DNA from: Candidatus Dadabacteria bacterium
Lineage (GTDB): Bacteria > Desulfobacterota_D > UBA1144 > Nemesobacterales > CSP1-2
Length of the DNA stretch: 64,000 nucleotides
NCBI GenBank assembly: GCA_040289575.1
Contig: PSLL01000006.1
Coordinates: 1-64,000, forward strand
Direction: 5' to 3'
Shown here: positions 1 to 64,000 of the stretch, piece after piece
Layout of the letters: each line of letters starts with the position of its first letter
How positions within the stretch are numbered: position 1 is the stretch's first letter
Position numbers and translations under genes: made by a program
The notes under the pieces: model-generated
The model's database searches: none
What the model saw: the letters and a program-made list of their open reading frames with translations, nothing else
What the model was told of the DNA's origin: nothing

Positions 1-254
1 TAGCACATCAGCGCTAGAAGGGCATAGTGTCGCTTTTCGAAGTCGGATCTGCCGTATTTGAGTTCCACCGCGGCCAGCTTGCGGCGCAGGATGGTCACGA
101 GGAAGTTGCCGCTCCCGCACGCTGGCTCCAGGAAGCGCGCATCGATGCGCTCGGTCTCGTCCTTGACCAAGTCGAGCATCGCCTCGACAAGCCAGGCAGG
201 CGTGAAGACCTCACCGTGGTCGGCAACGCGTTTTTTGGACTTGATGTGATTCAT
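1..254 (-). CDS. SAM-dependent DNA methyltransferase (restriction-modification type), 5' part, runs off left edge
   Basis: Not in ORF track. Manual minus-strand translation from ATG 254 gives MNHIKSKKRVADHGEVFTPAWLVEAMLDLVKDETERIDARFLEPACGSGNFL..., with GEVFTP and motif I FLEPACGSGNF. Visibly GC-richer than the rest of the window. Confidence 0.88.
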   Translation of the reverse strand, partial: MNHIKSKKRVADHGEVFTPAWLVEAMLDLVKDETERIDARFLEPACGSGNFLVTILRRKLAAVELKYGRSDFEKRHYALLALMC

Positions 255-294
255 GGAGCTATACACTTTGGGCGATGCGCGCTCGGTCACTGCA

Positions 295-317
295 GGCTAA
301 CTTATATTATGCATCAG
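295..317 (-). other. Putative tyrosine-recombinase (attI/attC/dif-like) core site at the GC boundary
   Basis: Minus strand reads CTGATGCATAA-TATAAG-TTAGCC: TAA-N6-TTA dyad and a GTTAG core. Composition becomes GC-rich right after GTT. Confidence 0.35.
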
Positions 318-320
318 TTT

Positions 321-350
321 ATTCGTGTCCATTTGTGTTAATTCGTGGCT
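321..350. repeat. 3 x 10-nt imperfect tandem repeat downstream of cysS
   Basis: attcgtgtcc atttgtgtta attcgtggct. Confidence 0.65.
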
Positions 351-361
351 AAACAGGTCAG

Positions 362-1798
362 TTAGCTTTTAACCTTCCAGATAGTCCCCTTTGGGGTGTC
401 TTCTAGAGTTATCCCTTTAGAATCTAAATACATCCTGATTTCATCCGCGCGCTTCCAGTTCTTCTCTTTTCTCGCCGCAGCCCTCTCTTCAATTAGGTGC
501 TGAATTTCATCTTCTGTTATTTCCAGAGACCTCTTACTCAGCCTCTCCCTTTTTAGATAATCGTCTGGGGCAAGCTCTAAGATCCCCAATATACCTCCAA
601 GCACACGAATCTCTTTAAGAGCCTCCGCTAGTGCGGCCGTCCATCCGGAGGAGTCGATTGACCTGTTGACTGCTCTAATCAGATCAAAGAGGTTTCCCAG
701 GGCATCTGCTGTATTAAAGTCATCGGCCATCGCCTCAATCCATTTTGTTTTAAATCCCCCTAAGATATTCCTAAGCTCCTCATCATCTTTTTTGACATCC
801 TTTCTTAAGTCATCTGCACGCTTGAGGGTAACATAAAGCCTTTCGAGCGCAATCTCCGACTCGTCCATGGCCTTTTCTGAGAAATCCGCCGGATTCTGAT
901 AATGGTGGGATAGAAAAAACATACGAATTGCCTCTTTGCTCCATCTCGATAGAGCATCTTTTATACCTATGATATTTCCAAGGGACTTCGACATCTTTTC
1001 GCGATTTATCTGAATAAGCCCATTATGCACCCAATACTTTACAAATTCCTCCCCCGTTGCGGCCTCAGATTGAGCTATCTCGTTTTCATGATGAGGGAAT
1101 ATCAAATCCTTGCCCCCTCCGTGAATCTCGAAGCTATTTCCCAGGTACCTCATACTCATCGCCGAGCACTCTATATGCCATCCCGGACGCCCCATACCCC
1201 AAGGACTCTCCCACCAAGGCTCCCCCGGCCTTGCCCCCTTCCACAGGGCAAAATCAAGAGGATCATCCTTTCGCTCATTTATATCAATTCTAATCCCCGC
1301 AAGCATCTCATCGGGAGACCTGCGCGATAGTTTTCCATACCCCTGGAATTTCTTGATTGAGAAGAAAACATCGCCGTCAGACTGGTAAGCATAGCCCTTA
1401 TCAATAATCGTTTTTATAAGCTCAATTATATCGGATATATGATCCGTAACCTTCGGCTCATATGTCGGAGGCTCAACGCCCAGAGACGCCATATCGGCTT
1501 TGTACTCCTCCGTATATATCCGAGCTACCTCCGCAGGAGGAATTCCCGTCTCTCTCGATTTATTTATGATCTTATCGTCTATATCCGTAAAATTCCTCGC
1601 ATATTCTACTTTGTAGCCTATTCTTTTTAAAAATCTCTGTATAACGTCAAACGTTATGGCAGCCCTCGCATGACCTATATGTGCCGAACTATAGACAGTC
1701 GGACCGCATACATACATCCTTACCGTTCTTCCATCAGAAGGAATGAGGTCATCTTTTTTCTGTGAGAGTGTGTTAAAAACCCTTATTCTTTTCTCCAT
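362..1798 (-). CDS. cysS: Cysteine--tRNA ligase
   Basis: CGPTVY, HIGH, GRPGWHIECSAM and KMSKS motifs. ATG 1798 overlaps the upstream TGA. Confidence 0.98.
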   Translation of the reverse strand: MEKRIRVFNTLSQKKDDLIPSDGRTVRMYVCGPTVYSSAHIGHARAAITFDVIQRFLKRIGYKVEYARNFTDIDDKIINKSRETGIPPAEVARIYTEEYKADMASLGVEPPTYEPKVTDHISDIIELIKTIIDKGYAYQSDGDVFFSIKKFQGYGKLSRRSPDEMLAGIRIDINERKDDPLDFALWKGARPGEPWWESPWGMGRPGWHIECSAMSMRYLGNSFEIHGGGKDLIFPHHENEIAQSEAATGEEFVKYWVHNGLIQINREKMSKSLGNIIGIKDALSRWSKEAIRMFFLSHHYQNPADFSEKAMDESEIALERLYVTLKRADDLRKDVKKDDEELRNILGGFKTKWIEAMADDFNTADALGNLFDLIRAVNRSIDSSGWTAALAEALKEIRVLGGILGILELAPDDYLKRERLSKRSLEITEDEIQHLIEERAAARKEKNWKRADEIRMYLDSKGITLEDTPKGTIWKVKS

Positions 1799-2610
1799 CA
1801 AATCAAATCCTCTCCACCGTCTACTCCAATTACATTTCCCGTAATCCAGTATGCTCCAGGTTGGGAGAGCACAAATACGGCTTCAGCCACATCATTGGGC
1901 GTGGTGAGCCGTCCGCTTGGGTTCGACTCAAGGGCCCTTTTTATTATATTTTTGCTCCCCGGAATCTTTCGCAAAGCCGGGGTGTCCGTAACGCCCGCCC
2001 TTATGGCATTTGCCGTTATCCCAATCGGGGCAAGCTCAACGGCAAGCTGCCTTATGTGAGATTCCAGCGCCGCCTTTGCAGCAGAGACGGGACCGTATGT
2101 AGGCCAGACCCTGTGCCCTCCTGCGCTTGTCATTGCAAATATTCTCCCGCCAGATATCATGAGTTTCCTCAGAACCAGTTCCTGAACCCAGTAAACGAGG
2201 CTATGCGCCATAACATCGAGTGTCATATTGATATTGGAATCCGTTACCATCTCCTGGGGAGAGAATGAGATATATGGCTTCAGGGTTCCAAATGCAAGCG
2301 AGTGGATAAGGATTTTTATACCCGAAGGGTTTCCACCCTCTTTAAGAACCCGTTCTATATAATTCATCGCCTCTCTACGCTTTTCACCGTCGGCAGCATT
2401 TATGTTGAAGAAAATCGCTTGTCTTCCCTTGTCCTTAATCTGAGCTATAATGCGTTCAACATTCGGCATAGTGGATTTCCTATCAAGATGAACCCCAAAT
2501 ATATTCATCCCTGCGCCTGCAAGCCTAAGGCCTATTGCCTCACCAAAGCCGCTCGACGCTCCAAGTATTAAAGCCCAATCGTTTTTTATCAAACCGTTTT
2601 CGGTGCTCAA
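1798..2610 (-). CDS. SDR oxidoreductase, FabL-like enoyl-ACP reductase
   Basis: GASSGFG, YxxVSAAK, TDTPAL and ITGNVIGVDGG motifs. AAGGAG RBS before TTG. Confidence 0.8.
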   Translation of the reverse strand: MSTENGLIKNDWALILGASSGFGEAIGLRLAGAGMNIFGVHLDRKSTMPNVERIIAQIKDKGRQAIFFNINAADGEKRREAMNYIERVLKEGGNPSGIKILIHSLAFGTLKPYISFSPQEMVTDSNINMTLDVMAHSLVYWVQELVLRKLMISGGRIFAMTSAGGHRVWPTYGPVSAAKAALESHIRQLAVELAPIGITANAIRAGVTDTPALRKIPGSKNIIKRALESNPSGRLTTPNDVAEAVFVLSQPGAYWITGNVIGVDGGEDLI

Positions 2611-2784
2611 AGCCCATTCTCCTTCTTAAGACTAGAGATTCTACGCACTTTAAGAGGAATTTCAAGAAATTCTCTTCGGATTTATTTTCTTTACTTAACA
2701 TTCTTATCTCTTATATGGGCACATAAATACGGTATAAGCAATAAAATACCCAGAGAAGCCTTGTTCATTGCGTGTGTATAAATA

Positions 2785-2813
2785 TTGACAGAACTGTTTT
2801 ATGAGGTTATAAA
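2785..2813 (+). promoter_or_regulatory. Sigma70 promoter
   Basis: TTGACA-N17-TATAAA. Confidence 0.8.
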
Positions 2814-2874
2814 TGTTATTTAACTCACCATATCGGAGCCAAACGGTCGTCCCTCAAAAGCGGAGTAAAATATT

Positions 2875-3651
2875 ATGAAAGCGGTGATACTTGCGGCAGG
2901 CAGAGGCAGCAGGCTTTACCCTTATACAAAATACATACCCAAATGCCTCCTTGACATCGAGGGTGAGACAATACTTGAGCGCCAGATTAACCACATAAGG
3001 GACTGCGGGATTTACGAGGTTATAATAGTAGTCGGATTTGGATTTGAAAAGGTAGAGAACTTCCTAAGAAACTACAACGGATTGGGAATGCAGATAAAAA
3101 CCCTTTATAACCCATTTTATCAGACGACAAATAGCCTCATTTCTCTTTGGATAGCAAGAGGAGAGATGAATAAAGACGTTGTGGTCATGAATGGAGACGA
3201 TGTGTTTGAGTTTGATGTTCTTGATCGTGCTCTCAGTGTAAGAGACGAGAAGATATGTCTCCCCGTAAAAAGAAAATCCGTATATGAAGAAGAGGATATG
3301 AAGGTGGTAATCCAGGGAGATAGAATTACAGAGATCGGTAAGACTTTAACCACCTCTTCATCCGCTGAATCGGTAGGGATAAGGGTCTTTAGAGACACAG
3401 GAGTCGAGCTTCTAAAGAAGGCAATTGAAGAGGAGATGCGTACGGAAGGGGCCGAGAAAAAATGGTATGCCTCCGCCATTCAAAGGCTCATTGAAAAGGG
3501 GATTAGAATAAAATCCCTTGACATTGAAGACCTTTTCTGGATTGATGTAGACTACCCCAGCGACCTTTTTAAAGCTAGATTTAGCTCAAATAAGATTAGC
3601 AGAAGACCACATGGGGAAAGGATTCTGCGCGTCGTAGGAACAAATCTCTAA
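2875..3651 (+). CDS. Phosphocholine cytidylyltransferase-family (LicC-like) NTP transferase
   Basis: ILAAGRGSRL...PKCL, NGD, EEDMKV and W-DVDYPSD motifs. Confidence 0.88.
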   Translation: MKAVILAAGRGSRLYPYTKYIPKCLLDIEGETILERQINHIRDCGIYEVIIVVGFGFEKVENFLRNYNGLGMQIKTLYNPFYQTTNSLISLWIARGEMNKDVVVMNGDDVFEFDVLDRALSVRDEKICLPVKRKSVYEEEDMKVVIQGDRITEIGKTLTTSSSAESVGIRVFRDTGVELLKKAIEEEMRTEGAEKKWYASAIQRLIEKGIRIKSLDIEDLFWIDVDYPSDLFKARFSSNKISRRPHGERILRVVGTNL

Positions 3652-3657
3652 GATAAA

Positions 3658-4983
3658 ATGGATCATGCGATACTTGTAGCGGCCGGAACGGGTATAGATG
3701 GCGAAAGATTAAATTCTCATGGAGAAACCCTTGTCGGCGGAACCCACCAGATTAAGCGACTAATTATCACCGCCCAAAGGGTAGGAATAAAGAGGTTCTC
3801 CATAATAGTTGAAGACGATAACTCTCCGCTTAAAGAAATACTAAAAAACGAAAGGCGTGTAGAAAGCAACATTATTTGGTATACGCTTGGCTCCGCAGTT
3901 AAATTTGAATCAAACCCCTCCCTCATTCTTCAGTCAAACCTTGTAATAAATCCGGTAGGGCTTTCGGACCTTATGGCCTGCAGCGTGTCTGAGGATGAGG
4001 TAGTGGTTCTTGTGGATGAACAAAAAGACACATGGATGAAAATAAAGGATGGCAAAGTAGAAGAGGTATTTCCCATCGGTGCAAAAGCGGTAGGGGCATT
4101 CGTAGCATATGGAAGCCTCCTTGAAAAATCAATTCTAAACTCTATGTCTTTAAAGAGCTGGATTGAGGAGCTTGTAGGAAGGGGAAGCGTCAAATCTGTG
4201 AGGCTTGTTGAGGGCTACTGGATGCGCCTTTCCTCATACAATAACTCGAGACAGAAGGCAGAGAACCTTCTTTTTTCAAATGTAAAAAAATCAACAAGCG
4301 GATGGATTTCAAAAAACATAAACGCAAAGATATCCATACCTATAAGTAGACTCCTCATTCACACACCCCTTACCCCAAATATGATAAGTGTGCTTGTTGG
4401 AATCGTAGGTATACTTTGTGGCTTTTTTTACATCATAGGGCACCCCGTTCTGGGAGCCCTGTTTCTCGAACTCTCTACCATACTTGACGGATGTGATGGA
4501 GAGGTAGCAAGGGTCAAACTCATGGAAAGCAAGCGCGGGCAGTGGGTTGATACGATTTCTGATCAGATAACCTTTCTGTCTTTTGTATTGGGCGTTCCAA
4601 CTGGATTTTATAGGATCGCAAAGAGTCCTCTTGCCATAGTTCTGGGAGGTATAAATCTCATGACATTTCTGTTTTTTCTCATATGGTCTCTTTATTTTCT
4701 TGCCAGATACGCAAATTCTGGCAGTATGGTGGCATATCCAAAAACCATTGATAAGCTTGTTCCGGTTGAGAAGAGAACCATTTTTCATAAGCTCATAATC
4801 AAACTGCGCCCGATGATGACAAGGGCGTTTTTCTCCCCCGTCTTCCTCCTGGCAGCTATAATGGGAGGATACCCCTGGGTGCTCAGTCTTACCACTTTGG
4901 GCCTAGGTCTCGCCTTAATCCACCAGATTGACGACTTGATAAAGTTAAAAAAGGGCAGAGCAGCCATCAATCCAGCCAATTAG
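3658..4983 (+). CDS. CDP-alcohol phosphotransferase with degenerate N-terminal NTP-transferase-like domain (IPCT/DIPPS-like architecture)
   Basis: TPN and DGCDGEVAR...G..VDTISD motif, TM helices. N-domain lacks GxGxR/PK. Confidence 0.85.
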   Translation: MDHAILVAAGTGIDGERLNSHGETLVGGTHQIKRLIITAQRVGIKRFSIIVEDDNSPLKEILKNERRVESNIIWYTLGSAVKFESNPSLILQSNLVINPVGLSDLMACSVSEDEVVVLVDEQKDTWMKIKDGKVEEVFPIGAKAVGAFVAYGSLLEKSILNSMSLKSWIEELVGRGSVKSVRLVEGYWMRLSSYNNSRQKAENLLFSNVKKSTSGWISKNINAKISIPISRLLIHTPLTPNMISVLVGIVGILCGFFYIIGHPVLGALFLELSTILDGCDGEVARVKLMESKRGQWVDTISDQITFLSFVLGVPTGFYRIAKSPLAIVLGGINLMTFLFFLIWSLYFLARYANSGSMVAYPKTIDKLVPVEKRTIFHKLIIKLRPMMTRAFFSPVFLLAAIMGGYPWVLSLTTLGLGLALIHQIDDLIKLKKGRAAINPAN

Positions 4984-5156
4984 TCGGAATCTTATTAAGA
5001 CCCTATTATCCCTTTTCTATTGAGCTTCCTCAGTCCAATTCAATTGTAAAGGCCCGGAATAAAGAGTTCCTATAGACTTAGAGAAGGGAATCTTTTCCAC
5101 GCCACCTTGAATCTAAAAAGTAGAGCCGTTTTCAGGCTCAAAATTTGGCTGACATA

Positions 5157-5398
5157 TTGACAGAATCATTTTAGGCGGTTATAAGTATTAGCTAATTTAT
5201 TGTGCCGGAGTCAGGTGGATGTGCTCTAAAACGAGGCAAAAGATGAAAGCAAATTTGCTTCTATGTGGGGAATCAGTAGATTCCATCTATAACAACCCCA
5301 GAAGCGCCCTCCTGATTTGGAAGAAACCAACTCGGCATTGGTTCTACGTATGCACGGTTGGTGTTATTCCGGATTCTGGTAAAGTATCAAGATATTAA
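5157..5398 (+). pseudogene. Decayed copy of the 2785 promoter/leader and 5' end of the 2875 NTP transferase
   Basis: atattgacagaa...ggttataa...cggag.ca...aaa.cg...aaaa.atgaaagc is collinear with 2782-2882. TTGACA-N17-TATAAG is kept; ORF 5243-5398 is scrambled. Confidence 0.65.
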
Positions 5399-5497
5399 TA
5401 ATGCAATCCCCAATGGAGGATATGGAGGATGCCAATAAAATCTATAACTTATAGACATATGAAATGTTAATGTATCGGCCCTAACAATTGCTCTTAG

Positions 5498-5539
5498 TTG
5501 ACATTTTTATATAAAAATGTTAAGTAATCACTTACTTAA
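5498..5539 (+). promoter_or_regulatory. Promoter with palindromic operator
   Basis: TTGACA at 5498, palindrome ACATTTTTATATAAAAATGT (5501-5520), then TTAAGTAA-TCAC-TTACTTAA (5520-5539). Confidence 0.7.
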
Positions 5540-5599
5540 ATCTACCCTATCTCTGCAAGTTCTAAGGAGCGATGCTTCAAGAGATAAGCGAGGTGATTT

Positions 5600-6412
5600 T
5601 TGCAAACGCCATCGAATGGTTTAATAAATAGGGCTTTAATAATCGCCGCCGGACAAGGCAGCAGGCTTCATTCCATAACTAATGGTAACCCCAAACCCCT
5701 AACTCATCTTCTGGGTTTATCCCTAATTGAGAGGGTAATGCTCGGCGTAAAAGAGGCTGGGGTGAATGATTTTGTGATAGTTATCGGCTACCTCGGAGAC
5801 AAGATAAAGGAGAGGTTGGGGAGCGGAACTAAGTACGGGGTAAAGATAACATACGTCGAGAACAACGAATGGCAAAAGGGTAACGGAATCTCCGTTTTAA
5901 AAGCAAAAGAGCTGTTAAACGGAAACAATAAAGAGAAATTTTTTCTCCTTATGTCGGACCATATCTTTGAGTCTAAGGTCCTACAGAATCTAAAAAAGAT
6001 GAATTTAGAAGAAGATAATTGTGCTTTAGTTGTGGATAAATCGCCAAAGGAACATATTGATTTAGACGAAGCGACTAAAGTCAGGATAGAGAACGGACAC
6101 ATAGTAAAGATCGGAAAAAATCTAGAGGATTATAACGGCGTCGACTGCGGTATATTTCTACTTACGCCCTCCATATTTGAGGCACTCGAAGAAAGCAGAA
6201 AGAGCGGAGATGAAACTCTATCCGGAGGGATAAGAATCTTAGGAAAGAATGGAAAGGTGAGACCACTCGACATCCAAGACCACTTCTGGATCGACGTCGA
6301 TACAGAAAACGATTATATAGAAGCCAAAAAGATATTGGTCAAAAGACTAATTCAAGATAATGCCTCATGGAGTAGACAAAGAGTAAAGAAGACCCAGAGA
6401 GCATTAAAATGA
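5600..6412 (+). CDS. Stand-alone NTP transferase, inositol-1-phosphate cytidylyltransferase (IPCT)-like
   Basis: AAGQGSRL..PKPL..LGLSLIERV, GNGISVL, MSDH, DEATKV, GVDCG and WIDVDT motifs. GAGGTG RBS before TTG. Confidence 0.82.
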   Translation: MQTPSNGLINRALIIAAGQGSRLHSITNGNPKPLTHLLGLSLIERVMLGVKEAGVNDFVIVIGYLGDKIKERLGSGTKYGVKITYVENNEWQKGNGISVLKAKELLNGNNKEKFFLLMSDHIFESKVLQNLKKMNLEEDNCALVVDKSPKEHIDLDEATKVRIENGHIVKIGKNLEDYNGVDCGIFLLTPSIFEALEESRKSGDETLSGGIRILGKNGKVRPLDIQDHFWIDVDTENDYIEAKKILVKRLIQDNASWSRQRVKKTQRALK

Positions 6413-6657
6413 AGTCTCCGCTTAGAATTATTTTTCTAAATCACCCGATAATAGATGATGGAGGTCTTGGGAGAAGCCTTTTTTACCCGCTAAGCAAAAC
6501 TAAAATCACACCTTTTTATTCTTGTGGCATTCCTAAAACCACACCCCATACATTGACAACGGTTTTATGTGAGGCAATGTGATAATATCAAAACGGTAGT
6601 ATATAATCTCTTACGTGATATATACTATTAAAATATATAATTCGGAGTTGAAGTAAA

Positions 6658-7830
6658 TTGAGAATCGGTCTTGATGCCAGGAACTTGATGCCGAGGATAA
6701 ACGGACTCGGAAGGCATGTTTATTCCACCATCACGCATCTCGCAAAGGTAGATGATGAGAACGAATATATCATTATTAAAAGGCCGGAATATAAGTCGAA
6801 AATTGTAGACAAAGAAAATTTCAGGGAAGTATCAGTCCCTTGTGATCCGTCGTCGCTCAGGAATAGCCTCATCGGGTTTCAAGAAATCAATAATCTTAAA
6901 CTGGACATATATCACTGCCTTTTCCATTTCCTACCGGGACGGATAAAGGCTCAAAGGATTATAGTGACACTCCATGATCTTATATGGATTGACTACCCTA
7001 AGCTCGCATTTGACGACTTTTTTCGTCAAAAGATCATCGAATACTATGGGAAAATATTTATAAAGCGGGCGCTTACAAAAGCCGACACCATTGTTGCAAT
7101 CTCAGAACATACCAAAAGGCACGCCTTAAGTAGATACAATCTATCCGATAAGGATATCCATGTAATCCGCAACGGGGTTGACATAGACTATTTTAATAAG
7201 ATTGCCCTCTCGGAAATACCCGAAGAGTATAAAAAAAGAGAATTTATCTTTTCAATCGGGCACACCAAACCGTATAAAAACATACCGCGGTTAATCCAAG
7301 CATTTAAACTGATTAGCAACGAATTCCCAGACATTGATTTGATGGTCGTAGGCCGTGGGGATTATCTCGTAAAATTAAAAAACCTAGTCGCAGGATATGG
7401 ATTGGAAAATCGGGTTATCTTTACCGGACACCTGCCGGATGAGGTCATGATTCCACTTTTTAAGAATGCTCTATTCCTGGTTTTTCCTTCGCTTATTGAG
7501 GGATTTGGTGCACCACTGATTGAGGCAATGGCACTTAGATGCCCAATACTCTCATCGAAAATACCAGTGATAGAAGAAATATGTGGAGACGCATACGAGA
7601 AGGTCAACCCCTACAGTGTAGAGGACATTGCAAGGGGAATGCGTAAGTTTTTGAGCTTTAAGGACTACAGGGATTATTTAAGAGATAAGGGCTATGAAAG
7701 GGCAAAACTCTTCTCTTGGCAAGAGAGCGCAAAAAAACTCTTGACCCTCTACAAAGGCAATGCCCAATTCAACCGTGAGGTATCATCGCAGTCCCTTCAA
7801 ATACACCCAAGGCATGTAATAGAGCAATAA
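6658..7830 (+). CDS. GT4 glycosyltransferase
   Basis: IGLDAR, TLHDL, PYKN and EGFGAPLIEAM motifs. Confidence 0.92.
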   Translation: MRIGLDARNLMPRINGLGRHVYSTITHLAKVDDENEYIIIKRPEYKSKIVDKENFREVSVPCDPSSLRNSLIGFQEINNLKLDIYHCLFHFLPGRIKAQRIIVTLHDLIWIDYPKLAFDDFFRQKIIEYYGKIFIKRALTKADTIVAISEHTKRHALSRYNLSDKDIHVIRNGVDIDYFNKIALSEIPEEYKKREFIFSIGHTKPYKNIPRLIQAFKLISNEFPDIDLMVVGRGDYLVKLKNLVAGYGLENRVIFTGHLPDEVMIPLFKNALFLVFPSLIEGFGAPLIEAMALRCPILSSKIPVIEEICGDAYEKVNPYSVEDIARGMRKFLSFKDYRDYLRDKGYERAKLFSWQESAKKLLTLYKGNAQFNREVSSQSLQIHPRHVIEQ

Positions 7831-7904
7831 CAAATAAAATCGGGTATTATCTGAAAGCCAAGACTTTATATTCAAATTAAAATCAGCAAAGAAGAAAATA
7901 CATG

Positions 7905-9922
7905 GTGTGATCTATGGTTTTTAATTTATAGAAAGTGTGTGGGATTACAGGATTCTGGGACTTTAGAAAAATAACTACAAAAGCCGATCTCCTGAAGATG
8001 ACAGATACTCTGGCACACAGAGGACCGGATGATTCCGGTATATTCTTCGACTTTAAACAAGGAGTGGGACTCGGCCATAGGAGGCTTGCTATCATTGACC
8101 TCTCTTCCCAAGCAAAACAACCCATGGGAAATGACTCCGGCTCTATATGGGTTACATTCAACGGAGAGATTTATAACTATCGACAGATAAGAGAAGAACT
8201 GGTTTGCAATGGACATCAGTTCAGAACCAATTCTGACACCGAGGTAATTCTAAGGGCATACGAACAGTGGGGTATTGAGTGTATCTCACGGTTTAGAGGC
8301 ATGTTTGCATTCGCACTTTGGGACATCAAACACAATAAACTGTTTCTTGTACGAGACCGTCTCGGTGTAAAACCACTTTACTACTACTGGGATGGTCATC
8401 TGCTCCTATTTGCATCGGAACTAAGGGCTCTTGAGGTCTATCGTGAGTTTAAGAGGGATTTAGACCCACAATCATTGGCACTTTACCTGAGGTTCGGGTA
8501 TGTGCCATCTCCCCGGTGCATATATGCAAATACACATAAGGTGCGCCCTGGATGTTATCTAGAGGTATCCTCAGAGGGTTCATTAAGTGAAGTATGTTAT
8601 TGGAATCTCTTTAAATTCTCCGAGGCCCCCATTATAGAGAGATCAGAGTCGGAGATTGAGCAGGAGTTGGTGTCAATACTGTGTGAGGCTTTTTCATACA
8701 GATTGGTATCGGATGTGCCCGTAGGGATATTCCTAAGCGGTGGGATTGACTCATCCCTGGTAGCAGCCATATTGAAGTGTGAGTTAGGCAAGTCACTGCA
8801 GGCACTCACAGTAGGTTTTGACGAGGCGGAAAAAGACGAGTCTTTTTGGGCAAGAGCCGTAGCCCGGCACCTAGGGATGGAACACACAGAGGTACGCTGT
8901 TCACTACAGGAGGCAATTGAGATTGTGCCTAAGCTTTCGGATATATACGATGAGCCCTTTAGTGACAACTCGGCAATTCCCACATATTTAATATGCAAGA
9001 CAGCAAGGGACTATGTAAAGGTTGTGCTCTCCGGTGATGGTGGAGATGAATTCTTCTGCGGATATAATTTCTATACAGAATATAACTCCTTCTGGGGAAA
9101 AATATCCGCTATACCAATACCGCAACCGGTGCTTTCAAGGGCTGGACGCTCGGGTTGCATGGCATTGGGAACAAAGATCTTTAATCTCTTTTGTCGTCTT
9201 TTCCTTCATGCAGATGCTTATAGTTTAAGTGATAAAATAAACAGATGGTATCCTATACTTACAGCACCCAACTTTGTTGAGGCATACGTTTTATCAAGAA
9301 GCATCTGGTCCCAAGAGCAACTAAAATATCTTGCACCGGATCTCCAATCAGATATTCCATTCAAAGATTTTCCTAGAATTGACTGTGATCCTATTGCGGC
9401 GATGATGCTATTTGATGCTAAGATATACCTCCCAGATGACCTACTCGTGAAGATAGACAGAGCCAGTATGTCGGTAGGACTAGAAGTAAGAGAACCTCTC
9501 TTAGACCACAAATTAGTCGAATATGCCATCTCCCTACCACTCAAATACAAATACTCAAACAAGAAAACCAAATACATACTCAAACGTATCTTATACAAAT
9601 ATCTGCCAAGGGATTTGGTAGATAGACCAAAGAGAGGGTTTGGTGCCCCTCTGGAACAGTGGTTATTAAATGGTTCACTGAAGTCTGTTGTTCTGGATTA
9701 TCTAAATCCGAGGAGAATTCGAGAGCAGGGGATATTCTCTTCTGTATACATACAGAGGATGATGGATGATTTTAGGCAAGGTGTCTGGATCAACCCAAAT
9801 AAGATTTGGAATCTGGTTGCATTTGAACTGTGGTATGAGAGGTGATAGAGGTATGAAAATATCAGTATCGTCAAAAAGGCTTTGGTTTGTGAATCTCATA
9901 ATACTGGTCGTGTCTGTAATCA
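7905..9922 (+). repeat. 2018-bp direct repeat, copy 1 (copy 2 at 18359-20376)
   Basis: Constant offset 10454, identical protein translations. One synonymous difference noticed (8285 C vs 18739 A). Confidence 0.95.
7935..9845 (+). CDS. asnB: Asparagine synthase (glutamine-hydrolysing)-like amidotransferase, copy 1
   Basis: N-terminal MCGI, HRGPD, RRLAIID, LSGGIDSS and SGDGGDE motifs. Glycan-cluster context. Confidence 0.93.
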   Translation: MCGITGFWDFRKITTKADLLKMTDTLAHRGPDDSGIFFDFKQGVGLGHRRLAIIDLSSQAKQPMGNDSGSIWVTFNGEIYNYRQIREELVCNGHQFRTNSDTEVILRAYEQWGIECISRFRGMFAFALWDIKHNKLFLVRDRLGVKPLYYYWDGHLLLFASELRALEVYREFKRDLDPQSLALYLRFGYVPSPRCIYANTHKVRPGCYLEVSSEGSLSEVCYWNLFKFSEAPIIERSESEIEQELVSILCEAFSYRLVSDVPVGIFLSGGIDSSLVAAILKCELGKSLQALTVGFDEAEKDESFWARAVARHLGMEHTEVRCSLQEAIEIVPKLSDIYDEPFSDNSAIPTYLICKTARDYVKVVLSGDGGDEFFCGYNFYTEYNSFWGKISAIPIPQPVLSRAGRSGCMALGTKIFNLFCRLFLHADAYSLSDKINRWYPILTAPNFVEAYVLSRSIWSQEQLKYLAPDLQSDIPFKDFPRIDCDPIAAMMLFDAKIYLPDDLLVKIDRASMSVGLEVREPLLDHKLVEYAISLPLKYKYSNKKTKYILKRILYKYLPRDLVDRPKRGFGAPLEQWLLNGSLKSVVLDYLNPRRIREQGIFSSVYIQRMMDDFRQGVWINPNKIWNLVAFELWYER

Positions 9923-11064
9923 TATCACTGGTTTTTGTTGAGTTGATCCTTCGTGTTCGCGATTGGTACAATCCTGATAAGATAGGATTCCAACAATCGG
10001 ATGAAAAAAAGCCATATGAGTTCTCCACCACGCGTCATCATCGGCTGATTCCCAATGCCCGCTATCGACACATAGAACCGGAATTCAACTACATCTGGGC
10101 CAACAACTCACTCGGTATGCGGGACCGCGAGCGCCCACTAAAGAAAAGGCCGGGAAGCTTCCGAATCCTATTTCTAGGCGACTCTTTTGTTCAGGGTTGG
10201 GGCGTGCCCCTAGAGCAGACAATGACCATCCTATTAGAAAACAGCCTAAACAAACCGAAGCGGGAGAAAACAATCGAGGTTCTCAACGCCGGAGTATTCG
10301 GTTACGGCCCCTTTCTCGAATACCTCTACTTGAAAGAATTGATGCCATCAGTAGAGCCCGATCTCGTGATTGTAGGTTTCTTTCCGGGCAACGACGTCGG
10401 CGATGACTACTTCTATACACACCATGTACACTTTAAGGCGGACAGGTCGGTTTTCTTTGATGACCGGAAGTGGCCTTGGTCTTACCGCGACGAGGTGCTC
10501 GACGGCACTGCGAGCAAGACAGCGCACAACAGCTATATATCGTCCCTTTGGAACCGATTCAAACCCTGGCTTTTGAGATCGCATCTCGTTCTCGTTATTA
10601 AAAATTTGAGCGTACAAATCAAGTATCGTAGAGAGAAGGAACAGGAGAGAAAGCTCGTTCAAGACCGAAGAGACGATATTCGCATCAATCTAGGACTGGT
10701 TAACTATCCGGTTTTGGACCGAAATCAGCGCCTTGATTACTGGAAGCTCTCGAGAGGGTACCTCGCGGACATACACCGTCTGTGCAAAATGCGTGGAATC
10801 CCGATGGTTCTAGTTGTAATCCCGGCTTTGTATATCTTTGAGGAGAATCAATTCAAAGAGCCTTACGAGGTGCTAGATGAGATCGGCCGCGAGCTTTCTA
10901 TTCCAGTAATTCAACTCCTTCTGGAGTTCCAAAAATGGTCCCATGAGAAACTCGAGTATAAAATCGATCTACATTGGAATTCCAATGGAAATCGCTTGGC
11001 GGCAGCAATTCTGGATCGCGAACTTCGGAAATTGAACCTCCTTCCCCCAATACGAAGCCGCTGA
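9853..11064 (+). CDS. Membrane-anchored SGNH/GDSL hydrolase (possible glycan O-acyl modification)
   Basis: N-terminal TM, LGDSF, NAGVFGYG, GND and DLHWN motifs. GAGG RBS before ATG 9853. Confidence 0.85.
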   Translation: MKISVSSKRLWFVNLIILVVSVIISLVFVELILRVRDWYNPDKIGFQQSDEKKPYEFSTTRHHRLIPNARYRHIEPEFNYIWANNSLGMRDRERPLKKRPGSFRILFLGDSFVQGWGVPLEQTMTILLENSLNKPKREKTIEVLNAGVFGYGPFLEYLYLKELMPSVEPDLVIVGFFPGNDVGDDYFYTHHVHFKADRSVFFDDRKWPWSYRDEVLDGTASKTAHNSYISSLWNRFKPWLLRSHLVLVIKNLSVQIKYRREKEQERKLVQDRRDDIRINLGLVNYPVLDRNQRLDYWKLSRGYLADIHRLCKMRGIPMVLVVIPALYIFEENQFKEPYEVLDEIGRELSIPVIQLLLEFQKWSHEKLEYKIDLHWNSNGNRLAAAILDRELRKLNLLPPIRSR

Positions 11065-11214
11065 ATGCTTCTTTTTGGAAAAGGGAATGTGATATTATAT
11101 TTCGCAAGGTATCTGTGTTAAAAATTTAATAAACGCCGATTTTGAATAGAGTGTTAAAATCCGCTCTAGGCGGGCGTCGTAAGAAGATACGATTACTCCC
11201 ACAATAGACAAAAG

Positions 11215-12342
11215 ATGAGAATAGCATACATAACGAACTCCCATATTCCATCTGTATATGCAAACGGCATACAGACAATGAAGATGTGCGAAGCCATTGT
11301 CGGTCTTGGACACGAACTTACGCTTCTTGTCCCCCCTAATGAAAAAGAGGATATTCAAATTAAAGATGGTGATACACTTAGTTTTTATGGTGTGGAAAAG
11401 GTATTTGAAATTAAAGTAACTCCATTTAGGAGAAAATCTTTTCATGCTCTTGTCTCATCTATCTATGCTAAGCTCAAGAATGTAGACCTATGCTACACAA
11501 GATGTGATTATGCAGCGTATTTTGCGTCGAGACTCGGTATTTCAACTGTTTTTGAAGCCCATAAGCCTTTTTCTCCAAAGTTAGGAACTAGAATCAACCC
11601 ATCACTGCTTTTTAATTCGCCCTACTTGAAACTGGTATCTATCTCAAATTCCCTTACAAAACTCTATATACAGAACTATAATGTAAATCCCCAAAAGATA
11701 ATTACAGAACATGACGGAGTGGATTTAGAAAAATTCACCGCACTCCCAACAAAAGAGGAACTGAGGAGAGAACTCAATCTCCCACAAGATAAAAGAATAA
11801 TCTGCTATACGGGGAGTCTCTATAGAGGAAGAGGGATAGAACTACTGCTTTTAGCATCTAAAAAACTACCCCCAGACTCACTTGTCCTCCTTGTCGGGGG
11901 AAGAACGGAAGATTTAGAGAAATACAAACGTATAGCACTCAATATGGGCTGTACAAGTGTACACTTTACCGGATTCGTTCCAAACAACACCGTTCCAAAA
12001 TACCTTGTAGCATCCGACGTTTTAGTGATGCCATATCAAAGTGGTGCAGAAGACCCCAGCGGATGCGTAATAGCCGATTTTTTCTCCCCGCTTAAGATGT
12101 TTGAGTACATGGCTTCGGGCAGACCAATTATTGCATCAGACCTCGGTGTAATAAAAGAGATACTTAGGGACAGAGAAAATGCCATTCTCTTCGATCCTTC
12201 AGATGAGGTTGCATTTCTCAATGCAATAAAGATCGCATTGGAAGATAGGGAACTGGCTCAAAGAATCTCAAGAAACGCTCAAGAGGAGGTAAAAAAACAT
12301 ACTTGGGCTAAGAGGGCTCAGGAGATTTTCTCTTTTTTATAG
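11215..12342 (+). CDS. GT4 glycosyltransferase
   Basis: ANGIQTMKMC, HDGVD, GRGIE and SPLKMFEYMASG motifs. Confidence 0.92.
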   Translation: MRIAYITNSHIPSVYANGIQTMKMCEAIVGLGHELTLLVPPNEKEDIQIKDGDTLSFYGVEKVFEIKVTPFRRKSFHALVSSIYAKLKNVDLCYTRCDYAAYFASRLGISTVFEAHKPFSPKLGTRINPSLLFNSPYLKLVSISNSLTKLYIQNYNVNPQKIITEHDGVDLEKFTALPTKEELRRELNLPQDKRIICYTGSLYRGRGIELLLLASKKLPPDSLVLLVGGRTEDLEKYKRIALNMGCTSVHFTGFVPNNTVPKYLVASDVLVMPYQSGAEDPSGCVIADFFSPLKMFEYMASGRPIIASDLGVIKEILRDRENAILFDPSDEVAFLNAIKIALEDRELAQRISRNAQEEVKKHTWAKRAQEIFSFL

Positions 12343-12462
12343 GATTTCTCACTTGATAGGGGAAATTTTTGTTGAGTTGACAAGAAGGTAGGGGACTGTA
12401 TTATAATTGGGATTCAGATTAGAAGATTACTATATCCAATAAAAGCACGTAAGTATAAGTAT

Positions 12463-13293
12463 ATGAGCTTATTTGCTATTCGTGATGACGATACCAGTTT
12501 CTTCACCAAGCCAGAGGAATTAGAAGCGATATACCGTCATCTCTGGGGTCAAATACCTATATCGCTGGCTGTAGTGCCTTTCACCGTCGCCGCGCATCGC
12601 GATGTAGTGTTTTCTAACAGCGCCCCAGAGGAACAAACCTTTCCTCTTGGTGAAAATGTAGATTTGGTCATATATCTGAAGGAGCGGCTTCAACACCGGG
12701 ATATAGAGGTTATGCTGCACGGTTTCACACACCAGTATCGGAAAAATAAATGGGGGTGGCTTAGTGAGTATACTTGGAAAAGCGAGCACCGGCTGCACAC
12801 AGAAACAAGAACCGGTAAGTGTTATCTAGAGGATTTATTAAATACGCAGATTCGCGTGTTTGTGCCGCCGAATAATAAGATAGGCAAAGCAGGTGTAAGG
12901 GCAGTTGTCACAGCAAATCTACATATCTGCTATGGAAGTGGTAGGGGTGTGATTCACCCCTGTGGTTTGACGTATGCTAAAGCCGACCTGAGGCGATGGA
13001 TGTTTGGGATCCTGAGGAGGCGCCGTTATCCATTTCCATTAGACCTAGGCACACACAAGGAGTCCGTATCGTATGAGCTGAATTTTAAGAAGGCGGCTTA
13101 TGAGAGATTGCGTGATGCTTTGGAGTATTGTATAAAACTCTCAGCGCCGTTTGTATTAGCAACGCACTATTGGCAATTTCAACGTTATCCCACTATGTTA
13201 GCAGAACTATACAAGCTGGTAGATCACGCTCTGAAATTAGGGGCAAAACCCGCGACGGTATCCGAATGTATGGGGAGTTCTGTGAATGTTTAA
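12463..13293 (+). CDS. Polysaccharide deacetylase (DUF2334-like)
   Basis: IRDDD, LHGFTH, FVPP and ATH motifs. Confidence 0.8.
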   Translation: MSLFAIRDDDTSFFTKPEELEAIYRHLWGQIPISLAVVPFTVAAHRDVVFSNSAPEEQTFPLGENVDLVIYLKERLQHRDIEVMLHGFTHQYRKNKWGWLSEYTWKSEHRLHTETRTGKCYLEDLLNTQIRVFVPPNNKIGKAGVRAVVTANLHICYGSGRGVIHPCGLTYAKADLRRWMFGILRRRRYPFPLDLGTHKESVSYELNFKKAAYERLRDALEYCIKLSAPFVLATHYWQFQRYPTMLAELYKLVDHALKLGAKPATVSECMGSSVNV

Positions 13294-13382
13294 TCTAATT
13301 GGAGGAATATAGTTCTATTTAATAGAATTAGTATAGAAACACATGTACTTATAATTCTTACCCCTACTTACTTTACATACCC

Positions 13383-14357
13383 ATGCGTAATCTTAATATA
13401 TCTAGATTTTTAGTTACGGGAGGAGCCGGATTCATAGGCTCACATATTGTGGAAGAACTCCTAAAAAGGGGAACACGGGTCCGAGTACTCGACAACTTTG
13501 AAACCGGCAAAAGAGAGAATCTTAGATTTCCCAATCTGCCTAATGATACGGTAGATCGCTCCTTAGAGTTGATTGAAGGTGATATTCGTAACTTAGATGT
13601 GTGCCGCGAAGCCTGCGACGGGATGGATTATGTTCTCCACCAGGCTGCCTTAACCTCAGTTCCCAAATCGGTAAATTATCCAGGTGTTACGAATGAGGTT
13701 AACGTCAATGGAACACTAAATGTATTATTAGCAGCCAAGGAAAAGGGCATAAAGCGAGTGGTTTATGCTTCCTCCTCCTCGATTTATGGGAAATCTGATC
13801 GCCTGCCCCTCCAAGAAGATCAAAAGCCGTCTCCTATATCCCCCTATGCCGTATCAAAGCTTGCCGGAGAGTACTACTGCGCAGTATTTAGCAAAATTTA
13901 TGGCTTAGAAACCATAAGTCTACGCTACTTTAATGTATTCGGACCACGGCAGGACCCACAATCCAAGTATGCCGCAGTTATTCCCAAATTTATTCAGGCG
14001 GCTTTAAAAGGAGAACCCTTGGAGATTCATGGGGATGGGCTTCAGACTAGGGATTTTACGTATGTGGATAATGTCGTCGAGGCTAATCTCCTTGCTATAA
14101 AAATCCCCAACACAAACGGCGAGGTTGTAAATATTGCCTGTGGCAAGCGCTATTCCATACTGGACCTTGTAAATGGTATAAGTGAGATCCTAGGAAAAGA
14201 ATTAAGAACCTACCGTATTGAACAAAGAACGGCAGACGTCCGCCATTCTCTAGCAGATACCTCTTTAGCAACCCGACTTTTGGGATACGGAGTAAAGGTG
14301 GATTTCATAGAAGGTCTGACCAAGACCATAGCTTATTTCAATAGGAACAGTGATTAA
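13383..14357 (+). CDS. NAD-dependent nucleotide-sugar 4-epimerase (WbpP/VipB-like)
   Basis: TGGAGFIGSH, HQAA, SSSS, YAVSK and RYFNVFGPRQDP motifs. Confidence 0.92.
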   Translation: MRNLNISRFLVTGGAGFIGSHIVEELLKRGTRVRVLDNFETGKRENLRFPNLPNDTVDRSLELIEGDIRNLDVCREACDGMDYVLHQAALTSVPKSVNYPGVTNEVNVNGTLNVLLAAKEKGIKRVVYASSSSIYGKSDRLPLQEDQKPSPISPYAVSKLAGEYYCAVFSKIYGLETISLRYFNVFGPRQDPQSKYAAVIPKFIQAALKGEPLEIHGDGLQTRDFTYVDNVVEANLLAIKIPNTNGEVVNIACGKRYSILDLVNGISEILGKELRTYRIEQRTADVRHSLADTSLATRLLGYGVKVDFIEGLTKTIAYFNRNSD

Positions 14358-14463
14358 ATGGTATAAAAATCATCATAAGATTTCTATGTTCCCTCAAATT
14401 AGAGTAATGATGTTGTTTAATCCAATCTTCACTAACTCAACCAAAAGCTATACATAAGGCGAG

Positions 14464-15627
14464 ATGAAAATCCTCTTTATAGTACCTAACCTTGTAGCTG
14501 GTGGAGCCGAAAGACAGATTATCTACTTAATGAGAGGACTTCTCGAAAGAGGATTCTCCCCCTCTCTTTTTATGCTCGATCCCGTAGGTGTATTCTTGGA
14601 TGAAATCCCGTATGGAGTTAAGGTGTATTTACCCAAATCCCACAGACCCAGCAATCCCTCAATGAACTTGGTGATTCACCACAGGAATCCATTAAAGACA
14701 ATACGAGAAATAATACGAGTCGTGCGCAAGGAAAATCCCGTCATTCTCTACAGCAGGCACTGGCCTACAAAAATACCAACCGCCTTTGCAGGTTGGCTGC
14801 TCAGAAAGAAGGTTGTCCTATCAGAGGTTAATAGTTTAGCCTACGAGATGGCATATAGGGACACGAGCAGAAGGAACTTTTATTTAAAGAACATAGCCTG
14901 CCGTCTGGCAGATGTGATAGTAGCCGTATCCCAAGGAGTAGCCGATAGCCTTGATCAACTTTTTAAACTCAATCCCAAGGTAAGGGTAATCTATAACGGA
15001 CTCGATCTAGAGGAAATAGAGAAAAAAAGCAGAGAAGAGATCTCACATCCATGGTTTAATCATGCACAGCCAATAGCAGTAACTGCAGGAAGGTTAGTTA
15101 ATCAAAAGGGCTTTGTCCATTTACTTGAAGCGGTAAAACTCGTCAACGACAAGGCTCCTCTGAGGCTTCTTATAATGGGTGATGGAAAGCTTAAAGAAGA
15201 ACTCAAAAAGCGGACAGAAGAGCTTGGAATAAAAGATAAAGTGGACTTCCTCGGGGTAAAGAAAAACCCTTTTGCGTATATGGCAAGGTGCAATTTATTT
15301 GTTCTATCATCACTTTATGAAGGGCTGCCAAATGTCTTAGTAGAGGCTATGGCATTGGGATTACCTGTAATTTCAACAAATTGCCCGTATGGACCTAGCG
15401 AAATAATCGAGGATGGGAAAAATGGAATCCTGGTTCCAGTTAAGAACCCTCGAGCCATCTCAGAGGCCGTTTTAAAGGTGTTGGGAGATAACCAATTGAG
15501 AGATAAACTAAGAAAAGAGGCAAAGATAAGGGCAAGGGATTTTTCTTTGGATAATATGATTTCTGAGTACGCTGAACTATTTTTAAGTTTATCTGCAAGG
15601 CATAAAACGGGAGAAATCCTGAGCTAG
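14464..15627 (+). CDS. GT4 glycosyltransferase (WabH/PglJ-like)
   Basis: GGAER, AGRL..QKG and EGLPNVLVEAMA..STNCPYGPSEI motifs. Confidence 0.92.
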   Translation: MKILFIVPNLVAGGAERQIIYLMRGLLERGFSPSLFMLDPVGVFLDEIPYGVKVYLPKSHRPSNPSMNLVIHHRNPLKTIREIIRVVRKENPVILYSRHWPTKIPTAFAGWLLRKKVVLSEVNSLAYEMAYRDTSRRNFYLKNIACRLADVIVAVSQGVADSLDQLFKLNPKVRVIYNGLDLEEIEKKSREEISHPWFNHAQPIAVTAGRLVNQKGFVHLLEAVKLVNDKAPLRLLIMGDGKLKEELKKRTEELGIKDKVDFLGVKKNPFAYMARCNLFVLSSLYEGLPNVLVEAMALGLPVISTNCPYGPSEIIEDGKNGILVPVKNPRAISEAVLKVLGDNQLRDKLRKEAKIRARDFSLDNMISEYAELFLSLSARHKTGEILS

Positions 15628-15643
15628 CGATTATAGAAAACAC

Positions 15644-16840
15644 ATGGGTGAGTATTCTCCATATCTTCCCAAAGCCATGATCCAGATCATTGACGATGCC
15701 GCCGCCGGAGGAGCGGAAAACCATACCCGTCTGATCACCAAAGAATTTGCACGAAGAGGCTACAGTATTCTGTTTATCTCCCCTCCCGGACCCCTTGTAG
15801 AGCGATTCAAGAAAATAAAAGAATTAGAAGGAGCCGATGTCGAGGTCTTAACAACCCCTATTATTTCAAAGCACTACATGAACCCCCTTTTGGGGTTTGA
15901 CCTCATACATCTTATTAAAGCAATCCGGTTATTGAGGAATTGTATTAGAGAAAAGCAGATTCAGGTAATACACAGCCATAAGCACCCGATGGATTTCCTG
16001 GTTGCCCTTGCTGTGCGCCCATTCCCATTCATAAAAAAGATTACAACGATTCATAGTACCGAGAATAAGGAGAAATTCTGGGCCTGGAGGTGGTGGAGAT
16101 ACTATTTTATAAAGAAATCCCTTATGAAGTTCGATTACATTTTTGCGGTATCGGAAAGTGTAAGGAGAAATACAATCCGTTATTTCTCATTGCCTTCTCA
16201 GAAGGTAATCACGGTGATAAATGGTATTGATCTGTCTGAACTAAAACCAGACCTATCGGCGGATGAGGTTCGAGGAATGTATAAAATACCACCGGATCAT
16301 TTTGTGATACTATGCGTGGGTAGATTAGAGTATCCGAAGGGTCAAGACATCCTAATTCGGGCTATTGCCTCCGTACTAAAATCCGGGGATTTTTCTGAGA
16401 AAATCTCGGTTCTGCTTGTAGGAAGCCCCCACCCTCTATCATTTAAGAAGAAATTGCAGGCTCTTTCAGAAGAACTAAGGATTGAAAAGAACATTATTTG
16501 GATCAGTTATGACCCTAATGTTCCAAACATCCTACAGATAGCTGATCTATACATACAACCCTCCCGACGAGATGCCCTACCAAGGGCTCTTATGGAAGCA
16601 ATGGGAATGGGTGTTTGCCCCATAGGCTCTAATGTAGATGGAATCCCAGAGATAATTGAGCACGAAAAGACAGGGTTAATCTTTGAAAATGAAGACGCAG
16701 AGGATTTGGCCCGTCAAATTAAAAAGGTGATCTCTCATCCCGAGATGAGGAAATTCTATGGAGACGAGGCGATAAAGAGGATTAAAGCGCGCCATACCAC
16801 CTTTCACATGGTAGATACAATTGAGAAATACATAAGATGA
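15644..16840 (+). CDS. GT4 glycosyltransferase
   Basis: GGAE, NGID, GRL..PKG and DALPRALMEAM motifs. Confidence 0.9.
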   Translation: MGEYSPYLPKAMIQIIDDAAAGGAENHTRLITKEFARRGYSILFISPPGPLVERFKKIKELEGADVEVLTTPIISKHYMNPLLGFDLIHLIKAIRLLRNCIREKQIQVIHSHKHPMDFLVALAVRPFPFIKKITTIHSTENKEKFWAWRWWRYYFIKKSLMKFDYIFAVSESVRRNTIRYFSLPSQKVITVINGIDLSELKPDLSADEVRGMYKIPPDHFVILCVGRLEYPKGQDILIRAIASVLKSGDFSEKISVLLVGSPHPLSFKKKLQALSEELRIEKNIIWISYDPNVPNILQIADLYIQPSRRDALPRALMEAMGMGVCPIGSNVDGIPEIIEHEKTGLIFENEDAEDLARQIKKVISHPEMRKFYGDEAIKRIKARHTTFHMVDTIEKYIR

Positions 16841-16870
16841 GAACAGATAACCAGTAGCTGTTTGTTTATA

Positions 16871-18085
16871 TTACTCATACCTCAATGCTTCAATCGGGTC
16901 TAATTTAGACGCCTTCTTTGCCGGATAAAGACCGAAGAAAATCCCAACTACCACCGCAAAACTAAAGGCAAGCATTATAGAACCGAAAGAAACCAATGCG
17001 GGCCAACGTGTAAAAAATGAAGCAACCTTCGAGCCTACTACTCCTACCACTATCCCTATTAATCCCCCTATGAGAGAAAGCACGAGAGCCTCTATCAAAA
17101 ACTGCAGGAGTATGTCTTTCTCTCTGGCTCCCACAGATATGCGTATCCCAATCTCCTTTGTCCTCTCCGTGACAGAGACGAGCATTATGTTCATTATTCC
17201 GATTCCGCCCACAATAAGAGAAATAGAAGCTATACTCCCAAGGAGAATCGTCATTACCTTCGAGATTGTAAATATCCTCTGCGTAATATCAATCTGGGTC
17301 TTTATAGAGAAATCATCCGGTATACCGGGGCGTATCTGGTGACGCTCTCTTAGGAGTTGAGCTATTTGAGCCTGGGCAATCGGCACATCCCTCTGCGTCC
17401 TTACAGATAGCGTGATTTTCCCCACGGTTGTAACACCCATTATTCGTTTCTGAAGCGTCGTATAGGGAATTACAACTATGTCGTCCTGATCGCTTCCACC
17501 GGGGGTCTGTCCTTTAGAACTCAAAACACCTATTACTCTAAAGGAGTTGCTTCCAATCCTTATCGCCTCGCCTATGGGGTCCTGGTATCCAAAGAGATTA
17601 AGAGCCACACTCTTCCCTAGCACACACACCATATCCGCATTCAAGACATCATCTTGTATAAAGAAGTTTCCCCTCTCAGGAAACCAGTCGTTTATATGGA
17701 CAAAATCAGGCGAGGCGCCCACTATGGCAGTGAACCAATTCCGGTTGCCCCAGACGACCTGTCTAGTTGTTTTTAGGGTCGGCGATACATAAGTGACCAT
17801 AGGCAGTTGTCTAATAGCTTCGGCGTCTCCCGGAGTTAGGGTGTCCACCCACCCTCTGCCCATGGTCACGCCGCTTCGCGTCTTGCTCCCCGAATCAATA
17901 ACAATAGAAGTTCCTCCAAGGCTTGTTATCTGCTGTTCTATTGTCTCTTTTGCACCCTGTGTTAGGGCTATCATAGTTATGACAGAGGCAACCCCTATAA
18001 TTATGCCAAGCGTGGTGAGAATCGAGCGGACTTTGTTCTTTTTTAAAGTCTTATATGAAACCTTAAACGCTGCCCAGGGATTCAT
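16871..18085 (-). CDS. MacB/FtsX-family ABC transporter permease
   Basis: RSILTTLGIIIG, GGIGIMNIMLVSVTERTKEIG and LDPIEALRYE motifs. Confidence 0.93.
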   Translation of the reverse strand: MNPWAAFKVSYKTLKKNKVRSILTTLGIIIGVASVITMIALTQGAKETIEQQITSLGGTSIVIDSGSKTRSGVTMGRGWVDTLTPGDAEAIRQLPMVTYVSPTLKTTRQVVWGNRNWFTAIVGASPDFVHINDWFPERGNFFIQDDVLNADMVCVLGKSVALNLFGYQDPIGEAIRIGSNSFRVIGVLSSKGQTPGGSDQDDIVVIPYTTLQKRIMGVTTVGKITLSVRTQRDVPIAQAQIAQLLRERHQIRPGIPDDFSIKTQIDITQRIFTISKVMTILLGSIASISLIVGGIGIMNIMLVSVTERTKEIGIRISVGAREKDILLQFLIEALVLSLIGGLIGIVVGVVGSKVASFFTRWPALVSFGSIMLAFSFAVVVGIFFGLYPAKKASKLDPIEALRYE

Positions 18086-18254
18086 GCTCTCTATGGATTC
18101 CTGTAGACTAAATTTAAATAGAAGACAAAGGACGAGAATCCAATTACAAATTTAATTATACGATGGTTACCGGAAACCATCAAGTTATAACAAACTATTA
18201 TCAAGGCATTTTTTCAATCTGTTTAATTCGATGGTTCTACCCAGTCGGTCTAAC

Positions 18255-18309
18255 ATTACAAAAGTTTAATCTTTATTTCATGCTTCTGTCATAATCGTCT
18301 GGTTAAAGT
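18255..18309 (+). promoter_or_regulatory. OmpR/CusR-type box array plus -10 (site 1)
   Basis: ATTACA-aaag-TTTAAT-N5-TTTCAT-N5-TGTCAT-N11-TAAAGT. Confidence 0.7.
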
Positions 18310-18388
18310 CTAAGTCTCTAATTCTAGAGTAATACTTGGAATTACCGAATATTTAAGAGTGTGATCTATGGTTTTTAATTTATAGAAA

Positions 18389-20299
18389 GTGTGTGGGATT
18401 ACAGGATTCTGGGACTTTAGAAAAATAACTACAAAAGCCGATCTCCTGAAGATGACAGATACTCTGGCACACAGAGGACCGGATGATTCCGGTATATTCT
18501 TCGACTTTAAACAAGGAGTGGGACTCGGCCATAGGAGGCTTGCTATCATTGACCTCTCTTCCCAAGCAAAACAACCCATGGGAAATGACTCCGGCTCTAT
18601 ATGGGTTACATTCAACGGAGAGATTTATAACTATCGACAGATAAGAGAAGAACTGGTTTGCAATGGACATCAGTTCAGAACCAATTCTGACACCGAGGTA
18701 ATTCTAAGGGCATACGAACAGTGGGGTATTGAGTGTATATCACGGTTTAGAGGCATGTTTGCATTCGCACTTTGGGACATCAAACACAATAAACTGTTTC
18801 TTGTACGAGACCGTCTCGGTGTAAAACCACTTTACTACTACTGGGATGGTCATCTGCTCCTATTTGCATCGGAACTAAGGGCTCTTGAGGTCTATCGTGA
18901 GTTTAAGAGGGATTTAGACCCACAATCATTGGCACTTTACCTGAGGTTCGGGTATGTGCCATCTCCCCGGTGCATATATGCAAATACACATAAGGTGCGC
19001 CCTGGATGTTATCTAGAGGTATCCTCAGAGGGTTCATTAAGTGAAGTATGTTATTGGAATCTCTTTAAATTCTCCGAGGCCCCCATTATAGAGAGATCAG
19101 AGTCGGAGATTGAGCAGGAGTTGGTGTCAATACTGTGTGAGGCTTTTTCATACAGATTGGTATCGGATGTGCCCGTAGGGATATTCCTAAGCGGTGGGAT
19201 TGACTCATCCCTGGTAGCAGCCATATTGAAGTGTGAGTTAGGCAAGTCACTGCAGGCACTCACAGTAGGTTTTGACGAGGCGGAAAAAGACGAGTCTTTT
19301 TGGGCAAGAGCCGTAGCCCGGCACCTAGGGATGGAACACACAGAGGTACGCTGTTCACTACAGGAGGCAATTGAGATTGTGCCTAAGCTTTCGGATATAT
19401 ACGATGAGCCCTTTAGTGACAACTCGGCAATTCCCACATATTTAATATGCAAGACAGCAAGGGACTATGTAAAGGTTGTGCTCTCCGGTGATGGTGGAGA
19501 TGAATTCTTCTGCGGATATAATTTCTATACAGAATATAACTCCTTCTGGGGAAAAATATCCGCTATACCAATACCGCAACCGGTGCTTTCAAGGGCTGGA
19601 CGCTCGGGTTGCATGGCATTGGGAACAAAGATCTTTAATCTCTTTTGTCGTCTTTTCCTTCATGCAGATGCTTATAGTTTAAGTGATAAAATAAACAGAT
19701 GGTATCCTATACTTACAGCACCCAACTTTGTTGAGGCATACGTTTTATCAAGAAGCATCTGGTCCCAAGAGCAACTAAAATATCTTGCACCGGATCTCCA
19801 ATCAGATATTCCATTCAAAGATTTTCCTAGAATTGACTGTGATCCTATTGCGGCGATGATGCTATTTGATGCTAAGATATACCTCCCAGATGACCTACTC
19901 GTGAAGATAGACAGAGCCAGTATGTCGGTAGGACTAGAAGTAAGAGAACCTCTCTTAGACCACAAATTAGTCGAATATGCCATCTCCCTACCACTCAAAT
20001 ACAAATACTCAAACAAGAAAACCAAATACATACTCAAACGTATCTTATACAAATATCTGCCAAGGGATTTGGTAGATAGACCAAAGAGAGGGTTTGGTGC
20101 CCCTCTGGAACAGTGGTTATTAAATGGTTCACTGAAGTCTGTTGTTCTGGATTATCTAAATCCGAGGAGAATTCGAGAGCAGGGGATATTCTCTTCTGTA
20201 TACATACAGAGGATGATGGATGATTTTAGGCAAGGTGTCTGGATCAACCCAAATAAGATTTGGAATCTGGTTGCATTTGAACTGTGGTATGAGAGGTGA
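18389..20299 (+). CDS. asnB: Asparagine synthase-like amidotransferase, copy 2 (identical protein)
   Basis: 636-aa translation identical to 7935-9845. Confidence 0.93.
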   Translation: MCGITGFWDFRKITTKADLLKMTDTLAHRGPDDSGIFFDFKQGVGLGHRRLAIIDLSSQAKQPMGNDSGSIWVTFNGEIYNYRQIREELVCNGHQFRTNSDTEVILRAYEQWGIECISRFRGMFAFALWDIKHNKLFLVRDRLGVKPLYYYWDGHLLLFASELRALEVYREFKRDLDPQSLALYLRFGYVPSPRCIYANTHKVRPGCYLEVSSEGSLSEVCYWNLFKFSEAPIIERSESEIEQELVSILCEAFSYRLVSDVPVGIFLSGGIDSSLVAAILKCELGKSLQALTVGFDEAEKDESFWARAVARHLGMEHTEVRCSLQEAIEIVPKLSDIYDEPFSDNSAIPTYLICKTARDYVKVVLSGDGGDEFFCGYNFYTEYNSFWGKISAIPIPQPVLSRAGRSGCMALGTKIFNLFCRLFLHADAYSLSDKINRWYPILTAPNFVEAYVLSRSIWSQEQLKYLAPDLQSDIPFKDFPRIDCDPIAAMMLFDAKIYLPDDLLVKIDRASMSVGLEVREPLLDHKLVEYAISLPLKYKYSNKKTKYILKRILYKYLPRDLVDRPKRGFGAPLEQWLLNGSLKSVVLDYLNPRRIREQGIFSSVYIQRMMDDFRQGVWINPNKIWNLVAFELWYER

Positions 20300-20306
20300 T
20301 AGAGGT

Positions 20307-20376
20307 ATGAAAATATCAGTATCGTCAAAAAGGCTTTGGTTTGTGAATCTCATAATACTGGTCGTGTCTGTAATCA
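20307..20376 (+). pseudogene. Truncated 5' fragment of the SGNH hydrolase carried by the duplication
   Basis: MKISVSSKRLWFVNLIILVVSVI, then the repeat ends and a stop follows. Confidence 0.85.
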
Positions 20377-20463
20377 GATAGAACTGCAACAATCCCAGAT
20401 CGCGAACCTCAAAAATTAATCTCTTTCCCCATCCAAAGCCACTAATTGAAATTCCCTTATATT

Positions 20464-20491
20464 TTGACCTCCAATAAAACTAAAGTAAAAT
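20464..20491 (+). promoter_or_regulatory. Sigma70-like promoter of the two-component operon
   Basis: TTGACC-N16-TAAAAT. Confidence 0.5.
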
Positions 20492-20513
20492 AGTTTTGAG
20501 TTTGGAATAAGAG

Positions 20514-21185
20514 ATGCGCATTTTAATTGTAGAAGATGATAAGAAGACCGCAGCCTACCTCTCTAAGGGGCTATCGGAGAGCGGATTTATTGTAGACACC
20601 ACAGATAAGGGGGAGGAGGGGCTTCGCCTTGCATGCACATTGGATTACGACCTCATCATCCTCGATGTAATGCTCCCGGGACGGGACGGATGGTCGATTA
20701 TTACCGAGATAAGACGCAGCGGCAAGCAAACCCCCGTTCTGTTTCTGACTGCGCGTGACTCGGTTCAGGACCGAGTCAAAGGGCTAGAACTCGGCGCAGA
20801 TGACTACTTAATAAAGCCCTTTGCATTCTCAGAACTCCTTGCCCGAACGCGTTCAATACTCCGTCGCAGTCCTGTGCGCCAGCCCGAAATACTGCGCATA
20901 TCAGACCTAGAGATTGACCTTCTGAGATACAAGGCAACACGAGGTGGAAAGCACCTTGACCTTACACCGAAGGAGTTTGCTCTTCTATCGCTTCTTGCTC
21001 GGCGTATTGGTGAGGTTCTATCAAGAACGCTTATTGCCGAGCAGGTCTGGGACATGAACTTCGACAGCGACACAAATGTAGTAGATGTGGCAGTCCGTCG
21101 TCTTCGCAGAAAAGTGGATGATCCATTCGAAAAGAAGCTCATTCACACGGTTCGCGGGGTAGGATATGTCCTCGAAGACAAATAA
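20514..21185 (+). CDS. Heavy-metal-type OmpR-family response regulator (CusR/CzcR-like)
   Basis: [36 protein letters not shown] and HTVRGVGY motifs. Confidence 0.93.
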
Positions 21186-22704
21186 TAAGAAGATTAGAAT
21201 AGCCATCTTACCTCACCGTGCATTCTGGTCATCAATAACAGGTAGGCTGACCATCTTATATACTCTATCGGCTTTTGTAATGCTTATTATATCCACCCTG
21301 TTTTTATACCGTGTGCTTGTAAGCGGTCTAGAAACAGAAGACAACGAATTCATAGACGATAAAATTCACGTTCTTCAGGATATATTGCAGAAGAATCCCT
21401 ACAATGTAGAAGCCCTAAAAGAGGAGATAAAATGGGAAAGAGCCTCCCTTGGGTCTTCTCAGTACTATATCAGGATTCTGGATGAAAAAGGGCATACTCT
21501 GATTGAAACCCCCGGTATGGATAATATAATTAATGCCTCTTTGTTTCCGCATCTAACCAATGATAGGGATCCACCGAAGGAGATAAAATGGAGATCGCCC
21601 CAAGGCAGAGCCTATTTTCTAAAAACGGCATGGGCAGAAACTACTTCCTTCCAAGATGAACATCATCCAAAGGAAATGTTAAAAAGCCTTGGGTTTGATG
21701 TTAACCCCATTCAAAGAGAAAGGAGGCTTTTGCAGATTGCCCTAGATGTATCAGATGACGAAGCCCTAGTATCAGATTATCGCCGGAAATTATTAACTGT
21801 ACTCCTCTTAGGGGTCTTATTCTCAGCCGCAGCAGGTGTCATCGTTGCCCACAAAGGAATGCACCCATTAAAAGAAATTACGAAGGCAGCCCAAAGGATC
21901 AAAGCAACCCAGCTTCATGAACGGATTAGTCCAACACGATGGCCTAATGAGCTGGCGGAACTTGCCACCGCCTTTGACGAGATGCTTGATCGTCTAGAGA
22001 ATTCCTTCAACCAGCTATCTCAATTCTCAGCAGACCTAGCCCATGAGTTACGCACACCGATCAATAACCTCATGGGTGAGGCTGAAGTAGCCCTTTCCAG
22101 AACCAGAACCATTGATGAATATAGGCATGTGCTTGAATCGAGTCTTGAGGAGTACGGTAGACTCTCACGCATGATTGATAGCTTGCTTTTCCTAGCGCGA
22201 GCCGAAAGCAGAGACACCTATATCAAACGCTCTATATTTAACGCCTTTAAAGAGATCAAAGTAGTTCAGGAGTTTCATGAATCTGTAGCTGAAGAACAGG
22301 GGATCGAGGTTACCTGCCAGGGCAATGCACTGTTAAATGCAGATCCAATCCTATTTCGACGAGCGGTAAGCAACCTTCTCTCCAATGCCATTCAGTACAC
22401 CCCACGCGGCGGGAAGGTTACGCTTTCAGTTAAGCAGATAAACAATGGATGCGTTGAAGTCAGTGTAAGCGATACGGGCTCCGGTATTGATCCGGAACAC
22501 CTTCCAAGGATTTTTGACCGCTTCTATAGAGCCGACCGTGCCCGATCCCAACACCCGCAGGGTGCAGGACTGGGATTAGCAATTGTCAAATCCATTATGG
22601 ACCTCCACGGCGGCACAGTCACAATTGAGAGCAAACCTAATGAGGGAACAACAGTTATCCTAAGATTCCCAAACAGCCTAACCCATAGGATTACACAAGT
22701 GTAA
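21166..22704 (+). CDS. Heavy-metal-type sensor histidine kinase (CusS/CzcS-like)
   Basis: 2 TMs, [27 protein letters not shown] and GLGLAI motifs. Confidence 0.93.
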
Positions 22705-22744
22705 TCCTTCTCTCATTTTCTCGTCACCATATGACTGATACGAT
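22690..22744 (+). promoter_or_regulatory. OmpR/CusR-type box array plus -10 (site 2)
   Basis: ATTACA-caag-TGTAAT-N5-TCTCAT-N5-CGTCAC-N11-TACGAT. Confidence 0.75.
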
Positions 22745-22900
22745 TAGAATATTTACAATGAAAAGACGGGGGCCGTTTACCGAGTTTGCCCGAACTCTGT
22801 TTCTCTATCTAATAATCAATGCGATTTTTATTTTATTCGATGTGGTTTAAAATCCCTGTCGGCGTTTGTTAGGGCGCAGTGACAGAGAAGATATTTGTAA

Positions 22901-23881
22901 ATGAGAGTCGCGTGTATAGCAAATTCATGGATTCCCTCAGTATATGCCAATAGCATACAGGTAATGAAGATGTGTGGGGCAATTGCCAGTCTCGGACACG
23001 AGGTGACTCTCTCTATAGGTACTAATGAAAAAGAACAGATTCAACTCAAAGAAGGTGATATATTCAGCTCATACGGTGTAGAAAGAATATTCGAAATTAA
23101 AAAAATACCATTAAGAATAAATTCCATACATGCTTTCATCTCTTCGGTCTATGCCAAACTCAAGAAAACAGAGCTATGTTATACAAGAAGCATTTACGCA
23201 GCTTCCCTTATACCAAGGCAGAGAATAATTACAAAACGCAATGGAGTGGACATAGAGAGATTCAATAAACTCCCAACAAAAGAGGAACTGAGGAGAGGAC
23301 TCAATCTCCCTCAAGATAAAAGAATAATCTGCTATGCAGGAAGCCTCTACAGAGGAAGAGGAATAGAGCTTCTGCTATCGGTGTCCAGGAAACTACCCAT
23401 TGATCTACTTATGCTCATTGTCGGTGGGAGGAGGGGGGATTTAGATAGATACAAAGGTATGGCACTCAATATGGGTTGTACAAACGTAGAGTTTAGAGGG
23501 TTTGTACCAAACAGCACAGTTCCAAGGTACCTGGTGGCATCTGATGTACTAGTGATGCCATATCAGAGCAGTGCAGAAGACCCTAGCGGGCGCGTACAGG
23601 CCAATTATATGTGCCCAATGAAGATGTTTGAGTACATGGCTTCAGGTAGGCCAATAGTGGCATCAGACCTCGGTATAATAAGGGAGGTGCTCAGGGACAG
23701 AGAAAATGCCATTCTCTTCGATCCTTCAGATGAGGTGGGATTATTCAATTCGATAATGGTTGCATTGGGGGACAGGGAATTAGCTCAAAAGATTGCAAAA
23801 AATGCCCAAGAAGAGGTGAAAAAATATACTTGGACCGAGAGAGCCAAATCAGTAATTTCTTTCTCAACCGAAGAAACCTAA
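22901..23881 (+). CDS. GT4 glycosyltransferase paralog with ~48-aa in-frame internal deletion
   Basis: Close paralog of 11215 and 31985. CYTRSIYAASL is joined directly to IPRQRIITK. Confidence 0.85.
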   Translation: MRVACIANSWIPSVYANSIQVMKMCGAIASLGHEVTLSIGTNEKEQIQLKEGDIFSSYGVERIFEIKKIPLRINSIHAFISSVYAKLKKTELCYTRSIYAASLIPRQRIITKRNGVDIERFNKLPTKEELRRGLNLPQDKRIICYAGSLYRGRGIELLLSVSRKLPIDLLMLIVGGRRGDLDRYKGMALNMGCTNVEFRGFVPNSTVPRYLVASDVLVMPYQSSAEDPSGRVQANYMCPMKMFEYMASGRPIVASDLGIIREVLRDRENAILFDPSDEVGLFNSIMVALGDRELAQKIAKNAQEEVKKYTWTERAKSVISFSTEET

Positions 23882-23980
23882 ATATTTAAGAATACAAATC
23901 ATACAGATAAAAGACAGGGTCATTTTTACAATGAAGATTTTGTCGGCAGAAAATAAATATATTAAAAGAAATTCCAAAAC

Positions 23981-25405
23981 GTGTTAATGGTAAAGAAGTC
24001 GTATTTTCTGATTATTACAATTTTAATCATCTCACAGGGGTGCGCGGCATACCAACGAATGTCTCTGGATCACTCCACAGTTGCACAGAGACTAATGCCA
24101 CCAAGTATGGAGACCATTCGGATTGAGGCAAAAAAGATTAAACACCCTATATTAAAACCCATTGAATTTAACTACTGTGATGGGCTTTCTGCTGATGAAG
24201 CGGCTATTCTAGCAGTCCTTGTAAACCCTAAGCTACGCGCTATTCGTGACCAAAGAGGGATCGCGGCGGCTCAACTCATTCAAGCCGGTATCCTTCCCAA
24301 CCCACAACTCTCATATAGTCTAGATATACCTACGGGAGGAAATACACAGGGCACAATCAATGCCTTTGGTTTGGGATTCAGTTGGGATATTACCTCTATT
24401 ATTGCGCGAGGGGCAAAACTAGATGCAGCCCGAGCTCACGCCATTTCAGTAGACCTCGATGTGGCCTGGCAGGAATGGCAGATGGCAGAGGCAGCTAAGA
24501 TGCATGTGTTCCGCTTAATACTAATTGAAAAGCAATTGGCTTTATCAAGAGAATCAGAGAAAGGACTTATGGAGAATCTGGCAGTTGTTAATCAAGCATT
24601 CAATCTCGGGGAAAAGACAGTGCTGGATTTATCAGCCGCAGAGGCAGCCTTAGATCAGGCCCGACTCTCAGTGCTAACCCTGGAGCAGGAACAGGAGCAC
24701 GAGCGATTGGCACTAAATCAGACGCTGGGTCTCCCACCGGATTATATAGTCCCGATTCAAAGGGACATCGTTTTTTCCAACTGGCAGGCTCTTCCATCCG
24801 TGATAGACATTATGAACACAGTTGCAGAGCACCGTCTCGATCTTCTTGCACTCAAGATGGGATATGAAAGCCAAGAGGCAAATCTCAGGACAGCAATACT
24901 CTCACAGTTCCCTAAAATAAATATCGGTTTTCACCATTCACGCGACACAACAAATGTTGTAACCACAGGCTTTGGTATCACTTTAGATCTCCCATTTTTC
25001 GACCGCAACCAGGGTCAAATCGCCATTGAGCGGGCAACGCGCAAACAACTCTTTGATGAGTATATAGCCCGTCTATTTGAGGCACAATCAGAGGTTGCGC
25101 GTATAGTGTCAGATATAGAATCCGCCCAACAACAACTCGGCGCAATTGAGAAGTCCCTGCCGGCATTAGAACGCCTAGTTCAGACCTACCATATGGCCGT
25201 AGAGGGAAATAATGCTGATATCCTGAGTTATTATGAGGCAAGAAATACCCTGCTCTCTAAGCAGATCGATGCCCTTAGATTGAAACGCGATCTAACTGAT
25301 CTTGGTATCACCCTTGAGATCGCCGCAGGGCAATACTTCCCTGGCTATGATCTTTCCCGATCCCCTTCTCCTGAGCGAATAGATAGAAAGGAAATAACAA
25401 AATGA
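23981..25405 (+). CDS. TolC-family outer membrane efflux lipoprotein
   Basis: Lipobox SQGC, LPNP and LPFFDRNQG motifs. Operonic with MFP and RND. Confidence 0.9.
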   Translation: MLMVKKSYFLIITILIISQGCAAYQRMSLDHSTVAQRLMPPSMETIRIEAKKIKHPILKPIEFNYCDGLSADEAAILAVLVNPKLRAIRDQRGIAAAQLIQAGILPNPQLSYSLDIPTGGNTQGTINAFGLGFSWDITSIIARGAKLDAARAHAISVDLDVAWQEWQMAEAAKMHVFRLILIEKQLALSRESEKGLMENLAVVNQAFNLGEKTVLDLSAAEAALDQARLSVLTLEQEQEHERLALNQTLGLPPDYIVPIQRDIVFSNWQALPSVIDIMNTVAEHRLDLLALKMGYESQEANLRTAILSQFPKINIGFHHSRDTTNVVTTGFGITLDLPFFDRNQGQIAIERATRKQLFDEYIARLFEAQSEVARIVSDIESAQQQLGAIEKSLPALERLVQTYHMAVEGNNADILSYYEARNTLLSKQIDALRLKRDLTDLGITLEIAAGQYFPGYDLSRSPSPERIDRKEITK

Positions 25406-26526
25406 AACGAGCGAAATGGAGAACCGTCCTCGTCTTAGTCATTAGCGTTATGGTGATAGTTGTGTATATATGCTTTTTTCACATTAGTACAAAGGTTTCA
25501 ATAAAGAACAATACCAATCTCGGGGCCCAAACAACTGAAAGCCACGGGGTTTATGAACCAGTAGCTACTGTACGGGCAGTTCCAGTCAAAAAAGTGGCCA
25601 TCACAGAAAGCATTACTGCTTATGGAACGGTCATCCCAGCACCCGGGGGAATAGAGGTTATGTCTCTGCCGTTTGAAAGCCGTATCCGCCGCATCCTTGT
25701 CAGTAGTGGGCAGCGGGTCTCTAGAGGAGATGTTCTTCTCGAAATAGAACCGAGTCCTGATACACGTCTTCAAATAGAAGAGGCAAGCAATAATGCCGAA
25801 TCGGCAAAACAAGCACTCAAACACGTACAGCAGCGGTTTGATATCAAATTGGCTACCAACCAGGAACTGCTGCAGGCAAAGCAGGCATTCCAGGAAGCAT
25901 GGATACGCCTTGAAAGCCTTAAAAAGAGGGGCATTGGACAGAAGCGCCAAATCCAGTCAACTGTCGAAGGTGTTGTCAATAAGGTAGCCGTCCAAGAGGG
26001 CTCTATTGTGTCAGCCGGTGGCACGCTCCTAGAAATCCTTTCCCAAAATCGTGCTGAAGTCCGACTGGGAATTGAGCCGGAAGATGTAAAATACCTACAA
26101 GTAGATCAAACAGTTTCACTGTCTTCTGTCAACACGCCCAAATCCCGTTCTGTCATGGGTCGAATTCGCGCAATTTCGCAATCAATCAATCCAGCCACAC
26201 GTCTTATTGATGTCTTTGTTAATCTACCGGCATCCGCTAATAACCAATTCCTCCTAAATGAATATGTCAAAGGACAAATAGAGATTGCATCAAAGGTAGG
26301 GTTTATAGTTCCCCGTAATGCAGTATTGCCGGAAAACAGTGGTCATTACGTTCTATTTACTGTCAAAGACGGCCGTGCAAAAAAGCACACTGTACAAATG
26401 GGTTTAGAAGATGGAAAAGAAGTCGAGGTAATAGACAGCGGCCTTCAGCCTGGCGACCTCGTAGTAACCCTTGGCAATTATGAATTAAAGGACGGCATGG
26501 CAGTCAAATTAGAGGTCTCTCAATGA
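25402..26526 (+). CDS. RND efflux periplasmic adaptor (MFP)
   Basis: N-terminal TM, lipoyl half motifs, coiled coil, GDLVVTLG. ATGA overlaps with neighbours. Confidence 0.9.
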   Translation: MKRAKWRTVLVLVISVMVIVVYICFFHISTKVSIKNNTNLGAQTTESHGVYEPVATVRAVPVKKVAITESITAYGTVIPAPGGIEVMSLPFESRIRRILVSSGQRVSRGDVLLEIEPSPDTRLQIEEASNNAESAKQALKHVQQRFDIKLATNQELLQAKQAFQEAWIRLESLKKRGIGQKRQIQSTVEGVVNKVAVQEGSIVSAGGTLLEILSQNRAEVRLGIEPEDVKYLQVDQTVSLSSVNTPKSRSVMGRIRAISQSINPATRLIDVFVNLPASANNQFLLNEYVKGQIEIASKVGFIVPRNAVLPENSGHYVLFTVKDGRAKKHTVQMGLEDGKEVEVIDSGLQPGDLVVTLGNYELKDGMAVKLEVSQ

Positions 26527-29500
26527 AATTTACTAACTGGATATATGTCCATCGTCGTTCGATCCTTTTCTTAATGGCGGTACTGACCTTAGGTGGGCTG
26601 GCAAGCACTCTCAAACTCCCCGTAGCCCTCTTCCCCTACGTAGATTTCCCCCGTGTAGTAGTGAGCCTCGATGCCGGAGATCGTCCGGCAGAGCGCATGG
26701 TCTTTGAGGTGACCAGGCCGATTGAGGAGGCAGTGCGAGCTGTCCCCGGCGTGCGCAGTGTGCGTTCTACTACGAGTAGGGGAAGTGCCGATATATCCAT
26801 TGATTTCGACTGGGGTGAAGACATGGTAGCAGCCATGTTACAGATAGAGTCTGCAATCAACCAGGTAATGCGGGGTTTACCACAGGGAACCACATTCAAT
26901 GTGAGGCGCAGCGACCCTACGGTCTTCCCGGTGCTGGCATATAGCCTAACCTCTGACACACACTCATTAGTTGAGTTGCGTGATATTGCGCTATATCAAT
27001 TGCGGCCATTGCTTTCAACTGTAAAAGGGGTAGCTAAGGTCGGAGTTTTAGGCGGCAATCAGGAAGAATATCGGGTAACCGTAGACCCGGCACGGCTAGA
27101 TTCCTTCAGTCTGTCAATAGACGATGTGGCAAAGGCCCTTTCCGCCGCCAATGTTATTACCGCGGTAGGTCGTATGGAAGACCACTATAAGCTCTACCTA
27201 GTCATATCGGATACCCAACTGCGTAACCTAGAGCAGATTCGCGAAACTATAATACATTCGGGAGAAAACGGTGTAGTGAGATTAGATGATGTCGCTACTG
27301 TCAGCCCGGGGACAGTACCCCAGTTTACACGCGTCACCGCCGATGGCCACGATGCTGTGATCTTTCAAGTATACCAGCAACTAAACGGCAATACCGTGCA
27401 GATAGCGAATAATATAAAGAATAAGCTCAATGAATTTCGCAACCAGTTACCACTGGACATAAATATCGCCAACTGGTATGACCAGAGTGAATTGATCATC
27501 TCCTCTGCTACCAGCGTACGCGATGCCATACTTATAGGTATTGTGCTTGCGACATTAATCCTATGGCTATTCCTGCGCAACCTAAAGGTTACACTAATTG
27601 TCATAATCTCTGTGCCTAGCGTACTGGCAGCTGCCATCTTAATGCTCTACGTGTTACACATGAGCTTCAATATCATGACTCTTGGCGGCATGGCAGCAGC
27701 CGTGGGACTTATCATTGATGATACTATAGTCATTGTAGAACACATTATTCGTAGGATACGTGGGGGTACCAATGATTACAGAGATGGGATTATGAGTGCT
27801 GCCCGAGAGTTTACTAAGCCTCTTGCTGGTTCATCCGCCTCTACTATTATCATTTTTGCACCCCTGGCATTCCTCTCCGGGGTAACCGGAGCTTTTTTCA
27901 AATCGCTCTCTCTTACTATGGCCACTAGCCTCATTACCTCCTTCCTCATTGCCTGGCTGGCCACACCGCTTCTTGCGAATTACCTACTTAATCAGAAGGA
28001 TGCCAATCAAAAAGAGGGCGGTACGCTGACAGAGCAAGTACACAAGGCCTATGAGGCTATTATGCGCCGTATACTGGAACATCAATGGCTAGTGCTATTG
28101 GTTGTAGCACCATTGATTATTGTAGGTTGGCTGGGCTACAGGCAAGTTGGCTCCGGTTTTATACCGGCGATAGATGAGGGAGGCTTCGTCCTCGACTACC
28201 GGACGGCACCGGGAACCTCCCTCACAGAGACGGATCGTCTGCTGCGGCGTGTAGAGACAATTCTCCAAACAATCCCAGAGGTAAACACATATTCCCGACG
28301 TACAGGTCTGGCACTAGGGGGGTTTCTTACCGAAGCTAATGAAGGCGATTTCTTCGTACGTCTCAAGCCGTTTCCACGTCGAGGTATAGAGTCTGTCATG
28401 GATGATGTGCGTACACAGATAGAACGCTCGATTCCAGGATTAGATATTGAATTAGCCCAGCTAATGGAAGACCTCATCGGTGATCTCACAGGTGTGCCCC
28501 AACCAATTGAGATCAAACTCTATTCTGACGATGGCGAACTACTGCGTAGGCTAGGGCCGCAGGTGGCTGAAGCTATAGAGAAAATCCCAGGTGTGGTGGA
28601 TGTGCGCAGCAGCATTATTCTCGCTGGCGATGCTCTGGATATTAAGGTAGAAAGGGTAAAAGCAGCGATAGAGGGAGTGGACCCTGAATCAGTCACTCAC
28701 ATGATTTCCGACTACTTAAGCGGTGTGGTCACCACACAGGTGCAGCGTGGCCCAAAGATGATAGGGGTACGGGTGTGGATACCGGGCGATACACGCTCTA
28801 TGGAGCGTGATCTAGAGAACCTGCGCCTGCGTGCCCCGGATAGCCACCTATTTCCTCTCAAGCGCATAGCAACTATTACTACAATCACCGGTCAGCCACA
28901 GATAACGCGTGATGACCTCAAACAAATGGTCGCTGTTACAGGTCGCATCAGCGGGCGGGATATAGGTACAGTAGTCAGAGATGTCAAAAACGTATTAAAC
29001 CATCCTGGACTGGTGCCCAAGGGGGTGTACTACAGCCTAGGTGGGCTTTATGCACAGCAACAGATCGCATTCGCTGGACTTACCACCGTCTTTGTTGCAG
29101 CAATAGTTCTCGTTTTCTCACTCGTGCTTTTTCTCTATGAAAGCTTCCGTGCAACATTTGCTATCATTGCTACTACACTAATAGCCCTATCGGCAGTTTC
29201 TATCGGTCTATGGTTAACCGGCATGGAGATTAATATATTCTCCATTATGGGTATGACCATGCTTGTAGGCATTGTAACGGAGGTAGCTATCTTCTATTTT
29301 TCCGAATACAACGATTTGCCTAAAGACCTAGATAGAAATACCGCATTAATAATGGCGGGAAAGAACCGTATGCGCCCTATAGCAATGACAACACTTGCTG
29401 CCATTCTGACCCTTATGCCACTAGCTTTAAAGATTGAGCCGGGCTCCGCCATACAACAGCCATTGGCGATCGCCATTATTTCTGGGCTGGTCGTGCAATT

Positions 29501-29555
29501 ACCGCTTGTATTAATTCTATTGCCGGTTTTTCTTGCCATTCTAAGACCCAGTTGA
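26523..29555 (+). CDS. RND efflux permease (AcrB/CzcA superfamily)
   Basis: 1010 aa; GLIIDD, RMRPIAMTT and QPLAIAIISGL motifs. Confidence 0.93.
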   Translation: MKFTNWIYVHRRSILFLMAVLTLGGLASTLKLPVALFPYVDFPRVVVSLDAGDRPAERMVFEVTRPIEEAVRAVPGVRSVRSTTSRGSADISIDFDWGEDMVAAMLQIESAINQVMRGLPQGTTFNVRRSDPTVFPVLAYSLTSDTHSLVELRDIALYQLRPLLSTVKGVAKVGVLGGNQEEYRVTVDPARLDSFSLSIDDVAKALSAANVITAVGRMEDHYKLYLVISDTQLRNLEQIRETIIHSGENGVVRLDDVATVSPGTVPQFTRVTADGHDAVIFQVYQQLNGNTVQIANNIKNKLNEFRNQLPLDINIANWYDQSELIISSATSVRDAILIGIVLATLILWLFLRNLKVTLIVIISVPSVLAAAILMLYVLHMSFNIMTLGGMAAAVGLIIDDTIVIVEHIIRRIRGGTNDYRDGIMSAAREFTKPLAGSSASTIIIFAPLAFLSGVTGAFFKSLSLTMATSLITSFLIAWLATPLLANYLLNQKDANQKEGGTLTEQVHKAYEAIMRRILEHQWLVLLVVAPLIIVGWLGYRQVGSGFIPAIDEGGFVLDYRTAPGTSLTETDRLLRRVETILQTIPEVNTYSRRTGLALGGFLTEANEGDFFVRLKPFPRRGIESVMDDVRTQIERSIPGLDIELAQLMEDLIGDLTGVPQPIEIKLYSDDGELLRRLGPQVAEAIEKIPGVVDVRSSIILAGDALDIKVERVKAAIEGVDPESVTHMISDYLSGVVTTQVQRGPKMIGVRVWIPGDTRSMERDLENLRLRAPDSHLFPLKRIATITTITGQPQITRDDLKQMVAVTGRISGRDIGTVVRDVKNVLNHPGLVPKGVYYSLGGLYAQQQIAFAGLTTVFVAAIVLVFSLVLFLYESFRATFAIIATTLIALSAVSIGLWLTGMEINIFSIMGMTMLVGIVTEVAIFYFSEYNDLPKDLDRNTALIMAGKNRMRPIAMTTLAAILTLMPLALKIEPGSAIQQPLAIAIISGLVVQLPLVLILLPVFLAILRPS

Positions 29556-29612
29556 TGTATAGAATTTCAAACTTACATCAACTACCTATTTCTCGCCGTC
29601 CCAAGCCATAAA

Positions 29613-29667
29613 ATTACAAATTTGTAATCTTCCTGTTATGTTCCTGTATTTGTCACCTGTGTAGTGT
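29613..29667 (+). promoter_or_regulatory. OmpR/CusR-type box array plus -10 (site 3)
   Basis: ATTACA-aatt-TGTAAT-N5-TGTTAT-N5-TGTATT-N11-TAGTGT. Confidence 0.75.
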
Positions 29668-29738
29668 TTATACCTTAAAATGATAAGGGATCAAATCACA
29701 AGAGTTGGAGCCAGGCTCCGAAAATGGGGTGAAATAAC

Positions 29739-30512
29739 ATGAAGGCAATTATACTTGCTGCAGGTCGGGACATTACACTATATCCGTATACCAGGTACAT
29801 ACCTACGTGCCTCCTCAATATTGGCGGCAAGACCATACTAGAGCATCAGATCAACTGTACAAGAAACTGTAGGATTAATGAGATGATAATAGTAGTCGGA
29901 TTCGGACTCGAGAAGGTAGAGAACTTCTTAAGAAATTACGGCGGCTCAGGAATGAAAATAAAAACTCTCCATAATCCATTCTATCAAAATACAAGCAGTC
30001 TCATTTCTCTGTGGATAGCAAGAGGAGAGATGAACGAAGACACAGCAGTTATAGATGGAGATAATCTATTTGAGATTGAGGTACTTAAGCGGACCCTCAG
30101 GGTGAGAGATGAGAAGACATGTCTTTGTGTAAAGAGGGAACCTATATATCAGAGGGAGAATACAAATGTATTAATCATAAGAGGCAGGGTGGTAAGGATT
30201 GGCGAAAATCTAACCACCCCTTCAGCCAAATCAGTAGGGATAAGTGTCCACAGAGGCACAGACGTAGAGCTACTTAAGAGAGCAGTAGAGGAGGAGATAC
30301 GCACAGAGGGTGCAGAGAAAAGGCGTTATACTTCTGCAATACAGAGACTCATTGGGAGAGGACACAGTGTAAAATCCGTTGACATAGGGGAGCTATTTTG
30401 GATGGATGTAAACTATCCGAGTGACCTCTCTAAGGCCAGATTTAATTCAGCTGAGTTTATAAGAAGGCCCCAACGAGAAAGAGTCCTTAGGGTTGTAGAG
30501 ACGGGTTTGTAA
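29739..30512 (+). CDS. Divergent paralog of the 2875 NTP transferase with altered catalytic motifs
   Basis: Collinear with 2875, but GRGSRL>GRDITL, PK>PT, EEDMKV>RENTNV and DVD>DVN. Confidence 0.8.
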   Translation: MKAIILAAGRDITLYPYTRYIPTCLLNIGGKTILEHQINCTRNCRINEMIIVVGFGLEKVENFLRNYGGSGMKIKTLHNPFYQNTSSLISLWIARGEMNEDTAVIDGDNLFEIEVLKRTLRVRDEKTCLCVKREPIYQRENTNVLIIRGRVVRIGENLTTPSAKSVGISVHRGTDVELLKRAVEEEIRTEGAEKRRYTSAIQRLIGRGHSVKSVDIGELFWMDVNYPSDLSKARFNSAEFIRRPQRERVLRVVETGL

Positions 30513-30517
30513 ATATA

Positions 30518-30580
30518 ATAAACCATGAAATACTTATAGCAATTGGCATGGATATAGATATCGAGAAGTTAAATTCATAG
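30518..30580 (+). pseudogene. Remnant of the 5' end of the 3658 CDP-alcohol phosphotransferase
   Basis: INHEILIAIGMDIDIEKLNS* versus MDHAILVAAGTGIDGERLNSH; ATG changed to ATA. Confidence 0.75.
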
Positions 30581-30790
30581 GATTATCCTATCACGGAGCC
30601 TACACCTAGCTCAGTGAACGTATTCTCCACAACGGCGGGTTCCCTAATTATGCCAGATTAAACGATTGAATTGACATAAAAGAGTATCTATATTAATTAG
30701 AAATTTATTATTATGGGCTAAATATAATTTTTTAAAATCCGATCTCGGTGGAAGGTCGACAAATACAATGGAAAATCGGAGAAATTACAG

Positions 30791-31924
30791 GTGAGGATTG
30801 CATACATAGCAAGCCCTAAGTTATTCTCGCGCGGGGCAAGTTCAATCGAAGTAATGCGCACGGCCGAGGCTATGGCAGAACTCGGCTACGACGTTGAGCT
30901 TATTGTTCCCTACAACGGAAAAGAAGATGAGATATACGAATACTACGGAATAAACAGAGTTTTTAAATTGAAATTTATTCCCTCTGCACCGGGCGTTTCT
31001 ATGAGGCATATTCTACACGGACTTCAAAGTGCCTTCTACACGGCATCGAAGAGAGGACGGTTCGACATCGCATTTTCAAGAAATATATTCTATGCTTTTC
31101 TTTCAACCAGATTTTTAAAAATCCCTACAATCTATGATGCTCACCACCCCATTGCAAACACAGCGGCACGTATAATATTCGACTTCTTTAAAGAGTCTAA
31201 ATTTCTTCTTAAATTTGTTGTAATCTCTAAAGGAATCGGAGACATATGCCTCAAATTCGGGCTTCCGGAAGGGAAGCTCGCCGTCGTGCCTAATGGCGTT
31301 GACATAGAGAGATTCAATCAAAAATTATCACCTAAAGAGGCACGAAGCAGAGTCGGTCTTCCTCAAGAGAGAAAAATCATATCGCATATAGGAAACATAT
31401 ATCCCGGAAGAGGAATAGAGCTTCTAATAGAGGCCGCACAGGAATTTAAAGATTTGCTCTTTCTCATGGTAGGCGGAGAAGATAGAGACATTGAGCGTTA
31501 TAAAAAATTGGCTAAAAAAACAGGCGTAGACAACGTCATCTTCACGGGATTTATACCACCCAGCATCATTTCTCTTTATTTTTTCTCTACAGATTTTCTC
31601 ATACTGCCTTATACATTGAAGATGACCTCTAAGTTCAGACGCATAGAGACCGATTTTGCCTCTTTACTTAAGCTCCCAGAATATATGGCGTCAGGGCGTC
31701 CGATTATTTCAACACGCATTCCGGCGGTTTCTGAATTTCTAAGAGATGAAGAAAATGCCATTATCATTGACCCAGACAGCACTTTGGCAATTATAGGAGG
31801 TATAAAGAGGGCTTTGTCTAATAAGATCCTCTGTGAGAAAATCGCTAAACAGGCAGCCATTGATGCAAAGAAATACACACTCGAAGAAAGGGCAAAGAGG
31901 ATACTCGATGATGTCCAAATTTAA
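30791..31924 (+). CDS. GT4 glycosyltransferase
   Basis: PNGVD, GRGIE and SLLKLPEYMASG motifs. Confidence 0.9.
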   Translation: MRIAYIASPKLFSRGASSIEVMRTAEAMAELGYDVELIVPYNGKEDEIYEYYGINRVFKLKFIPSAPGVSMRHILHGLQSAFYTASKRGRFDIAFSRNIFYAFLSTRFLKIPTIYDAHHPIANTAARIIFDFFKESKFLLKFVVISKGIGDICLKFGLPEGKLAVVPNGVDIERFNQKLSPKEARSRVGLPQERKIISHIGNIYPGRGIELLIEAAQEFKDLLFLMVGGEDRDIERYKKLAKKTGVDNVIFTGFIPPSIISLYFFSTDFLILPYTLKMTSKFRRIETDFASLLKLPEYMASGRPIISTRIPAVSEFLRDEENAIIIDPDSTLAIIGGIKRALSNKILCEKIAKQAAIDAKKYTLEERAKRILDDVQI

Positions 31925-31984
31925 AAGATTTAAAACTACCTTCCATGAGTCCTGCGTGCTCTGGAACCAATGGTACTTTAGATA

Positions 31985-33109
31985 ATGAAAGTCGTATACA
32001 TAGCAAACTCTCGGATTCCTTCTCAATATGCAAATAGTATACAGGTGATGAAGATGTGTGAGGCAATCGCCAAGCTTGGACACGAAGTCTCTCTTTTTAT
32101 ACGAGACGAAAAAGAGGATTACAAAGGCGATATATTTGGATTTTACGGCTTAGAAAGGGTTTTTGAAATCAAAAGAACGCCGTTTAAAGGAAAATTACTC
32201 CACGCTATATTCTCTTTAATCTGCACCAAACTCAAGACGGTAGGGCTGTGTTATACTAGAAGCGCTTATGCGGCATATCTCGCATCTAGATTCTGCATAC
32301 CAACTGTCTTTGAAGTCCACCGCCCATTCTCTTCCAGATTCGGAAAGGCAATTGCCCCATTGCTTCTTAATTCACCTTATTTAAAGATAGTATCCATCTC
32401 AAATTCACTCACGGAATTCTACATCGAGAAATACAGAATAAAATCACGAGAGAAAATAATTACAAAACATGATGGAGTGGATTTAAATATGTTTTCCCCG
32501 CCTCTAATAAAGGAGGAGGCAAGAAGGAAAATGAATCTCCCACAGGATAAAAGGATAATATGCTACTGCGGTCATCTCTACAGAGGAAGGGGAATCGAAT
32601 CTCTAATTTCAATTTCCGGAAAGCTTCCAAGCAACGTGCTTATTCTCATCATTGGCGGTACGGGCAAAGACTTAGAAAGGCACAAAAACACCGCATCCCA
32701 GATGAACTCAACAAATCTATATTTTACCGGATTCGTTCCCTTAAGCATTGTCCCGAGATACCTGGCGGCATCCGATGTCTTGGTAATACCCTATACAAAT
32801 AGAGTCGAAGATAACACAGGATGTATAATAAGCAATTTTATGAGTCCGATGAAGATGTTCGAATATATGGCTTCGGGAAGACCGATCGTCGCATCAAACC
32901 TGGGTGTCATAAGGGAGATACTCAAAGACAAGGAAAGTGCACTCCTATTTGAACCGGCAGATGAAAATGGTTTTATAGATGCGATAAAAGCTGTCTTGGA
33001 AGATAAAGAATTGGCCCAAAGAATCGCAAGGAATGCCCAGGATGAGGTCAAAAAATACACGTGGTCTGAGAGAGCTAAGTCAATTCTCTCTTTTTCATCG
33101 GAGTTGTAA
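31985..33109 (+). CDS. GT4 glycosyltransferase (paralog of 11215)
   Basis: ANSIQVMKMC, HDGVD and SPMKMFEYMASG motifs. Confidence 0.92.
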   Translation: MKVVYIANSRIPSQYANSIQVMKMCEAIAKLGHEVSLFIRDEKEDYKGDIFGFYGLERVFEIKRTPFKGKLLHAIFSLICTKLKTVGLCYTRSAYAAYLASRFCIPTVFEVHRPFSSRFGKAIAPLLLNSPYLKIVSISNSLTEFYIEKYRIKSREKIITKHDGVDLNMFSPPLIKEEARRKMNLPQDKRIICYCGHLYRGRGIESLISISGKLPSNVLILIIGGTGKDLERHKNTASQMNSTNLYFTGFVPLSIVPRYLAASDVLVIPYTNRVEDNTGCIISNFMSPMKMFEYMASGRPIVASNLGVIREILKDKESALLFEPADENGFIDAIKAVLEDKELAQRIARNAQDEVKKYTWSERAKSILSFSSEL

Positions 33110-33114
33110 GCTGA

Positions 33115-33133
33115 CCTCCGATTTAATCGGAGG
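33115..33133. terminator. Hairpin between convergent genes
   Basis: CCTCCGATT-T-AATCGGAGG. No clear U-tract. Confidence 0.45.
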
Positions 33134-33135
33134 CA

Positions 33136-33846
33136 TTACCCACCCAGATAAGCCCTCTTTACCCGCCCATCAAAGAGCAGCTGTTTACCCTCGCCCTCAA
33201 GAACTATCTCTCCTGTCTCTAAAACGTATGCATAATCAGCCATCTCAAGAGCGGCTCTTGCGTTCTGTTCAATCAGGAGAATGGTTGTACCGTTATTATG
33301 GATCTCGCGGATTTTATCAAACAGCACTCTAGTAATCCTTGGAGAGAGTCCAAGGGATGGTTCATCTAACATAAGGAGCTTTGGTCTCCCCATTAGAGCA
33401 CGTCCCAGAGCGAGCATCTGCTGTTCACCGCCGGAAAGCGTGCCGCCGAGCTGAGTTAATTTCTCCATGAGACGGGGAAAAAGAGAAAACACGTAATTCG
33501 AGCTTCTGTCAAACTCATCCGATGAATTTAGAGCAAAACCGCCCATAATCAGGTTTTCTTTGACTGTGAGATTTGGAAATATCTTTCTCCCTTCAGGCAC
33601 CATGATTATTCCCATATTTGCTATCTCGTATGCGGGTCTTCTGGATATATTCTTTTCCTCAAAGAGAATGTGTCCGCTCTTAGGGTGAATAAGTCCCGAG
33701 ATTGCACGGAGAGTCGTTGTCTTTCCTGCACCATTTGCGCCTATGAGAGTCACAATCTTTCTCTCTGGAACACTAAACGATACTCCCTTTAATGCGTGAA
33801 TCCCCCCGTAGAAAACATTTAAACCCTCAATTCTGAGCAATCTCAT
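33136..33846 (-). CDS. livF: Branched-chain amino acid ABC transporter ATPase
   Basis: GANGAGKT, LSGGEQQML, DEPSLGL and RAYLGG motifs. Confidence 0.92.
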   Translation of the reverse strand: MRLLRIEGLNVFYGGIHALKGVSFSVPERKIVTLIGANGAGKTTTLRAISGLIHPKSGHILFEEKNISRRPAYEIANMGIIMVPEGRKIFPNLTVKENLIMGGFALNSSDEFDRSSNYVFSLFPRLMEKLTQLGGTLSGGEQQMLALGRALMGRPKLLMLDEPSLGLSPRITRVLFDKIREIHNNGTTILLIEQNARAALEMADYAYVLETGEIVLEGEGKQLLFDGRVKRAYLGG

Positions 33847-33857
33847 TTCTCCGTACA

Positions 33858-33914
33858 GATGGGAATCGGGATTAAACTAATCCCCAATGCCTAATCGCCA
33901 ACTCCCAATTCCTA
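33858..33914. repeat. Heptameric imperfect repeat array with short inverted arm
   Basis: gggaatcgggatt ... tccccaa tgcctaa tcgccaa ctcccaa ttcctac. Confidence 0.55.
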
Positions 33915-34682
33915 CGTTGTCTCCCCAAGATACGCCTCAATTACCCTTGGATTACTTCTTATATCCTCGGGGCATCCCTCTGCAATCCTCTCTCCGTAAT
34001 CGAGCACGGTGATTTTATCGCATATCCCCATAACCACATGCATATCATGCTCAATGAGAAGCACGGTTAAGTCGAATTCATTCCTGATACCTTTAATGAA
34101 ATCCATAAGCCCGTCCTTTTCACTTGGATTCATACCGGCGGCAGGCTCATCGAGGAGAAGAAGCTTGGGACGAGTAGCAATGGCACGGGCAATCTCCAAT
34201 CTCCTCTGAAGCCCATATGGAAGGGATAGAGCCTTTTCATTTGAAAGATGTAAAAGACTAGTCTTCTCTAAGAGCGCAATGGCATTGTTATATATTTCTC
34301 TCTCCCTATTTTTGTATCCGGGAAGGCGCAGTACAGCCTGCCAAAACAAGAATGGATTAAACCTCAAATGAAACCCGATCATTACGTTTTCCAAGACGCT
34401 CAGGTCTCTGAAGAGCTTTATATTTTGAAATGTCCTTGCAATTCCAAGGGACGTAATCCTGTGCGGCTCGAGTCTTGTAACCTCTTTTTGGAGGAATGAT
34501 ATAGTTCCGGCTACGGGCTTTACAAATCCGGAGATTGCATTAAATACCGTAGTTTTTCCCGCGCCGTTTGGGCCTATCATCCCTCTGATTGTTCCAGACT
34601 CAACATCCATACTAAAATCAGACACAGCCTTGAGCGCATGAAAACGGACTGTCAGATTTTCAATCCTGAGTATGTTTCCCAC
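33912..34682 (-). CDS. livG: Branched-chain amino acid ABC transporter ATPase
   Basis: GPNGAGKT, ARTFQN, LPYG, DEPAAG and VIEAYLG motifs. Confidence 0.92.
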   Translation of the reverse strand: MGNILRIENLTVRFHALKAVSDFSMDVESGTIRGMIGPNGAGKTTVFNAISGFVKPVAGTISFLQKEVTRLEPHRITSLGIARTFQNIKLFRDLSVLENVMIGFHLRFNPFLFWQAVLRLPGYKNREREIYNNAIALLEKTSLLHLSNEKALSLPYGLQRRLEIARAIATRPKLLLLDEPAAGMNPSEKDGLMDFIKGIRNEFDLTVLLIEHDMHVVMGICDKITVLDYGERIAEGCPEDIRSNPRVIEAYLGETT

Positions 34683-34735
34683 TTTTTATATATCTGCCTT
34701 TTTCAAACATGAAATACATTTCAATCTATTATAAT

Positions 34736-35665
34736 TCATCCCTCATCATCAGGTACAGACGAATCATTTCTCCGATTTATATTAACCGCAAATGGCTTGC
34801 TCCGCTCGCCGAAATAAATGCTTACATGCGGGAATGGAATTTCAATTCCCTTCTGATCAAATGTATTTTTAATTCTCCTTCTCAATTCCCTCCCTACATC
34901 CCACTGCTTGAGCGGCTGCGTCTTTATCATACACTTGATTATAACCTCAGAGCTGCCGAAGTTATCAACCCCCAGTATCTCAAGAGGCTCCAATATTGAA
35001 GGACGGAACTTTTCGTCTTTATATAGCTCTTCCCCTATCTCCTTTAACACCTGCATAACCTCATCCACATTCTCTTTATATGCCACACCGACATCAATAA
35101 CATATCGCGACCAGCCCCTTGTCATATTCGACAGCGTATTTATCGTACCGTTTGGAAAGATGTGAACAGTACCCTGAAGGTCTCTTAGCACAATGGTTCT
35201 CAGATTGATTTCTTCCACAAGCCCTCCCGTTCCATTGACTACAGCAACGTCTCCTACGCGAACCTGATTCTCCATAATTATAAAGAAGCCGCTTATAATA
35301 TCCCTTACGAGATTTTGTGCCCCAAATCCAATGGCAAGCCCCACTATGCCGGCACCAGCTATTATTGGCGCAATATCTATCCCGACTTCTCTAAGAACCA
35401 TCATAAAGGCCAATACAAAGACGGTTACAAAAGCCGCCTTTCTCAATATGTTGCCAAGCGTCTTTACCCTTTTTTGAGTTTCCAAATTGGCAAAAAAATC
35501 TCCCGTATCTTTCATAATGACCTTCTCCGTCCTTTCAATTAGAACGGAAATCAGCTTTAGGAGCACATAAGCCCCTATGATTATCACAACAATACGAATA
35601 CCGGAGGTCCTAAGCCAGTCAATAATATTGTCAACATAAGCCGGATTAAATACCCTGGATATCAT
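34736..35665 (-). CDS. Small-conductance mechanosensitive channel (MscS/YbiO family)
   Basis: GLAIGFGAQNLVRD, VGD, PNG and IEIPFP motifs. Confidence 0.92.
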   Translation of the reverse strand: MISRVFNPAYVDNIIDWLRTSGIRIVVIIIGAYVLLKLISVLIERTEKVIMKDTGDFFANLETQKRVKTLGNILRKAAFVTVFVLAFMMVLREVGIDIAPIIAGAGIVGLAIGFGAQNLVRDIISGFFIIMENQVRVGDVAVVNGTGGLVEEINLRTIVLRDLQGTVHIFPNGTINTLSNMTRGWSRYVIDVGVAYKENVDEVMQVLKEIGEELYKDEKFRPSILEPLEILGVDNFGSSEVIIKCMIKTQPLKQWDVGRELRRRIKNTFDQKGIEIPFPHVSIYFGERSKPFAVNINRRNDSSVPDDEG

Positions 35666-35921
35666 GGTATTATGCTACCTCCTTTCCAAATATATTTGTA
35701 GAAATAAAATAGCCACCCTAAATTCTAGGTACCGAGGATTCGTGCGGAGATTCTACAAAATTTTAATATTTAACCTTCCCGACAGACAAAAATTAAGTCG
35801 GATAAAACACGAGGAATTGTTACAATGATAAATGATTCACCAAGGCGGATCAAACATAACTCTGCACTTAGCGGCCTCTATTTTTGACTCCATATCTCCC
35901 ATTATGTAAACTCCACTCATA

Positions 35922-37730
35922 ATGGGAAAGATTAGGATTCTTCCCGAAAATATCGTGTCTAAAATCGCAGCGGGAGAGATTGTAGAAAAGCCAGCTTCTG
36001 TTGTGAAAGAACTCGTTGAAAATTCTCTCGACGCCCAAAGCACACACATACATATAGAACTGAGGGGCGGCGGAAAAAGGTTCATAAGTGTTTTAGATAA
36101 CGGCGAAGGGATGACAATGGACGACGCCCTCCTCTCTCTTGAGCGTCACGCTACAAGCAAAATAAGAGGCGCGGAGGACCTCTTTTCTATAAAAACGCTT
36201 GGATTTCGGGGAGAGGCGCTTCCGAGTATCGCAGGGATCTCCAGGTTAAAGCTCACAACAAAAACAAAGGATGCGCTTTCGGGCACAAGGATTTCCATTG
36301 AGGGCGGAGTCATAAAAAGCGTTGAAGAAATCGGCTGTCCTTCCGGAACAGCAGTTGAGGTAAGAGACCTTTTCTACAATACGCCGCCGAGACTTAAATT
36401 CATGAAAACTAAAGAAACAGAACTCTCAAATATCCTTGACATTATTCAAAGGGAGGCTCTCCCCCGGCCGGATGTAGGATTTGAAGTCACACATGAAGGG
36501 AAAACACTGCTTCACCTCAGACAAAGAAAAGCACTGGAAGAAACGCTACCCGAGATCTTCCCCGATACAGAACTTTTTGAGATAAAATCAGAATCCGAGG
36601 GGATTAAAATACACGGCTTTGTAGGCGGTCCCGAAGATACGAGGACTACAACGCAAAAGCTATTCACGTATGTAAATCGCCGAGCTGTAAAGGACAAGTT
36701 TCTCATCCGAATGCTCATTGACTCTTATGGAAGACTCATAGAAAGAGGTAGATTTCCGCAAGGAATTCTCCTCATAGATATTCCGCCTGAAGAGATTGAT
36801 GTGAACGTCCATCCTACAAAGAATGAGGTCAGGTTTAAAAGGTCTGGAGTTGTGGGTAGCTTAATAAAAGTCGCGATATCAGATATGTTAAACAATGCCC
36901 CCTGGATAAAGGACTACCGCGCAAGGGTTAAGAACGCGGTTCAGGGATTTTTTGAAAAAGGCAGGGCTTTTGAGGAAACCTACCAAAACGCCCAGATACC
37001 GCCGACAACCTCATACAGAGAGACTCCTCAAGGAGAGGATATAGTTTTAAAAACCCCCGACGCAGAACCAATACAGGTAAATAATATAAAACCATCTCCT
37101 CTATCCCCAATTCAAACACCACACTACGAACTCTTTAGGCAGGAGGGATTTTTCTCCAATCTGAATATAATCGGACAACTGGGTGAACTCTACATAATCT
37201 GCGCATCGGGAAGGGGGATGATTCTTATTGACCAACATGCAGCGCACGAGAGGATCAACTACGAAAAGTTAAAAAACGCCTATCTAAAAAGAGAATTTGA
37301 AACCCAGGAGCTTCTCTTCCCACTTTCGATTGAGCTATCCTCCGACGAGACCCAAATCCTAGAAGAGCACAAGGAAGAAATAGAATCTCTGGGAATAAAA
37401 ATTGAAGGGTTTGGGAAAGGCTCTTTTCTTATAAGGTCAGTCCCCGCACTTCTTAAAAATAGCGACGTAGAAAAGCTCTTAAAAGAAATGGTTGGAGAGA
37501 TTGCCACACTGGGAAAAGAAGAGGGTCTGACCGAGCACATAGATCACATAATTGCAACTATGGCATGCCACAGTTCAGTTCTCGCAAGCCATGAACTAAA
37601 TCCAGAGAAGATGAAATCCCTTCTGCAGGAACTCGACTGCACCGAATTTCCACATGCCTGCCCGCACGGAAGACCTGTGGCAAGGGAACTCACGTTTGAA
37701 GAGCTTGGGAGGATGTTTAAGAGATCCTAA
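35922..37730 (+). CDS. mutL: DNA mismatch repair endonuclease MutL
   Basis: IAAGE, GFRGEAL, DVNVHP, DQHAAHERINYE, ACH and CPHGRP motifs. Confidence 0.97.
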   Translation: MGKIRILPENIVSKIAAGEIVEKPASVVKELVENSLDAQSTHIHIELRGGGKRFISVLDNGEGMTMDDALLSLERHATSKIRGAEDLFSIKTLGFRGEALPSIAGISRLKLTTKTKDALSGTRISIEGGVIKSVEEIGCPSGTAVEVRDLFYNTPPRLKFMKTKETELSNILDIIQREALPRPDVGFEVTHEGKTLLHLRQRKALEETLPEIFPDTELFEIKSESEGIKIHGFVGGPEDTRTTTQKLFTYVNRRAVKDKFLIRMLIDSYGRLIERGRFPQGILLIDIPPEEIDVNVHPTKNEVRFKRSGVVGSLIKVAISDMLNNAPWIKDYRARVKNAVQGFFEKGRAFEETYQNAQIPPTTSYRETPQGEDIVLKTPDAEPIQVNNIKPSPLSPIQTPHYELFRQEGFFSNLNIIGQLGELYIICASGRGMILIDQHAAHERINYEKLKNAYLKREFETQELLFPLSIELSSDETQILEEHKEEIESLGIKIEGFGKGSFLIRSVPALLKNSDVEKLLKEMVGEIATLGKEEGLTEHIDHIIATMACHSSVLASHELNPEKMKSLLQELDCTEFPHACPHGRPVARELTFEELGRMFKRS

Positions 37731-37884
37731 GTAAACTCCGCCATCCCTTTATCAGAACAAAGAACGCATAGAGAACTTATTTAAAATTCTCTCTCCGTCC
37801 ATCTGCGAACCCATTGGCTAAATCGGTATGGGATACACGACATTACTTGATTTATCTCATTGCCTCAGCCATAATTTCAAATAA

Positions 37885-38073
37885 ATGCAGGTTAAATGCC
37901 CGAGATGCGGGAAGTTAGTCAAATGGGAAGGAAATAAGTGGAAGCCATTTTGTTCAGAAAGATGTAAACTGATAGATCTAGGCGCTTGGGTGGGGGAGGA
38001 GTACAAAATCCCTGAAGAGCCCGTCTCAGAAGAGAATCAAAAACAAATAAACGGCAGAAACGAAGAGGAATGA
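37885..38073 (+). CDS. yacG: DNA gyrase inhibitor YacG
   Basis: CPRC...[15 protein letters not shown]. Confidence 0.92.
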
Positions 38074-38131
38074 AAGCGATATGAATAACAATCATATCTA
38101 TGAACTAAGTATATTAAGGAGGCACAGATAA

Positions 38132-38704
38132 ATGGCAGTTACCGATACCAGCCGCTTTTATAAGGGACTAAAGATTGAATTTGAAGGAGAAATCTGGGAG
38201 GTTATTGAATACCATCACTCAAAGATCGCCCAGCGAAGCCCCGTAGTAAAGACCAAGCTCAGAAACATCATTACTGGTTCTGTTCAAGAGAGAAACTTCC
38301 GCTCAGGTGAGACATTCGATCTTCCCGATGTTGAAAGAAAAAAGATGCAGTTCCTTTACAAAGACGAAATCGGATACCACTTTATGGATTCTGAGACTTA
38401 TGAGCAATACGGATTTAACGAGAATCAGGTCGGAGAGGCAGTAAGGTTTCTCAAAGAGCAGGAAGAGGTAACCATTCTTTTTTACAAAGGCAAAACGATA
38501 GGCGTCGAACTCCCAATAACTGTAGAGCTTGAGGTAATCGAAACCGAACCCGGCGTAAGGGGAGATACCGTCACCGGTGGGAGCAAACCCGCAAAGCTTG
38601 AGACGGGAGCAACGATCTCCGTACCCCTCTTTATTGACACCGGGGATAGAATAAAGGTTGATACAAGAACGGGAACTTACATAGAGAGAATAAAGAAGAG
38701 ATAG
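38132..38704 (+). CDS. efp: Elongation factor P (atypical tip loop KIAQRSP)
   Basis: FMDSETYEQ, PGVRGDT, KPAKLETG, VPLFI and DTRTG motifs. AAGGAGG RBS. Confidence 0.95.
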   Translation: MAVTDTSRFYKGLKIEFEGEIWEVIEYHHSKIAQRSPVVKTKLRNIITGSVQERNFRSGETFDLPDVERKKMQFLYKDEIGYHFMDSETYEQYGFNENQVGEAVRFLKEQEEVTILFYKGKTIGVELPITVELEVIETEPGVRGDTVTGGSKPAKLETGATISVPLFIDTGDRIKVDTRTGTYIERIKKR

Positions 38705-38732
38705 CTCTATAGAGATAGATGCCGTGCTACCG

Positions 38733-39044
38733 CTAATTTCCGCCCAATTCGGCATTCCAATCAACGGTTTCCTCGGCGTGGAGTTTATCCATAGGGAAAT
38801 TAATAGGGAATGCGAAGTTTGGAAATGGCTGCCAGATGCCGCTATCTATTATCCTTGCCCCCGTGCTCCTAAACACCCTAAGGAGAATCAGGATGAAATC
38901 ATTTGAGCTAATATCGGCCTGTCCGAAGAGCATTCCATTGGGCATTTTGCCCCAATTAACAAGTTGCCTCAGTTCATCCAAATGAGTCTTTAGGAATTCA
39001 CTAACGACATTTTCAAACTCCTTTAAAAGTTCCTCTTTTGCCAT
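38733..39044 (-). CDS. Hypothetical protein
   Basis: ORF with GAGGAGG RBS before ATG 39044. No recognised motif. Confidence 0.6.
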   Translation of the reverse strand: MAKEELLKEFENVVSEFLKTHLDELRQLVNWGKMPNGMLFGQADISSNDFILILLRVFRSTGARIIDSGIWQPFPNFAFPINFPMDKLHAEETVDWNAELGGN

Positions 39045-39185
39045 ATTGCCCCTCCTCTTCAACTTCAGTTCAGAGTATATTGTCCTTCGTATAAAGGCAA
39101 ATGTGAGACTCTACGTGTATATCGAATTATACTCCATATCGGGAAAGATATTTAAATTGAGAAAAAAATATTATAGAATAGAGCC

Positions 39186-39734
39186 ATGACCGAAAAGATT
39201 TTTTTATTAACGCTTGCATCTCTTTTTTGCTTCGCCTTTCTGAATGGCAAGGGTGCCAAATGCAGCGAACCAATATCCTTGTCGCTTACAAGTACGATAT
39301 TTAAGAATGGAGAAAAAATACCTAGAAAATACACTTGCGACGGCAAAGACATATCGCCCCCACTTTCCTGGAGCGGAGTCCCAAATGGAACGAAGAGTTA
39401 TGCAATCATATTGGAAGACCCGGATGCCCCGGGAGGAACGTTTACACACTGGGTTCTCTATGACCTGCCTGTAGCCATAACAGGCCTTCCCGAAGGAGCG
39501 GGGAAAAAAGGAGGCTCTAATAAAGGCTCAAAGCAAGGGGTAAACGACTTTGGGCGAATCGGATACAGTGGACCGTGTCTGCCCCGGGGGACACACAGGT
39601 ACATATTCAGGCTTTATGCCCTCGATGTTGCAGGCTTGAACTTAAAAGAAAGGGCTACGAAAGAAGAGGTTTTAAAGGCCGCTAAGGGTCATGTGATTTC
39701 CGAAGCAGAGCTCGTCGGAACATATAGTAGATAA
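39186..39734 (+). CDS. YbhB/YbcL-family PEBP (Raf kinase inhibitor-like) protein
   Basis: Signal peptide; SPPLSW, DPDAP, FTHW, GPC and HRY motifs. Confidence 0.92.
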   Translation: MTEKIFLLTLASLFCFAFLNGKGAKCSEPISLSLTSTIFKNGEKIPRKYTCDGKDISPPLSWSGVPNGTKSYAIILEDPDAPGGTFTHWVLYDLPVAITGLPEGAGKKGGSNKGSKQGVNDFGRIGYSGPCLPRGTHRYIFRLYALDVAGLNLKERATKEEVLKAAKGHVISEAELVGTYSR

Positions 39735-39736
39735 AG

Positions 39737-40048
39737 ATGGAAGATAAGCCAAGAGGAAGAAAAAGACCTACGCTTGCACTTATACTCTCAGCTATATTCC
39801 CCGGATTCGGACAAATCTATAATAATCAAATACCCAAGGGAATAATTCTTATATCACTAAATATGGTTATTAACCTTTTATTGGTCAAGCCCATTGAAAA
39901 GCTAACCGCCTCCGGAGGTTCAATACCGGATAACCCGACACTTTTGATCCTAGCCGCATACATGATAGTAGAATTGGTATTATGGGTCTACGCTATGATA
40001 GACGCTAAAAGAACCGCGGAGAAGATAAACAAATCAGAAGTTACTTAG
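39737..40048 (+). CDS. Small membrane protein
   Basis: LSAIFPGFGQIYN motif and hydrophobic segments. Confidence 0.75.
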   Translation: MEDKPRGRKRPTLALILSAIFPGFGQIYNNQIPKGIILISLNMVINLLLVKPIEKLTASGGSIPDNPTLLILAAYMIVELVLWVYAMIDAKRTAEKINKSEVT

Positions 40049-40055
40049 AGAAGCC

Positions 40056-40670
40056 TCAATTAATGATCTCATCAGGTCTGACAAACTCAAATCCCAAATC
40101 AGAAAGAGACTCGATTACACCGGGAAGAGCCTTAACTACCTCCATGCGCTCCGCATTTTCCCTTATCTCATCCCCATCGTGGAGTACGATAATAGAGCCG
40201 TCCTTTACAGACCTTTTCACTCTCCATATAATCCTTTCAGCCGTCGTGCTCCTTTTCCAATCATATGCCACCACATCAAAGGGAACGATTTTGAATCCGA
40301 GCCTTTTTAGCCTCTTTAGGAAAAACGGGCTTGCTAAACCATGGGGAGGTCTAAAAAACCTACTGTCTTTTCCCAGAATGTCAGTGATTATTTCCTGAGT
40401 CCTTAGAGTCTCGCCGAAGGCAAGCCCACTAAGGGTTAAAAAGAGGGAATGAGAGAAGGTATGATTCCCCACTATGTGGCCCCCTTCATCTATCCGCCTC
40501 ACAAGGTGTGGATACTTCCGGGCATTAGCACCGCAGACAAAAAAGGCAGACTTTACCTCATAGCGCCTTAGGATTTCTAAAACTCTGGGGGTTATTTCCG
40601 GATTCGGACCGTCGTCAAAACTGAGAGCAACCCTTTTAGGCTTCATAATAAAAGGATTTATATTCTTCAC
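40056..40670 (-). CDS. NodB-type polysaccharide deacetylase
   Basis: SFDDGP, GNHTFSH, FRPPHG, DW and VLHDG motifs. Confidence 0.92.
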   Translation of the reverse strand: MKNINPFIMKPKRVALSFDDGPNPEITPRVLEILRRYEVKSAFFVCGANARKYPHLVRRIDEGGHIVGNHTFSHSLFLTLSGLAFGETLRTQEIITDILGKDSRFFRPPHGLASPFFLKRLKRLGFKIVPFDVVAYDWKRSTTAERIIWRVKRSVKDGSIIVLHDGDEIRENAERMEVVKALPGVIESLSDLGFEFVRPDEIIN

Positions 40671-42198
40671 CGCTCGATGACCTCGGAAGTTTCTTGATTT
40701 TCAGCTTTTCAATTAGGTCCTTACCCTTTATAGATATAGTCTTTTCAAGCACCACCGCTCTTTCCTTAATCGGCTTTACCCTTGCCTCCACCATCGGATT
40801 CTTAAAAGGAAATACTATGACAAAAAGCGAGAGACAAAAGGCGAACCACAAGAGCCAGTATCTATCGGAGATGAACTTCTCTTCTCTAATCGGATGGAGC
40901 CTTGCGAACTTCTCAGGTTTTTTGAGAAATATCCTGGCCAAGCCATTAGGAAAATACTGAACCATAGCAATGAAAAGCCCTTTTCCATAGCGCCGCCCGG
41001 AGGTCTCAACACGAAATCCCATGTCAAGCCTAACCTTGCCAACGCTCCTGAGACGCTGAGATAGATCGGCATCTTCACTGAGTTTGAGTTTTGTGTTAAA
41101 CCCCCCTATCTTAAGGAAAGCCTCTTTTCTCACTGCTAGATTAGCCCCAGAAAGCGTCCATCCGCCTGAGAAGATACGGTCAAATATCCAAGGAATAAAA
41201 ATCAGATAGCGCACGGCAAACCGGGCTAAAAATGGACCATTGTAGAGGGAATGAAATCCTCCAAAAGCCACAAGCTCCGGATCGTTGTTGAATTCCCCTA
41301 AGATCTTTGAAAGCCAGTTGGGAGGCACTACAGTATCGGCATCCGTAGTGGCAATAATAGGAGCCTTAGCAGCCATAAATCCGGCCTGCCGACTATAACC
41401 TACACCCTCTTTAGGTTCAAACACCACCCTTGCCCCAAAACGCTCTGCTATTTGTCCAGTCTGATCCCGAGAGTTATTGTCAACAACGATCAGTTCAAAA
41501 TCTTTAAAATCTTGATTCATCAGACTAATGAGCGTTCTCTCTATGAATCTTTCTTCATTGAAAGCCGGAATGACAACGGATATCTGGGGATTCTCAGGAT
41601 TCTTATGAAATGCACACACGCCGTTTATCAGTACGGTCCCTAATTTGGAGGATTTGTTTATACCCCTCTTTTTTCTTTTGAGAAGGAGGCGAAATCTCTC
41701 AAGGGAAAAATATCCAACGAATCCTCCGAGCGTCCAAAACAGCGGATCCATGATTCCGTCGTGTATTATCTGGGACCGACTTACGTTGTGGTGAAGGTAA
41801 TGGTCAGCAAAATCTCCTATCTCTTTAATACATCCTATGGCGAGCGCAGCAGTCCATGTATCAAACGCATATCCGACTATGGTCCCAAGCAGAAAATGCA
41901 CGCCTTCATCATTCGAGTTTATCTTCTTTTCCGTAACTATCCTCTCCTCATCAGAGGAAAATCCAAGGGATTTATAGATCTCAAAATTATCAAATAGATT
42001 CGTCCTAAGTGTTAAAAAAACCAGAATTAGAATCAATGCGGAAATAAAAAGCTCATCCTTTAATATCCGACCCCTCATTGTGGCCAGCGTCTTAATTAAT
42101 TTCCGAAGAATATATCTTTTTCCTCCAAACACACCTTCTCTTGTCAGAAACACTACCGTAATAAGAACCGAGACAAATAATAGGCCTAAGATATCCAT
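40636..42198 (-). CDS. GT2 glycosyltransferase fused to an N-terminal membrane domain
   Basis: VVIPAFNEE, VVDNNS, TDAD, GANLA, ED and TSGRR motifs; about 190-aa hydrophobic N-terminal extension. Confidence 0.85.
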   Translation of the reverse strand: MDILGLLFVSVLITVVFLTREGVFGGKRYILRKLIKTLATMRGRILKDELFISALILILVFLTLRTNLFDNFEIYKSLGFSSDEERIVTEKKINSNDEGVHFLLGTIVGYAFDTWTAALAIGCIKEIGDFADHYLHHNVSRSQIIHDGIMDPLFWTLGGFVGYFSLERFRLLLKRKKRGINKSSKLGTVLINGVCAFHKNPENPQISVVIPAFNEERFIERTLISLMNQDFKDFELIVVDNNSRDQTGQIAERFGARVVFEPKEGVGYSRQAGFMAAKAPIIATTDADTVVPPNWLSKILGEFNNDPELVAFGGFHSLYNGPFLARFAVRYLIFIPWIFDRIFSGGWTLSGANLAVRKEAFLKIGGFNTKLKLSEDADLSQRLRSVGKVRLDMGFRVETSGRRYGKGLFIAMVQYFPNGLARIFLKKPEKFARLHPIREEKFISDRYWLLWFAFCLSLFVIVFPFKNPMVEARVKPIKERAVVLEKTISIKGKDLIEKLKIKKLPRSSSGEEYKSFYYEA

Positions 42199-42424
42199 GC
42201 GCTTATTATACAATTATATAGCCCTTAATCAAGAAAAATTTTAACCTAAATTTGCCACAAGGCCGGACTGTCTATTGCCAGGTGAAAAGAAGTCTAAGCG
42301 CCTTTGTAATTAGCCATTCTTGTGGGATAATAGAATCCATCTATAATAAGCAAGAATGGCTAAATCGGTGCGGCATAAAATTCATATCTCAGCTTTCTGA
42401 TTTGCAAAAGCCAAGGAGGAATTT

Positions 42425-43081
42425 ATGGAATTAACTACGGAATTCATAAGGATTTTTATACACCTCGATAAGTATCTGAGTACGGTCATAGAGAACTATG
42501 GAGTCTGGACTAATTTAATCCTTTTTATCATCATCTTTTGTGAAACCGGCCTTGTAGTGACCCCCTTTCTCCCCGGAGACTCCCTACTCTTTGCCGCGGG
42601 CACTTTCGCATCTGTCGGATCGCTTGAGTTCAGATGGCTGCTCATACTCCTTACCATAGCAGCCGTGTTGGGAGATACCGTAAATTATTCCATAGGACAC
42701 CTTGTGGGTCCAAGGATTTTCTATAAGGAAGAGGTTCGCTTCTTGAATAAAAAATATTTAGAGCGCGCACACGAGTTCTATGAAAAGCACGGTGGGAAGG
42801 CGGTTATTTTGGCAAGGTTCATCCCTATCATTCGCACATTTGTGCCATTTGTAGCGGGTATTGCGAATATGAGGTATTTGCGTTTTCTCAGTTACAACAT
42901 AATAGGGGGCATTATCTGGGTTTTCTTTCTTGTCTCTGCCGGTTACTTTTTCGGTAATATTCCGATTGTCAAACAGAATTTCACGCTAGTCATATACTTA
43001 ATTATTTTCATATCAATCCTGCCCGGCATAATTGAATTCTTGCGCAGCCGTCAGCATTCTGCACAACGGTTACGGTTATAG
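42425..43081 (+). CDS. dedA: DedA family membrane protein
   Basis: ETGLVVTPFLPGDSLLF and ARFIPIIRTF motifs. Confidence 0.93.
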   Translation: MELTTEFIRIFIHLDKYLSTVIENYGVWTNLILFIIIFCETGLVVTPFLPGDSLLFAAGTFASVGSLEFRWLLILLTIAAVLGDTVNYSIGHLVGPRIFYKEEVRFLNKKYLERAHEFYEKHGGKAVILARFIPIIRTFVPFVAGIANMRYLRFLSYNIIGGIIWVFFLVSAGYFFGNIPIVKQNFTLVIYLIIFISILPGIIEFLRSRQHSAQRLRL

Positions 43082-43144
43082 ATATTTGTAGTAGCATGGG
43101 TTGATGCGCCGTTATAAAACACATACAGCCTATTCGGAAGAGAT

Positions 43145-44974
43145 TCATTGGGAACTGTATTCAATCGCAAATTCAAACTCCGGGAAAAGCTTCGGGAGTT
43201 TCATAAGATTAAAAGTAAAAAGGCCTACAGCCAATCTATCAAACCAAGATGATAGGGGCCATCCAAAGTGGATTACAAACCTCTTTTCCGGAAGGTCGGC
43301 TCTGAGCGTATAGAGAATTGCGAGAATAGAATGATAAACCCCCTGAGCTTTAAATATAGGGAACCTGAAATAGTTTTCATCCAACTTGGGCGGTATCCCC
43401 TGCCTCGGAGAGAAAAAGGTTATGAAAAAAGCATCCTTTCTCAGCTCGTCTTTCTTCTCGCCAGGCCTTTTAAAGTATATGTGGATTGTGTTTTCATTGC
43501 ACTCAGCAATCCTCGCAATAAGTTCCATAGGGAAATCCGTCCTTTCTATCTCTTTAATCTCAGGTGCCCTCTTCCTCGCAACTTGCGTCCCGGCTATGAG
43601 GAAGAAAACCACCGAAATCGCCCATAGACCAGTTCCATATGGTTTATGAAAGGCAAGATAAATAAAGCACGCAAGGAAAACTAAAAAGATAAAGAGCGTC
43701 CCAATACGAGATGTAGAATATTCTCTTATCTCCTGAGTCCCTTTAAAGAAGCGATATATTAAAAGGCTTCCCATGTTTATACAGAAGCTGGCAAGAAGCC
43801 CTATTGCATACATCTCAGCAAGGATTGCCTGAGCGCCACCTGTGACAATAAGGATTATCGAGTAGAAGATCGCGCTAAGCAGATGAATCCTATAGAGCGA
43901 CCCCTGAGAATTTGTCTTTATGAGCTAAATAAACCCGTAGCGATGAGCCACACGTTCAAGCAGCTCGCTCGATGCGACGAATGCAGTATTTACAGCCATC
44001 ATAAGGGTTATACTCGCCAAAAAGCCAACTGCCAAGCTAAAGGCTGGACTACCTACAACTCCTGCATAATGCGTAATGAGGTCTTCTTCATGAGCATGAA
44101 AATCAATCGGAGATGAAAGAACGAGTGTCGAAACAAGAGGAGTAATAACCCCAACGGTGAGTGCAAGAAATATATAAGCCTTCCCAATATCGCGCCAACT
44201 CTTTACAAGTCCAGCTGTCTGTATAACAGATTCAACCCCTGAATAAGCCAAAACGGAGCTCCCTACTCCTACGGTAACAGCGTATATCGCATGAAAGATA
44301 TTATGCTCGGTAAGGTCTCTATATACATCATTAAAACTCCCTTTTATTACCCCTATGCTTTCTGACGTAAGATTAAAAAAACCAAGAGTAATAAGGTTGA
44401 GCACGATAAAGATGGCTCCTACGAATATAGAGAAAGTGAATCTCGCATTCTCCTTTATTCCGATGATATTGAGTCCAGCAATAAACCAGATTATAGCAAA
44501 CGGAAGAACAGCCCTCACAAATGGAGAGAGCGATAAGAATGTTGTTCCGTTTGCTGCGGCGCTCACAGATGAGATACAGGCCGTAAGTATGTAGTCAACC
44601 ATAATAGAGGCAACGGCAATAAATGAGACTGTAGGACCTAGCACAAGGTATGAGAACGAGTAAACGCCTCCGCCTTTTATCCCATTTTTCTCGAGAATTT
44701 CTGCAATCTCAGTCATTCGAGTCGTCAAGTACCGAATGAGAACAGCAGTAAAAATAAGAAAAAATATCGCCTTATTTCCTATGAATCTATGCGCTTCACT
44801 CGGGGCATAGAATATGGATGTAAATTCATCCATAAATGTGATGATACCAACGGAGAGCCAGGTAAGCCACCATCTGCCCCCTCTGAGGTACGAAAGGAGA
44901 TTACGCACCCGAAGGAGTCTGATAAATAGAATCAGTAGAAGGAGATTAAGCCCTAAGAGGACAAGTTCTTTCAT
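43145..44974 (-). pseudogene. APC-superfamily KimA(YdaO)-like putative K+ transporter interrupted by one in-frame TAG (43925-43927)
   Basis: SIFY, GGGVY and YSGVES motifs. The frame continues RYGFI*LIKTNSQGSLYRIH...AEMYAIG into ORF 43145-43813. Confidence 0.8.
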
Positions 44975-45052
44975 AAGGGGTTCTATCTGTAAAGCAGAGG
45001 AGTCTTATGATCCTGATGTCGGAAATCAAAGAATCAAAAAAGCTATATTTCA

Positions 45053-45180
45053 TCTTCTCTCCCGACGCCTGCGGGGTTAGCTGACGGGCTCGGGTCTGGA
45101 GAATAACCCTACATTTATCATGATTCGCCCCAAAATCCTGGGTTCCCCGCTTTCCCACTTTCCGGGAAATTCGGCGAAGA
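45053..45180 (-). ncRNA. c-di-AMP riboswitch (ydaO/yuaA)
   Basis: Minus strand TCTTCGCCGAA...GCGGGGAACCC...TTGGGGCGAATC...GTAGGG...CCCGAGCCCGTCAGCTAACCCCGCAGGCG...GAAGA matches the family consensus. Lies upstream of the KimA-like gene. Confidence 0.92.
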
Positions 45181-45319
45181 CTTAGGGCATCTAGTTTAAT
45201 TCATTTAATCCCTTCGGTCAATCTCTTTATTAGAATCCGGCGGAATTGGCGTCATATTAAGAGGATTCATATTAAAAATTTGGGTACATTGCAATGTCAA
45301 TAAGAGCCTTCTTAGAAAG

Positions 45320-45463
45320 TCACATAAGTAATTGCCTTAAAAAATCTACTACTTTCCTTGCAATGGACTCATTTCTCACCACAACCACTATTATCTTGAG
45401 CGCAAGAACTAGGAGTAGGCACATAACTATTAAGCTCAAAACATCTATAAGCTCATCCCTCAT
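45320..45463 (-). CDS. Small 47-aa single-TM protein (unannotated)
   Basis: MRDELIDVLSLIVMCLLLVLALKIIVVVVRNESIARKVVDFLRQLLM; G-rich RBS. Confidence 0.4.
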   Translation of the reverse strand: MRDELIDVLSLIVMCLLLVLALKIIVVVVRNESIARKVVDFLRQLLM

Positions 45464-45859
45464 TATACACCCCCCCTAGGGCACAAACGTCAGTGCAGTC
45501 CTCTATTGCTTAGATGGTAAAAAGGGTTCAATTACTTGGGGTTCTATCTATATCTTCCCGTTTTCTTCTCCGCCTCGTATAGAGATCGCCCAAATTTTCA
45601 TACCCTTTTTACAATAACCCGGTCGCCAACTTGCATCCTTTTGATCCTATTACCTATCGCTTCAACCTTGAAGACCCAAGACAATGAAGAAAGCTATTAT
45701 TCTTTTCATTATTTTCTTACCTCTTTTCCCGGAGAATCAAATAGATTTGGGAATTCCCCGATGTCATTTTGAAGGAGGAAGAGACTATTCAGGGAACCCC
45801 TCATGGAGCGAAATAAATACTCGTCTAAAGCCGTATCACATATCCAACCGACCCGGAAT

Positions 45860-46465
45860 CTAGTAAAGTCCCATTTGATATTTCTTGTTTCCATCCGGTA
45901 CGTAATGGCCTAGGGCTAAAAATAAACCGAGCAAAAGCGGCTCTATTTGATCCCTGAAGTCTATAATGTCCTGAATATAGCTCCTCGGGCTATTTTGCCA
46001 CGCAAAGAATCTGCTGAACACGGCCTTGAGTTTTATCTTTGATTCGCGTGAATTAAAATCCCAGTTGAAATACCCTCCGAGCGGAAAGAAGATTTTCATG
46101 AAAAAGAGTTGCTTTATTACATGTTGTTTCCCTACATGATCCAAATCAAACCATCCTGTTCTAACCCAGCTATACCCATTGCCAAATGCCTCAGCCAATC
46201 CGCCTACAAGCCCAAGCCTCTCCGCAGCGGCTGACACAAGGGCGGAGAACACATAACCGGCTTCTGGTGTGAAGTATCCATAGGTCTGAAATTTATTCTC
46301 CATACGAATGAGATTCTCAACCAGAGGCGAGCCTTTAATCTCAGTAAGCCTGTTATTTATGGGATTTTCAGAATCAAATTCCCCTATATCACCACACACC
46401 TCAAGTGAAGACCTGATATTTCCCCATTCCCTTTTTGCTATTTGAAATGGTCTTATTATTTCCAT
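45860..46465 (-). CDS. Hypothetical protein
   Basis: 201-aa ORF with GAGG RBS. No recognised motif. Confidence 0.7.
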   Translation of the reverse strand: MEIIRPFQIAKREWGNIRSSLEVCGDIGEFDSENPINNRLTEIKGSPLVENLIRMENKFQTYGYFTPEAGYVFSALVSAAAERLGLVGGLAEAFGNGYSWVRTGWFDLDHVGKQHVIKQLFFMKIFFPLGGYFNWDFNSRESKIKLKAVFSRFFAWQNSPRSYIQDIIDFRDQIEPLLLGLFLALGHYVPDGNKKYQMGLY

Positions 46466-46607
46466 AATCTTTACCTCTTTAATTAATTCCAGCCAATCTC
46501 CCTAAGTCGGCTCCAATCAATTAACTCAACAGCTAATCGGCAATAAAAAGGGTATTTTTAAAACGACAAATTACGGATAATTAGAAATCGTGTAAGCTGA
46601 AATAAGT

Positions 46608-47018
46608 TTAAGAATATAAAGGAGGAGACCTTAAAGAAGATGATACAAAAAATTCAATGTGGGGAGAATGCCTTACTCCATCAAAGATGGTCAACAGGTA
46701 TGAATTAAGGGAACAAACCAAAGACCTAAAATTTCGCGATGAGAGTTGCTTAAAAGATTTTTTGGGATCCTTTACCGTGGAATTATCTTCAAAAATAACG
46801 TATTTCTTTTGAATCAAACCATATAAAGGGTGCACACGATGAATGGATGCACTCGAAGTAAAAAGCCAGTGGCTCTCTTGTCCTTTATAGTGGAAAACTA
46901 GCCCTAAAGTTCCCACTAAAGCAAACACAATTAAAATGCATAAATATCCCCCGGCGTTATCCAACCAGATAAGAGTGTTATATTTGGAAATTATATGCTT
47001 AAGGTCTTTAGCCTCCAC
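46608..47018 (-). CDS. Hypothetical TM protein ending in RSPP
   Basis: GAGG RBS, one TM, C-terminal LRSPPLYS. Confidence 0.5.
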   Translation of the reverse strand: MEAKDLKHIISKYNTLIWLDNAGGYLCILIVFALVGTLGLVFHYKGQESHWLFTSSASIHRVHPLYGLIQKKYVIFEDNSTVKDPKKSFKQLSSRNFRSLVCSLNSYLLTIFDGVRHSPHIEFFVSSSLRSPPLYS

Positions 47019-47150
47019 ACCTCAACTCCGCGCAAGCTTTAATAAATTATAAATCACAAACTAAGCACATATATTAATTTATGTTAAAACAATAAAGTAT
47101 TTTACTTAAATGTCAAGGGATAATTTTTATCTCAGGATAGTTTTATTAGT

Positions 47151-48469
47151 TTAGTTCTCAGGCGGGACAGTTAATTCAGCCGCCCTCTGAATCCCCTCCG
47201 CCACCTCTGGAATAATGCCCATCTTTACATAAATCGGGCGCACTACCTTCCTCAGTGCCGGAAGCTTCTTTGTAAACAGAATCGAGCCCAAGATACAAAA
47301 GACCCCACCAATAATTAGGGTATTAGGGGCGCCTATTTTACTCGCCAGTCCCCCCGCCAATAGGCTGCCAAAGGGTGCCATGCCAATAAGCGCCATCGTA
47401 TAGAAGCTCATTAGGCGTCCGCGCTTATCCTCATCTACAATAGTCTGCAAAATAGTGTTGCTCGATGCCATCTGTACCATCATCCCGAAACCGACTATCA
47501 ACACAAGCAGCATAGAAAGCCAAAAGACATGGGACAATGAAAATCCGATAAGTCCAATCCCAAATACGGCTGAAGTGAGTGCGATTATCTTTCCCAATCC
47601 GCGAACGGTTTCCCGCGATGCGAGGTAAATTGAGCCCGACAATGCCCCCACGCCCGATGCAGCCATTAAAAAGCCCAGTGTGTGAGGCCCTCCATGAAGA
47701 ACGTCTGATGCAAAAATAGGCATCAGTACCATGTAAGGCATTCCCATTAGACTGACTAAAGCTAGCAAAAGCAAGATAGCCCTTGTAGGCGCAAAACCGA
47801 GGGCATAACTAAATCCCTCTTTTAATCCCTCTATTATATCTGTACCCTGTGGCTCTATCCCTCTGGGTGTAACTCTCATAGCCAATAGGGATGCAATAAC
47901 TGCAATGTAACTTATACCGTCAATAAGAAAGCATATCCCCTCACCGGCAGCGGCTATTAGTATTCCAGCTATGGAAGGCCCAAGCAGTCTACCATAGACG
48001 AATTTAGGGCAATGGCATTTCCTAAATCCTCTTTATTCTCTACCATCTCTATTACAAACGACTGACGCCCAGGCATATCAAAGGCATTAACCAATCCCTG
48101 TAATATGCTTAATGCAATGATATGCCAAACGGTGATAATGCCACTCATAGTGAGAACCGCTAAAGCAAATGACTGTACCATTGAGAGCACCTGTGTAATA
48201 ACCAAGATTCTATGCCGATTCCACCTATCAACTAAAACACCCGCAATGGGGGTCAAAAGAAACGTGGGGATTTGCCCGGCGAATCCAACCATGCCCAGTA
48301 GGAAAGCCGAGCCGGTCAGCCGATAAACCAGCCAGCTCGTTGCGGTTCGAGTTATCCATGTGCCAATTAGTGAAACAGTTTGGCCGCCGAAGAAGAGACG
48401 ATAATTCCTAGAACGGAGTGCGCGAAAGATCAGATTTAGTCTCGTTAAATTGGGTTTATCGGATTTCAT
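47151..48469 (-). pseudogene. MFS transporter (DUF894/MFS_3-like), frameshifted near 47990
   Basis: RNYRLFF..SLIGTW, DRWNR and NAIALNSSMV, then the other frame reads RLLGPSIAG...; about 10 nt appear missing. Confidence 0.85.
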
Positions 48470-48529
48470 CCTTAATTATAGCGTATGACATTTATGTAAA
48501 TGGAAATTACGCAGACCGACAAAAACAAC

Positions 48530-48555
48530 GGGGACGACTTGCCGGTCGCCCCTAC
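48530..48555. repeat. REP-like GTAG-family palindrome (degenerate)
   Basis: ggggacgacttgcCGGTCGCCCCTAC; 13 nt identical to 56824-56836. Confidence 0.6.
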
Positions 48556-48585
48556 AATCAATTGAAGGAACAATTTCGGATAAAA

Positions 48586-51500
48586 CTAACGGGAAGCGTA
48601 TCTTTCCCTTGTCCTTCCGTTTAAACGAGACAACAAACGGGAGAGTGACAGACTCCCGACCCTTTTCTGGAATGCATCCATATATGTGTAAAAAACAGGG
48701 GTAAGATAAAGGGTAATTAGCTGTGAAAAGAGGAGACCTCCCACTACAGCAAGACCCAGTGGACGACGTCCTTCTCCTCCCGCGCCGAATCCGATTGCAA
48801 TGGGCAAGGCCCGCCATTGTCGTCATCATAATGGGGCGAAAACGTATAACGCAACCTTGGTATATTGCCTCCAATGTACTTTTGCCTTCTTTCCTCTCAG
48901 CTTCCAGAGCAAAGTCAATCTGCATAATGGCATTCTTCTTGACAATCCCTATAAGCATAATAAGACCCACAAAGCCATAAAGATTCAGTTCAACATGAAA
49001 AACGAGAAGGGTAAGTAGCGCCCCAAAAACCGCAGAAGGAAGCCCAGATAGTATGGTCAGCGGATGAATAAAGCTCTCGTAAAGGATACCCAACACCATA
49101 TAAATGACCAGTATGGCAAAGAGGAGAAGAAGCCCCAGACCCTTCAGCGATGATTGAAATGCCTGAGCCGTACCCTGAAAACTAGTATTAATGGTATTGG
49201 GCAATGTCTCCCGCGCGAGATTGTTGACCTTTGCTACAGCTTCACCCAGAGAAACCCCCGGTTTTAGATTGAATGAAATCGTAACAGCGGGAAACTGACC
49301 GAGGTGGTTAATTGTTAGAGGCCCCACGTTCTCATTCAATGTCGCCACGGCATCTAATGGAACTAGGTGGTTATCCGATGACCTTATATATAACCTAGAC
49401 AGGGTATCCGGGTCCATCTGGTATTGGGGTTCCAACTCCATAATGACCTTATATTGGTTGGTAGGGGCGTATATAGTTGAGACCCAGCGGTCTCCATAGG
49501 CGCTAAAGAGCGCGTCCTCAATCTGCTCCGCAGTAACCCCGTAGGTTGAGGCCTTATCCCTATGAATTACAACATTTACCTGGGGATTTTTAATCTGAAG
49601 GTCGCTTGTGACATCCTGCAACTCAGGCAGAGCACGCATCTTGGCTTCCAGAATCGGGACATAATGGTAAAGCTCGTCTGTATCCGGACCCTGTAATGTA
49701 AATTGGTAGAGGCTCTTTGTCAGTTGACCCCCAACCCGAATCACAGGGGGGTTTTGCATGAATACATTTATACCGGGAACCTTAGACAGCTTCGGACGCA
49801 ATTCCTCAATCACCTGCTCTACACTTTTGTGACGCTCTGAGCGTGGTATTAAATGGAAAAACATGACGCCCTGATTCGAACTGGTAGCAATACTGGATGT
49901 GCCGACACTTGAATAGAATTCCACTACATTTGGATCCTTTTGAACAATATCGGCCACAGCTTGCTGAAGCCTGACCATCTTGTCGAAAGAGGTTCCTTGG
50001 GGTGCTTCGGTAATGGCGAAAATCACACTCCGATCCTCATCCGGAATAAACCCCTTGGGGGTCATACCAAATAGGTACCATGTAATTACAAGTATAATTC
50101 CAGAGACCACGAGTGTAGCCAGACGGTGCCTTAGGACACGCTTGAGGCTCCACTCATAGCCTTTAAGCATACGATCGAAGAAACGCTCCGTGACATTATA
50201 AAAACGGCCGCGCTCTCCCTCTGACGGTGGGCGAAGGAAACGGCTGCAAAGCATAGGTGTGAGGCTCAGTGAAACAAAACCAGAGATTAAAATAGACACA
50301 CATATTGTTACTGCAAATTCACGGAATAATCTCCCGACAACGCCTCCCATAAAAAGCACTGGAATAAATACCGCGGCAAGCGAAAGCGTCATAGAGAGAA
50401 TTGTAAAACTGATCTCTCTAGACCCATCGAGTGCCGCCTGAAACGGCTTTTTCCCCATCTCCATGTGGCGGACAATATTCTCAAGCATGACAATGGCATC
50501 GTCTACCACAAATCCTATTGCAAGGATCAAAGCCATCAGTGAAAAATTATCCATACTGTATCCCATCAGATATATCACCGCGAATGTACCCATGACGGAT
50601 AATGGCAAAGCCAGGCTTGGAATCACAGTGGCAGAGATGTTGCGTAGGAAAAGAAATATCACTGCAACAACCAAGATAAGAGTCAGAACCATTGTGAATT
50701 TGACATCATTAATCGAATTAAGGATGAATTGAGAGCGGTCATAGAGGATATGCAATTCAACCGAGGGCGGAATATAGGGTTTCAGTGTAGAGAGGAGTTC
50801 TTTGACAGAATTTGCCACCTCAACCGTATTGGTTCCCGGCTGACGTTGAATCGCAATAACTATTGCCCTCTGACTCCCCTCTTTATTTACATACCAGGCA
50901 GCCGCCTTGTCTGTCTCAACGCTGTCAATGACCTGCCCCAATTCTTCAAGGCGCACAGGAGAACCGTTACGGTATGTAACTATAATTGGGCGATATGAGG
51001 CGGCTTTATAGAGTTGTCCGGTAGCCAGAATGGTAAACTCCCTGTCTGTTCCATAAAGGGTTCCAGTTGGCAAGTTCACGTTTGCACTATTTAGCGCCTG
51101 CTCTACTTCATTTATTCCTATTCCCTTGCTAGCGAGTATATTTGGATCAAGCTGGACTCGGACTGCGTATTTCTGAGGCCCGAAAATCTGGACCTGTGCC
51201 ACATTCTTAACCATAGATATACGCTCCCCTATTACGGTCTCCGCATAGTCATCCACCTGCCAGAGAGGAAGTGTCCGCGAGCTTATAGCAATATACAGAA
51301 TAGGTTGGTCAGCAGGATTTACCTTTCGGTACGTAGGAGGCTGGGGCATATTCTGGGGAAGAAATGGCGTTGCCTGAACGATTGCCGTCTGCACATCCTG
51401 AGCGGCGGCATCGATGTTACGGCTGAGATCAAACTGGAGTGTAATCTGAGTGGAACCTAAGGCGTTAGTAGAGGTCATGGAACTGAGACCGGCAATAGTG

Positions 51501-51721
51501 GAAAACTGCCTCTCAAGAGGCGTAGCGACAGAAGAAGCCATTGTTTCGGGGCTTGCACCGGGGAGGCTTGCCGTTACAAGGAGTGTAGGAAAATCAACAT
51601 TTGGAAGATCGCTCACAGGCAGGAGCTTATACCCCATGATTCCAAAAAGGAGGATCCCCAACGTAAGAAGGGTTGTCATAACAAATCGGCGGATAAAGAT
51701 CTCTGATAAATTCATAGACAC
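48586..51721 (-). pseudogene. MdtB/MdtC-like RND permease, frameshifted near 48811
   Basis: GFVVDDAIV, KKNAI and RFRPIMMTTMA, then the other frame reads ALPIAIGFGAG...PLGLAVVGGL to stop 48586; about 11 nt appear missing. Confidence 0.87.
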
Positions 51722-51993
51722 ATTCCTTCAATAAATTGATCTTAAATTCTATATAAACCCGAATGCCTCTGGTGCATTTCATATTAAAGTTGCATAGTAG
51801 AAAGGTTATGACCTTAATTAGCGATTCAAATTGGGCTTATGTGTAGTGGCAGTTTCACATCTACCCTCTATTATAGCGCGCAAATACAGGATTCGCTCTA
51901 AGCATATTTATCCAGTTAAATTTTCAGAAGCTATCGGTTCTTAACTCTACGACCTTTCCCGGGCCTTAAACCCTCTAAAAATCCCTCTACAGT

Positions 51994-53232
51994 TTAGTAT
52001 CGTATCTCTGATGATCCAGAACCATCATCCTGAGCCTTTTGAGTTCCACCTTCCGTTGCCCCACCTTTGATCTCCACTTTAACTCCCGGGGCAAGCCTAA
52101 GCTGGCCCTCGGTTACCACCCTTTCCCCCGGCTGAAGCCCATTTGCAATGACGACCTCCCGACCAAGGTCATTCCCTAGAATGATAGGGCGAGACTCAAC
52201 TGTAAGGTCGGGCTTAACAACAAAGACATAATTACCTTGCTGTCCTGTTTGGACCGCGGTAGATGGAACCACTACTGCATTTGGTTGTCTAGTTAAAGTC
52301 AACACCACATTGACAAACTGGCCTGGCCAAAGGGCCTCGTTTTCATTGGGGAAAAGCCCCTTGAGAAGTATAGTTCCTGTATTGGTATCTACCTGATTAT
52401 TTACAAATGTCAGTTCTCCGACGGCCGGATGCTCTCTGTCGCTAGGAATGATCGCCTCGACTTTTAACCTCTCCTCAGCCATATATCTCCTTATCCTTGG
52501 CAACTCCTGCTCTGGAACAGAGAAATCCACATATATCGGCTTAATCTGGTTGATAACCGCCAGAACCGTGTCGTTATCCTTGACCATATTGCCCTGATTA
52601 ACCATGAGTTTTCCGATTCGCCCATCTATAGGGGAATAAATATAGCAGTACCCGAGTTGAACCTTAGCATTCTCTACAGCAGCCTCATCCGCTTTAACCG
52701 TTGCTCTCATGGCTTCAAAATTCGTACGATTCTGGTCATAGTCCTGTTGAGAAACTATACCCCTCTTGAATAAGTCTGTATAACGACGGGCGTCTGCTTC
52801 GGCCTTTTTCATCTGAGCTATGTCTTTTGCCAAGTTGGCCTCAGTCTGGCTGAGGGCCGCTTTAAATGGACGGGGGTCAATCAAAAATATAAGCTCGCCC
52901 TTTTTTACCTCCTGACCCTCTTTAAAGTTGACCTCTACTAGCTGGCCTACAACCCGGGATTTAACCGATACAGTGGAATAGGCCTCCACGCTACCGATAG
53001 CGTGTATTTGCACGGGAATGTCCTTTTGAACTACCGTAGCGACTGTCACCGGTACAGCCTCGTTCATTCCGGCTTGACCCGGTTTCCCAGAGGGCCGATC
53101 GTGTCTACTAGAGCAAGACAAAAATAAAAATGATACAGCCATAAATAAACCGACACCCAAATGGAGAATCAAAGGACGCGATAAAGGGCACCGTATTCCT
53201 CGATCAATGATGAATTTCCCTGCTCCTATCAT
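51994..53232 (-). CDS. MdtA-like efflux periplasmic adaptor
   Basis: IDPRPF, SPIDGRIG, LWPGQFV and GERVVTEG motifs. Confidence 0.92.
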   Translation of the reverse strand: MIGAGKFIIDRGIRCPLSRPLILHLGVGLFMAVSFLFLSCSSRHDRPSGKPGQAGMNEAVPVTVATVVQKDIPVQIHAIGSVEAYSTVSVKSRVVGQLVEVNFKEGQEVKKGELIFLIDPRPFKAALSQTEANLAKDIAQMKKAEADARRYTDLFKRGIVSQQDYDQNRTNFEAMRATVKADEAAVENAKVQLGYCYIYSPIDGRIGKLMVNQGNMVKDNDTVLAVINQIKPIYVDFSVPEQELPRIRRYMAEERLKVEAIIPSDREHPAVGELTFVNNQVDTNTGTILLKGLFPNENEALWPGQFVNVVLTLTRQPNAVVVPSTAVQTGQQGNYVFVVKPDLTVESRPIILGNDLGREVVIANGLQPGERVVTEGQLRLAPGVKVEIKGGATEGGTQKAQDDGSGSSEIRY

Positions 53233-53252
53233 GATATAGCGACTCTTTAGCT

Positions 53253-53861
53253 CTAATTTTTTATCCCTTCGAGAAAGATCTTTACAAAAGTCTCAACTAC
53301 ATCCTCCTTTTTGATCCTCTTCTTTTTCTTTTCACCGAAGAGTTCTTTGACGATTATATAATTTGTCAACATTCCCATAAATGCCCGCGCTGCAAGAAAG
53401 GGATTTATATTCTTAAAAGCCCCGTCCGATATTCGCTCTTCAATATAGTCGGAAAGGACCGTCCTTAGATGCTGAACGTATGTATCAAAGAACATATCCG
53501 ACAATTCGTGCCCCTCAAGCGCACTGAAATGGAGCAATCTCAAAAAGCTCGGGTCCTTCTCCACACATTCAAACATCCTTATGCCAAGTGACCTAAAGAT
53601 CAGCGAATCGTCTTTGGTTTCTTTAAACGTCTCAAGCGGCAATTCAATCTTCGGGTCTTCTTGAATCTTTTTCTCAATAATCGCACCGTAGAGGTCTCTT
53701 TTCGTAGAAAAGTATCGGAATATCAGAGCCTCGTTCACACCCGCTTTCTCCGCAATCTCTTTTGTAGTAGTGCCGTTGAATCCCTTTTCGGCAAAAAGCC
53801 CAATTGCGGCCTCCAGTATTTTATCCCGTGTCTTACTGACCCTTACCTGCTCAATTGACAT
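53253..53861 (-). CDS. TetR/AcrR family regulator
   Basis: ILEAAIGLFAEKGF..TTKEIAEKAGV...IFRYF HTH. Start probably ATG 53861. Confidence 0.93.
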   Translation of the reverse strand: MSIEQVRVSKTRDKILEAAIGLFAEKGFNGTTTKEIAEKAGVNEALIFRYFSTKRDLYGAIIEKKIQEDPKIELPLETFKETKDDSLIFRSLGIRMFECVEKDPSFLRLLHFSALEGHELSDMFFDTYVQHLRTVLSDYIEERISDGAFKNINPFLAARAFMGMLTNYIIVKELFGEKKKKRIKKEDVVETFVKIFLEGIKN

Positions 53862-53884
53862 TCTCAACAATCTCTGTAATATAT

Positions 53885-53930
53885 TAAGTAATTACTTACT
53901 TACTTTACCACACTCTATCTAGGATGTCAA
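53885..53930. promoter_or_regulatory. Putative TetR operator overlapping the tetR promoter
   Basis: TAAGTAA-TTAC-TTACTTA (53885-53902). Minus-strand TTGACA(53930)-N17-TAAAGT. Confidence 0.75.
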
Positions 53931-54112
53931 AAAAGGAAAGATATATAAGGAGGACATTCAATGTGAGAGACATCTGATATGCAGATAAAGAAAGACCGAC
54001 CCCGGATATGGTAGATTGCTTAGATTTATATATAAAGGTTAAATATCAATAACCGAAAGACTAATAGGCCCCGGTTTTTCTAATAAATTTATCTCTAACA
54101 GAGGATAGACAG

Positions 54113-55627
54113 ATGAACGGAATCATATTTCTAGTATTTCTTTCCCTAGTAGGAGCCGACCAAACCCTCAATCTCTCCCTTCACGACGCAATTAGAATAG
54201 CCCTAGAAAACAACAGAAATATACAGATACAGAGAAAAAGCGTAGAAATATCACAGGGAAATATACTGACCCAAAAGGGCATATTTGATCCGCTCTTAAA
54301 TCTCAGTTCGTCCTTTACAGATTCTAAGACCCCCACGACAAGCGCTTTTGTCTCAAGCGGTGCCATCGATAGCAAGGAATTTACCGCTGGAAGCAGTATA
54401 ACAGGAAACCTTCCGACGGGTACGTTCTATAACATCCTTAATTTTTCCCTGACACGAACAACGACAAACAACCCAATTGTGTCTTTAAGCCCAAGCTGGG
54501 TTACAAATCTAGGCTTTGGCGTCGGTCAGAATCTCCTTAAGAACTTCGGGCTTGATGTGAACTTAACCCCTATAATTGTAGCGAAAAAGTCGAGTGAGGT
54601 TTCGGAGAAACAGCTTGAGCAAACAATCTCCGATACCCTTCTAAGTGTTGAAACGGCATATTGGAATGCAGTGGCTGCAAAAAAGAATCTCGAGGTTGCA
54701 AGGGCTGAGCTTGAGGTTTCAAAAACCCTCCGGAGTCAAAACGAGATTCAGGTAGAGGTAGGAACGCTTGCTCCCGTTGCTGTTACTCAGGCCAAGGCGC
54801 AGGTTGCATCAGACGAGGTAAATCTAATTACGGCTGAGAACAACCTTAAAGCCGCCGAGGATAGCCTCAAGAACATACTCACAATCCCCCTTACAGAGGA
54901 GATTGCCCTAACCGATGAGCCGACAACCGTTTTTAAATCATTTAATGAAGGCGATGTGCTTAAAGAAGCATTAGAAAAAAGACCTGAGATAGCACAGGCA
55001 AAGCTCAATATAGAAAGCAATGAAATACAAAAGAAGTTTGCTTCAAATCAGAGGCTTCCCAACCTATCCGTTCAGGGTATAGTGACACTTCAAGGTCTAG
55101 GCGGCAGTGAAAATCCGAATATTCTAGTATTTGGGGGAGGAAAACCACCCTCAATCCCGGAGCAATTCAATGAACCTATAGATGCTTTTACAAATCTGTT
55201 CGAAGGGAGATTCCCGGTGTGGGAGGTTTTAGGGGTTTTTAGCTTTCCCCTTTTTAACCGAACCGCCAGAGGGAATTATGTACAAGCCTCTGCAAGCCTC
55301 GATAGAAGTATTATTACACTTAAGCAGACTGAAGAAAGCGTTGCGCTTGATGTAAGGAATGCCATTAGACAGGTTCAAAATAGCTTGAGGAGTATAGAAT
55401 CGGCAAAGGTCGCGGTTCAGCTTAATGAAGAGCTACTGAGGCAGCAAAATGAGAGACTTAAGGTAGGTGTCGGGACAACACTGGATGTGATACAAGCCCA
55501 AAGAGATCTTGTAAATGCAAAAACCCAAGAAATACAGGCTATTGTCAATTATAATATTGCCCTTGCACAGGTCGAACATGCAAGGGGAACAATTCTACAA
55601 GCGAGGGGCGTTCAGATAAAGGAGTAG
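54113..55627 (+). CDS. TolC-family outer membrane protein
   Basis: LSLHDAIRIALEN, RPEI, LPNL and FPLFNR motifs; divergent from the tetR efflux operon. Confidence 0.9.
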   Translation: MNGIIFLVFLSLVGADQTLNLSLHDAIRIALENNRNIQIQRKSVEISQGNILTQKGIFDPLLNLSSSFTDSKTPTTSAFVSSGAIDSKEFTAGSSITGNLPTGTFYNILNFSLTRTTTNNPIVSLSPSWVTNLGFGVGQNLLKNFGLDVNLTPIIVAKKSSEVSEKQLEQTISDTLLSVETAYWNAVAAKKNLEVARAELEVSKTLRSQNEIQVEVGTLAPVAVTQAKAQVASDEVNLITAENNLKAAEDSLKNILTIPLTEEIALTDEPTTVFKSFNEGDVLKEALEKRPEIAQAKLNIESNEIQKKFASNQRLPNLSVQGIVTLQGLGGSENPNILVFGGGKPPSIPEQFNEPIDAFTNLFEGRFPVWEVLGVFSFPLFNRTARGNYVQASASLDRSIITLKQTEESVALDVRNAIRQVQNSLRSIESAKVAVQLNEELLRQQNERLKVGVGTTLDVIQAQRDLVNAKTQEIQAIVNYNIALAQVEHARGTILQARGVQIKE

Positions 55628-55633
55628 TGCCAA

Positions 55634-55954
55634 ATGAGCGAACGCCCTTGTCCTCTAATTGATTTTAAACACGTCTCTGTTAGTCGTGGAAACAGAACCG
55701 TTCTACACGATATAAGTCTCAAGATTTAAACAGGCAAGCACGTCGCCATCTTAGGACCAAACGGCTGCGGCAAAACCACGTTGATTAAAACCATTATGCG
55801 TGAGTGTTACCCAATAGTAAAGGACGGCTCATCTCTAACCATCCTAGGTCAGGAGCAGTGGAATATATTTGAGCTAAGATCAACGCTGGGTATTGGGTCT
55901 AATGACCTGATGATTGACTACATCGGTGAATTCAGCGGGAGGGAGGTCGTTATT
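55634..55954 (+). pseudogene. Truncated ABC ATPase remnant
   Basis: MSERP...VLHDISLKI*TGKHVAILGPNGCGKTTL...: Walker A present, in-frame TAA, no signature or Walker B. Confidence 0.8.
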
Positions 55955-56039
55955 AAAGAAGCTTGCGTAATATATGTCGAAATCAGTTTAAGTCATACTG
56001 TCTATTTTGAAAATAAATATAATAAGGAGGTAGAAATTA

Positions 56040-56801
56040 ATGAGACTCAATGGAAAGACAGCTATAATTACTGGAGGAGGAGAGGGTATTGGTAGGGCCA
56101 CTGCCCTTCTTTTCTGTAAAGAAGGGGCAAAGGTTGGAATTACAGGAAGAAACAAAGAAAAACTCGACAAGGTTGTAAGGGAGGCTAAGGGAAATGGCGA
56201 GATCGTTGCCTTTCCGGGAGATGTATCTAAAGAAGAGGATGTGAAGAGAACGGTAGATGAATTTATTAAGAGGTTTAATAAGATTGATATACTGTTTAAT
56301 AATGCCGGTGTCCTTGAGGTTGGAACCGTAGTTACAACCTCCGTTGAGGCATGGGATAAGATAATAGACATTAATGTAAAAGGCACTTTTCTTATGAGTA
56401 AGTATGTAATTCCCCACATGATAAAGAATGGAGGTGGCTCCATAATCAATAACTCCTCGGTTCTTGGATTCATTGGCTCTCCAAACTGCGTTGCATATAA
56501 CACAACAAAAGGAGCGATAATGCAGTTTACAAGGAGCCTCGCCCTAGACCACGCAAAGCAGGGAATTCGTGTAAATACGATCTGCCCTGGATTTATAAAG
56601 ACGAAGATGAATGAGGACTTCATTGGCAATCCCCCGGATGCACAGGAAAAGCTAGACCAGATAGCCGCACAGATTGTCCCTATGGGCTATAGAGGAGAGC
56701 CTGACGATATAGCATATGCCCTCGTTTATCTGTCAAGCGATGAGGCTAAGTATGTTACAGGCGCCCACGTCGTAGTAGATGGCGGTTGGACGGCCTATTA
56801 A
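56040..56801 (+). CDS. Classical SDR oxidoreductase
   Basis: TGGGEGIG, NNAG, YNTTK and VVDGG motifs; AAGGAGG RBS. Confidence 0.93.
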   Translation: MRLNGKTAIITGGGEGIGRATALLFCKEGAKVGITGRNKEKLDKVVREAKGNGEIVAFPGDVSKEEDVKRTVDEFIKRFNKIDILFNNAGVLEVGTVVTTSVEAWDKIIDINVKGTFLMSKYVIPHMIKNGGGSIINNSSVLGFIGSPNCVAYNTTKGAIMQFTRSLALDHAKQGIRVNTICPGFIKTKMNEDFIGNPPDAQEKLDQIAAQIVPMGYRGEPDDIAYALVYLSSDEAKYVTGAHVVVDGGWTAY

Positions 56802-56809
56802 AAAGATAT

Positions 56810-56836
56810 TAGGGGCGACCAATCGGTCGCCCCTAC
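56810..56836. repeat. REP-like GTAG-family palindrome
   Basis: TAGGGGCGACC-aatc-GGTCGCCCCTA(C), perfect 11-bp stem. Confidence 0.7.
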
Positions 56837-57023
56837 CCGAAATTAAAACATTTCCCCTCATTATGTGGTGAGTTATTGGTTTAACCCCCGGCTAATTCAT
56901 AGAGGGTGTCCCTACCCTTTTGACTCATTGTAGACCAGATTGGAAATAAGTAGTATGCAAGGGTAATCTAAAATGATTATCGTGGATTTGATAGGTTGAT
57001 CAAATTCAAGGGGTTTTATTGAA

Positions 57024-57926
57024 ATGGCATTAAACATCGCCTTACTGGTCTTCTTGGTTGTAACATGGGGATACTCATGGGTTTTGATGAAAATCGGATT
57101 GGGATTCATGGGTCCCTTTACGCTTGCAACGTGGCGATGTGCGGTCGGAAGTTTAGTTATGTTTCCGCTTCTCAAAGGGATTCCCTGGCCAAAGAGGGAA
57201 AAATGGCCGTATTATGTCGTGGTGGGACTCACTCAAACAACAGGGATGTTTGGGCTTATGCTCCACGGAATGAAGTTTGTCACAGCGGGAAAGACATCGG
57301 TTCTTCTCTACACTATGCCTATGTGGACGAGCCTTGTTGCCCATTTCTATCTCAAGGAAAAGCTCAGTGCCACACGGTGGTTCGGGGTTATAAGCGGCGG
57401 TATAGGAATCCTCTGCATTCTCGGATGGGATACTCTAGTAAACCAGAGTGCCCAGATTCTATTTGGAGAGTTCCTGGTTATCACGGGAGCGGTTTCATGG
57501 GCTATTGCAAATATAATAATCAAAAAACAATTGCCCAACGAGAACGCATATATGGTAAACGGCATGCAGATGCCTATAGGAACTTTGGGTCTTGCACTCC
57601 TGGCGCTCCCAGTTGAGGGGCTATGGCACATCAAATGGACCTGGGTATCCATTGGTGTCATCCTATTTACAGGTGTAATTGCCTCTACAATAAACTTTAC
57701 AATCTGGTTTTATCTTCTAAAAAAGCTAGATACACATACCGCCACCTCCGCAACAATGCTTGTACCTGTGTTTGGGCTTCTGTTTGATTGGATACAATTG
57801 GGCAAGACACTAGATACAGGCGTTATCATTGGCGGTGTATTCATATTAGCAGGAATCTATCAGGTGTCTAAACGCCAAAAATCGGATAAAGAGTATGGCA
57901 GACGTAAGGAAGCGGCTTCTCAATAA
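57024..57926 (+). CDS. EamA/DMT family transporter
   Basis: 10-TM pattern; WGYSW and YTMP..LKEK motifs. Confidence 0.92.
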   Translation: MALNIALLVFLVVTWGYSWVLMKIGLGFMGPFTLATWRCAVGSLVMFPLLKGIPWPKREKWPYYVVVGLTQTTGMFGLMLHGMKFVTAGKTSVLLYTMPMWTSLVAHFYLKEKLSATRWFGVISGGIGILCILGWDTLVNQSAQILFGEFLVITGAVSWAIANIIIKKQLPNENAYMVNGMQMPIGTLGLALLALPVEGLWHIKWTWVSIGVILFTGVIASTINFTIWFYLLKKLDTHTATSATMLVPVFGLLFDWIQLGKTLDTGVIIGGVFILAGIYQVSKRQKSDKEYGRRKEAASQ

Positions 57927-58758
57927 CATAGAAGGCGAGTTTTTTGTAGACTCGGCATGCATCAATTGCGATACATGCCGCCAGATTGCCCCCGAAACAT
58001 TTGAAGATGCAGGGGATTACTCGTTTGTCTATTCTCAGCCCAAGACCAAAGGGGAAAGACGGAAGGCGATGAGGGCGCTTCTGTCATATCCCACAGGCTC
58101 AATAGGAACACTGCATAAGAATAATGCCAGGGAAGTCATGGAAGATTTTCCTCTCCATATAGGGGACGAGGTGTATTACTGCGGATTCAATTCTCCAAAG
58201 TCTTATGGCGGAAACTCATATTTCGTACGTCACACCGAAGGGAATTGGTTCATAGACTCGCCGAAATACATAGGTCATTTGGTAAAGAGGCTCAATGAGG
58301 TAGGCAGAATTAAGTACATATTTCTAACACACAGGGATAATGTGGCAGATGCAAAGAAATATGCCGAAGAATTCGGAAGCCCAAGAATCATACACCGGGC
58401 TGAGCTATCGGCTCAGCCAGACGCAGAGATAATAATTGACGGTAATGAGCCAGTGCAAATTTCCCCCGATTTTCTGGTCATACCTACGCCCGGACATACC
58501 CGCGGCCACTGTGTGCTGCTCTATAAAAACCGTTTCCTGTTCACAGGCGATCACTTATGGTGGAGTAGAGACGATAAGCAACTTTCCGCATCCGAAGATG
58601 TGTGCTGGTATTCATGGCCTGAGCAGATAAGGTCGATAGAGAGGCTTCGGGACTTCACATTTGAATGGGTGCTTCCGGGTCACGGTCAGAGGGTGAAACT
58701 CCCCTTCAATTAGATGCGGAAAGAACTGACAATACTGATTAAAAGAAGTAAAGGGTGA
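57895..58758 (+). pseudogene. Ferredoxin-MBL-fold fusion protein, probably decaying (TAG at 58711-58713 before last 14 aa)
   Basis: CINCDTC, THRD, TPGHT, FTGDH and LPGHG motifs. The expected CPT reads YPT. The frame continues MRKELTILIKRSKG after TAG. Confidence 0.7.
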
Positions 58759-58770
58759 GGAGTTAGGAAA

Positions 58771-59115
58771 TCAATCTTGAGGAAATCGCTGAGAGCGTAT
58801 AAGACCGGAGAGCATTTTATCAATCTTTATAGTATCAATATCTTTCCAAGTTTTTCCCTCAATATATTTCAACCGCTTTGCTAAATCTATCTGAGTATCC
58901 AATTCACTAAGGGAACCCTAAGATATGTTAAGGAAATTGATGAATTCTTTTTTGGTATTTCTTGCGGCTCCTTCTGCAATATTGCTCGGTATACTAATTG
59001 CTGCTCTACGAATTTGGTCAACTAAAGAAAATTTCTCTTCTTTAGGAAATTTATCAGTTAACTTATAAACCTCAGTTACTAAATCCATTGACAACATCGT
59101 CCTTTTACTCCTCAT
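58771..59115 (-). pseudogene. Four helix bundle (23S rRNA IVS/S23-like) protein with in-frame TAG at 58918-58920
   Basis: FPKEEKFSLVDQIRRAAISIPSNIAEG...FLNIS*GSLSELDTQ...KMLSGLI. Confidence 0.85.
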
Positions 59116-59145
59116 CCCTTACTTCTTACCTTTCACCCTTTGAAA

Positions 59146-60702
59146 TCAATGCCTAAAATGTCTTACTCCCGTAAATATCATCGCGATTCCATACTCGTCT
59201 GCGGCGGCTATGATCTCTTTGTCTCTTACTGAGCCGCCCGGCTGAACTATGGCGGTAATCCCCGCCCTTGCCGCCTCGTCAATCCCATCGCGGAATGGAA
59301 AAAAGGCGTCGGATGCAAGCACAGTTCCCTTTATAGGAAGCCTAGCTTTCATGACTGCGATTTTAACAGAATCCACACGGCTCATCTGCCCAGCTCCGAT
59401 CCCAACCGTCTGCCCCTCACGTGCAAACACGATGGCGTTTGACTTTACGTGCTTGCACACCTTCCATGCGAATTTAAGTACCCGGATTTCTTCATCCGTA
59501 GGCTCGCGTTTTGTCACAACCTTAAAATTCGTAAAATCCTCATCGGCTCTCAGGTCTCTATCCTGAATGAGAGCACCGCCTGTTATCTTTTTTAAATCAA
59601 TCCCGCTTTTTGGTTTGATAAGAGGGAGGGTCTTCATAACCCTCAGATTCTGCTTGGTCGAGAGCAAATCGAGTGCCTTTTGTGTGTATCCCGGCGCAAT
59701 TACAACCTCAAGAAACATACCGGCAATCTCCGCGGCTGCATTTTCATCAACTTCGGTGTTAAAGGCAACGATTCCTCCAAATGCACTTTCAGGGTCGCAC
59801 TCCCTTGCCTTGAGAAAAGCCTGAAGGGAATTCTCGGCGGTTGCGACTCCACAGGGGTTGTTGTGCTTCACTATAACACAGGCAGTTTCCGAAAACTCTT
59901 TTACCGCTTCGAGTGCAGCGTCTGTATCATAAATATTATTGAGTGAAAGCTCCTTTCCCTGGATTTGAACCGCATTTGAAACACACGGCTCTTCTATACC
60001 CGGCTGAATATAAAATGCCCCTTCTTGGTGTGGGTTTTCACCATATCTGAGCTTCATCCGCTTTTCAAAGTAAAGCGACAAATTCGCAGGGAATTTAGTC
60101 CTCTTACCGTCTTCAATTGAATTTAAGAAATTAGATATTGCGCCGTCATATCGCGATACATAAGAGAAGGCCTTGAGGGCAAGACGAAGATTGGTTTCAA
60201 CCGATACCGAGCCCTTATTCATTCTTAGCTCGTCTATTACGGCTCTATAATCATTAGGAGAAACCAAGGGGGTTACATATTTATAATTCTTCGCCGCCGC
60301 GCGGATGAGTGTGGGGCCCCCAATATCAATATTTTCAATCGCCTCGCTCAGAACTACCTCTTCGCTTTTAACTACATCCTCAAACGGATAGAAATTCACC
60401 ACTACCATGTCTATGGGTTCAATTCCATGTTGCTCCATGTCTCTGATATGGGTCTCATCATCCCGCACGGCGAGAATGCCCGCGTGGATTTTAGGATGGA
60501 GTGTTTTTACTCTGCCCCCTATGAGTTCTGAGAACCCGACATAATCTGAAATCTCTATTACCTCAATACCCGCGTCCCTTAGCAGCTTCGCCGTGCCTCC
60601 AGTAGAGAGTATTTCAATATCGAAATCCTTAAGTTCCTTTGCGAACTTACTTATCCCCTCTTTTTTCCACAAGCTTATAAGTGCCCTTTTTACCCTTCCC
60701 AT
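59146..60702 (-). CDS. purH: Bifunctional AICAR formyltransferase/IMP cyclohydrolase
   Basis: GRVKTLHP, IDIGG, RYGENPHQ, GAGQMSR, SDAFFPF and RHFRH motifs. Confidence 0.98.
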   Translation of the reverse strand: MGRVKRALISLWKKEGISKFAKELKDFDIEILSTGGTAKLLRDAGIEVIEISDYVGFSELIGGRVKTLHPKIHAGILAVRDDETHIRDMEQHGIEPIDMVVVNFYPFEDVVKSEEVVLSEAIENIDIGGPTLIRAAAKNYKYVTPLVSPNDYRAVIDELRMNKGSVSVETNLRLALKAFSYVSRYDGAISNFLNSIEDGKRTKFPANLSLYFEKRMKLRYGENPHQEGAFYIQPGIEEPCVSNAVQIQGKELSLNNIYDTDAALEAVKEFSETACVIVKHNNPCGVATAENSLQAFLKARECDPESAFGGIVAFNTEVDENAAAEIAGMFLEVVIAPGYTQKALDLLSTKQNLRVMKTLPLIKPKSGIDLKKITGGALIQDRDLRADEDFTNFKVVTKREPTDEEIRVLKFAWKVCKHVKSNAIVFAREGQTVGIGAGQMSRVDSVKIAVMKARLPIKGTVLASDAFFPFRDGIDEAARAGITAIVQPGGSVRDKEIIAAADEYGIAMIFTGVRHFRH

Positions 60703-61028
60703 CTCTTATAACCGCTCCTTTGACTTTTACACATTTATAAATCAAATGCAATAATTCTAACTGGATATTTGTAATAATCTAGGCGACTACCCACACATAA
60801 CATTCTCCAGAGGATATTTTATGTATGATAAATATCGAATCGGCAAGATGAAAATTAACACGGCTTTTGAGAAATTGTCAACTCTTGCATATAATATTTT
60901 AAGTTTATTTAGGCTAGCCGAATAGTCTCGGATAATTGTCGTTTTTGCTTCCCATAACGACAGATAACTAGGATTATCTCGGTAACACCTATAGTAGGAA
61001 CATAGTATTAACTTTTAAGGAGTGGTAT

Positions 61029-62003
61029 ATGAAAAATCAGAGGGCGATAAACTTAAAGGTTGGAATATTCGTCTTAATCTCGCTTTTTATATTCGCGGTT
61101 TTTATCTTTGCCCTTGGCAGTGAGAGCAGTCTTTTCAAAAAAACCTACACGGTTCAAACATCATTTACAAATGTAGCCGGGCTTTCCGAAGGAGCCTCGG
61201 TCAGGCTTTCGGGATTGCGAATCGGAAGCGTTAAACAAATCAAATTCCCTGAAAACCCCAATAACAACTTCATAATAGTAACTATGGAGATAAACCAAGA
61301 AGGCATAAGAAGAATAGGCTCCGACTCAGTGGCAACAATTAGAACCGAAGGACTCCTCGGCGATAAGTACATAGAGATTTTAAAAGGAACAACCCCATTG
61401 CCTGAGAAGATTCCCGAGGTGGTAAGTATTAAGAGTTACACACCTCCAGAGATTGAAAAACTCCTTGGGCAATCCGAAGAGCTAGTAAATAACATAACAA
61501 GCATATCTCAGAACCTAGATGAGCTCGTGAAGGCCTTCAGCACAGAGGAAAACGTTCAGAATATATCAAAGACGATTGCGTCACTAAGGAGAACCCTGGA
61601 GGGCAGTGAAAAAACCCTTGCCAAGGTTGACACAGCCGTCTCCACGCTAAATGCACTGCTCGTGGAGGTCAAAACGGGAAACGGGGTTCTTAACGCCCTA
61701 GTCTATGATAAAAATCTAAGAGCAAAGCTAGACCAAGCAATCGCAAACATAAATTCAGCTGCTCAGGAAATTGGAGGCGATAACGGAATGGCCATCGAGC
61801 TAAAAAAGACCCTATCAAACTTTAGAGAAATATCAGAAAAGCTGAACGGTGGAGAAGGGACACTCGGCGCGCTAATAAATGACCCTGCGCTCTACGACCA
61901 GGTAAAGGGACTTGTAGGGGAATCGCAGAGAAGTAAGTTTGTGCGTACAGCAATCAGATACTTGATTAACAACAAAAACAAAGAATCTAACCAGAAGAGG
62001 TAG
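61029..62003 (+). CDS. MlaD/MCE family protein
   Basis: KVGIF TM, GL..GASV..SG..IG.V, GLLGDKYI and GTLGALIND motifs. Confidence 0.9.
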   Translation: MKNQRAINLKVGIFVLISLFIFAVFIFALGSESSLFKKTYTVQTSFTNVAGLSEGASVRLSGLRIGSVKQIKFPENPNNNFIIVTMEINQEGIRRIGSDSVATIRTEGLLGDKYIEILKGTTPLPEKIPEVVSIKSYTPPEIEKLLGQSEELVNNITSISQNLDELVKAFSTEENVQNISKTIASLRRTLEGSEKTLAKVDTAVSTLNALLVEVKTGNGVLNALVYDKNLRAKLDQAIANINSAAQEIGGDNGMAIELKKTLSNFREISEKLNGGEGTLGALINDPALYDQVKGLVGESQRSKFVRTAIRYLINNKNKESNQKR

Positions 62004-62006
62004 AAA

Positions 62007-62082
62007 TGGAGCGGGCGACGGGATTCGAACCCGCGACCCCAAGCTTGGGAAGCTTGTACTCTACCAACTGAGTTACGCCCGC
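62007..62082 (-). tRNA. tRNA-Gly (anticodon CCC)
   Basis: GCGGGCG TAACTCAGTTGGTAGAGT A CAAGC TTCCCAA GCTTG ... GGTTCGAATCCC ... CGCCCGC TCCA; 76 nt with encoded CCA. Confidence 0.97.
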
Positions 62083-62181
62083 TCTAAAGAAGAAATTTAT
62101 TATAGCACAAGATAAAAGTCAATAATTGCCCACAACCAATTAACTTATACCTCTTGACCATATTAAGATATAATACACTGC

Positions 62182-63084
62182 GTGACAAAGCATCGTAAGA
62201 CCGGACACCTTATTACAGAAAAGGTTAATCCTCGAACGAGTAATATTGATGAACTCCCTACTCTTCGTATTATCGAGTTGATTTCTGAAGAGGATAAGAG
62301 GGTCGCAGATGCCGTCGCCGAGCAGAAGGAGAATATAGCTAAGGCCGTTGATTTAATTGTTGACAGGCTCTCACGAGGCGGACGTTTGTTTTTTATAGGA
62401 GCGGGAACAAGTGGGCGCTTGGGTGTCATGGAAGCGGCTGAATGTCCGCCGACATTTGGGACAAAACCGAGTTTAATCATAGGGATTATTGCCGGGGGTA
62501 AAAAAGCACTGTGGCACTCAATAGAGGGAGCAGAAGATTCCAGAACCGAATCACAAATGGCACTAAGTATGATGGGATTAAACAAAAGCGATATAGTCAT
62601 TGGAATTGCTGCAAGCGCGACAACTCCATTTGTTGAAGGTGCATTATCTTATGCAAAAAAAAGGCATGCGGCGCGGGTTCTTATTACATGCAACCCAGTT
62701 AATTCGCTCCTTTCGAATGTTACTATTTCCCTGCTTGTAGGCCCCGAAGTTATATTAGGCTCTACAAGGATGAAGGCGGGAACTGCAACAAAAATGGTTC
62801 TGAATATGTTGACCACAGCCGCAATGATTCGACTCGGCAAAACCTATGGAAATCTCATGGTTGAGGTAAGACCGCATTCAGAAAAGCTAAGAGATAGAGC
62901 AAGGCGGATCGTTGTACAAATCTTAGGCATCAATCAAAAAGAAGCACAGAGATTGCTCAATAAATCCAATTGGGATGTAAAGGCCGCCGTGGTTATGAGA
63001 AGGAAGAAAATGAGTTACAAAAAGGCAAAAGAGCTTCTAGAAAAGCACAGCGGATTTTTGCGCGCCGTGCTGGAATCTGAGTAA
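62182..63084 (+). CDS. murQ: N-acetylmuramic acid 6-phosphate etherase
   Basis: TEKVNP, GAGTSGRLG, ECPPTFG, EGAED, GPE and STRMKAGTA motifs. Confidence 0.96.
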   Translation: MTKHRKTGHLITEKVNPRTSNIDELPTLRIIELISEEDKRVADAVAEQKENIAKAVDLIVDRLSRGGRLFFIGAGTSGRLGVMEAAECPPTFGTKPSLIIGIIAGGKKALWHSIEGAEDSRTESQMALSMMGLNKSDIVIGIAASATTPFVEGALSYAKKRHAARVLITCNPVNSLLSNVTISLLVGPEVILGSTRMKAGTATKMVLNMLTTAAMIRLGKTYGNLMVEVRPHSEKLRDRARRIVVQILGINQKEAQRLLNKSNWDVKAAVVMRRKKMSYKKAKELLEKHSGFLRAVLESE

Positions 63085-63127
63085 ATTGAGGAGGGGGTTC
63101 GAAACCCGTCGCTTCTAAATAAACGAA

Positions 63128-64000
63128 ATGAACCAACTAAACTCAATCTTTAATAAACAAGAAAAACTGGTGGTGGGTCTAATGTCGGGCACGTCTATGG
63201 ACGGGATTGACGCCGCCTTGGTAAGGATTAAAGGGCACGGATTGGAAACTAAAATTGATCTGATTGAGTTTATTTGCCTGCCATATCAATCCCCTCTTCT
63301 TCAGAGCTTAGAAGAGGCAACCCTAAAAGGCTCAACACGCCAAATCTCAGAAATTAACTTTCTCGTAGGCAGGGCATTTGCAGATGCAGCTTTAGCCGTA
63401 ATTAGAAAAGCCGGAATGCAGGCTGCAGACATTGACTTAATAGGCTCTCACGGTCAGACCGTTTTTCACAACCCCCCCTCTTCAAAAATTGGCGTCCCCT
63501 CTACACTTCAGATTGGAGAGTTGGACGTCATTGCTGAGCATACGGGAATAACCACAATCGGCGACTTTAGAACCCGCGATGTAGCCGCAGGGGGTGAAGG
63601 TGCACCTCTTGTTCCTTATGCGGATTACATTCTATTCTGCAAATCCGGGAAAGCCCGTATCGCTCAAAACATTGGCGGTATTGCAAACGCCACAGTAGTT
63701 GCCGAGTGTATAGATGATGTAATTGCGTTTGATACAGGGCCGGGGAATATGCTCATGGACAACGTACTGAGATTGGTTACGAATGGGAAAGAAAAATATG
63801 ACATTGATGGAAAGCATGCTTCAGGAGGCTCGGTTAATAAAGGTCTACTCGAGAAGCTTCTATATCATCCATTCTTCATTCAGCCACCTCCAAAATCCAC
63901 AGGGGCAGGGGTTTTCGGAAAGGAAATGGCGCATGAGATTTATACACTGTCTAAAGAGAAAGGGATTTCACTGAGTGATTTGATGAGGACACTCTTAGAG
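63128..64000 (+). CDS. anmK: Anhydro-N-acetylmuramic acid kinase, partial (runs off right edge)
   Basis: Manual translation gives GLMSGTSMDGIDAAL, GSHGQT, TLQIG, DFR..D.AAGGEGAPLVP, NIGGIAN, AFDTGPGN and PPKSTG. Confidence 0.96.
   Translation, partial: MNQLNSIFNKQEKLVVGLMSGTSMDGIDAALVRIKGHGLETKIDLIEFICLPYQSPLLQSLEEATLKGSTRQISEINFLVGRAFADAALAVIRKAGMQAADIDLIGSHGQTVFHNPPSSKIGVPSTLQIGELDVIAEHTGITTIGDFRTRDVAAGGEGAPLVPYADYILFCKSGKARIAQNIGGIANATVVAECIDDVIAFDTGPGNMLMDNVLRLVTNGKEKYDIDGKHASGGSVNKGLLEKLLYHPFFIQPPPKSTGAGVFGKEMAHEIYTLSKEKGISLSDLMRTLLE

What the first reader, a model, noticed from the sequence alone, without database searches (positions are those of the whole stretch)
18255..30580. Three identically spaced two-component-type promoters each precede a duplicated envelope-modification gene
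Seen: three sites share the geometry ATTACA-N4-T(G/T)TAAT-N5-hexamer-N5-hexamer-N11-TAnnnT (18255-18309, 22690-22744, 29613-29667). That is a dyad, 11-bp-phased direct repeats, and a -10 with no canonical -35. The first gene after each site is a copy of a gene found earlier in the window: asnB copy 2 (of 7935), the GT4 at 22901 (close paralog of 11215, sitting between the kinase and tolC), and the NTP transferase at 29739 (of 2875). I did not see such arrays before the originals, whose operons carry TTGACA-type promoters. Known: 11-bp-phased repeats ending about 10 bp before the -10 are typical of OmpR/PhoB activators, and the dyad resembles Cus/Cop boxes. Inference: copies of glycan/phospho-modification genes were recruited at least three times into the regulon of the adjacent CusRS-like system. 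The copies differ greatly in divergence, so the events differ in age. This would couple surface remodelling to RND efflux under metal or acid stress.
Basis: partly seen in the sequence, partly recalled or inferred. Interest (0 to 1): 0.85.

Follow-up and report, generated by a model that had tools for sequence, protein, structure and literature searches.

The report
Metal-sensor promoters over surface-sugar genes
The three promoters are real and of a known heavy-metal-sensor type; two of the genes behind them are damaged in this genome, but the third belongs to an old pair of amidotransferase genes that stay nearly identical except for one 100-residue patch, which hints at a stress-triggered change of the cell-surface sugar.

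Summary
The three sites are real, unique in the genome and match the published LciR/CusR/UzcR promoter element beside a TIGR01387/TIGR01386 pair. The scan noted this promoter class before in Nitrospira (e1-7861217). The story of three recruited copies of different age fails. Boxes 2 and 3 are standard parts of a mobile regulator-kinase-RND module. The gene behind box 3 is a drifting pseudogene at the ancestral site. The GT4 behind box 2 is an old paralogue, intact in relatives but missing 52-53 residues here. The asnB duplication is real (twice the depth) but probably not young. In three runs the copies diverge over residues 378-478, and close homologues carry two patch types there on flanks up to 97% alike, which points to gene conversion and a probably collapsed assembly. 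Coupling to glycan genes still has support. A sister species has boxes before an apparently intact GT4 and before its GT-asnB operon. The kinase lacks the CusS copper ligands. Best reading: a ColRS-like envelope response wired onto a CusRS-family module. Binding, signal and phase are untested.

The parts
18255..18309 (+). Box 1: dyad, two 11-bp-phased repeats and a -10 (TAAAGT); exact match to the UzcR site CATTAC-N6-TTAA; not a module-end box
18331..20376 (+). Duplicated segment: asnB leader, asnB and the first 70 nt of the SGNH gene. Identity to copy 1 starts at 18359; 18331-18358 is ancestral leader kept in G001 and lost from copy 1
18389..20299 (+). asnB copy 2, AsnB-type glutamine amidotransferase (TIGR01536 above cut-off; AsnB/TsnB9 fold)
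19522..19821 (+). Divergent patch, residues 378-478: two paths at about single-copy depth in the runs; two sequence types (A, B) among close homologues; both window copies show type A
20464..20491 (+). Sigma-70-like site (TTGACC-16-TAAAAT, 10 of 12) before the regulator; consensus match only
20514..21185 (+). Heavy-metal response regulator (TIGR01387, 348 bits, cut-off 279); 59% identical to E. coli CusR
21166..22704 (+). Heavy-metal-family sensor kinase (TIGR01386, 443 bits, cut-off 293); CusS His42/Phe43/His176 not conserved
22690..22744 (+). Box 2, overlapping the kinase 3' end; same position in G001, G008, G009, G011
22901..23881 (+). GT4 glycosyltransferase between box 2 and tolC; old paralogue lineage; in-frame loss of 52-53 residues in this genome
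23981..25405 (+). TolC-type outer membrane factor (74% to the G011 orthologue)
25402..26526 (+). RND periplasmic adaptor (TIGR01730 above cut-off)
26523..29555 (+). RND permease; below the CusA/CzcA cut-off (440 of 701 bits), substrate unknown
29613..29667 (+). Box 3, exact LciR-type dyad; same position after the orthologous RND in G011
29739..30512 (+). Decaying nucleotidyltransferase (G11D, R13T, K23T, D226N); at the ancestral position beside GT30791 and livFG; its sigma-70 promoter is replaced by box 3
30516..30576 (+). Relic of the 5' end of the CDP-alcohol phosphotransferase gene (3658), start codon lost
7935..9845 (+). asnB copy 1 in the resident glycan operon; the patch equivalent is 9068-9367
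6409..7830 (+). Relic of a deleted 418-aa GT4 (6409-6525) followed by GT6658; in G001 the GT4 is whole and a box stands directly before the GT6658 orthologue
11215..12342 (+). Intact GT4, sister lineage of 22901 (70% amino-acid identity, dS about 1.0)
2875..3651 (+). Intact nucleotidyltransferase with sigma-70 promoter, at a position specific to this genus

Best explanation
The three sites are promoters of the known CusR/CopR/LciR/UzcR class. The phosphorylated regulator at 20514 binds the dyad and two phased repeats and activates RNA polymerase at a -10 that has no -35 (inferred from the tested LciR element). Boxes 2 and 3 belong to a mobile regulator-kinase-box-TolC/adaptor/RND-box module that settled inside a duplication-prone surface-glycan cluster (shown by synteny). 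In this genus the regulon then gained two kinds of glycan gene: a GT4 placed ahead of tolC, and an AsnB-type amidotransferase. The gene behind box 3 is a bystander that has decayed. The two asnB genes are an old pair, kept alike by gene conversion except for a helical patch of about 100 residues in the synthetase domain, which exists in two types (shown in homologues and in read graphs). Inferred working: an envelope signal turns on efflux together with one amidotransferase type, which amidates a sugar acid and lowers the negative charge of the surface, as ColRS and PmrAB do with other enzymes. The signal is probably a divalent cation or pH rather than Cu(I). In this particular genome only the asnB copy and the pump look intact.
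For: Motif specificity: leave-one-out and a matrix from other genomes only. Published element with the same anatomy: PMC6989116. The pattern occurs in 5 of 120 phylum genomes; these are the 5 of 41 that hold the kinase; the pattern was derived from those genomes, so only the absences are independent. G011 has regulator-kinase-box-tolC-adaptor-RND-box-radical SAM. G001 has box 2 before a GT4 with no deletion over the 157 codons assembled (dN/dS about 0.15 over 106 shared codons), and a 47-bit box with a -10 at offset 49 before its GT6658-asnB operon. So asnB is downstream of a box in both species by different layouts. Contig length 31069 is listed for asnB type A (P0132), asnB type B (P0010), a 79% kinase orthologue (P0141) and a GT11215 orthologue (P0171). 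Lengths 47991 and 27911 are each listed for an asnB type A and a kinase. P0132 and P0010 are 97% alike outside the patch, with no difference in residues 22-377, and 39% alike inside. Flank and patch trees reject each other (AU p 1e-38 and 1e-7). The read bubble covers the same residues. Decay of 29739: 32 of 140 invariant sites changed, against 0-11 in 13 intact orthologues, and at the same rate as variable sites (27 of 115).
Against: No binding, transcript start or expression was measured. Of 17 non-module genes between 2875 and 33109, 16 look glycan-related and 7 have a close paralogue in the window, so three paralogues behind three boxes has a chance of about 0.05 even without selection. 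Two of the three downstream genes are damaged here. G008, G009 and G011 have the kinase but no box before a GT4 or asnB. Among 41 boxes outside this genus whose next gene was identified, 0 were GT4 or AsnB and 14 were TolC or RND. Shared contigs in the third lineage are inferred from equal lengths only; I did not see those contigs, so boxes there are unseen. Which patch type lies behind box 1 is not phased. The regulator has its own sigma-70-like site. The substrate of the amidotransferase is inferred from gene neighbourhood and the Bordetella precedent, not shown.
Confidence: 0.55

Rival explanations
1. Passive landing. The module inserted into a glycan cluster, its promoters face whatever gene was next to them, and none of the glycan genes is a selected target. 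Box 1 and the G001 box are strays.
For: Box 3 fits this fully. The cluster is dense in paralogues and decays often. G001 has two further boxes in G001-specific insertions, one before a 348-aa protein without a Pfam hit and one before no clear gene. The GT4 behind box 2 has been broken in this genome.
Against: Box 1 and the G001 GT6658 box are not at module ends, score 38 and 47 bits (outgroup range 26-56) and keep the -10 at offset 49. The box 2-GT4 junction is shared by two species with dN/dS about 0.15. The asnB pair appears linked to the kinase in further assemblies.
Confidence: 0.25
2. One reading: working copies of three envelope genes were recruited behind existing boxes at three different times, the asnB copy most recently.
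For: All three next genes have paralogues earlier in the window. The GT4 did enter between box 2 and tolC (G011 lacks it). The 29739 frame is still open, which neutral drift of this depth allows only about 1 time in 10.
Against: 29739 is as far from 2875 (dS about 2.4) as orthologues of other genera, has lost conserved motifs and lies at the ancestral site. 22901 lacks 52-53 residues. The asnB pair carries patch types shared across species, so its identity does not date it.
Confidence: 0.08
3. The A/B patch is allelic or strain variation at one locus, or simple divergence left where conversion is blocked, with no difference in function. The second copy serves gene dosage under stress.
For: The patch is the least conserved part of the whole family: no near-invariant column between Y380 and D494 in 120 homologues. 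Conversion stalls at divergent sequence whether or not selection acts. The window assembly and one further protein record (P0121) show only type A.
Against: Within each type the patch is 57-88% conserved across species, while between types it is 31-44%. Each path has about single-copy depth between double-depth flanks in X1 and X2.
Confidence: 0.2
4. Assembly artefact: the second asnB, or the placement of the genes behind the boxes, does not exist.
For: The genome is a metagenome bin in 126 contigs. The window differs from the runs at about ten shared positions, and the inside of the repeat looks collapsed.
Against: Single contigs span macB to box 1 to asnB (14000-18388), kinase to box 2 to GT4 (21044-23722) and GT4 to RND to box 3 to 29739 (23707-33500) in X1 and X2. 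One contig spans 17172-19521 in X3. Depth doubles over the repeat. G001 shares the box 2-GT4 junction and the copy 2 leader. X1 and X2 are flagged as possible sources of this DNA; X3 and X4 are not.
Confidence: 0.03

Closest known systems
Legionella LciRS and its LciR element (PMC6989116; passages and sections 7 and 12 read, Fig. S3 not seen)
   Same: Dyad ATTACAAnnTTGTAAT plus two short repeats at a fixed distance from a -10. Box 3 matches the dyad with 0 mismatches, boxes 1 and 2 with 2 each. A CusRS-family pair on a mobile island that controls a non-metal gene.
   Different: LciS has a 28-residue His/Cys sensor for copper; this kinase has a roughly 170-residue sensor without conserved His or Cys. 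The target there is one effector gene; here a pump and glycan genes.
E. coli CusRS and Pseudomonas CusRS/CopRS/CzcRS (PMC11195947 and PMC12589874, passages read)
   Same: Families TIGR01387 and TIGR01386; regulator 59% identical to CusR with a nearly identical DNA-binding region; related palindromes; adjacent RND pump.
   Different: His42/Phe43/His176 absent. The pump is not a CusA/CzcA by cut-off. The pump promoter lies at the kinase 3' end instead of in a divergent cusR-cusC gap.
Caulobacter UzcRS (review PMC8963506, passages read; primary paper not held)
   Same: Box 1 is an exact CATTAC-N6-TTAA site. The regulon is made of envelope proteins and efflux pumps.
   Different: UzcR binds 57 regions; here only three sites stand out in the genome. 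Orthology to UzcRS was not tested.
Pseudomonas ColRS and Salmonella PmrAB (PMC4074579, passages read)
   Same: Works alike: a metal-responsive two-component system turns on enzymes that lower or alter surface charge (ArnT-like, phosphoethanolamine transferase).
   Different: Different enzymes (GT4 and AsnB-type amidotransferase). The regulator here scores as TIGR01387, and the regulon is local and coupled to an RND pump.
Glutamine amidotransferases of O-antigen loci such as Bordetella WbmC/WbmI/WbmZ (PMC2615507, passages read)
   Same: Amidotransferase genes within a glycan locus, in several copies, proposed to make uronamides; amidation lowers negative charge.
   Different: No sequence comparison with Wbm proteins was made. 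I found no report of a pair homogenised except for one patch, or of control by a metal-family sensor.

Membership tests
LciR/CusR-type activated promoter | 16-bp dyad ATTACA(A)nn(T)TGTAAT or a close variant | tested here: met
   0, 2 and 2 mismatches of 14 specified bases; dyad scores 20-26 bits against an outgroup median of 24
LciR/CusR-type activated promoter | Two short conserved repeats between dyad and -10, and a -10 at a fixed distance | tested here: met
   Repeats score within the outgroup range; TAnnnT at offset 49 in 3 of 3 sites, against 25 hits at offset 49 and 14 at offset 48 among 40 outgroup boxes
LciR/CusR-type activated promoter | Bound by the adjacent regulator and needed for induction | not testable with these tools
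   Needs EMSA and reporter assays
Heavy-metal two-component system (TIGR01387/TIGR01386) | Both proteins above the curated cut-offs | tested here: met
   348 over 279 and 443 over 293 bits
CusRS proper (Cu(I)/Ag(I) sensor) | Sensor site His42-Phe43-His176 | tested here: not met
   Aligned positions read Leu, Glu and an acidic residue (residues named in PMC12589874)
CusRS proper (Cu(I)/Ag(I) sensor) | CusR and CusS equivalog cut-offs and a CusA/CzcA pump | tested here: not met
   300 of 420, 300 of 423 and 440 of 701 bits
ColRS/PmrAB envelope-modification regulons | ColS/PmrB-type sensor with the ExxE iron/zinc motif | not tested
   The sensor is rich in conserved acidic residues but was not aligned with ColS; the regulator is below the PmrA cut-off (201 of 330)
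ColRS/PmrAB envelope-modification regulons | Targets that modify envelope lipids or glycans | tested here: inconclusive
   GT4 and AsnB behind boxes in 2 species; PAP2, ArnT-like, sulfatase or phospholipid methyltransferase as first or second gene after 6 of 40 scanned boxes elsewhere; regulation not shown
AsnB-type class II glutamine amidotransferase | N-terminal Cys2 glutaminase domain plus synthetase domain with SGGxDS and SGDGxDE motifs | tested here: met
   TIGR01536 497 over 267; motifs conserved; fold matches TsnB9 and AsnB
AsnB-type class II glutamine amidotransferase | Amidates a uronic acid of a surface glycan | not testable with these tools
   Neighbourhood only: a TviC-like epimerase at 13383, below cut-off
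Working LicC/IPCT-type nucleotidyltransferase (gene 29739) | GxGxRL motif, Lys of PK, metal-binding Asp residues | tested here: not met
   G11D, R13T, K23T, D109N, D226N at positions invariant in 13 orthologues; LicC keeps GxGxRL and PK; catalytic roles recalled
Working GT4 glycosyltransferase (gene 22901) | Complete N-terminal Rossmann domain | tested here: not met
   52-53 residues missing that are present in all 26 other sequences of the alignment; loss of activity inferred

The most novel reading that the evidence does not exclude
A CusRS-family sensor that has lost the copper site switches the chemistry of the surface glycan. It induces one of two amidotransferase genes that are kept identical by gene conversion except for a 100-residue acceptor-recognition patch, and the two patch types are maintained across species by selection. 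That would be a regulated specificity swap on a shared enzyme chassis, and the pair would mark where AsnB-like enzymes of glycan loci choose their acceptor.
Probability: 0.3. Interest if true: 0.72.

Novelty: new variant of a known kind. Interest (0 to 1): 0.5.

Why it matters
The promoter class and the idea of metal-triggered envelope change are known. What would be new is the route: glycan amidation and a GT4 under a CusRS-family module with an acidic, non-copper sensor, in an uncultured soil lineage. The A/B pair is a natural experiment on acceptor choice in AsnB-like enzymes of glycan loci. It is also a warning that near-identical paralogues in metagenome assemblies can be old and can hide a collapsed divergent patch.

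Tried and rejected
No RNA holder was listed for the stretch; this says nothing on expression. A single-sequence fold of 22901 was uninformative (pLDDT 36). The sensor domain found no solved relative by sequence. The scan of viral contigs with a type B protein gave only distant relatives, and 0 of 119 other phylum genomes held a close asnB orthologue to phase the types. G001 has only the first 80 or so bases of its asnB assembled. The metagenome pattern scan gave 4 loci, all module-end boxes: 2 after a kinase, one of them before a radical SAM gene, and 2 after an RND gene. A common origin of box 1 and the G001 GT6658 box (a deletion of GT6658 between box and asnB leader) is possible: it is the best upstream flank match of 9 (2 of 300 shuffles reach it), but four other boxes also give low values, so it stays open. 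C-terminal residues did not phase the patch types. Rejected: assembly artefact for gene placement; a genome-wide common motif; Cu(I) sensing by the CusS site; dating the asnB copy by its identity. Literature searches for a precedent returned none by title and abstract start; most subscription papers are outside the library, and the primary UzcR paper is not held. Supplements were not read; Fig. S3 of PMC6989116 would bear on the exact spacing.

Full report
Setting. The window is the start of contig C20 of a 3.06-Mb bin in 126 contigs. One of the closest named kinase relatives is titled Candidatus Dadabacteria (L048), and earlier notes on this genome use the same name. The 4 runs with half or more of the sampled words are soil metagenomes of 2 studies.

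The sites. All three have the stated layout. A matrix from any two ranks the third above all other positions among 6.1 million, on both strands. A matrix built only from 40 boxes of other genomes gives 46, 38 and 33 bits, and the next site in the genome has 19. The layout is published. The LciR element is the dyad ATTACAAnnTTGTAAT with two short repeats before the -10, and mutating any part removed or nearly removed induction (PMC6989116, passages). Box 3 matches that dyad exactly, boxes 1 and 2 with two mismatches each, and box 1 is an exact UzcR site, one of 3 in the genome (motif from the review PMC8963506). Related palindromes are bound by Pseudomonas CusR, CopR and CzcR (PMC11195947, passages). 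The regulator and kinase pass TIGR01387 and TIGR01386 but not the CusR or CusS equivalogs. The kinase lacks His42, Phe43 and His176 of CusS, and its sensor keeps acidic residues instead. A signal other than Cu(I) is therefore likely; which one is open.

Boxes 2 and 3 belong to the module. The kinase was found in 5 of 41 genomes, and a box overlaps or follows its 3' end in all five. The pattern was found in the same five and in none of the other 115 of 120 phylum genomes, with no hit for the reversed control. The pattern was made from these genomes, so only the absences count. G011 has regulator, kinase, box, tolC, adaptor, RND, box and a B12 radical SAM gene. In 80 loci around kinase relatives, 50 boxes were found in 45 loci and 0 in reversed sequence. 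I followed 48 of the 50, dropping one tandem duplicate and one at a locus edge, and identified the next gene for 42. Fourteen were TolC or RND. Six of the 40 scanned with Pfam had PAP2, ArnT-like, sulfatase or phospholipid methyltransferase as first or second gene. None outside this genus had GT4 or AsnB.

Box 3 faces a dead gene. 29739 is as far from 2875 at synonymous sites (dS about 2.4) as orthologues of other genera are. It has changed 32 of 140 positions that are invariant in 13 orthologues, against 0 to 11 in leave-one-out tests of those orthologues, and novel residues appear at variable positions at the same rate (27 of 115). The changes include G11D, R13T, K23T and D226N. A second copy in G014 also shows 20 such changes. 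An open frame survives this much drift about 1 time in 10, so weak selection on the frame is not excluded. It is followed by a relic of the next gene. In G008 the order is nucleotidyltransferase, phosphotransferase, a hydroxylase, GT30791, GT4, livF, and in G005, G011 and G013 the pair abuts livF. So 29739 is at the old position, and box 3 replaced its sigma-70 promoter.

Box 2 and the GT4. The GT4 entered between box 2 and tolC before the split from G001, which shares the junction. Over 106 shared codons dN is 0.029 and dS 0.198. The lineage has whole members (P0182, P0188, and G001 as far as assembled) and is separate from the 11215 lineage. In this genome 52-53 residues of the N-terminal domain are missing; the runs show no indel there, so the loss is real. 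Box 2 still serves the pump.

Box 1 and asnB. The repeat is real: depth is about 54 against 27 in X1 and 43 against 19 in X2, and contigs branch at 18359 and 20376. The SNP proposed for telling the copies apart is not seen in 4 of 4 runs. In X1, X2 and X3 a second path leaves at about 19522 and rejoins at 19822. In X1 the two paths have depths 23.5 and 27.5, in X2 14.2 and 13.3. The letters between were not given; an X4 contig runs on for 49 unlike letters at that point with no joint, which favours replacement over deletion. The stretch is residues 378-478, the least conserved part of the family, helical and partly of low confidence in a model of mean pLDDT 92 whose fold is AsnB/TsnB9. The 9 closest homologue clusters (78-83% identity) fall into two types there: 5 like the window (A) and 4 unlike it (B). 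Identity within a type is 57-88%, between types 31-44%, while flanks are 82-96% regardless of type; the flank tree and the patch tree reject each other. The same length is listed for a 79% kinase orthologue and a GT11215 orthologue. Lengths 47991 and 27911 each pair a type A protein with a kinase. I did not see these contigs; sharing is inferred from length alone. The simplest reading is an old pair under gene conversion, with the window assembly showing type A twice. A strain in which conversion has covered the patch cannot be excluded, since the window differs from the runs at about ten shared positions.

Is asnB a target? In G001 a 47-bit box with a -10 at offset 49 stands before the GT6658 orthologue, with asnB next on the same strand. 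G001's asnB leader matches the leader of copy 2 from 18331, and copy 1 has lost 20 bases of it. This genome and G002 have lost the upstream GT4 and have no box there; the kinase was not found in G002 (92% complete). So in both species that have the kinase an asnB lies behind a box that is not a module end. Against this, the cluster is so rich in glycan paralogues that three such neighbours have a chance near 0.05, G001 has two more boxes in unrelated insertions, and G008, G009 and G011 show no such link.

Mechanism. Shown: motif, families, synteny, decay of two genes, two patch types. Inferred: binding and activation; a non-copper signal; amidation of a sugar acid. In Bordetella, glutamine amidotransferases of the O-antigen locus are the candidates for uronamide formation, and more amides mean fewer negative charges (PMC2615507, passages). 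ColRS and PmrAB lower surface charge under metal excess with ArnT and phosphoethanolamine transferases (PMC4074579, passages). The locus most likely works like those systems while being a member of the CusRS family in the wide sense, not of CusRS proper.

Novelty. The promoter class is known, and the scan noted it before in Nitrospira. Searches for a heavy-metal regulator over AsnB or GT4 genes, and for converted amidotransferase paralogues, gave no matching title or abstract; the library lacks most subscription papers. Verdict: a new variant of a known kind, interest 0.5, resting on the A/B pair rather than on the three boxes.

Noticed in passing
window 5150-5260: A third, short relic of the nucleotidyltransferase gene with its TTGACA-17-TATAAG promoter and first codons; this gene has been duplicated locally more than once.
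   Followed up: partly
window 16871-18085 (-): The MacB-type permease divergent from box 1 is separated from its ATPase, adaptor and TolC genes, which lie on contig C19 in this genome but directly upstream in G005 and G003. Control by the box 1 dyad is untested.
   Followed up: partly
L010 14136-15692; L166 2679-3068; L008 6012-7430: B12-binding radical SAM genes of two different kinds follow the box in G009, in one metagenome locus and in G011; possibly lipid-modifying targets of the same system.
   Followed up: no
L089, L097, L107 (after the kinase-end box): A HAD-like protein of about 610 residues follows the box in three loci (cut by the contig end in L097); it resembles FkbH-type proteins (recalled), and in L107 a phospholipid methyltransferase comes next.
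   Followed up: no
L037 8216-9350 (G001): A 52-bit box without a clear -10 precedes a 348-aa glycine-rich repeat protein with no Pfam hit, inside a G001-specific insertion.
   Followed up: partly
L039 4083-4500 (G002): The orthologue of the 2875 nucleotidyltransferase is a pseudogene with large deletions in G002, while the next gene is whole.
   Followed up: no
window 23707-23833 and about 12020-12150: 22901 and 11215 share a near-identical stretch in their 3' halves and are closer there (dS 0.9) than in their 5' halves (dS 1.6), a hint of conversion between the GT4 paralogues too; it also produces one chimeric protein record, P0123.
   Followed up: partly
window 21166-22704: The kinase sensor has a 20-residue insertion found only in the closest relatives (P0140, P0141, P0142, P0189).
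   Followed up: no
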